Part shown: positions 1 through 64,000 of the stretch, in pieces
Layout: the number at the start of each line of letters is the position of its first letter
How positions within the stretch are numbered: the stretch's first letter is position 1
Assembly (NCBI GenBank): GCA_002269645.1
Contig: NIVC01000347.1
Location: 124,001-188,000, forward strand
Length of the DNA: 64,000 bases
Direction of reading: 5' to 3'
Source: Macrostomum lignano
Taxonomy: Eukaryota
Program-made: the position numbers and the translations under genes
Notes under the pieces: generated by a model
Told to the model about the DNA's origin: nothing
Databases searched by the model: none
What the model saw: the letters and a program-made list of their open reading frames with translations, nothing else

Positions 1-392
1 AGACAGACAGACAGACCATCTAACAGACAGACAGACAATCTAACAGACAGACAGACAGACAATCTAACAGACAGACAGAGAGACAATCTAACAGACAGAC
101 AATCTAACAGACAGACAATCTAACAGACAGACAGACAATCTAACAGACAGACAGACAATCTAACAGACAGACAGACAATCTAACAGACAGACAGACCATC
201 TAACAGACAGACAGACCATCTAACAGACAGACAGACAATCTAACAGACAGACAGACAGACAATCTAACAGACAGACAGACAGACCATCTAACAGACAGAC
301 AGACCATCTAACAGACAGACAGACAATCTAACAGTCAGACAGAAAATCTAACAGACAGACAGACAATCTAACAGACAGACAGACAATCTAAC
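1..392 (+). repeat. Compound minisatellite (AATCTAAC + [AGAC]n units)
   Basis: Tandem aatctaacagacagac(agac) units, directly visible; cut by the window edge. Confidence 0.95.
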
Positions 393-535
393 AAATATAA
401 AATCGTTCCCAACATCGTCATTTTTTCATCGCTTCTTCTCTTTCTTCTAAACTCTAAATTGCCATGGTCAAACTTCAGAAAGTCTGCATCCCGTCGCACG
501 ACAGTCCCCAGGCCCTACAAAGCTGCTGTCCCGCA

Positions 536-2031
536 CTAGTTTTGGCGCTTCGACCGTTGAAAGGCTTCGTAAACCTCCGGCGACGGAGCCGTCGGCAGCC
601 TCGGCGGTTGCGTCATCAAATCGCCCGCCACCTCCCAGTACGGACCAGCAGCGGTTGATAATGACGCTTGCGGAAGCTGCGGCGGAGTCTGCGGCCGCGG
701 CGGCGGCACCTCGTCGTCTTCGCGCCCGTCGCTGGCTTCCTCCTCTGCCTCTTCGGTGTCGGCATCATCGTCACTGCTCAGCTTCTCGGCAGCTGCGGCG
801 CCGGCCGCGGCGAGTTTCTTCATCATCAAGAAGGTCGTCGTTGTCGCCGACTCGCCGACAGCCACTCCGTCGACGTCCATGCCGGTCTCCGGCAGCTCGT
901 CGATGCGGTCGATTTCGGCCAGGTCAATGCCGCTACCGCCGCCGCCCGGGCCTCCGGGACCGCCGGCCCCACCGCTGCCACCTGCAGCTGTCGTCGCGAT
1001 GTTGTCCATCGAGGCCGAGGAGCCGACGCTTTGCACGCTGAAGTTGCTGCCCATCCTGGCAAGTCGCGGCCGAGCGCTGCCAGACCTTCGACCGCCTGAA
1101 GGCCCCGGCGGCTGCTGCTGCTGACCAGTCAGGGAGCCGCGAGAGTTCGTTCGCTGGAAGGCCGTGTAGATGTCGCCCTTGGCTGTGCTCGGTCGCGACA
1201 CGATTTCGGCACCGCTACGCGTCAGCTCGGCGACTTTGATTCGTTCAACGGCTCGATTGGCCGCCTCCAAGCGGGCGAACTCTTTCGGTAGCCACTCGCT
1301 CGGGTGGCTGAGCAAGCTGTGAGAATGAGAGAGCAGGCATTAAGACTGAGTTTTCATGCGGATATTGTAAAAAGTTGCGTTTAACTATGCGTCCGAAAAC
1401 AACTCACTTGGACGGAGTCGCACTGGGCAGCCGCTGATCGTCCAAAACGTACCGGCACTGCCTGTACTCGTTCGGCGGCAGGAGGGCTCTGAAATGTGTG
1501 GTATTATGACGCTTGGGTCTTTAGGTCATTAGCTTTCTCGGTCATTGGGTCTTTTGGTTATTGGGTCATTGGATCTTTTGGCAATTGGGTCATTGGGTCT
1601 TTTGGTTATTGGGTCATTGGGTCTTTTGGTTATGGGTCATTGGGTCTTTTGGTTATGGGTAATTGGGTCTTTTTGCAATTGGGTCATTGGGTCTTTTGGT
1701 TATGGGTGATTGGGTCTTTTGGTTATTGGGTCGTTGGGTCTTTGGGTCATTACCGTAGGTTTTGGGTCATTGGGTCTTTTGGTTATTACCGTAGGTTTTG
1801 GGTCATTGGATCTTTTGGTTATTGAGTCATTGGGTCTTTGGGTCATCGGGTCTTTGAGTCATTCTGTTCTTAGGTCGCTGTGAATCTAAGTTGCTAGGTG
1901 ATGTGGTTGCTAAGGTATTCATACGTATTAGCCGCTAACCTCTTCAACTTGTCCATGTCAATGCTCAGCCCATAGCTGCAGAACTTCTCGTAAATCGTTC
2001 GGCACTCCTTCAGGCCGTCTGTCTCGATTTC
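536..2031 (-). CDS. Last three exons (2031-1940, 1488-1408, 1316-536) of an uncharacterised protein gene
   Basis: GT/AG boundaries with matching phases (0/2, 2/2, 2/stop). Spliced reading: EIETDGLKECRTIYEKFCSYGLSIDMDKLKRALLPPNEYRQC...NLLSHPSEWLPKEF..., then a low-complexity Gly/acidic tail. Confidence 0.7.
1497..1870 (+). repeat. Intronic minisatellite (~23 bp, GGTCATTGGGTCTTTTGGTTATT)
   Basis: Tandem degenerate units. Confidence 0.9.
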
Positions 2032-2139
2032 CTAGAAATAAAATAATAAAACTCTACATCAACATAAAACTTTCAGACAAAATAAATAATTTCTGAATCT
2101 TGACTCTTACAGAGAAATGTTTCCTCGTATTAATAATTA

Positions 2140-2460
2140 CTGGCTGTCGGTTGTAAACCAATTTTCCTGATCCGACGACCGGAGCGGAGAACGGCCGGTC
2201 CCCTCCGCCTCCTCCGCCCCCGCCTTTGCCTGAGCGCTTCTTCTTTTTTGCTTTGGCGGATTTTCCACCGTTGTCTCTGTCGGCTGTTTGATCGTCTGCG
2301 TTCTCTGCTTTTGCGGACTTCTTGCGCTTGGACTTTTTGCCTTTTTTGGCTTTCTTGGCGGTTTGAGATGACTGAGCGGCTACCAGGGTCTCCTCAGCCT
2401 CCTCTGGTTCCTCATCTTTGGTCTCGGCTGCAGCTGCTGCTTGCGGAGGCCTGCTTTGGT
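2140..2460 (-). CDS. Probable exon (Lys/Gly/Ala-rich) of the same minus-strand gene
   Basis: Open GC-rich frame ...AETKDEEPEEAEE...KKAKKGKKSKRKK...KKKKRSGKGGGGG...; exact splice sites not resolved. Confidence 0.45.
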
Positions 2461-2514
2461 TTAGTTAATTGGTTTGTTAGGTCATCAGTTCTTTGGTAAT
2501 TTGAGTCATAAATC

Positions 2515-3265
2515 CCTTGGATCATTGGTTTCATGGGTCATTGGTTCCATGGGTCACTGATTCCATGGGTCATTGGTTCCATGGATCATATTAATTCCAT
2601 GGGTCGTTGGTTCCATGGGTCGTTGGTTCCATGGGTCGTTGGTTCCATGGGTCGTTGGTTCCATGGATCATTGGTTCCATGGGTCACTAATTCCATTGGA
2701 TCATTGGTTCCATGGGTCGTTGGTTCCATGGGTAATTGGTTCCATGGATCATTGGTTCCATGGATCATTGGTTCCATGGGTAATTGGTTCCATGTGTCAT
2801 TGGTTCTATGTGTCATTGGTTCCATGGGTCACTAATTCCATTGGATCATTGGTTCCATGGATCATTGGTTCCATGGGTAATTGGTTCCATGGGTAATTGG
2901 TTCTATGGGTCATTCGTTCCATGGGTCACTAATTCCATTGGATCATTGGTTCCATGGGTCATTGGTTCCATGGGTAATTGGTTCCATGGATCATTGGTTC
3001 CATGGGTCATTGGTTCCATGGGTAATTGGTTCCATGTGTCATTGGTTCTATGTGTCATTGGTTCCATGGGTCACTAATTCCATTGGATCATTGGTTCCAT
3101 GTGTCATTGGTTCCATGGGTAATTGGTTCCATGTGTCATTGGTTCTATGTGTCATTGGTTCCATGGGTCACTAATTCCATTGGATCATTGGTTCCATGGG
3201 TCATTGGTTCCATGGGTTATTGGTTCTATGGGTCATTCGTTCCATGGGTGACATTATTTCCATGG
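2515..3265 (+). repeat. Minisatellite (~16 bp, TTGGTTCCATGGGTCA) with higher-order variants
   Basis: Tandem units; generates several spurious ORFs. Confidence 0.95.
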
Positions 3266-3285
3266 GTCATTTGCCATTTTTTCTT

Positions 3286-4520
3286 AAAACCTCTTCAAGA
3301 CGGTGAAGATATTTGTCACTCTCCGTTTCAGTCGGATGGGTCGAAACCGGGCCATAGACACTTTCTTTCTGCTCAGACCCTGCATTCCCATTCCAGTCGG
3401 AAAGACCACAGAGTGAAAGATTTTATGCATAGATGTATGCCTGTGTCCTCTGTGAGTTTGGAACTTTCTGTCACAGACAGAAGTGTTTTATATTAATCCG
3501 CAACATCTCGAGGCATGGCTTCGAGAAGACCTCCACCCAGGCAGGCTTTACTGGCTGCAAAACGCAGACTCGGTCTTGATTCCGACACCGACGAGTCTGA
3601 AATCAACGACAGCGCTGACTCGGACTCCGAGGATGAGGCCAATTTGGAGCAAGAAGAAGACGAAATTTTGGAACAACAGGAAGCCTGAAACATTGTGTGG
3701 GAGCACGACGACAAACGACCGGATCAATGTCCCGAATTTCTGGGAACAACTGGCTGCAATCCATCCTGGAATCTGCCGGATCAAGCCAACTATTCGGTTT
3801 GTTGTTGGTTTGCATCGCTAACTATTCGTCTTTTATGGGCGGCCTAGATCGCCTGGACAGTGGACTCCAGTCGTACCATCCGAACAGGAAGACGCAGAAA
3901 TGGTTTCAGAAGCTCGGTTTTCACATCATCCTCCTTCTGGTTCGCAATGCTTGGATCGTTTACCAGAATGCTGGAGGAACAAAGAGCTTCCTCTGCTACC
4001 TAGAAGTTGCGATCAGGGATTCGATAGAACAGTCTGGGCCAGGCAGACGTTGCGTTTCGGTTCGGGTCGGTCGGGCACCCGCCGCAGCCGGGCACATTCC
4101 AAGCAAGTCAGGCCAGGTTGCTGGGCAAAATCGACCGAGGCGTCGATGCCGACAGTGTCAAAAGAAGACAGTGTACGTCTGCTCGCAGTGTCCTGGCGTC
4201 CCGTCCCTGTGTCTTGTGAACTGCTTTGGCACGTGGCACATTTTAAGAACCATTGTCATTTTATCAAGTGTTGGCAAGCTTTAAATGTTTTTGAAATTTG
4301 AATGGAACTTTCCCGCTATGTTTGCTGGTTTGTTACTGTTGTTACTGTTAATACGAGCCATCTTTGCAAAGCTTGTTTGCTTCACTTCTATTATTGGTCG
4401 AGTTCGACCCATAGCCGACTGGAACGGTGGGTAGAGAATTTGTGCGCTGTCCATAGATATTTTGAACCGACTGCGCTGGGGAGTTGTAAGTGGTCGAAAA
4501 CGACCTTCCCGACTTCTTAA
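3286..4520 (+). mobile_element. Internally deleted piggyBac-like DNA transposon
   Basis: Acidic N-terminus from ATG 3515 (with an in-frame stop) is joined to the C-terminal transposase part. That part has NYSSFMGGLDRLD (MGGVD motif) and the Cys-rich RRRCRQC..CSQCPGVPSLCLVNCFGTWH tail. The central DDD core is missing; only weakly similar terminal sequences. Confidence 0.8.
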
Positions 4521-5218
4521 GGTACTAATTGATCATTCTAAAAATAGATTTTTATCTAACTCAAGCCACAATCATAGATCTTACATTCCCTAGATAAGCT
4601 ACTCACGACCATAAGCACACCCATAGAGCCTTCGTCTTTCTTAAAGATTTTGCGACCACGGTATCAGGTCAGTAGCTTGTGCGCGTATTAAGGCTTTTTT
4701 AAGGATGCTTAGATGGCAGGCGCAAGCCATACTTGCAGTCCGTGTAGCCCTTGTTTCGGAAAAAAGGCTATGCCTGAATCCGATGACTGAAAGGAATTCG
4801 ACTTCAGGGTCGCTTATCGCTTCAATTCACTTCTGTGCAGCAGAGTCACTCCTAGGGAAGTTGTGCAGCGACATGTTGACTCCATTACTTGTTGGTGGTG
4901 GCAATTTATGTATGCTGCAGCCCCGAACACAGCAGCCTCGAATTCAGCGCTCTTCCGCTCATCTGTTTGATAGCAAAGCGCAAGTCGCGAGGACCAGTGC
5001 ACTCTGTGTCTGTTGCGAATATTTTTGTAACCACGAAAGAAATATGTCTATGTCCCTTTAAGCTACTGACCTCAGACTTGTCTTTAAACGCTGTCGGCTT
5101 AATTCAATCTTTCTTGCAATTCGCGTGGTCGGTCTTTTACTATTGAATGCACTGAGAGTGGCCTATCTATGGAATATAAGATCTATGGCCACAATAACAT
5201 CAATATTGGTCTCCGTAC

Positions 5219-7356
<2,138 letters not shown>

Positions 7357-7814
7357 CTATAAGAATGATTTTTGCGCTGCCTCGGATGAGCTCACAGCCA
7401 GGCTCCCTGGGTCGCGTCAAGTCATGCCTTCATCCCCGACCCTCCCCTCAAGAGAAAATTGGAGAGGAAACTGAAATTAGCACGCGACACAATACGGGCG
7501 GGGAAGACGGACGATTCTGAATGGATGAAGGCAGCTGGGCGAGGGATGAGGGCTAGAGGGTGAAAGTGAGCATAATGGATGAGTGTAGACTCGTCTTGAG
7601 CACAGATTTTATATTGGTGAACGCTTGAGTGCGTCTGTCGAGAGCGGAGCTTGAGACTGCTGGCTGCCTGGCAACAGCAGACTGGTGTGACTGAATTATT
7701 CATCTGATCTCATGCCGTGCCTGATTAAGCACAGCAGTGCGCTGCACTTCTGCGCTAGGTTTCGTTTGTGGCCTGATTATGTTTGTCCGGTTTACGAGCG
7801 TATTGACGTGGATG

Positions 7815-7965
<151 letters not shown>

Positions 7966-8770
7966 GTCACAGCTAGAGTCCAAAATTCGTCGCTCGCGAT
8001 TCGCCATGAAGTCGAACTTCCAGCTGGTGGCTTTGGCATTGCAAAAGTTGGCGCTCACTTTTTTAACTTCGGCGTGCAGAAATTCGCGAATTTTTTCCGC
8101 AGTTCGCAGACTTCGATTTCTACGAATCGCCTTCATCAGTGCTTCTGCTTCAAGCGCTTTTTTATTCGCTTTGGAATGCACCGCCCTCAGCTCCCGGTTG
8201 TACTCTGGATCCGACTTTAACCTCTGCTTCATCTGGCCGAAAGCGTGGATGTAGGAGAACTCTTCGGATGCCTGGCTTTGGAACTGATGCTTCAGCTCCT
8301 TCTCTGTACTTCAGCGGCCCGAAGAATCTTAGAGACGCGCCTTTGATGCCATAGACGGTCGCCCTGACGTCGGCGCTGCCCTCCCATTGGCTGGTGAGCT
8401 CGGCCAGCTCGTCGCCGATCTCGTGATGCATCAGCGGCCGACCCCGCCGAATCTGGCGGATGCACAGCCGCATGGAGGACAGGATGAAGCCGCTGTGCCG
8501 CCAGAAATCGTCCGTGTCGCGCACTTGTTCAGCTTCATCAAGGAATTGCTGCGCCTTGGCGAAGTTCGGAAACGGTGGCAGAGTTGATAGGTAGCTAAGG
8601 GTGGTCAGGTAGACAACTGACATCTCAGAGTCTGACAGCCTGTACTCCAGCAACCGTTCAATCACCTGGTCGATGTTGGTTTTTGTGCTCGACTTCTCTG
8701 GTTGCCATAGAAAGTGGCATTCCAGACTCGGCAGATTAAATGAAGCAGTCCTTTGAAGTGAAGCGCTCAT
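7966..8770 (-). pseudogene. Internally deleted IFIT-like paralog (close relative of the 25093-27716 gene, opposite strand)
   Basis: 8770-8290 is near-identical to the first ~480 bp of the 25093 CDS. It then jumps out of frame to the 27127-27430 equivalent, then jumps again to the stop codon/microsatellite. Confidence 0.9.
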
Positions 8771-9069
8771 AGATCCTATTTTGCAGAAGAGCGTAGAAGC
8801 ACTGATAATTTGTGGCTGTAACAAAATTTTGGCTGCTTCTGGTGTAATGCGCCCAGAGCTTCAACTTTTATACACGTTCATGCATGTGTTTAAATCTGTG
8901 CACGCATCTGCGGCTAAACGTATATATAAGTGACAGCAGTGGGAGACTCAGTCTTTTGGTAACACATCTGCCGTGTCTGCAGCGACGTCATGAGATTCTA
9001 TGATTCTGAATCAGCTATAATTCACGAAACTGCATTCCAACACTTTGCATTCTCAATAATACTTACATG

Positions 9070-9490
9070 CACAACAACAACAACAACAAAACACGCTGTC
9101 AAAGATGCTGTTAGAAGGTAGCATCTCAGAGCGCGCCTCTCGGACAGGTCGGGAACGAAAGCCACGCCGCCGACCGAATCCGGAACGCCGGCGTCAGCCG
9201 ACATACGAAATGCCGAGTGCGCGCCTGTCCCCGCCGATAGGGTGCCTGCACTTCCGGCACTGGATGTGGGCAGTACGACTCGGCGCATGTGTGTGACCTA
9301 GCAGCCGGAGTCACCGACAGCACAACAGGTCACTTGGGCCGACCAAGGCCAGGGCGGCGATACAGTGCTGAGTTAGAAACATCTCAAGCGTCTTCTTGTG
9401 GCTCGAGCGAGTCCGTCAGCGTCTAGGTCTCAGCAGCGTTGTACAGCAAGACGGTCTCCACCACCGCCTGGAATAGTTCCGCCCTCGGGC
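9070..9490 (-). mobile_element. 5'-truncated 3' end of an RTE-like LINE
   Basis: Minus strand encodes a decayed LFQAVVETVLLYNA.ET.TLTDSL motif; (TTG)n-like tail at ~9070. Confidence 0.65.
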
Positions 9491-10480
9491 CTCGGAGGTA
9501 GGGCCTCGGATTGCAGGACTGGCTTCACAGAACAAAAGTCAGTCGAGGCAATGACTGTGATTAAAGATTTTACTCCTCTCGCTCCTCTATATTCATACTA
9601 ATTTAAGCGGCTCCCTACTGGAGGGCGCCTAGTCCAATAAAATCTAGTAAAGTATAGTAAAAAAGTCTAGTAATCTAGCATAGTAAAAAAATACATATAC
9701 ATAACTACAGAATTACAGAATTCCACAATATGACGCTATTGTGAACACTACGGCCAATACCAAAAGTCAGGATCAACTTTGTGCGTAACTAACTGAAAAA
9801 AGTGAGTATACTCGTAGTCATACAAAATCCTTGAAATTCAGATAGCATCGGAAATATTTTAACACTCGCATGCATTGATTCATAAAGTGCATACCAATAA
9901 GAGTAACCTATGTAACTCCAAAATACTAAATATCAGTAGGAATACCAAGCCATTTTCCACCCGTCGAACTACCCAGCCCTGACAATTTTTTCTGTGCCGG
10001 AACGGAGCAAAGCAGGCACACGAAATGCAAAAAGACGAGTGAACTTTTGTTGTGCACATTCTCAAACAATAGTCAAGTCGCCAGCCCTCCGGACCGTCGA
10101 GATATTCGACGATTCTGCCAGAAGGTCGGATTTTTCCCATAAGCGCTAGTGATTTAATACACCCCATGTGCGTCAATCAGCACTGTGCCTCAGTGCAGCC
10201 TTGCCAAGCCTCAAGGTGCTCCGTTCCGGCGCAGCAAAAAGATTGTCTGAGGGATTCCTCTCTGATACGAGCGTGTTACGGATCTGTGTTGTGCTTTTGG
10301 CTTTAGCCTTAAGCAATTGTCAGTCTAGCGGTCTGTTGACCTCTGACGCGTCTATTATTTATTTCATAACTCAATAGCATGGTTCAATTCATCAACGCAG
10401 TCGCGTAACAAAAATGTCTATGGCAAAGCCATCAACCCACAACACCCTCCCTCTTCTATAGGTAGGCGTACAATTATCAC

Positions 10481-13400
10481 TCAGGTGCGATAAAAATTTC
10501 TAGTTTTCTTGGCCAAGCGTTCGCTTCGCCTGGGTGACGGCTTGGATTGAACTCCGGCCTCAGTCTGTTGCTGTTGTGCTCTCTCAGCTTGTTCTGTTCC
10601 CGGTAGTGTCTCAGTGTCTGTCGATGACGGACGCGTCTGCTGGCCGTCGTCACTTGGACCGTTGCCACCGGGCTTGGAATCCCCCATTTCCGTAGTTCCG
10701 TGAGCCTCAGGTACCTCACCGATTCGTAGTTGATCGAGGTGGGTCTTTAGATTTCGTCCAGTCTCTGTGGTGACGACTGCTGTGTTGCTGCCAAGCATTT
10801 TGGCGAATCTCACAGTTCGTGGCTCATGAGAACTCGATGCACGGTAGATGAGTGATTCTCCTGGGATCCACTTGGACTGAGTGCTGCTCTCCGAGATGGG
10901 GAGTCTTATTTGTCTGCCGTTCAACAACTCGGACGGTGATGCTTGCTGCTTCCCTTTGGCAGCTCTGTAGAACAGTACCGGGTAGAAATCTGTCAATACT
11001 TCTTTGGGATAAACCATTGGTCTTGATTGTCTCTTTGACGGTTCGCACCATTCGCTCTGCAATGCCGTTGCTCTGTGGATGGTAGGCGGGCGTTGTGATG
11101 TGCGAACAGCCAATCTGGGTGAGCCAGCCGGTCACCGCTTCGCTCACAAAACTAGGGCCGTTGTCTGACACGAGACACTTGGGCACCCCCTGTTGTGAGA
11201 ACAATCTTCCAAGTCTGGAAATGACTGTGTCGGCCTTCATGTCGCTCGTGATGAAGACTTCCGGGTAGCTCGAGTGCGCATCCACAATGATGAGTAGGTA
11301 CTTGCCCTCTATTGGACCGGCAAAATCAATGTGCACTCGCTCCCAGGGGTTGTCAGGTTCTGGCCACGAGTGCCGAAAGTTCTTATTTCTGGACTTGTAC
11401 GCGTTGCACACGTTGCATCGTCCAATGTAGTCAGCGATGTCACGGTCCATCTGTGGCCACCAGAACTGTTCCCTCAAAATTGACTTTGACTTTTCCACCC
11501 CAAGGTGCGTTGAGTGTACAGCTGCCAGGGCAGTTTCTCTCAGGACACGAGGCAATACAATTCTGTTCATTCTGTAAATAATTCAATCATTGACAGTTAG
11601 CTCATCTTGAACTTTCGAGTAGCTGAGTAGGTGTGGGTCGTCAAATAGATTATTGTTAATTATGGCTGCGCCCAGGCATCTGAACTCCGGGTCCTCTCTG
11701 GTTGCGTGTGCAATGCGATCCAGCTGAATTACTCCCGGGTTGTCAGCTTCGAGGAGTCCGATCGATGCTGTCTGTGCATTCGGCTTAGCGGGCACCAGTC
11801 GAGATAGCGCATCCGACAGCATTAGCTTTGATGGTCGATACTGTATGACATAGTCATAAGCAGCTAGCATGATTGCCCATCGTTGTAGTCGAGCTGAAAC
11901 TCTGGTGGGCAGCTGTTTGTCTGGCGCGAATATGTATGTGAGGGGCCGGTGATCAGTTATCAGTGTGAACCTCCGGCCATACAAGAACCGATGGCATCTT
12001 TGAATGCACCAAACCAGTGCCAGGCCTTCACGCTCTATTTGCGAATATTTTGTTTCGGCGTCAGACAGAGTCTTGCTCATGTACAGCACGACTTGACCGC
12101 TTTGTGTCAACACTCCGCCCAGAGCTCGCTGAGAACTGTCGCATTCCAGTTCAATGGGCTTCTCCGGATCAAATATTTGAAGACTCGATTGATCAGAGAG
12201 AGTGACCTTGATTTCGTCAAATGCTATTTGACACTCCTTTGTCCACACGAAGTCCTCATTTTTTCTTTCTTAGTCGATTGAGAGGCTTGGTCAGTGCAGC
12301 TAGGTTTCTGATGAACTTGCCGCTAAAATTTACGAGACCCAGGAAAGATTCAAGCTCGCCAACGTTCTGCGGTGGTGTCATGTCCTGGATTGCCTTCACT
12401 TTGGCTGGGTCCGGCTTGAGCTGATCTCCTTCCAATAAGTAGCCTAGAAACTTGATCGAAGTCTTGCGGAATTCACTTTTCGCCGTGTTGATCTTCAATC
12501 CTTGCTGGTTTAGTCGATGCAATACTTCCGTCTCACGAACTGCCAATTGTTCTACGCCTTTGCCGCATATCAATATGTCGTCTACGTAGGCAATGACGCC
12601 AGGAATTCCTTGTAGGACTTGGCTAATGTACCGCTGGAAGATCGCAGGTGCTGTTTTCACTCCGAACGGAAGCTTGTTGAAAGCGAACATCCCAAATGGT
12701 GTTGACATTACTGTCAGCTCTTTGGAAGCTTCATCTAGTGGGATCTGGTGATAAGCTTTCTCTAGGTCCAGACGAGTGCATATCCGGCTGCCAGCAGCAG
12801 CTGCAATCACTTCGTCAGGTGCAGGCATCGGATATGAATCGTTGATAAGATGAGAATTGATTGTCACCTTGTAGTCGACGCAAAGTCTGAGCTTTCCAGA
12901 AGGTTTCTTGACCACGACAATTGGTGAGGCCCATTCACTGAACTTGACGGGCTTGATGGTGTCTTCTTCAAGCAACCGATCGATTTCATCCTTGACTCCC
13001 TGTCTGAGTGCGAAGGGTAGCGGCCTGGGTTTGCAATGAATTGGAGTGGTTCCTTCCTTGATCTTAAGAGTTACTGGTGGAAATTCGCATGACTGGGTTG
13101 CCGATGTGCAGCTGTTGTCTACAGCGTTTAGCGTGAAATTGAGCTTGTCTCGGCCAACCAGAACAAAGTTCCTCTGCGATTCCACAATGAAGAATGTGAT
13201 TGGAATGAACTCGTCATTGTACTCCAACTCAGTGTCGTGTGTTCCAAAGACCTTCATCTGCGTATCAGCGTATGTTGTCAGAACAGTGTCTGTAGGTGTC
13301 AGCTTTGGACAACCCAATCGTTTCCAGATCGTTTTTGACATTACCGAAACTCCTGCCCCAGTATCGATTTGTGCGTTCACGCTAAGCATCGACCCGCTCG

Positions 13401-13485
13401 TGTGTCTGAGCCTAACAGGCACGGTGTAGCTATCAACGGGATGTCGAATGTGAAAACAATCCTCCTGTGTCAGCTTCGCTTGCAT
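10481..13485 (-). pseudogene. Pol (protease, RT, RNase H, integrase), interrupted
   Basis: IDTG protease, YVDD RT, CDSS/DH RNase H, HHCC zinc finger and D-D-E integrase. Lesions: +1 in an A-run at ~12260, in-frame TGA at 11583-11585, and a ~7-bp insertion at ~10976-10982. Confidence 0.9.
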
Positions 13486-14449
13486 CTACAAAGCTTGTGG
13501 TCCTTGGGCTCACTGCAGCTCGCCTAAATTGACCAGATGCTGACGGGCTTTTGAACGATTTTCGGCCTTTGCCAAAACCAGTTGAATTCGTTTTGCAAAC
13601 TGTTGCGAAGTGGTTTTGCATGCCACATTTGTTGCACGTTTTTCCTTTCGCAGGACACCCTCCATTGGAGCCATGCATTGTGCCACATCTGCCACACTTG
13701 GAGCTTGTAGAGTGGGAGCCTCTGGTCACCGATGCTGAAATTTTCATTACTTCAGAAGACTGCGGCTGACTGGTGCAACCCTTTAGTATTTGCGTTTGTG
13801 ATAGGTTCTGGTGCGCCTCAGCGATGTTAATAGCTGTCTCAAACGTGAGAGTGCTGAAGTCCTGTTCCAATAACTTGCTGATGGCCACCTTGTCATTCAA
13901 ACCGAATACGAGCTGATCTCTCAGTCTCTCATCTCTGGATAGGCCAAACTGACACTTGTCTGCCTGCATGCAGAGTTGCTGTGCATACTCACGAATGCTC
14001 ATTGATGCCGTGCGAGTGATATGCTGGAAATTGAATCTCTCAGCCATGACGAACGTCTTTGGTTCCAGGATGCTGGCCAGTAGTTTGGTCAGTTCATCGA
14101 AGCTCTTTTTTCCCGGCTTCTTGGGAGCGGCTCGATCTGCCAATGCGTCGTACAGCTTGGTGCTGAGCTTCATCAGCAGCAGCTTGTTTTTCGTGTCGTC
14201 CTGCCAGCCGTTGAGTTCGCTGCACAGTGTGAATCGGTCCAACCACCTCTGGAAGTTCGAACTTTCATCGAGTTTTTCGATGTCAACTTGCTGTCCTCTC
14301 GATACTTGTGCGCTTGGGTTCTGCGCTGTCGCTGTTGCCGACTTTGTCGCTTGGACTGATTTCGACGAGATCGCAAGCGGTGGTGCTTTGTCGCTCGAAA
14401 CCGTTTTACCAACTCCTTTAGTTGGCGATGCTGGCGTACTTCCAGGCAT
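13433..14449 (-). CDS. Gag (two zinc knuckles)
   Basis: CGRCGTMH..GCPAKGKTCNKCGMQNHFATVC at the C-terminus; Mag-type gag motifs (FRLRDQLVFG-like). Confidence 0.9.
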   Translation of the reverse strand: MPGSTPASPTKGVGKTVSSDKAPPLAISSKSVQATKSATATAQNPSAQVSRGQQVDIEKLDESSNFQRWLDRFTLCSELNGWQDDTKNKLLLMKLSTKLYDALADRAAPKKPGKKSFDELTKLLASILEPKTFVMAERFNFQHITRTASMSIREYAQQLCMQADKCQFGLSRDERLRDQLVFGLNDKVAISKLLEQDFSTLTFETAINIAEAHQNLSQTQILKGCTSQPQSSEVMKISASVTRGSHSTSSKCGRCGTMHGSNGGCPAKGKTCNKCGMQNHFATVCKTNSTGFGKGRKSFKSPSASGQFRRAAVSPRTTSFVDASEADTGGLFSHSTSR

Positions 14450-15054
14450 TTTCGTAGCCTATGCTTGCCGACGCCACTGTTGTGCTTTTGGCTTTAGCCT
14501 TAAGCAATTGTCAGTCTAGCGGTCTGTTGACCTCTGACGCGTCTATTATTTATTTCATAACTCAATAGCATGGTTCAATTTGTCAACGCAGTCGCGTAAC
14601 AAAAATGTCTATGGCAAAGCCATCAACCCACAACATCTGTACGATTTTTATTTTAGAAAGGAAACGGCTCCATCGAGAATCACCAAACTAAAAATTTTCA
14701 GGATTTGTTACATATGCTTTTTAAGCTATTCATATAATGCAGATTGCTCAATGCTGCACAGTGAATATAACTGGGCATAGCACTGCATTGCCTTGAACGG
14801 AATATCTAAAATTGCCCAGACTTAACAAGAATCGATTTGATTTAACAATGCCTTTGAAATAAAAAGCTGGGGTTTTCAGAGCCAATGCTTTCCTGCTTTA
14901 AACATATATCGAAGAGAAATTTACAATTGTGACAACTCCAAAGGTATACATAGGTAGGTACTGAAAAATTTTGGGAATTGAAATCGTCTGACAAGGATAA
15001 AAAATCTCTGTATTGTAAAACGACCTGAGCGTGTCTCATTTTACTTGACGATCA

Positions 15055-17820
15055 CTAGTCAGTAGCCTCGCCAGCTTGTACTCCAGTGGCCTCACCAGCT
15101 TGTACTCCAGTGGCCTCGCCAGCTTGTACTCCAGTGGCCTCGCCAGCTTGTACTCCAGTGGCCTCGCCAGCTTGGTCTCCAGTAGCTTCACCAGCTTGTA
15201 CTACAGTGGCCTCACTAGCTTGGACTCCAGCAGCCTCACCAGATTGTACTCCAGTAGCCTCACCAGCTCGAACTCCATTGGAGAAAACGGCCCACGTCTC
15301 CTCAGCGAACTCCGCTGCCAGGTGCGCCACATCGTACGCCGTCTTTCGGCACACTCCGCCTCCCGACCAATCAGATTTGAGCTGCTGATTGAGCTCTTTC
15401 ACCAGGATCTCAGTCGAGTGCTTCTCGTTGTTAACCAGGTAGACCCAGCGGACAATCCAGCTGTCCTCACTTGATAGAATTCTGTGCTCACGACTCACCA
15501 TGAAGTTGAATATGTCTCTGGTGTCTCTCGATTGGGGAAAGTTTTTACGAGTATCCTTATCAATTCGCTTTGATTCTTCTAGCAGGCATTTTCGCACGTT
15601 TTCAAGCGTTACAGTATCTTTCTTGAGCAGCTTCATCAGCGACTCGAGCTCGAATGCCTTCCGCTCTGTCTCGGAACTAAGCTGGTTGAACTGCCTTTTA
15701 TAGTCGCCTTCAAGCTGCTTCTTAAACTGGCCAAACGCGTGAGGATATGAGAACTCTCGACCCGATCCCTTAAGCCGAACTGCCAGCGACCGATCGAGGA
15801 CTTCCTTCGCCTCTTTCAGCACCGATACGATCATGTTGTTCATTTCTTGAACTTCTCTACCAGTCTCCTTCATCTGCAGCTTCGTCATGAGAAATCGATT
15901 CGATCTCATGAGGTTTCCGCGATCGCCGGCGCCTTCAGCTGACCGAGTCGAGCCCGCTTTGCTCGTTAGCAGATTGAGCTCCAAGAACTCAGCGATTCTG
16001 AGCTTTACAGACTTCCTTAAATCGTCCAAATCCGATTCAGTTTCAATAACGAAGCTGTTGGAATCATCTATAGTGAGTTCGATCTTGGCGCACAGCTCGT
16101 ACAACTCTCGGCGGAAGAACAGCGGGTCTTTTCCAGCTTGAGCTGATGGTGACGCATCCGCCATCACCCTTTCGGCAGTTTTCTGTTCGGACTTTCGACG
16201 CTCAAGAATGTCGAAAATTCGAGGAGCCGCATCGCGACATCCGCACTCGAGACACTCCTGAAAATGTTTTAGATCAGCCTCGGGATTCTCTAGAAGTGAC
16301 TGAGCCAGCAGTTTGTTTTTACTTTCATGCTCATCTGGAAGCTTCCTAAAACAGTCTACTGCGGCATCGAAGTTTCTGTTCTTCATTAAAAAGCGACCAA
16401 GGTGCTCCAGAGCGAACTCATTACCTTCATCTCGTTCTAATGCGGTTCTGTAAAGCGATTCGATGTCCAGCTTCTTCTTAAATGTGCCAAACAGAGAAGC
16501 AAACCACGCCAGGTACTCTTCTCTGCCTTCTTGTAAACGGAAAAGATCCTCAAAGAAGGCCTGTTTCTTTGCGTAAAACACCATTTCTAAACTGGACTGG
16601 GCCTCTACAGCAGCGATGCACGACTCTATAGCTTCGTCCGTATCACCCTGCTTCATCAAATACAAAGCCTTGCTAAACAGAATAGCTGCCACATCTTTGT
16701 TATACATTGAAAATATCTGACGAAGTGAGTCGAAGTGAGCTACAGATTTATCTTTGCCTAAACTTTCGCTCTGCAGTTCCAGAAGTTTCAGCTCGATCCA
16801 AAGATTACCAGTTGCAGCTGCGACTTCTTGGCCTTTTTTTAGCAGCCGTACTGCTTCATCTGTACTCCCGATTTCGCAGGCTGCACCCGCCATCTCCAAG
16901 TAAAATCCGGAGTCGCTTATTGAAAAGTCTGAACTTTTTACATCGTCCAGTAGAGCCTTTCTTTGCTGGTCAAAACTTTCTTTTGTTCGCCAATTCAGAT
17001 GCCGAAATATTTTTGCGCACACAACGTACATGAAAAACGAATGCTCTTTGAAGCTCTTCGGGCTTTGCAGAAACATGTCGGTAGCTTTTTCAACGAGCTG
17101 GCAACACAATTCGTGGTTTACATTGTGAAGAATTGCTTCTGCATAGTTGGCATAAAAAATGGAGGTTGTGAGATTCTTCTTCTCCCCAATCTCTCTGGCG
17201 GTGCGCCACAGCTCCAACAATTCACTGTCGGCCTGCTTTTTTGCCGTCTGCCTGTTGCACCGAGCCTTTAAAAATGCCTCACCATAAAGCCAATAAAAGT
17301 TTTCTGGTTGTATTTCTTTGGCCCTGGAAAAAGCCTCAACACCAATAGCATACTTTTTGGGTCCGAAACAGTCAAAAGTGACGCCTTTGACTCCGAAGAC
17401 TTGAGCTCGTTTGTTATTGTCATTCCACAGACTGCTGAGCTCGCGAAGTTCCTGTGCAAGTACGTCCTCTTCACGCTTCTGGAACTTTTTACTTGTATTT
17501 CCGCGCATCTTTTTGAGGTGCAATACGTCAGCTCTGATTACATACTCGCTGGATACGTGCAGGTCAGTCTGATTGTCTGACTGAATTTGAGCATCAATGC
17601 GTCGCGCCTCATCCAGGAGTTCTTGCGCTCTGACGAAATCCACGCGCATCTTTTGGGTATGTAGGTATGCCAGCGTAGTGAGGTAGGCGACCTTCTTGTG
17701 AGGCTCTCGGTTGATCTTTCGTTCTGTGGTCTTGATCACGTCTTCGATGTTGACTTTTGTACTTTCCTCGTCAGGACGCCAAGTAAAGTGACACTCCAGC
17801 TGGTCCAAGGTCTCAACCAT
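15055..17820 (-). CDS. IFIT-like tetratricopeptide-repeat protein (921 aa, intronless) with a conserved C-terminal HEPN-like domain and an 8-aa repeat tail
   Basis: LDQLECHFTW matches the IFIT N-terminal LEQL(R/E)CHFTW. AYLTTLAYLH...AQELLDEA and FGPKKYAIGVEAFSRAKEIQPEN match IFIT TPR segments (cf. GGKNYERAKACFEKVLEVDPEN). Long helical TPR-like body. Confidence 0.8.
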   Translation of the reverse strand: MVETLDQLECHFTWRPDEESTKVNIEDVIKTTERKINREPHKKVAYLTTLAYLHTQKMRVDFVRAQELLDEARRIDAQIQSDNQTDLHVSSEYVIRADVLHLKKMRGNTSKKFQKREEDVLAQELRELSSLWNDNNKRAQVFGVKGVTFDCFGPKKYAIGVEAFSRAKEIQPENFYWLYGEAFLKARCNRQTAKKQADSELLELWRTAREIGEKKNLTTSIFYANYAEAILHNVNHELCCQLVEKATDMFLQSPKSFKEHSFFMYVVCAKIFRHLNWRTKESFDQQRKALLDDVKSSDFSISDSGFYLEMAGAACEIGSTDEAVRLLKKGQEVAAATGNLWIELKLLELQSESLGKDKSVAHFDSLRQIFSMYNKDVAAILFSKALYLMKQGDTDEAIESCIAAVEAQSSLEMVFYAKKQAFFEDLFRLQEGREEYLAWFASLFGTFKKKLDIESLYRTALERDEGNEFALEHLGRFLMKNRNFDAAVDCFRKLPDEHESKNKLLAQSLLENPEADLKHFQECLECGCRDAAPRIFDILERRKSEQKTAERVMADASPSAQAGKDPLFFRRELYELCAKIELTIDDSNSFVIETESDLDDLRKSVKLRIAEFLELNLLTSKAGSTRSAEGAGDRGNLMRSNRFLMTKLQMKETGREVQEMNNMIVSVLKEAKEVLDRSLAVRLKGSGREFSYPHAFGQFKKQLEGDYKRQFNQLSSETERKAFELESLMKLLKKDTVTLENVRKCLLEESKRIDKDTRKNFPQSRDTRDIFNFMVSREHRILSSEDSWIVRWVYLVNNEKHSTEILVKELNQQLKSDWSGGGVCRKTAYDVAHLAAEFAEETWAVFSNGVRAGEATGVQSGEAAGVQASEATVVQAGEATGDQAGEATGVQAGEATGVQAGEATGVQAGEATGVQAGEATD
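15058..15268 (-). repeat. Coding 24-bp tandem repeat, (AGEATGVQ) x ~8.5
   Basis: ctccagtggcctcgccagcttgta units at the 3' end of the IFIT-like CDS. Confidence 0.95.
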
Positions 17821-19349
17821 CGTAGCAGCGGACCCTGTGAAACTTTTGGGTACAAAATTTGCTTTCAGTCGTCTAAGTAAGTTAAAGAAATGTTTTTTTA
17901 TTGTCCTGTATTGAAATATATGTTAGATTAATATTATCACTGAAAACATGCCAAATACCGAAGGCGCACTTAATCGCAAACCTACGAGCGTAGTACGAGG
18001 AGAGTCAGCACTACTTGCAATGCGAGTGTCTCGCTTCTCTTTACTCCAAGGCCTTTCTCTAACTGCGTCTTTTAAGCTAAAAAGATGAAGAATACGAGCT
18101 AGTTGAACACTTATGGGGCAGATAGTGCGCACAAAATGCATCTTAAAAGCTGTGTCGGTTTTACAGTGCTGCCCTATGCATTGTTTGAGTTCAATTTGTT
18201 GTGTACTCTCTGCTTGCTTATGTGGTTCAGAGCAATTTTAGTGTTTGTGTACATAAATTTACAGGGACTGTTACAGTGACAGGCGACAGCAAGCGCAAAC
18301 ACTCCAACCGCATACAATATTAATCATTGTTTTCTAAGAGCTGATCTAAAGTACATGTTCTCAGAATCAAAGCACGCAGGAAAGCTTGCTTTCGCCTGTT
18401 CTGTGCGTTCTGCGCGTCCATGCCTGATAAGGCTCAAGACTTCGTTGAGCATCCCTCGATGCGCGTAGAGTGTGCATATGTCGTCGTAGACCTGAACACT
18501 GTCCTGCGTAGGTTTGAGCGGTCTCTGTTCGAGACGCCGCATAAGAACGGAAACTTCCTAGAGGACTTCTCATGGACCTCTCCAGACTCTCCTGAAGAGG
18601 CAGGACATGGTGTCGGTCAACACCCGTTTTCGCAAGCCACCGGGAGGACTTTCAACCTATGTGTGCTGCAAGCGAAGACGGCAAGAATGCGCGTGGCCGA
18701 AAAGCAACACAGAGGCAAACAGAACTCAAACATGTGCTTGTGCGCTTTTGGGAGCGCCGCCGCGCCGTTAACTGCCGGTCCATCACACCACTGACTCCTC
18801 GTCTCCTCGGGAGGCCTCAAATTCAATAACTCGATAGAAATATACTGTATAATAGCAGCCGGCAATAACACAGCTCTCAATAATCGAATAACAAAGACTT
18901 TGACTAAGGCTTACCGATCGATATAAGCTTCTCTCAGAGATTTAGCCTCTCGGTTCATGTTAGTTTGTCTCGAGTTCTCTTGAGGCTGCTTCGAGGCTGC
19001 TACGAGTCTGGATTTCAGCTCAGATTTTTCGCTTATATTTATACCCGTTTTGAGTCGACCTTGAGCTCAAACCGTTTTTTTGATGAGTTTACGAAAGGAC
19101 TTTATTTGACAGATGAGATTTTCGAAAAGAAGCAGTGAAACTTAGGTCAATTTAAGGTTAACGTTTACATTTTTTGCGAGTTCTAAAATTAAATGTTGCG
19201 AACCGGTTTTTCGCATAATGAAATTGTAATTCACTGTTTTCGTGATAATACTAACGCATGCAAGGTGGGTTCAGCACGCCTGTGTAGCATGAGACAGACC
19301 AGGCCTACGAGCTAAGGTCTGCGATCCTACACACCTGCACCCCCTATAT

Positions 19350-22300
19350 TCTGGTGCAGGAATATGTACGGTGCTGAAAAACCTGTTTATCTACATGGAG
19401 GACGAGCGACCCCAGACACACCGGCACCGTGCCTGGATTTTGGCTCGCAGCTGCATCACCAAGGCCGACGAGCTGCGTCACCTGCTAGTGGCTACCAACC
19501 CGGCGCTACCGGCAAACGGTGTCGTAGTTCACAAGACCATCTCCAAGCCGGGCGGAGATGGTTTCACGGCTATTCTAGGACTGTCGGATAGCTGGATGCT
19601 CCGCTATCCGGACATGTCCCTCATCTCTGTCGGGCTGATGCAGATTCAGCTCTTTAGCTTTGAGTCTGACGCCACCCGTCCACCGCCCCCGGAGAAGCGT
19701 AAGCGGGCGAGCGGGCACCGCCCGCGGAGAAGCGTAAGCGAGCGAGCGGGGGCTCTGCCGGGCGGAAACGCCCAGGAAAAGAAGCTCCCGGTCGTCACGA
19801 CCCCTCCGAGGACGTGGACCCTGTCAGAGGGAAAGCCGCGAAAGCTGCAGCAACAGGCGGACGTGGAAAGGGCCGGGAAACCCACCCGGAACACTATCCG
19901 CTCTGGTCTGACTCAGCGCGCGAAGCAGCTGCTGGACACCGCCAGGGCCCACAACCGCAGCAACCCCCAGCCCAATGTCACCACTGCGGCCCCCCAGAAA
20001 ACCGGGCTGAGAGCGAGAATGCCGCCCAGGTGGAGGCATCGCCCTCGACCATGGAGACCATCCAGGAGGAGCCCATGGAACTGGAGCCTGGAGCTATCGG
20101 CGAGGCAGAAGAGGTGGCTCTCCTGCACAACTCGCCCTGAGCCGGCAGGAAGCTGCGCGGACCACTCGTGGATTCCCCGGAGTGGACATCCTGCAGCTAA
20201 ACCTACACCACTGCATCGCGGCCTCGACCAACCTGATGCGGGTGGCAAACTTTGCGAAACCGGGCATCATCCTACTCCAGGAGCCCTGGACAAAGAAAGG
20301 TAAGATTCTGAATATTCCTGCTGGTTTTGACTGTTTTCAAGACCACCAAAACCCCAGAGCAGCCATGTTCGTGTCTACCCATCTCAAAGCTTGGCACAGA
20401 CCGGACCTCTCTGACAGAGATCTCTGTGTGATTCAATTCAACCATATTATCACCAACCGCACGGTCATCATCGCCTCGATCTATATCCCTGGCGATGGCC
20501 CCGCGGTTCCACCCAACCTCATCTCCCTCGTGGACTACTGCTCTAACTGTAGGTTCGAGCTGCTGGTGGCGGGCGACGTCAACGCTCACCATACCCACTG
20601 GGGCAATAATACTTCCAACAGCAGAGGCGAGGAACTCCTTGCTTACATCTGCACCACCAATACTGAGTTTTGCAACATTGGTGGAACCCCCACCTTTGAC
20701 AACGGGCGATGGACGGAGGCCCTCGACGTTACCCTCGTCTCCCATGGCTTGACTCCTTTAGTCAAGGACTGGGAGGTTTGGGACGAATAGGAATCTCTGT
20801 CTGACCATCGCTTCGTTCGTTTCCGATTGCAATCCTCTTGCCCCAAGCCTCACATCCTGTGGAAAAGGAACGTCCGGAACACTGACTGGACGGCTTTCAC
20901 GGAAACCCTGAAACGCCAGACAGATCAGCTGTTTACCGCCGCTCCAACCACCTGTCAGGAAGTGGATGACCTTGCAGACTTGCTCAGCAAGACCGTCCTG
21001 ACAGCCCATGAGGCTTCCTGTCCTCTTAAAGCCTACAAAGGCACAATATCCGCCCCCTGTTTGCACCCGGCGCTTGGATCCCTCCGGCGCAAGGTAAAGT
21101 ACTTCCAACCGTAAGCTCGCAAGAGCAAGGACCCAGCTGACCTGGCCGCCTACCAAGAAGCGATCCGCGACTTTAAGCGTGAAACCAGGAAAGCCAAGTC
21201 CGACAAATGGCGCCAATACTGCGCGGAGTTAGAAGGCACCCGTCCTACTTCGCGCGTAGTTAAGGCTCTCACTCTTGACAAAATGTAAAAGCTCTCAGTT
21301 ATTAAAAGACCGGACGGCCGGCTCGCTGAGAACCCTGGGGAATCGCTGGACATCATGCTCACCAGCTCTTTCCCACGTGCCGCACAGCAGCTAGGCCCAC
21401 CGGACCACTCTCCGGGCGGACAGATCCTGGCTTCGACCATCATTACTAGAGAGAGGACGGCTCGCGCCGCAAAATACTTCTCTCCTTTCAAGTCACCAGG
21501 ATCTGACAACATTTATCCTGCCTTCCTCCATGAGGCAGTTATAAATGACAGGTTTCTCGGCCTCCTCTGCAACCTCTTCAAGGCCAGCATTACCCTCGGG
21601 TACGTGCCAAAAGCCTGGCAAGAGGCTACGGTAGTCTTCACACCCAAGCCAGGGAAGGGAGACTGATGGAACGGCTGGTGCTCTGGCGCCTTCTCCTCGT
21701 AGAGCTGAGGAACTCCCCGCTCTCCCCTAACCAGCACGCCTTTCGTTCTGGACGCTCCATCGAAAGTGCGCTGCACGCCATTGTCGACAAGCTGGAGCGC
21801 GCCGTGCTTGGCAATGGATACGCGCTCTCGCTTTTCCTCGACATTGATGATGCTTTCAATAATGTGCTCTTTGAAGTCTTTAAGCGGGCCCTGGAATCCC
21901 GGGGCACGCACGAGCACCTCACTCGCTGGATCATGTACATGGTCTCCCATCGTACTGCCACCTCGCGCCTCCTGGGACACTCGCGCTCCGTGGAAGTCCA
22001 GAAAGGCGGACCGCAAGTCCTAAGCCCGAAGCCCGATCCTCTCCTAAGCCCGATCCTCTGGAATATAGTCATGGACGAGCTGCTTTGCAGCCCGCATCCG
22101 GACCCAGTTTAGAAGGTCGGCTATGCGGATGATGTTACCGCCACTGTGGCTGGACCATCACCCGCGGTCCTCAGGGACTCCTTCAAGCCTTCATCCACCG
22201 TGCCGAACGCTGGGCACACAGCTGCGGTCTCAGGTTCTCTGAGTCTAAAACCGTGGCTATCATGTTCACCAGCCGCCGAAACTGGAGGATCGAACCGCTC

Positions 22301-23110
22301 TCCCTCTATGGCAAACCTGTTGCCATGGAGAAACAAACCAGATGTCTGGGCGTCACCCTCGACCACAGGCTGAGCTGGACCCCGCACGTCCAAACCAAAG
22401 CCCACAAAGCCCTCGCGACTCTCGCGCAGATCCGCAGAGCTTTCGGCGCTACCTGGGGCCTCACCCCCCGCCGCCTCTGGTGGATTTACACTGCCATTGT
22501 TAGACCGGCCATCTCCTTCGCCGGCTTCATTTGGAACAGTGCCATAGAAATGAAAGGGGTTCTTTAGGTTCTAAATAGGGTGCAAGGCCGCGCTTGTCGA
22601 GCTATCATGAGCGCGGCTCCCTCTGCGCCCTTCGCTGGCATGAACTCCTTGGACATTCCCCCCTCTACCTCTTTGTTGGGTGTCCAAATCCAGAAGCAGT
22701 TTGCCTTCAGAAAGCGGAATTTCCGGCCGCATGGCGACCTCAGCCTGCGAGACCTGGAAGAAGCGAGAGGCATTCCACCACGTCATGAAGCAAGAGACAA
22801 CTGGAAACCCCATGAAATCCACTGCTTCACTGACGGGTCCCAAATCAACTCCGCCTCTGGCTACGGCTACTGCATCGTGTCTGGAGGGAGAACTATGGCG
22901 ACCTTCTCCCAACACACCGGCACCTGCTCCACCGTCTTCCAGAACGAAGTTCTCGCCATTAGCTCCTGCGCCATGGAGCTGTACAATCAGCGCGTCTGGG
23001 GGAAGGAAATTACCCTCCAATCAGACAGCCAAGCGGCGATTCACGCCCTTGAGCGCAGCACCACCTGCTCGCGTACAGTCCTCGACTGTATCGGGCAGCT
23101 CAACCGCTTA
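19350..23110 (+). mobile_element. Decayed non-LTR retrotransposon (LINE; R1/LOA/I-group type with RNase H)
   Basis: ORF1 remnant, then APE endonuclease (ILQLNLHH, LLQEPW, GDVNAHH, SDH), RT (KSPGSD, LFLDI..AFNNV, YADD, LGVTLDHRLSW) and RNase H (FTDGS, EVLAI, SDSQAA). Many stops, frameshifts and deletions; truncated at ~23110. Confidence 0.92.
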
Positions 23111-23510
23111 GGCACAACATATCTTTTGATATTTTGTGCCTTTCTTATTGTTCTATCGATATTCATAAAGCTTTTTGTTCAGAAAATTAGGATTCCATGT
23201 TAATTTTTTATTCTACGTATATTTGTGCACGTCTAGTGCCTAAAAACCATTAAAATGGCACAGCTTGGCTCTTTGCTTTTATGAGTCTATTTCATCATTC
23301 TTAGCTGACTGTGTAACAAATATGCGTAGCAAAAATGATAAAATGGATTCATAGAACCAAAGATTTGGAGCTGTACAATGCATTATTATTATTTTTAGGT
23401 ACAGGAAACGTACGTAAAATAAATAATTAATATAGAATCCTAATTTTCTGAACGAAAAGCTTTACAAATATCGATAGAGCAATAAGGAAGGCACAACATA
23501 TCAAAAGATG
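23111..23510. mobile_element. MITE-like element with ~100-bp imperfect terminal inverted repeats
   Basis: 23121-23220 is the reverse complement of 23410-23509 (atcttttgatat..ttgtgcc..ttattg.tctatcgatatt..aaagctttt.gttcagaaaattaggattc). Confidence 0.7.
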
Positions 23511-23899
23511 AGCATTGGATCTGCCTCCTATCAAAAGCAAAAGCAATTTGTGTGCTGAAAAAATGAAAAATTCTTATCTCCGTAGTGTATTTTTCCGGGA
23601 AAACCTGCCTTCTAAAATTTTCTAAGAAACAAGGTTTCCCGTCTTTTCGTCCTTGTTATGATCGCGTGACATTTAAAATTTTGGTTGTGCAAATTTTTAT
23701 CTTACTACTTCTAGTAGTCTGCTTGCACTGTATTTCGAAGATCTCTACACCGCCACTGTTAACGCGCCACCACCCCGCTGCCAGACAATCCCAACTTCCG
23801 CCAGAGACGCCGTTGTCGGAAGAGGAAAATTAATTTTAGCGTTGCACCAGCCGTGCACTGCCTGCTAGAGCACATCGAGGCTGAAATTTAGTGCGGAGG

Positions 23900-24300
23900 C
23901 AGTCGACGGAGATTCTGCGTTGCCAGTAGTTTATCTACCTCAGCGGTCTGGTTTCTGGCTTACGCGTGGATCTGTAGCGTCGCCGTGGGCGTGTCTTGGC
24001 TGCCTTTCGTTCTGTGAGGGGAAGCCCTGCAGTCTGAGGCCCTGTCTGACTGCCCTGGCACTGTTTCAAGCAGTGATCGAGACCGTCCTGCTGTACAACG
24101 CTGAGACCTGGACGTTGACGGACTCACTCGACCAACAAGTAGACGCGGCACAGCTGGTCTGCTGCGCGAAATATTCAAGATCGGCTACGAGCGATGGACC
24201 AACGTGGCACTTCTATCTATACGCGAGTCTGTAGGCTGTCGTGCGTCGTACGCTCGAGCAGCCTAGTCCCGACGGACACCGCGTTGTACGCGTGTCAGTG
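23900..24300 (+). mobile_element. 3' fragment of an RTE-like LINE
   Basis: Decayed LPVV..RRRG..AAFRS..LQSEALSD..LFQAVIETVLLYNAETWTLTDSL; same family as 9070-9490. Confidence 0.7.
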
Positions 24301-25092
24301 GAGGACCGCAGCCAGGGTCAGTACGCAAACCCGGGTCTGGGAAAGGGGCACGAAAGGACCAAGCCCTTGAGCCCCATCACCAAAATTATTTAAAAATTAG
24401 GCGACTTCTTTTCAACAAAATGTTTCTAGTGAAAGTTTTTAGGAGATGAGGTTTCACTATTCATTTACTCCTTAAAAAATAAAGTCCTTGTGAATAATAT
24501 TGGAATTGTAAGTCATCGCAATGGTGCTTTTTGACGTACTTTTACGAGCGTATTCTAAACAACGATACTAACAAAGGACAACATTGCCTGTAAAAGATTT
24601 GATATCGCTTAAAATTTAGCTTAAATTTCAGAGAGATAAATGATAAGAAGCGTTACCATTAAAATTAATCTTCAGAGCTTCAGCTACATTTTCAGGAAAA
24701 TTACAGTGGGAAACGTACACAGAACAGTTGGAAAAATGAGTTAGTGAAGTACAGGTCTGGATAAGAAAGGCTGGCGCCAACAAAAGCTCACTGCACAGTG
24801 CGCATCGACTCTCCCAGTAAATGCAGAAAGAAAGCTGCGAGTGCACAATACACAGACAGTCTGCTCTGCCAGACGAAACACCAACAAGAATGGCCCACCG
24901 CCGTTGTTCACTCACATGTACGAGCGTACGTCTATTTTTAGCTGCAGACGCATAAACAAATTTATCCACTACGTACGTACATTAAAGTTGAGTAAAAGTT
25001 AAAGCTCTGGATTCAATTGCACCAAAAGCAGCAGCGACAGTTTTTGTTCCAGCCGCATCAAATCAGTGATTCCATATAGAATCTAATTTCAC

Positions 25093-27716
25093 ATGGACGC
25101 TTCACTTCAAAGGACTGCTCCATTTAATCTGCCGAGTCTGGAATGCCACTTTCTATGGCAACCAGAGAAGTCGAGCACAAAAACCAACATCGACCAGGTG
25201 ATTGAACGATTGCTGGAGTACAGGCTGTCAGACTCTGAGATGTCAGTTGTCTACCTGACCACCCTTAGCTACATGTACCTATCAACTCTGCCACCGTTTC
25301 CGAACTTCGCCAAGGCGCAGCAATTCCTTGATGAAGCTGAACAAGTGCGCGACACGGACGATTTCTGGCGGCACAGCGGCTTCATCCTGTCCTCCATGCG
25401 GCTGTGCATCCGCCAGATCCGGCGGGGTCGGCCGCTGATGCATCACGAGATCGGCGACGAGCTGGCCGAGCTCACCAGCCAATGGAAGGGCAGCGCCGAC
25501 GTCAGAGCGACCGTCTATGGCATCAAAGGCGCGTCTCTAAGATTCTTTGGGCCGCTGAAGTACGAAGAAGGAGCTGAGGCTTACGGCTTGGCCTTGGAGC
25601 TGCAGCCAGACAACTTCAGATGGCTTTGGGGGAAAGCGTACCTGCTGGCCCGGCAAACTAGACAGGGCAGACCCGGTGAGATCCCCGAGAGTCAGCTGAA
25701 CCTATGGACTCGAGCCTACGAGATTTCCACCAGGGATGGAATCCGAAACCCGACTTTTTGTGCCAACTTCTCCGAGGCGGTGCTTAGCGACCGAGCTCTG
25801 ACCGCGTGGTGCGAAAGTTTGATGGATGAAGCAGTTGAACTGTTGGAACGGCTGGGAAGAGACGAGAAGGCCAAGCACCCGGTAGCCTTTCTTATTGGTA
25901 TAAAAGTTTACAAAAGGTTAAAATCATTTGGAAAGTATTATACGCTTCTTGATTTAGCACAAACAGTCGACCGATGCAAAAGTTCTAGCTTTTATTTGGA
26001 GATTTCTAGACTGCATATGAGAAATGGCGATAAACAGAAGGCTCTGGAGGCACTCAGAATTGGTAAAAATGCTGCAATGCACCCTGGTAACCACTGGGTC
26101 GACCTTGAACTCATTGAGCTGGAAGCTGAGGATGTTGGAATAGAAAATACGCTCCAATCCTTTGACTCCCTGCTGGCGTCAAACTATCGCGTATATGACC
26201 GGGTCATTGCATGCATTCGCTTCAGAAAGGCGCACTTTTTGTTTAAATGCAACCGGAACCAAGAAGGCTTCGAGGAATGCCTGCTAGCATTCAAGACGTG
26301 TCCGGATGCTGTGGAGAACTTTCAGGACTATCGATATGAGGAAATTCTGCAAGCATTACAAAACTGGCCGGATCATGAAGAATATGAGGCCTGGTTTCGC
26401 ACTAATATCATGTCCTGCATTCAGCGCCAAGACAGCATTCACATCGAGGATCAGTTTCACAGAGGGCTGTTGAGAAATAAGCGCAACCATTTCGCCTGGG
26501 AGCACCTGGGGGGTTCTATTTAAAGGAACACAAGTACCAACTGGCTTTCGACTGTTTCAGTCAGTTACCGGGCGACTCGGACCTGCCAGACGGTACACGT
26601 AGAGACGATTTGCTGACTGAAGCCCTTCTACAGAATCCCAAAGCCAGTCTGGAAGACATTGAGCTCTGCTTACAACTTGGTCATCACGAAGCTGCACTAA
26701 GAGTGTTCGACTTCTTAAACGACTGCAAAACTGACCTTGTAAAACGGGTGTTGGAAATGGCGAACGGGGGTGACTCGCAAAGGGCCAGGGACTCCAGTCT
26801 GATGTTTTTCAGCCGCCGTGTCTACCAGCTGTGCGCCCGAGCTCAAAACCTGGCTGATGACTACGTCAGCAATGCGGCTGATCAGTCAAATGTGGCTGAC
26901 GCGGTGCGCAAACGAGTGAGGGACCTGCTGGAGCTCGGCTCCGTCAGCACAGCGGCCGCAGCTCCGGCTGCAGCAGCAGGCAGCGATCGCGGCAACTTGA
27001 TGCGACAGGCGAGGTTCGAAGCAGTCAAGCTGCACTGCCGAGGTAGAGGGTCCACAGAGGAGTGCTGCAACTCGATCGTGCTCACTCTGAAGGAAGCCAA
27101 GGAGCTGCTCGACCGGTCCTTTGCTCATCAGTTCCAAAGCGAGACATCCGAAGAGTTCTCCTACATCCACGCTTTCAGCCAGATGAAGCAGAGGTTAAAG
27201 TCGGATCCAGAGTACAACCGGGAGCTGAGGGAGATGCAGTCCAAAGCGGATAAAAAAGCGCTTGAAGCAGAAGCACTGATGAAGGCGATTCGCAGAAATC
27301 GAAGTCTGCGAACTGTGGAAAAAATTCGCGAATTTCTACACACCGGAGTCAAAAAAGTGAGCGCCAACTTTTGCAACGCCAAAGCCACCAGCTGGAAGTT
27401 CGACTTCATGGCGAATCGCGAGCGACGAATTCTGGAGGAGGAAAACCGCTGGCTCATTCGCTGGATCTACGGAGTGAACATGGAGAAGCACAAGGTCGAA
27501 CTGCGGGTTGGCGACATCGAGCAGCATCTGGCAGCCGACTGGTCCGGCTGGGACGGCTGCCGCACCGCCTACGAGCTGGCGAACTTGGCCGCCGAGTTCG
27601 CCGAGGAGACGTGGCTGATTCTGGGGCCGCAACGGCTGGACGGTGACAGCGGTTCTGCGGGTACCGAACCTGAGGAGAATCACCTTGCCGCAGAGTTTGC
27701 GACTCTGCGACTCTAG
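25093..27716 (+). CDS. Second IFIT-like TPR + HEPN-like-domain gene (~874 aa), split by a 1-bp frameshift in a G6 run (26508-26513)
   Basis: LECHFLW and FFGPLKYEEGAEAYGLALELQPDN. Adding one G joins ORF 25093-26523 to 26610-27716 as EHLGGFYLKE (paralog: EHLGRFLMK). C-terminal motifs are shared with the 921-aa copy. Confidence 0.8.
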
Positions 27717-27723
27717 CTGCGAG

Positions 27724-28256
<533 letters not shown>

Positions 28257-28919
28257 ATATTGAATATTGGAATAATATTTAAGTAATCTTATAGCACGTC
28301 TAGTACACACTACTTGTCAGTAGAGTCTTTGAAATGGCGTTCTTCTGTTGAATAAATGTATCTACGCTCGTACTGAGGGAAGCTATTTGCATGATCAATA
28401 TTGTGTTGAGATTTTGTAGCTTTCTTTCTTGTGCAATTTTTTTAAGTTTAAAGTGCAAAAATTGAAATCAAAATTTATCCTCAATGAGTTCCTTAATCGC
28501 TCAATATACTCGAACTGTGAACTTCTTAATTTTTTGTTGCTTTTAATACAATTTACCGTAGCAAACTCAGCGATCTCAGACCTACCTGCTTCCAAAAGAC
28601 AGTTAGTGGCTGGAGTCCGCTGCATTAAATATTTAGAGTCAATATTCCTGAAAATGTTTTTGTATGATTTTTAATCTGCAGTAAATTTTGCTCATTGACA
28701 ACTTACTAATCTTTGCTGGTGAACGGAGCTCCAGAAATCACGGGAAAAGCATGACACCAAAGCTATTAAACTGTCAGGAGCGCCAGTTTTAGTTGGTCAG
28801 GAGAGTTACTTTTTCGAGATTTTTGAGAAAGAATAGGTTTGAGACTGTCAGATCAGGAAGCTGTCAGAAGCAGCATTCTAGGTCGATTTTCTGAGATTTT
28901 TTAGGATGCCATTTCGGCG

Positions 28920-29182
28920 TTGTCAAGGCTGACATTCTGGGGCTGTCAGGGCTGTCATTCTGGGGCTCTCGGGGCTGCCATTCTGGGACTGTCAGGGCTG
29001 ACATTCTGGGGCTGTCAGGGCTGCCATTCTGGGGCTGTCAGGGCTGCCATTCTGGGGCTGTCAGGGCTGCCATTCTGGGGCTGTCAGGACTGAAATTCTG
29101 GGGCTCTCTCGGGGCTGACATTCTGCGACTGTCAGGGCTGACATTCTGGGGCTGTCAGGACTGACATTCTGGGACTGTCAGG
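28920..29182 (+). repeat. 23-bp minisatellite (GGGGCTGTCAGGGCTGACATTCT)
   Basis: About 11 tandem units. Confidence 0.93.
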
Positions 29183-30574
29183 GGCCCACGCTGGGGTTCC
29201 CTACATTCTATCGCGCATGCAGTCGATTTGCATTACAAATTCGCAGCTAAAATGAATTTATCACACTTTCATGTGGCTCTTTATGTGACTCACCAGGCAG
29301 AAGGATAAAAATAAACAACTAGCTAACAGGGATGGTTGATTACTTGAGGGACCAGCCGAGACTCAAGAGATTTAACCAAAGTGATTCTCTTTACTGGTTA
29401 TATTAGCATATGCCGAACTTGTGCCAGGGAATTAATCAGCTTGCAGTTATTCGATCTCAGAAATATAAATGAAAGTTCTTCACTGTAACCCTTGGGGACT
29501 GTACACGAGTCGTAGTCAAAGTCTGTGTTGGAGTGTCCTCTAGCATTAATATTTCTGTGCAACCGTGAATTGTATGCTTAAAAATACAAAGTTAATCAAT
29601 TTTTATTAAAGCCATATCATGCCATGTCCCAACCTCCTAGTGCAGAGCACTAAAGAGCTTTCATACGAAATTTCTTTTCATTCTTTTGCATCGGGCGAAT
29701 AAAATCGCTTTGAATGGCGATATCGATTATGCATAGGTGGGGATTCTGGCTTATAGTATGTTATATGTAGGCCGGCAGTGATTAATGATTTTTGGGGAAT
29801 GTATTGGCCTTTCCCAGTTCATATTCCTTCGATCAGGTTAAGACTCGCAACTAGCGAGGGGGGCATGCAGTCACGGCGCCCAAGCCTGAGCATCCTAGTG
29901 AGCTCACTCATATTATTATTTGCACATGCAAGAGCGCCTATACTGTACACAGGACGCACTCATACACCCGCTCACACAGGGTATACAGCAGCTCTGTGCC
30001 GTCATTACTTTCAACGTCTAAAGAGACTCAGACTGTAAAAAAAAGTTATAGATCCAATAAGAAAGTCCAGCTGATCCTATTCAAACTGTGTATTTTAAAG
30101 AAATGTAAAAAAGCCAATCTACCGTAGTGAAATATTTCAAGCACTTTTTTGAGTCAATTGACTCAATATACGTGTAGCAATGTTACTCTACATTTAGATT
30201 ATATTGTAATTTTCGTAAGTAATTTGACCATCTTGTTATATAATTGTATTTTTAACTTTTGGTCTGTATGTGTAAAATTATTGTTTCAAGTGTCAGCAAT
30301 ATATTTAACTTACACTAATTTATTTATTTAGGTAATGCTGCATTATTAATGCCTGCAAGCACATTGCAGAATTATAATGACATTTTTATACGAGCCTATG
30401 ACTTTATCATTTATGTCATGTGGAGCACTATATGCGGAACTCGCGAAGTCACTGAGAAAGTGAAGTATAGCAAAGTTGCATCGCATATCTTAAAATTTAT
30501 TATTTCATATTTTATTAAGAGGTGCCTCTGCGTGTGAATATAGAACGACGCGCGAAGCGATTAATAATAACAAC

Positions 30575-30863
30575 AATTTATTTGTTACACCTGCCCTAAT
30601 GGCCAGATGTAGAACCGAAAGCTCAGCCGCAGCTATTGCGCGGCGCATCTGAAGACTGCGTACGGCTGTTCAGTCCAAGGACTGAGGGGTCGCCACACAC
30701 CCTCAATTACCCCACATAATGCTGGCACCCATTTTACAGCTGGGTGAACTGAAGCAATGCAGAGTTAAGTGTCTTGCTCAAGGACACAAATTGTTCCAGA
30801 GGGTCGAGAATCGAACTCCCCGACCTTCAAGTCGTGAGTTCGACGCTTTAACCACCAGGCTAG
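30575..30863 (-). mobile_element. tRNA-derived SINE
   Basis: Minus strand: A box (TGGTGGTTAAAGC), B box (GTTCGATTC), conserved core GTGTCCTTGAGCAAGACACTTAAC...CCCAGCTGTAAAATGGGTG; second copy at 31955-32195. Confidence 0.85.
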
Positions 30864-30980
30864 AACCCCCTTAACGACTGAATTGTAATTTAACATTTTA
30901 TTTTGAAATTAACTACGTTAAATGTAAATTAACTGTGCAGACTGATGTCACAGAATCTGCAATGCCGTGCAGGCCCTCAC

Positions 30981-32486
30981 CTTCAGCTGTGCAGCCGCTA
31001 TCGCCCTCTGGCTGGCGCGAAAGTGCTCGATCGGTACGCGACCGTATCGACCGGCTGCAATCCTTTTCTCTTCGACCTCCAACCGGCGGGCGATGTCGGT
31101 CGCATGTAGCCACATTCTCAAATAATATCTGCAAGCAGATAACGAGCGCGTCGATGCCCCGTTAAATGCTAGTAGAACAGTCTGATTAATGAGATATTGA
31201 GGTGTAAGACATTACACACAGTCAAATAATACTATATCACCTACGTTGCCGGCGGCACAGGCTGCCGATTGAGTCCGCCGTCTTCGATATCCGATTCCCA
31301 GGTCACTTGGATTTGACCCGGGGCGGCGGCTCTGGCGGCAAGGAAGCGACTGCACCAGGCAGCTGCCTCATGTCGCGCCGACTCGATCGCGATCTCGCCG
31401 ATGCGAATGTGATCAGTCGGCATGTGCCCGTACAGGCCGACCATATTGTGGTAGTATCTGAAAATATAGACAAACAAAGGTACAGCGAGTGTTTTGTTGT
31501 GCACACAACCAAAACAGCGTGTGCTGACTACGAGTAAACTGTGTACTATCACTTACGTAACGCGCGTTACAATCACGCGGCCGTTGGCATTGGTTTCAAC
31601 GATTTTGTTGGACATCGTTTAACAAGCATTGAAAACTGTCTCGATAAGATGTGCGTCAAAAATGCTTTAGTTTATTTGATATTTGTTACAGTTGTCGGCA
31701 CAGACCGCTTGTAAACCATGCAGCAATCGCTAAAGTATTACAAGTTTTCTCGTATTTTTTCACATACACAGTTGTAAAATTCTCAGTAATATTTGTTCCA
31801 TTGCGCAAACAAAACGAAATAAATACTTTTTCTGTAACTATTTGTTGTTCTTGTAAGTTGCTTACTTTGCATCCTTTTCATCAATCTGATGCTTCGTCTG
31901 TTTGTGTTCTTTTGTTTTCCAGTGCGTTTTTTGTTGATACGTTTTTTAAACAGGAGCGCAGCTATCTGTTGCGCGGCATATCTAAAGGCTGCGTACGGCT
32001 GTTCAGTCCAAGGACTGGGGGGTCGCCACACGCACCCTCAATTGCCCCAATTAATGCTGGCACCCATTTTACAGCTGGGTGATCTGAAGCAATGCAGAGT
32101 TAAGTGTCTTGCTCAAGGACACATTTTTCCGAGTTTGCTTGAGAATCGAACCCCCGACCTTTCGTCGTGAGTCTGACGCTCTCACCACTAGGCTACAAAT
32201 GCCCCCCTCCTAGTTTTTCATGGTCGCTATGGAAACACATTTTTTCTAAGACCATAACTTTCCATTTAATTTACTCCTCAATATGTATTTGCATAATGTG
32301 TTCAACATACATGTAGCTTGCCGATAAAAACATCGGTGGTTCTAAGCCCTCAAGATTCTGGCGCACCAGGTAAATATGAATTTCTCGTGTTGACAAGGAA
32401 CCGATCCACAGTTCTTTGCTCTTATCATAGAAAGACAGCCCGAAAGCGCTGAGAGGTGCTCCGCTTGTATTTGCAAACAAGGAGCT
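30981..32486 (-). CDS. Three internal exons (32486-32311, 31457-31245, 31128-30981) of an uncharacterised protein gene
   Basis: GT/AG sites with phases 0/2, 2/2, 2/0 splice into one open frame: SSLFANTSGAPLSAFGLSFYDKSKELWIGSL...YYHNMVGLYGHMPTDHIRIG...YYLRMWLHATDIARRLEVEEKR...; first and last exons not identified. Confidence 0.65.
31955..32195 (-). mobile_element. tRNA-derived SINE (second copy, intronic)
   Basis: High similarity to 30575-30863, with B box and core. Confidence 0.85.
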
Positions 32487-33997
32487 CTAGAACGCGGATA
32501 AGGTGAAGTGGAACTGCACTGTTTACAACTTCTGGCATTGAAGTGCAGCTTTCCCACCATGCATTCGTCTTGATGTATGCGCGGAATTTACATTTCTGGG
32601 GTTTTTGCGTTGAGGGAATAATTAATGAAGGGCATGGTTAGTAACAGTAGAAAATCTACTCATATCCCGCGCATAAACGTAATCCATTAAATGTTTGTTT
32701 GTTAACGCTTGATTCTGAGCTGGCGCGCTGGTGAGCACATGAGTCCGCTGAGTGGGCAGAGCTGTCCAGAAGGCGTTGCGCCAGGGTGTCTGCAACTCTT
32801 TTGCGAATATTTTCTCCAATTGTGGTTTACAGTGGAAAAACATTCCACCTGACATGAAGCACGGTCTTGTTCCTCCTGACCACCATGGTTCGCAGAGCCT
32901 TAATAGAGAAGTGTATTACTCAATAAATGTCTTCAGGAAACAGGTGATCGCTAAATGATTTAATATCCTGAACAATGTCGCTTCATATAGGTGAATAGTT
33001 ACTGTTGATCCGAAAGTTATTTAGTGAGCTGTAATTTCCTGATCTCAGTTAACGTCTTCCGTCCGTCCGTGAAAGTTTTTTCCTTCGGATAGTAATCTGC
33101 ATTGCATTCAAGCTTGGGCTCTTGGATGGCCCTGCGCGTACTTGGTACTTAACTCGTACATGTTGAATAACCTTTCCAATTTCAAACATGCGGTAGTTCT
33201 TGTGGGCGCTCTACTGGCTCTATTGATATTTAACATCGGAATGCAATAATGGCTTCGTTGGAGTTTGTGCGGATTTGAATCTGCCCAAGGGATATTTGGT
33301 GTGTGGCGACCGATGCAGATACGAGAATGCACGCGCTGGGGAAATGTAGCACTGATAATGGGAGGTAGAACCCATAGCTGGCCCTAGCTACATCCGTCAT
33401 TTTTGGATAGGTAAAGTTTTAAACAACACGTTCTGAGCATTAACGCACTAACCATAAGGAAGTGGACGCATTTAGTGTCCCCATTAACCATTGTATATTT
33501 TAGCGTTGCCAACCAAGCTGATTAAATAAATATATTGCTGGAAATATGTTACTGAAAAATCTAGGAAAGAAATATTACAATTCCAGGTAGCCTTCAACCA
33601 GGAAGTGTCAGCTTGCTATGGTATAGTTCGGGAGGGCATCGTATAGTGTGTGCGTGTGTAGCTATTTGAACGTGTTGCGTACTCCTTGCGCTCCCTCTCC
33701 CTCTCGGCTCCCAACCCTCTTTCTCTCTCCTTCTGATCTTTCATTTGCTGTCTGCTTCAAGGCTTCTAGGAGGAGGAGGAGAAAATACTGGAAAAGGGTA
33801 AGAGAGGCAGAGAGACAGAGAGCTAGCAGGGCATTACGAAGGTTGGTTGGGCGCGCACTGCAAGCCTCCCAACTATAGAAGAGGGGCCCGGTCTTAATTC
33901 AAAAAATCCAAGGGAGATTCGCATCGCAACAGAGCGCGCAACAGGCCACGCGTTGCTGGAGCTGCAGCCGAAATCATTTCTGCCAACTGGAGCCGAC

Positions 33998-41426
<7,429 letters not shown>

Positions 41427-42387
41427 CTATAACGGTGGTATTTGTCTGAACTAATTTGACGATAGCAACCGCCAGAAGTTACCGGTTTTATGAGGACGTG
41501 TACGACTCTCGCTCTTAATCTGTCAAAATCTCACCTTCTGGGCTGCCAACTACTTTATATTGAGCGTTGCATCCTGACCACAACGGTAGCTTCTAGCGGT
41601 TCTTTCTTGACGATTGCTTAGAAGCTGCAGTTTAAGTGCACAAGAATGCCTTGATTTATTTTGCTTTTTGCAAGCTATTGCAATGAATGCTTTCAGTGCT
41701 TATAGTTGATATCTAATCACTAGACAGAAGCATCTCTAGAAGTTTTGTTCATTCTCTAAAAAAGTTTTTGTCAATCATTCGAAAGGCTGCAGTTTGTGAA
41801 AAAAATAGCTACTTCAACAGTCTTTTGATCAGTATATAGGGTTCAATGTAGTAAAATTCTCGCATATCCTGTTTTGACTACTTTTAGTAGAGAGCTTGCG
41901 ACTTTCTATATAATGGTAATTTCCATGAATTTATTACAAATAAATACTATAAAATATTGCTTCCTATGATGCTAACTATAATGCTTCATCTACTTTGGTA
42001 ATTTTGACAAATTCAACCATCTCCAACAATTTTTTATACTTTAAATCCTTTGGCTGTCGCCGTAAATTCCGCTATTCTTCAATTTAACTGACTTCCTCGT
42101 CCAGTCTAGTCTAGTCAGGAAGCTGTGGGCCTGTATTTAAAATAAGAATAACAGCTTGCAGATTACAGCGTCTTAGCGTAAATGCTTTTTGCACCTCTTA
42201 CTCATCAATATACTATATGGCACTGCTTATCGTCTTCGATTTTGCTATAATTTGCTATAGTGCGCTTTGTGTTCGGGTAAAACTCTGAGACTTTGGATGC
42301 TAAAATTCTTTTAAGTTATTATCTAGCAGAGCTTCTCGATTTGGTTCAGACGGCTGACACAAACAAAATCAATGGTTGAAGCTGACA

Positions 42388-42835
42388 CCCGTGGTGCTGG
42401 CGCCCCTGGTGCTCTGGCGCCCCTGGTGTTGGCGCCCCCTTGGTGCTGGCGGCCCTGATGCTAAAGCCTCCTGGTGCTAAAGCCCCTGGTGTTAAAGCCC
42501 CTGGTGCTGAGGCCCCTGGTGCTAAAGCCCCTGGTGTTAAAGCCCCTGGTGCTGAGGCCCCTGGTGCTAAAGCCCTTGGTGCTGAGGCCCCTGGTGCTAA
42601 AGCATCCTGGTGTTAAAGTCCCTGGTGCTGAGGCCCCTGGTGCTAAAGCCCCTGGTGTTAAATCCCCTGGTGCTGAGGCCCCTGGTGCTAAAGCCCCTGG
42701 TGCTAAAGCCCCTGGTGCTGAGGCCCCTGTTGCTAAAGCCCCTGGTGCTAAAGCCCCTGGTGCTGAGGCCCCTGGTGCTAAAGCCCCTGGTGTTAAAGCC
42801 CCTGGTGCTGAGGCCCCTGGTGCTAAAGCTCCTGT
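42388..42835 (+). repeat. 15-bp minisatellite (GGTGCTAAAGCCCCT)
   Basis: Tandem units with TAAA/TGAG variants. Confidence 0.95.
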
Positions 42836-43977
42836 TCTTGTCTCTGACTGTGACGCATGGTAAAGGCTGAATTAAACCTTCTAACGACTGGCTTACAGTG
42901 ACCAGCATCAAAGAATTCCTGACTCAATTTTTAGCAGCTCTAGATAGCTATAGAAGTCTCTGCATAGCTACTATCTAGAGTACTCGAGAAATTGTATTTT
43001 TCTGGCACAGACTTTCTATTGGACGGAACCCCATTTCCTTAGCAGCCTCTAGCAGCCTTGCGAAAAGTTAAAGGATTAATTAATTTACCTGTGGCCGGGA
43101 AAATTTGAACGTGAATTTAAACTAAAAGATTGTTTATTTGAATTCAAATAATCAAGCGGCCAGTGGCCCAGGTTCGATTCCAACTGCAGTCACTTACATT
43201 TGTGGCTAAATTGGAATCTCGGCTTGGCTCTGCTTGTGCAATAAGCCGCTGTAACTCCTGTGTGAGTGTTTGCCTGTGCGTAGCTATGGCTGCGTACGTA
43301 TCCGCTCGCTTGTGTGCCTGCTCAGGGGAGTCGGCGGAATGGGCATGCAGTAATTCGACCTTCGCCGGTTGTATGACAATTATTAATTTTGTTAAATCAA
43401 TTCCTTCAAAATGTGCTTATTTTAATAAAATTATTGTCTATTTCCACTCGCAGCAACTAACAACTTACTACAACTCACTAGTAGCCTCGATTCGTCATAA
43501 AATTACTGAGGTGTCCCTGTGACCAAGAATAAATTACTGAACAACTTAAAAACTAAAATAGCCTGTAGAAACGATTCAGTAAAAATACGAACAGGATAGA
43601 GAAAATTATTATAAAATGTTTATAAGATAAAAAGAAACATTAGGTATAATGTAGGCATAAGAGTGATTCACTACAATAGCAGCTAGTGGCTAATAATGTG
43701 TCTAACAATTAACAAATATAAGCTCCACAACGAATAAAATTAAAGAGAAACTTTAAAAGTCGATAAAACTTTTTACACGTTGCAATTTTTTTTCAATTCT
43801 AATAAACTTCTTGATCGGGGGAAGTACTTCCCAGGGTCTGCATATTAGGTTTCGACTTGAAAATACGTATTGCTAAATTGACAATTTAAAGTTTGCGACC
43901 AATTAACGACTTGGTGCGAAGTTAAATTTAATTTTGAATAGTGAAGTTCTGCCCAAAGCTGCGCTTGGAGGTGCAGC

Positions 43978-45231
43978 TCAGTGAGTTGCGAACGGAGTCA
44001 GCAGATACCCAAGAAAGATGACAACGATGGCAACGCTGCCAACCAAAGCCATCAGCCTCTCCAGGGCCAGCGCCGCCACCACCCAGTCGGAGCGGCTCGG
44101 TCCATGAACGCCCTCGACACCGACGTCCACCTTCGAGTCGCTGGTGGAGGTGCACAGCAGGCGTCCCAGGCAGGTCACGAACACGAGACGGAGACACGGC
44201 GGCATCGGCTGGGTGTCCGCAGCGAAGTGGAATCGAATCACGACCGACGTGAGCAGCAGGGACAGCGACGACAGCACCATGGCCGCCGTGATGAAGGACG
44301 CCACGACCGGCATTGATTGCGACTTGGGCAGCAGGCCGTCCAGCAGCAGCAGGAACACCGTGTAGCTCAGCATGATGGTGATGCCGAAGCCCAGCTTCTC
44401 TCCGGACTCGACTGGCACGATGAAGATCAGCAACTGGAGCAGCGTTAGCAGCAGCAGGGGAGCCACCACGTTCAGCAGATAGTAGTTGGACACGCGCTCG
44501 ACAGTCATGCGAATAACGTAGCTTGGCAGCGGCAACTTTGGCTGGCCCTTGAGCATCTCGTAGTACCTCAGATGCACGAATGTGCTCAGATTCAATAGTC
44601 TCCACTCGCTATTAACGACGTAAATCGCCAGCTCATTGTTCATTGGGTTGCCAATGGCAGGCTGGAGAAGATGGTGACCCCGACCTTGGTCGCTGCAGAA
44701 CAGTTCCATGTCGCAGACGTGCTTGTCGAATGGAAATAGCCTCATGTCGAATTTGCAGGAGAACTCCCATTCCTGCTTCCAGGTTGTCTCTGCAACTGTT
44801 GCCCTGGGCGAACTGGAAGTGAGGATTATGGGAAACTGCGGCTTGAGCAGCTGGTTGTCGCCTACGCCATTGTAAATGAGAATCACGGGAAACCAGATTT
44901 GACTGGAGTCCCAGTCCATGACAGTCACGTTTCCAAAATCGGCCGGATCCCAGACCAGCCGCTCCTCGGTCCAGCCAGCCTGAAGGTAAGCGGATATCTT
45001 GACAGTCTGCTTAGCGCTGTCCACAGCTACAATTTGGCTGAGCAGAAAGGTGAAATTGAATAGCATCACCTGGTCCGGGTCCAACACTGGCCGAACTATC
45101 GGACTGTAGTCCGTGATGTTGTTCTTCAGATACTTCATCAATTCTATTTGATAATCTCTCTTGGAATGAACAGATTGATTGAGTATTACCATGGTAACAG
45201 AAAGTATTAACCAAAATCGGCTGTGCGACAT
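43978..45231 (-). CDS. Intronless Cys-loop ligand-gated ion channel subunit (nicotinic acetylcholine receptor-like, non-alpha), 417 aa
   Basis: Signal peptide, VRPV, WTEERLVWDP, IWFP..IYN, Cys-loop CKFDMRLFPFDKHVC, TM1 YYLLNVVAP, ESGEKLGFGITIMLS TM2, TM3 and TM4. Confidence 0.92.
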   Translation of the reverse strand: MSHSRFWLILSVTMVILNQSVHSKRDYQIELMKYLKNNITDYSPIVRPVLDPDQVMLFNFTFLLSQIVAVDSAKQTVKISAYLQAGWTEERLVWDPADFGNVTVMDWDSSQIWFPVILIYNGVGDNQLLKPQFPIILTSSSPRATVAETTWKQEWEFSCKFDMRLFPFDKHVCDMELFCSDQGRGHHLLQPAIGNPMNNELAIYVVNSEWRLLNLSTFVHLRYYEMLKGQPKLPLPSYVIRMTVERVSNYYLLNVVAPLLLLTLLQLLIFIVPVESGEKLGFGITIMLSYTVFLLLLDGLLPKSQSMPVVASFITAAMVLSSLSLLLTSVVIRFHFAADTQPMPPCLRLVFVTCLGRLLCTSTSDSKVDVGVEGVHGPSRSDWVVAALALERLMALVGSVAIVVIFLGYLLTPFATH

Positions 45232-45541
45232 AACTCAATAACGATTTTGTGTGGTGTGTGCTCAAAAATCGGAGGATGGCTATAATTAATTGTTCCCGTT
45301 CAGCTTGAGCAGGATGTTAACTTTACATGGACTGGAGATATATACCCACTCTAAAACTGAAAATAGGGGCCTGTTCCGTCTCAGCCAATCAAATTGGGAG
45401 TTCAACGTTCTAACAAAAGTATACTTTGTTAGAATTGCAGCATCGATCTATTTGTTAGAACGCTCTGCATGACAACATACGCTCGTATTTCTGTGCGCAG
45501 GCTTTTCATTCTGAACAAAGATTAGAACGGATATTGAGAGG

Positions 45542-46022
45542 GCCAAGGGGTTTTAGCACCAAGGGGCTTTAACACCAAGGGGCTTTAGCACCAAGGGGCT
45601 TTAGCACCAAGGGGCTTTAGCACCAAGGGGATTTAACACCAAGGGGCTTTAGCACCAAGGGGCTTTAGCACCAAGGGGCTTTAGCACCAAGGGGCTTTAG
45701 CACCAAGGGGCTTTAGCACCAAGGGGCTTTAGCACCAAGGGGCTTTAGCACCAAGGGGCTTTAGCACCAAGGGGCTTTAGCACCAAGGGGCTTTAGCACC
45801 AAGGGGCTTTAGCACCAAGGGGCTTTAGCACCAAGGGGCTTTAGCACCAAGGGGCTTTAGCACCAAGGGGCTTTAGCACCAAGGGGCTTTAGCACCAAGG
45901 GGCTTTAGCACCAAGGGGCTTTAGCACCAAGGGGCTTTAGCACCAAGGGGCTTTAGCACCAAGGGGCTTTAGCACCAAGGGGCTTTAGCACCAAGGGGCT
46001 TTAGCACCAAGGGGCTTTAGCA
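45542..46022 (+). repeat. 16-bp minisatellite (CCAAGGGGCTTTAGCA)
   Basis: Near-perfect tandem array; reverse-complement relative of the 42388-42835 unit. Confidence 0.97.
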
Positions 46023-46879
46023 GATGCATCGCATACATGTACATTACAAAGTTTTTTCAGAATTCTTCAGAATTTACCTCTCCTCCTAGTTTTAAGTGTA
46101 TGTAGGCTCCTATATCCTTGTTTACTAGGTAAATACTTCGAGCACTTGACTAAGAAACTTCCTTTCAGTTTACCTTTGGTAAACAAGAGAACTGAAAACC
46201 TGTTGCACAGCTGTCTAAACACTGGTTAGCTGCAGCTACAGTATTTGCAAGGAATCACTACTTTATTTAACATTTGAAGAGACCCGCTCAAAATTTTCTA
46301 AAGAATTTCCACTGCTGAAACAGTGCATCAATTTTTCATAAATTGCTTGACTTTCGCTATAGGTTCTCAGTACAATGTTCAGCACTCATGCGTCAATCTA
46401 ACGGTTCAAACATGTAGGTTAATTAGCATGGTTGCATAACCATGCATAATCAATTCACGGGGAAAGATCATTATAGTAGCTATAGTGTGTTAATTTTTTA
46501 AGTAAGTCATACATGCAATTGTACCGAAATACAGGTGCACTCTTCTAATTGTATGGAATCTGTAGCTACTAAATTGTTTGATCATCACTTAATTAATTAG
46601 TAATTTGTTTGAGTAGAAAGTGTCCGCGGGCTGTGACGTAACTCTATACGCCAGAATTGTGACCATCCTCGGCAGCATTCCATCTTTTACCGACCGTCAC
46701 ACCAGTCTATCCCGGCAGACTGCGGCACAATAATCAGGCAGTTGATCTACCGCTTTCTGGACACCTTCGCCTACGTGGAGGGAAGCCGACTCCCGCCTGC
46801 GGATATATGGTTTAGCACGATCGCACAGTGCATCGAATCGACACCAGCAACCAACAACCGGCCTACACGCCAGACCCCA

Positions 46880-47300
46880 CCAGCAGCTGCACCCGGAGAA
46901 GAATTCCAATAGCTGATCGACGCCGGCTATATTTGACTATCCAAGAACTCGTGGGCATCATGTACCACTTCACATGGTAACCAAAAAAGTCGGACGGCAG
47001 ACACAACGGGAAAATGGCGCGACCATGTGGCGACTACCGCGCCCTTAACAAGATAGCTACACTACCCATGCAGTACTGAAAATTCAGAGCTTCACTCGCT
47101 ATATTCGCACTGCTCAACGCGACCTCAAGGAAACTGGTCTAAATTCCTAGTGCGAGCATCTACATGTAATCACAATTTCCAAGGACAGCAATCAACACAC
47201 CTTTCGGTCTTTTTAAAGTACATGTATCTGATAGACTCGATATGCCCTTGGGCTCCGAAATGACGCAAAAGTTTTTCAGCGTTTCATCGACTCATTATTA
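46880..47300 (+). mobile_element. Degraded Gypsy reverse-transcriptase remnant
   Basis: Fragments WAS.LHMV.KK.DG, WRPCGDYRALNK, TAINTPFGLF and MP.GLRN.AK.FQRFID across frameshifts. Confidence 0.7.
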
Positions 47301-48324
47301 CATTACCTGAGGACTGCACTGCCTGCCATGCATGTACAGTATGGCCGGTTCGCCGTTACCTCTCGATGACCCGGCCCTCTTGCATATGGTTTACTCAAAA
47401 GTCCGAGGAAGAATTTACCTTCAGCAGCTCGAGGCTGTACTATTGTAGTGAGCTGAAATGAATGAGATATTAAGGCGGTTGTTCTTCGGGTTAGCGTTTG
47501 TTCAACAGCTTTACGCATGGAAAAGCTACTGATCAATTACGAGTACAATGTCGGGGATGCGCTAGTTTAGCGATACTTCTAGAGTTCGGGAGTATTCGGG
47601 AAGCATGTGCGCGGAGTTTACATTGCCCAATTTAAAATGTCTTTTATACAGAAATTTCTAGAAAGGTGGATACGCGTAACTACATAACTACATAACGCGT
47701 AACATGTTAGTGTTTTTAATATATGTATAGTAGTAAAAATTGATGCGTTTGTATAAATCAGTCATGACACAATATAGAAATTACGAAAGCACTAAAGTAA
47801 TAATAATTTCATGTGTCGCCGTTTCAGGTGTAGCCTGCATAAGACTTAAGAGTCAATAACTTAAGTAAATGTACGTAATGTACCTAAATGTGTACAGGCA
47901 GATTAAACATAACTCAAAAATTTATTTGAGTTTCGGAAACTCAAATTATTATTTGAGCTTCGGAAAAAAACATAATTAAGTTTTAACTTTCATATTAGCT
48001 TTAAATTTGTTTTCGCTACACAATTTAGCCTTAGGATTAAGAGAAACATTCTGAGCACTAGCAAAACTTAAAGATTTGTTAATACTAGTGAAAACATTTA
48101 AAGTCTGTTGTTTTTTACTTACGCTGAGATCTCATCATCGTGTCAAACCTAATTGATTGCAGTGATTGTGACGGACATCACTTGTGTAGTTTTGCCACTG
48201 TTCTGTTTCTTATTAAGTGTCGTCTGTATCGACCCTTGACTTAAAATAAAATTTGTGTTTAACAATTAGCAGTATTTATTTGTGGTAGTTGAAAAAATTC
48301 GAATTCTTGAGTCTTGACTTTGTC

Positions 48325-51300
48325 ATGGGCAAAGGCTCTATTAAATTTGATCCAAAAAAGTTTCAACAGAAGTTGCTAACACTCGTCAATGATAAAGATA
48401 GCATTTATGGACTGACAACTGCATTTTTCAACCACAAAGATTATGCACAGCAGACTGTAAAAATATGGATCAGTGCTTTTGAAAGTGGTAAGGCATTTAG
48501 TTTTTTTCTTAGGAAACTTGCAAAGTTGATGGTATGAATGACTTTTTAGGAGAGTTCAATTTATGCATAGGCATATATTTTAGAATTTAGGGAATTTTGT
48601 TATCTTTTTGACATACACTGCACTGGTGTCATTTTAGCTAAGATGGGATTTGCATTCTAACATGCACTATTTACAATCTAGACTCTGTCACTAGACACTA
48701 GATAAATCTTATATTTATCTTCTTCTTATATACTAAAAATGAGTTGTCTGTAAGTATATGGGTATGCAATTGATTAAAAAAAAAAATTGCTCAACCAATT
48801 TTTTTCAAACTTGCACCATTTGATCTAAAAATTTTCTGTGACTAGACTCCGAAGACCGAATGGTATACATGTACGCCGGAATTTTCCGAAGGGACCTAGA
48901 TTAGGGTACCAGTCATTTTGGTGACAAGACATTTCGGTGACAGACATTTCGGTGACAAATAGTCGTTTTGGTGACAAGTTGCAATTGTGATAGACACCAT
49001 AGTCCGGATCATGGCAGGCGTACGCCGGAGTGAAAATTCGTGTCTTTTCAATTTTACGCTGACGTAAAGTTCAAAAATTTTTTACGCCAAGTCAAAAGTA
49101 AGTTGTTTATACGCCAACTTTTTAAAGAATTTGTATTTTTTAAAACTTAAAAATAATTATTTACTTGAAAACGGCTGATTTTTTCCAAAAACTAATATTC
49201 TTTGTTTTAATTTTGTTTTTCTCATAAATTTCGTTAATATTTTCTGTTTTGTTAACCGTTTATATTCAGAAGAGCTTTGGTTAATTGATATTTAACTACA
49301 CGATTGCATCAGCCCTGAACTTTTCTATTTCTTGTACGCCGGTTGTTTATACTTCATGTTGAACCTGAATATTCTATACGCCAAATGTACGCCAAGATTG
49401 TCAGCGAGTGCAAAATTACGCCGGAAAATTCCGGCGTAAAGGCCACCTTCCGGACTATGGGATAGACACACTTTATTTTCAATGAAAAATCAAAGATTTC
49501 ATGAGTATTGTTATTTTAGTGATAAGAGGTGTTTCATAATATTTGGTTGTAGTTATTTTGTTAAGATTTATGTTTCGTAATATATTTAAAAAGTTTCCTC
49601 GAAAGAATATATTTAAGAAAAAAAGCAAACTAATTATATTGTTTTCTTCCTATGCAGATCATTTTGATTTGTCCCAGAGTGTTCAGACACATAAACCATA
49701 AACCTAGAGAGAATCCTCATGAAATGCAGACCACGAGAAAGGCAGAGACATTCACTCGTCGACGCTTTTGCATGTTTAAATTGGAAAACATAATTCAAAA
49801 GACTGCAACTCTATAATTATAAATAAACAAAATTAAATACAGAAATTACTTCTGTTTAAAAAATATAAAATTTTAGGCTCAATATCCCTTAAGATTTTCT
49901 AAGTAATTTTTTGTTTAAAAACAGAATGGCTATAACTGAAATTGTATTTTTCTTGTCACCGAAATGACTTTTGCTTGTCACCAAAAAGACTGTCACTGAA
50001 ACGTCTTGTTACCGAAATGACTGTAATCCCTAGATTACACATTGGCATACAACTTGGCATACAAAGGCACCTGGCATGCCCTCTTGGCATACAGCTTGGC
50101 GTATAGAGATTGCCAAGACCAACAGGTGGGACCAAAAGTTCCGAGTCCCAACATCAATCTATATAATTAGCATACAAAAATGATTAAGTTTGCATTTGGC
50201 ATAGTTTCTATGTACATAGTTACAGTAGCAAAATTTTTATCAGAAAGAATAGCCAGCCATTTACAAAAAAAGGAAAACTAAATTAAAAAAACTGGGTTTA
50301 ACTTTTCCAAGAAAGTAAAAGTAAAACAAAATAGTTAAAATGAACTAGTTCTCTACAGTTTAGTAAAAAGATTTTCAGTTTTAACACAGGTTGTTTGAAT
50401 ATTAAAATTTTGCAAGCTTTTAATATTAGTTGTAATTTGTAATTTTTATTTTAGCGTATTTTTGTATGCGATAAAAAGTTCGTTGGCATATATTGGCATG
50501 CATGAGCTACGGAAGCAATTTTCATTCTGGCGTATAGCGGTACACAATCCTGACCCTGGTTCTGTAACAGTACATGCATCCTAGGACCTAGGTTGTGGAT
50601 AGTATGCATATATGCCGGAACTTTTCTGACGTACAAAATGGCCACCCTAAGTCCTTGGCATACACAATCGGCGTACACAACCCCTGGCGCGCTTTGTTGG
50701 CGTACACTATTGGTGTACACAAGTAACACAGCCACACATACTTTTTGGCATACAAATTTTGGTAAATAAATTCATGTCGTGCAAGAAAATTATAATGTAA
50801 ATTAACGTTTTTATATAAAGTAAAGGAAAATTTATATTGTCAGTGATAAACTTTTTGCTTCTTTTAAATTAATAATAAATAAAATTAGTGTAAATTTTTG
50901 CTAAGAGTATTAATTTTGCATGATATTTTTTATAGGTATAATTTAAGTTTGTTTAAATTGAAAATATTTGTAATAGTGATGGATCCAAATATTCGGATTC
51001 GGAATCCGAATCCGAAAAAAAGTCTTACTTTTATAGGAATCCAAATGTTTTGGATTCAGAATTTTTTTTTCTGAATATTTCCGAATGTGCTTCTAAAATT
51101 CAAATCTAAAATAAATATTATAAATCAAGAAACCAAAGCATGCAACCCGTTAAATAAAGAAACTAAAAACTAAAAAGAAAGAAAATTAAAAGACAAAGAG
51201 CAAAATTTCTATCACATTATTCTTTTTTTTCTACAATTGTCTATTTTTGCAGCAATATATGTTTAAAAAAAGTTGAATAAGTAAATTTACTAAACCTAGG

Positions 51301-54300
51301 GACCTATAAGACAATAAACCTAAAGTTACGGAAATATTTTGGTAATTATTGTTTAAGTGTAAAAACAGGTTTTTTCAAAATGCAAAATTGCAACTGCACC
51401 TGGGTTGTCTTACTCTTTTTTAAAATGCTATTGTAATTACGGTTATATATGCTTTGATATATTGGCATAAAATAGTTTTTTTTCTCTTTTCTTTTGGATT
51501 TTTCGTTTGAACTTCATTCGCACCTTATTGTAACCAAAGTAATTTTGCAATTAAAGCTATACCTCGTAATTCGTACTCATTTTTGTATTAATATTTATAC
51601 TCTTTGTTAGTTGTTAGTCGTCACTTTTCGTCCAAAAATACCGTAAAAATTCTAGCGCGCTTTCAAATACTTTATCTTTTACAATAACTCTGCAAATCGT
51701 CGTCAAATCGTCTTTATAAACTTCTATTTCAAAAATTTTTCCAAATACATAGCTCTATAATATATTGGCCAAACAGGCTAATTGCCTGAGCCAAATTCTC
51801 TTACTACTACTACTTACTTACGGGTCACATGGACTGTACGTACGTACGGTAAAATTATCATAATTGCACTGTATATATATATGTCACTCATTAGCTATAG
51901 TCAGTAGTACTAGAATTAGATGTTCATGTAACATGGTAGAAGTAGAACTGAATTTCCTATCTAAGTCTCTCTTTAAATTTGGTTTGGCGATAGATATCAG
52001 TAGAGGTTGGACAAGCAGAAGATTTTGGTCATGCGTGAATTTTTCAAAGTCAGGCGTGATCGTGATCGTGAATTTATATTAGCATACATGTATATTGAGC
52101 TCGTAAGTTACAAGTGTTGAAAATAACAAACAAGAAAAGAAATCATACTCGTATATTGATAATAGCTACTCGGCCGTAATGCTGTCAAGTCAACAAATTT
52201 AAAATTTATTAATTCTTTACACATTTGTGTTCACGTTTTTGGTAAATCAAGTAGAAAAGTTATATTTCTAATAAAAACGTAAGCAGAAATTCACAACCGT
52301 TGGAACAGGTTTCAACAAAATCACTATCGTGAAAAAATGGTCCTGAATTCACGATTGTGATCACATCCGACCCCTAAGATAAAAGTACGAGTACGAATAT
52401 AAGCCCAGGAGAGATGGAATCTTGTCAGTCAATTTATGTGTGCACTAATTAGATGACAAGACATTTTCGTAAATTAAAAGAGTCATAGTTACTCCCGCCG
52501 CTTACCTTACACTTTTTGCTTACATTCAGAAACATTCAGATTCAGATTCGGATTTTTTTGTACATTCGGATTCGGTTTCGGAAACTTGCAAAAATCCACA
52601 TTCGGTCCATCACTAATTTGTAATATGTTAAAAACACTTTTCATATGAAAGCCTTTCTTAGAAAACTCTACTTGTGAAAACCAAATGACCTTTTTTAGGA
52701 ATTTTTTGTGTACATTTTAGTGCAACTTTTTGTTTTTGGCGTATACTGGCATACAAAGTCCTTGATGCCCAAATTTTTCCCGCGTACATGGGTACATGAT
52801 CCGCACACTGGCATGCATTGTGGCTAAAAAATGGCTCAATTCTAAAGTGATTAAGTATTTGAAAAATATGATTTTTTGCAAAGGTTAAATAGACTTTTTG
52901 ACTTGAAATTCATTGTAAAAATACTAGAAAAAAAACTGCCTAATTGAATTCAGATTTTGATAAAGATTGCATCACAACAAGTTGAAAATAGTGTCAAAAA
53001 TGTCAAAAAAGCATATAAGAATTGATTGAGATTGCCTAACCATATTGTATTTATTTATTGTCTGTGTATTGGCTAAATTTTACTGACTTTTATTGCCTTG
53101 CTGTGTTAAAAATATAATGTCGAAACATAGCACGTGACTTGATTAAAATTACGTAACCATATTGCTAACTTAAATTGAAACTAATACTGGCTAATTGAGA
53201 AATTGATTATGTCATAACTTTTACTTTAAACAACTTGCTGTAAGTATTGAATTATAAGGACCACAATTCATGTTTTCCAATTGACAAAAGATAGCCTAGA
53301 TGCAAATAGACTAAACTACTAATGTACTGACCTCAGTTTGAATCTTAGTAGTAGTGCAATTTTTTTTTTAAACTTTAAAACACAAAAATGATAGCCATAA
53401 AAGAAGTGCAATGTTTGATATAACAGTGGCACCATGTTAAGCATGAAAGAGTTGCCATGTCAAACATAAAAGAGCCACCATGTTAAACATAAAATAGGCA
53501 CCATCTCCAACATGAAAAAGACACCATTTCAAACATAAAATAAGCCTCATGCCTGCCAAACATAAGGAACCACTGTTTCAAACATAAAAGAGCCACCATG
53601 TCAAACATAAAAGAGCCACCATGTCAAACATAAAAGAGCAACAATGTCAAACATAAAAAATACACAACTTCAAACATAAAAGAGCCACCATGTCAAGTAT
53701 AATAGAGGCACCACATAAAACAGGAAAAAGGCACCATGCACAACATAAAAGAAGCTTCAGGTCAAACACAATAGAAGCATCATCTCTAACTATAAAAATC
53801 AAAACTCTGTCTGTCTGTCTGTGGACAATTTTGATCGCTATGGACTCCCAAACCACTCAACCAAATTACACCAAACTTTACACCCACCCTAAACTTACTA
53901 TGGAGAATGTCTTAGGCTACCTAAAAATTTCCTAGACTCAAGTCTTCCTACCTAAAAGTGCAAAAAAACTGCTTAAAATGCGCAATTTTTCACTAAATCC
54001 TACATAGCGCTGCTCCAGTTTTACTAATCTTCTTCAAATTTGACACACAATCTTCAACTATTTTGACACAATCGTGTAAAATTTCAAATCTCAAAGTTAA
54101 TCCTTAACAGCGCTACGCACTTTTAAAGTTGGGCTGCTTTTTTAAGCAAGACAGCCACCCCAAAAGTTTCAACTCTCTAACTCAATCAGAACAGAAACTG
54201 TAAGCATGTGAAATTTGTCTGCTTTTTCTGTTGTTTGTGCCACTCACTCACTCATTCCCCAGAGCCAGACGAAGGGTCAGGCGATAGGACTGAATGTACA

Positions 54301-54991
54301 TGGCAATGTACAGTGTTTTGGAATAACTTTTTATAGCCTTCTCTGCACCCCCGTGGAGAGGCTACTGGCTTTCGAAGTAGGGATTGGCAGACTTTTACTT
54401 CAAAAGCCAGATAAAGAATCCAGCTTATGTGCGGGCCAGATGAGAGTGGAAAGGAGAAGGAATAGACTATTAGAAGAGAGGAGAGGCGAGAGGGGCATTA
54501 GAGAAAATATGGAAGATAAGAAGAGAGACAAGTGGTGAGAAGAGAGCAGAGAAGAGAGGGGTGTAAGAAGAGGGGAGAAAGGAGAGATGAGATTGTAGAG
54601 ATGAGACAAATGAAATGAGAGATTAGAGAGTAAAGATGAGAGATGAAAAAGGTGAGAGGAGAGTGCAGAGAGACGAGAGAAGATAATAGAGGAGAGTGAG
54701 TATAGAAGAGGGAAGAGAAAAGAAGAGAGGAGTAAGGAAAGAGAGGAGTCAGAAGAGGTGAAAGAAAAGAGTACTCAGGAGATAAGTGAGAGAACGTATA
54801 AGAGAGTAAAGATGACAGATAAGAGAGCAGAGATGAGGGTGAACAGACGAGAGATGGGAGAGTAGAGAGAACAGAGGAGAGATAAGAGAGAAGAGATTAC
54901 AGAGACTAGAGGAGAGTGGAAAGACAGGTAGAGAGAAGAGGAAATAGGAGAATGAAGAGGGGAGAGAGGAGAAGAGAGATGGGAGAGGAGA

Positions 54992-55067
<76 letters not shown>

Positions 55068-58000
55068 TGAGAGAGTTAAGAGAAGAGAGAAAAGAATAGA
55101 GAGGAGAAAGAAGAGACGAAAGAAGAGGGGGAGAGAGGAGAAGAGAGGGAAAACGAAAAGTAGAAAGGAGAAAGGAGAGAAGAAAGAAAACGAAAAGTAG
55201 AGAGGAGAGAGGAAGGAAAGAGTAGAGAGAAGAGACAAGAGATGAGATAAGAGAGATGAAAGAGAAGAGAGATGAGGGAAGATATGAGAGAAGAGAGGAG
55301 AGAGGAGAGGAGAGAGAAAACGAAAAGTAGAGAGGAGAGAAGAGAGAAAACGAAAAGTAGAGAGGAGAGAGGAGAGACAAGGGACGAGAGAGAAAGGAAA
55401 CAGAAGAGACGATAGAAATTTTAAAGGATCCAAGAGATGTAGGGAGAGTCAGGGGGAGGCCAGAGTTTGCCAATACATGTTTTAGAGTCTGACAGACATT
55501 GCCTGACTTTCTTCAGAGTACCCCAGCCAACAATATCAATGTTTGCCTCAAACCCTAATTTTACACAAATGTGTTCCATTTTATGTCTACCTCTATCCTA
55601 CAAACTATTAACAAGTTTTTGTTTATGTATGGCCTTAGATTTCAGAATGTATGCAAAAGTAGTTTCAGGGATTGGAATTCCCCAGGTTCAAAATCTGCAG
55701 GTTTCAACAGCTTGTGTGAAACATAAAAGAGACATTATTTCATATATAAAATAAGTGTCATGCCAAACATAAAGGAGCCTATTTAAAGCTGAGAAAGTTG
55801 TTGAACTAGATACTTGCTATCTGGGGTTGCTTGCTATTGAGAGATGCTTGCTATCTTGGGGGGGGGAGAGGAGCAATGCTTGCCATCTGGGGAATGCCTA
55901 TTATCTATGTGAGGGCTTTATGTTAAATATTGTATACTTTGTTTTTTAGACAAAAGATATTCATAGCAAACATCTTTGTCCATTTTACAATTTTCACATT
56001 TCACAATTTTACTTGAATGAGGTTATCTATAAACTGAAAAAAGAATTGGTTCTAAAAAAATATGCTTCTTTAATAGATTTGCATGAATAATTTTTGCTCC
56101 TTTCTTCTTTGGCACCCCAAAGGGGGGCACTAGATTGCTAGTAATTATACTTTAGATAACTAATACAATACAAATATTTTTAGTTAGATAGAAATCTAGT
56201 TTATTTAAAAAAAACCTATATTATAGAATCATAGATTTATTGCAATAGGTTAAGTGCAAGTTTCTATAACAAAGAAAAGCATTTCAAAAAAACTTTTACA
56301 GTTAAAAGATGATGGATTATGGGAGTGCAAATAAAAAAATATTATTATTTGGATATAATAACATTGCTATTTTATAGAATTTAAATAATAGAACTTTGCA
56401 TTATTGCAAGTTATTTATAAAAAAGAAATAGACACAACTTATTTTATTATAATGTATCTATAAATATCAAACATAACAATAGAAAAAAGTCCATTATTTT
56501 TTTAATGCAAAAGTAAAGACAAAGTTCCATAATTTTAAAATTTTGGCATATATAACAGTCACATTTACAATTTTTAGCATACTTGGCATACATAGGGACT
56601 TCTTGAATTTAATTCTGGCATACATATACTACCTTTTCCTGACTATAGGTATAGTGTGAATGAATTGTTGAGTTGAAAAGTATCATTGAGGTAATTTTCA
56701 CTAACACATAGGGCTAGTTAAATAAATTTTAACATAAAATGTTAGAAGTATTGACTATTGATAGTATTATAACCAAGTATTTATTAAAAGGGATATTATG
56801 TTAGAAATAGGTTAAATAACATAATTTAGATCTATATTAATATACCCTAGGTCTAGTACAGCAATAGTATTAGCAAGAATCACTTTTCAATTCTATTTTA
56901 ATCTGCAAGTACAAAAATAGTTTTAGTTATCTACTACAGGGAAAAAGTATAAAACCATGTTTATATGCCAGGACTAAAAATGTTTTTTAAGGTAGGAGCA
57001 TATTCTTTATAATTTAAGATTATTAAGTTTAAATTAAGTTTAAAGTTTAAGTTTAAAATCTATACAGTGCTACCAATTAATATATAAAGTTTGATTTAAT
57101 TAACAAGAATACTATAATTTGGTTATATAACTGCATCAATATCAATGTTTAATTGGCCCAAATATCAGACAAAAAGTATTTGCTTTTCATTGGATTTTTT
57201 TGCAAATTATGAAGTTTTATCTTGGCAATAATATTTATATCTTGATCTATATTAGCAATCATTAATATTTCTATAATACACATTTTAGGTAACATTGATT
57301 TCCGTCTCGCTCTCATCTACCTGGCTAATGAAATATTGCACAATTGCAAACGCAAAGATGCTTCAGTCTACAAGGATGAGTTCAAAAAAGTCTTACCAAA
57401 TGCACTGTCTCAGCTTAAGTAAGTTGCATTTGTTTAAATCATTTAATATGGTCTGTCTTAAAATTTTAACAATAATACTATGGTCTACTAAGAATTATGA
57501 AATAATAATACTTCCAAATAATATATGAATAGCAGAAATTTGGCATTCATGGTTTTAATTTCATAATTTGATGCCCAAAAAAATAAAATTATTAGTAAGA
57601 ATAAGTGAAATTTCTTTTTTATAGAGGCACGAATATTGTGGACAAGGTTGTTCGCGTTTTGGAACTCTGGTCAGACAGGAAACTCCTGGATAGTGCCGTG
57701 TGTAGCGGTCTAATTGCCGGCATAAGTAAGTAAATTTCCTTTTGTACTTTAGTTTAATTTTTCATGCATGCTACTGTTTATCAGTAGTATTTAAAAATTA
57801 TTGTGTTTGTTTTTTCTTTATCTAGGCTCATCGTCAGGCGCAATTGAGGACGCCAAAATTGATCCAGAATTGATTAAGAACTTTTCGGTGAGTAAATTAT
57901 TTTGAATATGTCTGGTAATAATAGTAAGTCGAAGGTAACGAGAATTCTATCTATCCTAAATTTTAAATCAGTGAACTTGTTGACTTGATTTTTACCAACA

Positions 58001-64000: not shown

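Follow-up and report, generated by a model that had tools for sequence, protein, structure and literature searches.

The flatworm Macrostomum lignano has genes for proteins in which an IFIT-type TPR superhelix is fused to a C-terminal all-alpha module of about 350 residues. Two such genes, together with a partial third copy, lie in the stretch of DNA analyzed here (the window: 64,000 nucleotides of contig NIVC01000347.1, positions 124,001 to 188,000 of the forward strand). The best explanation of the findings as a whole, to which we give a probability of about 0.55, is that each protein combines an IFIT superhelix with a module bearing a predicted ligand-binding site, and that the genes form a small, lineage-restricted family evolving by gene birth and death. 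Judged by its sequence profiles, the N-terminal half (residue 1 to about 500) is a genuine IFIT-family TPR superhelix. The module is all-alpha and has no detectable relatives outside the family, including in comparisons of its predicted fold with the PDB and BFVD.

Gene 1 (15055..17820, minus strand; P0001) is an intact, intronless open reading frame of 921 amino acids with an IFIT-like part and the C-terminal module. The IFIT-type TPR region occupies aa 1-500 (16321..17820, minus strand) and includes LECHFTW at its start (aa 8-14) and the signature FGPKKY..GVEAF..A.EIQPEN at aa 152-174, both as quoted in the preliminary description of this DNA. The first part of the family-specific module follows at aa 501-764 (15529..16320, minus strand), with the motifs ECL.LG..D, LFFS..YE.CA, R..RL..TK, L(K/R)(E/D)(A/S)(K/R)..LD, and YPHA. 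The most conserved core, with four predicted helices, is located at aa 765-850 (15271..15528, minus strand), and a low-complexity (AGEATGVQ)n tail makes up aa 851-921, which with the stop codon extends over 15055..15270 (minus strand). Gene 2 (25093..27716, plus strand) is paralogous to gene 1, shares its architecture, and has one frame change. Both genes are intronless, as the preliminary description had it; of the two lengths that it gave, 921 aa is that of the single gene 1 reading frame, whereas the product of about 874 aa attributed to gene 2 is divided between two open reading frames, one of 476 and the other of 368 aa, that are not in the same frame.

The likeness of the N-terminal 500 or so residues to IFITs, initially proposed from short motifs, is borne out by profile comparisons, which match IFIT5, IFIT1, IFIT2, and IFIT3 collinearly from the CHFTW motif onward. 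With a profile of three N-terminal sequences, the match to IFIT5 has E=3.8e-8 and is in register beginning at LECHFTW; every other natural match to this profile is IFIT1, IFIT2, or IFIT3. The 23-sequence family profile matches IFIT5 at E=4.5e-19 (profile 10-330, chain 12-313), IFIT1 at 1.1e-11 (profile 8-408, chain 12-420), IFIT2 at 5.8e-10, and IFIT3 at 4.2e-7; the top natural TPR protein that is not an IFIT is OGT, at 4.7e-5. The lead of the IFITs over the remaining natural TPR proteins amounts to many orders of magnitude, and every natural match better than 1e-5 is an IFIT. The L-x-C-H-F-T-W motif lies ahead of the first TPR, is found in full-length family members, and corresponds residue for residue (gene 1 aa 8-14, gene 2 aa 16-22) to IFIT5 16-22. 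It is thus very unlikely that these are generic TPR scaffold proteins whose likeness to IFITs is an artefact of TPR repeat composition. Such a reading could appeal to Pfam, which finds generic TPR families only in this half, to designed consensus TPR proteins, which also score high against the profiles via repeated short matches, and to a dedicated survey, which concluded that IFITs arose in jawed vertebrates and that the invertebrate TPR proteins matching them did not qualify as IFITs (Liu et al. 2013, PMC3688568). However, repeat composition does not fit a match that begins at a non-repeat motif, runs as one collinear stretch of 300-400 residues in both IFIT5 and IFIT1, has IFITs alone among the natural matches above 1e-5, and places a family-wide Arg opposite IFIT5 R186. 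Beyond PMC3688568, our literature search on invertebrate IFITs gave nothing usable, and a search on M. lignano gene identifiers found nothing.

Vertebrate IFITs and the flatworm proteins have in common the L-x-C-H-F-T-W motif, the F-G-x-x-(K/Y)-Y ... P-(D/E)-N signature, and a collinear region of about 300-400 residues. Several residues of the IFIT5 RNA channel (listed in PMC9677429, Table 5, and in PMC13197388) have equivalents in the family alignment: R186 corresponds to Arg in 19 of 22 sequences, K257 to Lys in 14 of 19, R260 to Arg or Lys in 11 of 18, and Y156 to Tyr in 14 of 22. In contrast, K150, R253, and Y250 are not kept in genes 1 and 2 (K150 is aligned with Cys and R253 with Val), nor is the 5'-triphosphate/metal pocket of IFIT5, whose E33, T37, and Q41 correspond to N24, V28, and T32 in gene 1 and mostly to D/N/S, V/I/L, and L/T, respectively, across the family. 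An IFIT-like specificity for 5' ends therefore cannot be assumed. By homology, the IFIT part (aa 1 to about 500) would most likely hold single-stranded RNA in a central basic channel. The flatworm proteins are also twice as long as vertebrate IFITs, from which they differ by the added 350-aa non-TPR module; gene 1, with its module and repeat tail, is unlike a TPR-only IFIT of about 450-490 aa.

Relatives of the family are few. Word-indexed homolog searches each recovered one or two proteins, and the family was opened up by an exhaustive HMM search of 1.84 billion protein representatives, in which only 51 proteins were found at E<=1e-3, all from M. lignano and animal assemblies. Sources other than M. 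lignano include the ENA assemblies ERZ26859043, ERZ25074608, and ERZ25069296, which are animal-like with 38% GC. We saw the fusion of an IFIT part to the module nowhere but in M. lignano and animal assemblies of 38% GC. Shorter, TPR-only IFIT-like proteins of other invertebrates (P0040-P0043, 405-472 aa; e.g., UniRef100_T1JLK3, presumably of the centipede Strigamia maritima from its accession series) share the CHFTW-type N-terminal motif with the family and are IFIT-sized, but the C-terminal module is wholly absent from them. One of these, P0041, by itself gives a collinear match to IFIT5 (E=3.5e-5). Clear IFIT-type proteins in a flatworm, with IFIT-sized relatives in at least one other invertebrate, indicate that the IFIT fold originated well before interferon. 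IFITs are textbook interferon effectors, and we know of no interferon system in flatworms; the fusion to a conserved, selectively constrained domain of unknown fold offers a handle on the pre-interferon roles of IFIT-like proteins.

The conserved C-terminal block is real, as first described, but it is longer than the 210 or so residues reported: conservation spans about 350 aa (gene 1 aa 501-850). The motifs quoted for it are present in gene 1 (GDRGNLMR at 632, LKEAKE at 668, EFSYPHAF at 689, VNNEKH at 796, DWSG at 817, and AEFAEETW at 836), and the ranges given, 15290-15930 and 26985-27614, correspond to gene 1 aa 632-846 and its gene 2 counterpart (26982..27623, plus strand). The two proteins are indeed more divergent elsewhere than in this block. 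Their identity is 33% both in the N-terminal half and over gene 1 aa 504-631, and it rises to 47% over aa 632-846 and to 53% over aa 765-846. Far beyond chance, the block is kept in 28 family members whose overall identity is only 21-30%. Near-invariant residues of the core in these 28 members are R777, E778, W788, W792, N797, K800, H801, H833, E837, and E840; eight of them are charged or polar and fall within 65 aa in the last 85 or so residues of the module. Purifying selection is strongest in the same last 85 or so residues, dN/dS relative to the closest paralog being 0.15 in the core and 0.40-0.43 upstream.

An AlphaFold2 model of the module, built from a 28-sequence alignment, has 16 helices (pLDDT 87.7, pTM 0.89); an earlier run on a 4-sequence alignment (pLDDT 54) was discarded. 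Foldseek comparison of the model with the PDB gives no significant neighbor (best E 0.41, TM<=0.21), although Foldseek is weak on small helical bundles, so that a distant HEPN-like or other known fold may have escaped it, and a fold search of BFVD likewise yields no significant neighbor. The weak Foldseek neighbors belong to helical-repeat and scaffold types such as designed repeats, 14-3-3, and importin, and a profile search of PDB sequences with the module matches no natural protein. Derivation of the C-terminal half from a diverged duplicate of the TPR half was considered and rejected (hhalign probability 0.2%).

The module is mobile. Among M. lignano paralogs it is combined with an RRM (RRM_1 in P0020), with CCCH zinc fingers (P0048 and P0058, from their 'C3H1-type' names and CCCH patterns), or with RGG-type repeats (P0002 and P0024), and it also stands without an IFIT part beside CCCH fingers or RGG repeats. 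Its occurrence with these RNA-binding elements suggests an RNA-directed function. A signature peptide of the module was found in neither IMG/VR viral contigs nor JGI metagenome contigs. As a recurrent partner of RRM, CCCH, and RGG elements, the module is a new domain family that merits structural study.

In the proposed mechanism, the IFIT-type superhelix is followed by the module of about 350 aa, which ends in a four-helix core of about 85 aa. There a polar cluster (R777/E778, N797/K800/H801, and H833/E837/E840), beside two invariant Trp residues, would form a site that binds a specific ligand; this putative site may be metal-dependent and catalytic, and would act on or read what the IFIT part holds, whether RNA or a partner bound to RNA. 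We infer both RNA binding and the nature of the C-terminal site. A cluster that serves binding only is somewhat favored, and one with some catalytic activity is possible at lower odds. The most far-reaching version is improbable: the module would be a new-fold effector or enzyme domain whose His/Glu/Arg/Asn/Lys cluster is an RNA-acting active site, coupled to an IFIT-type RNA-end sensor or, separately, to RRM or CCCH elements, so that the proteins would be single-chain sensor-effectors of an interferon-independent RNA surveillance. Should the module prove to be an effector, the fusion would add a sensor-effector architecture of a new type to RNA surveillance in animals.

A more specific proposal for the C-terminal domain, that it is HEPN-like, finds no support in motif, profile, or fold tests. 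As a metal-independent RNase of the HEPN type it would make each protein a one-chain RNA sensor and nuclease, and the module does share features with HEPN RNases (RNase L/Ire1 KEN, Cas13, Csm6/Csx1, RnlA, and HepT): it is all-alpha, it has a His with an Asn four residues before it, spaced as in the common variant R-N-x-x-x-H, and the idea of a sensor-effector fusion is common to both. The K-H motif is conserved in further homologs (N797 and H801 each in 26 of 28), and the complete R-N-x-x-x-H can be read in one paralog, P0020 (RNKAEH). Unlike HEPN RNases, however, the module is without a conserved Arg, which at most a few of the 28 members have. The residue before N797 is Val in 10, Asp in 10, and Ile in 4 of the 28 members, in agreement with the Arg replacement reported earlier, and positions 795 and 797 are not Arg either. 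None of 18 members matches a HEPN family in Pfam, PADLOC, or NCBIfam, even at E<=1. Csm6 is the sole HEPN protein among the Foldseek matches listed (rank 30, E=2.6, probability 0.08), and its match spans 307 columns and is therefore not domain-specific. The HEPN motif lies at the start of the last core helix, whereas N..KH in the model is found at the C-terminal end of a helix and in the following loop. With the Arg missing, no family match, and no significant fold neighbor, a HEPN identity is highly improbable. A second possibility is that the module extends the TPR solenoid for purely structural ends or for oligomerization and the binding of partners, and has neither a ligand pocket nor catalytic activity. 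Its all-alpha character, the scaffold-like proteins among its weak Foldseek neighbors, and the many small or hydrophobic invariant residues (A832, A835, F838, W788, and W792) agree with such an extension, and vertebrate IFITs oligomerize through their C-terminal regions. Yet this extension would have to account for eight near-invariant charged or polar residues in 65 aa among members about 25% identical, for purifying selection that is strongest exactly where these residues lie, for the lack of any relation to the TPR part by hhalign, and for the presence of the module without an IFIT part beside CCCH or RGG elements; we regard it as rather unlikely. Even with a module that is scaffold only, the finding would usefully revise current views of how IFITs evolved.

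For the fusion proteins, an immune role is plausible from their IFIT ancestry and from a pattern of duplication and decay in a transposon-rich region; the RRM, CCCH, and RGG partners, like the rapid duplication, would be equally in keeping with RNA regulation in the germline. With the same molecular make-up, the proteins could serve endogenous RNA regulation (e.g., in the germline or in translational control) rather than antiviral defense, an alternative that we consider less likely than not. RRM, CCCH, and RGG elements are characteristic of proteins that regulate RNA in RNP granules and in the germline, the residues of the triphosphate pocket are not kept, the known interferon systems do not include a flatworm one, and M. 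lignano has many fast-evolving reproduction-related families. Weighing on the side of defense, though not decisively, are the IFIT ancestry, the turnover of copies, with its pseudogenes and inverted duplicate, in an interval rich in transposons, and the occurrence of CCCH fingers in antiviral proteins such as ZAP.

The turnover is evident from the window itself, where two of the three family copies are damaged. Homology to gene 1 is continuous across the frame change in gene 2, which indicates a single frame break, and the break falls within a short homopolymer run, so that it may either have arisen in long-read assembly or be a genuine lesion; gene 2 is accordingly either a pseudogene or an assembly error. 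The two frames were kept separate, and no intact copy of gene 2 was found among recorded sequences. The third copy (about 7790..8870, minus strand) is a pseudogene remnant that duplicates part of gene 2 in inverted orientation and has an internal deletion; it is 91-95% identical in DNA to the 5' and 3' parts of gene 2 and ends in the same (TCTA)n microsatellite. The interval in which this turnover takes place is rich in transposons. Elsewhere, tandem copies occur in another organism, and a broken paralog is present at L005.

Three minor observations concern the surroundings and the ends of these genes. The Cys-loop receptor genes in the window and beside P0042 are only 30% identical and therefore give no evidence of synteny. 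The segment of gene 1 at aa 649-734 resembles DUF1722 (PF08349), a bacterial YbgA-like family, with a score of 29 bits that exceeds the gathering threshold in Pfam (22.5). This identity was rejected, the match being put down to chance in a charged helical segment; a single member of 18 is matched, P0003 (86% identical to gene 1) scores 18.3 bits, below the threshold, and P0002 and gene 2 are unmatched. The DNA coding for the gene 1 tail is a 24-bp tandem repeat of 9.2 copies.

Gene 1 of Macrostomum lignano (15055-17820, minus strand; contig NIVC01000347.1, assembly GCA_002269645.1) is an intact single ORF whose 921-aa product joins an IFIT-like N-terminal half to a conserved C-terminal module (aa 501-850). 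The gene 1 motifs cited in the preliminary description are all found where it placed them. Among named proteins, its closest relatives are P0002, 48% identical over the full length, and P0003, 86% identical across the C-terminal half, both annotated as hypothetical proteins of M. lignano. The 3' end of the gene carries a 24-bp tandem repeat (15060-15281, 9.2 copies) that encodes an (AGEATGVQ)n tail; such tails differ among paralogs, being of RGG type in P0002 and P0024.

The IFIT likeness first proposed for the N-terminal half is borne out by profile comparison. Pfam assigns this half to generic TPR families only, and gene 1 as a lone query against PDB sequences matched no IFIT. A three-sequence profile of aa 1-220 matched IFIT5 (3zgq) at E=3.8e-8, with the register kept from L-E-C-H-F-T-W, and its other natural matches were exclusively IFIT3, IFIT2, and IFIT1. 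With 23 sequences, the profile matched IFIT5 at 4.5e-19 in one stretch (profile 10-330, chain 12-313), IFIT1 at 1.1e-11 over nearly the full length (8-408, 12-420), IFIT2 at 5.8e-10, and IFIT3 at 4.2e-7, whereas the top natural non-IFIT TPR protein, OGT, reached 4.7e-5 in short pieces only. Because IFITs match in long collinear stretches and OGT far more weakly, an effect of TPR composition is ruled out as the source of the likeness. By these sequence comparisons, the N-terminal half is genuinely related to the IFITs.

A dedicated survey described IFITs as restricted to jawed vertebrates and regarded invertebrate TPR matches as not being IFITs (Liu et al. 2013, PMC3688568). The profile matches indicate that a flatworm has IFIT-type proteins with the N-terminal signature. 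IFIT-sized, TPR-only relatives are also found beyond this flatworm (P0040-P0043), and P0041 alone matches IFIT5 at 3.5e-5. Some invertebrate proteins are already labelled ‘IFIT-like’ by automated annotations, so specialists may not find the IFIT fold outside vertebrates wholly new. The apparent novelty lies in the fusion of an IFIT-type part to an orphan module, and in that module itself.

The RNA-binding residues of IFIT5 (PMC9677429, Table 5; PMC13197388) were mapped onto the family alignment. R186 is matched by R in 19 of 22 members (R187 in gene 1), K257 by K in 14 of 19 (K270), R260 by R or K in 11 of 18 (R273), and Y156 by Y in 14 of 22 (Y157). K150 is not conserved (C in 9 of 22, and in gene 1), R253 is matched by R or K in 8 of 19 (V in gene 1), and the triphosphate/metal pocket residues E33, T37, and Q41 are not conserved (N, V, and T in gene 1). 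RNA binding within a putative basic channel of the IFIT-like half can reasonably be proposed from the alignment; 5'-ppp specificity as in IFIT5 would not be a reasonable expectation for the family.

The C-terminal module is real, and conservation of this region stands; its earlier length of ~210 aa proved too short, as aa 501-850 are conserved throughout an alignment of 28 members. In searches with local HMMs, the middle (501-764) and the core (765-850) co-occur in nearly every member. The core is the most constrained part, since dN/dS between gene 1 and its closest paralog falls from 0.43 (aa 501-631) and 0.40 (632-764) to 0.15 (765-850). W788, W792, and E840 are present in all 28 members, E778 and E837 in 27, R777, N797, and H801 in 26, and K800 and H833 in 25.

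HMMER, run exhaustively against 1.84 billion representative proteins, returned just 51 at E<=1e-3 (34 at <=1e-10); the named members are all M. lignano paralogs and the others come mostly from ENA assemblies. TPR-only matches included a UniRef protein (T1JLK3) and one from a Logan assembly. The ENA contigs with family members measure 40-750 kb, carry animal genes, derive from at least three samples, and have about 38% GC, versus 45-50% in M. lignano. On one of them (L003; ERZ25074608, ctg185430), a second member in three separate matching pieces (15374-20569) lies 3-8 kb downstream of the member P0006 in the same orientation, so the family has been duplicated in tandem in another animal. The P0003 locus (L005, M. 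lignano NIVC01004191.1, 5927-8546) is annotated as 393 aa with the C-terminal half only; an IFIT-like N-terminal half sits just upstream in other reading frames, which points to a broken gene or to a fault in the assembly or annotation.

The AlphaFold2 model of the module, built from the 28-sequence alignment, is confident (pLDDT 87.7, pTM 0.89) and all-alpha, with 16 helices. Foldseek with the whole module gave no significant match in either the PDB (best E=0.41, TM<=0.21) or BFVD (best E=0.068), small helical bundles being hard to match. The sole match of the module profile to PDB sequences was a designed helix bundle (E=0.11), no family in Pfam, PADLOC, or NCBIfam matches more than 1 of 18 members, hhalign finds the module unrelated to the TPR half (probability 0.2%), and a signature scan of IMG/VR and JGI metagenome contigs found none. 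Among the libraries searched, the module is an orphan. A DUF1722 match on gene 1 (29 bits) is treated as chance because the rest of the family lacks it.

The module had been likened to HEPN domains on account of its late N-x-x-K-H motif, whose N797 and H801 are indeed nearly invariant (26 of 28 each). However, the HEPN-defining Arg is absent: of the 28 members, 10 have V directly before N797, 10 have D, and 4 have I, and P0020 is the only one seen with R-N-K-A-E-H. In the model, moreover, the motif occupies the C-terminal end of a helix and the next loop. As profile searches and Foldseek (PDB, BFVD) were also without a significant HEPN match, a HEPN identity is very improbable.

Other members carry further domains. 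P0020 has an RRM upstream of its IFIT part (Pfam RRM_1, 5.5e-9); P0048 and P0058, named ‘C3H1-type’ in UniRef, have the module with little or no IFIT part, followed by CCCH-type fingers (two C-x6-9-C-x4-6-C-x3-H patterns each); and in P0002 and P0024 the module is joined to the RGG-type tails. Since RRM, CCCH, and RGG partners all bind RNA, the family is read as probably RNA-directed. The IFIT-type superhelix would hold single-stranded RNA, and the C-terminal core would supply a second, specific site. This putative site would combine Arg/Glu from one helix with Asn/Lys/His where the following helix ends and with His-x3-Glu-x2-Glu along a single face of the last; because the residue set exceeds the usual needs of a scaffold, a ligand-binding site is preferred, and it may be metal-dependent and catalytic. 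IFIT ancestry and a duplicate-and-decay pattern in a transposon-rich interval make an immune role plausible, but the same data are equally compatible with an endogenous role such as the regulation of germline RNA.

Gene 2 (25093-27716, plus strand) shares the architecture of gene 1, as earlier reported, although the single gene of ~874 aa resolves into two ORFs (476 and 368 aa) that do not share a frame; these were analysed as separate pieces and never joined. Homology to gene 1 runs past the frame change, indicating a single break; as it lies within a short homopolymer run, an assembly error and a real lesion are equally likely. The third copy (about 7790-8870, minus strand), absent from the preliminary description, is a pseudogene remnant: an inverted partial duplicate of gene 2, matching its 5' and 3' parts at 91-95% DNA identity and internally deleted for ~1.5 kb of the middle. 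Both share a (TCTA)n microsatellite directly after the 3' end (133 copies, 27724-28254, at gene 2; 38 copies, 7815-7965, at the third copy). These tracts produce long spurious (SIYL)n ORFs.

An LTR retrotransposon (10481-14449, minus strand) with the domain order gag (DUF7083), protease-RT, RNase H, and integrase separates the third copy from gene 1; by ORF-frame bookkeeping, and not counting the normal gag/pol offset, its pol is broken by at least two changes of frame and one in-frame stop. Fragments of a non-LTR retrotransposon (19371-23203, plus strand) separate genes 1 and 2. This element is degraded, with endonuclease/exonuclease/phosphatase and RNase H domains in separate ORFs and no long ORF covering the RT region.

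Downstream of the gene 2 region are ordinary animal genes. One is a Slowpoke/BK-type K+ channel (33953-41426, plus strand), whose Ion_trans, BK_channel_a, and RCK domains fall in separate exon ORFs. Others include a Cys-loop ligand-gated ion channel (43978-45231, minus strand) and a weak ZIP-transporter-like ORF (59571-60668, plus strand). An AT-rich block (48000-58000, GC 27-33%) is probably a satellite or simple repeat; strand skew is strong at 54001-56000 (GC skew 0.45, AT skew 0.32).
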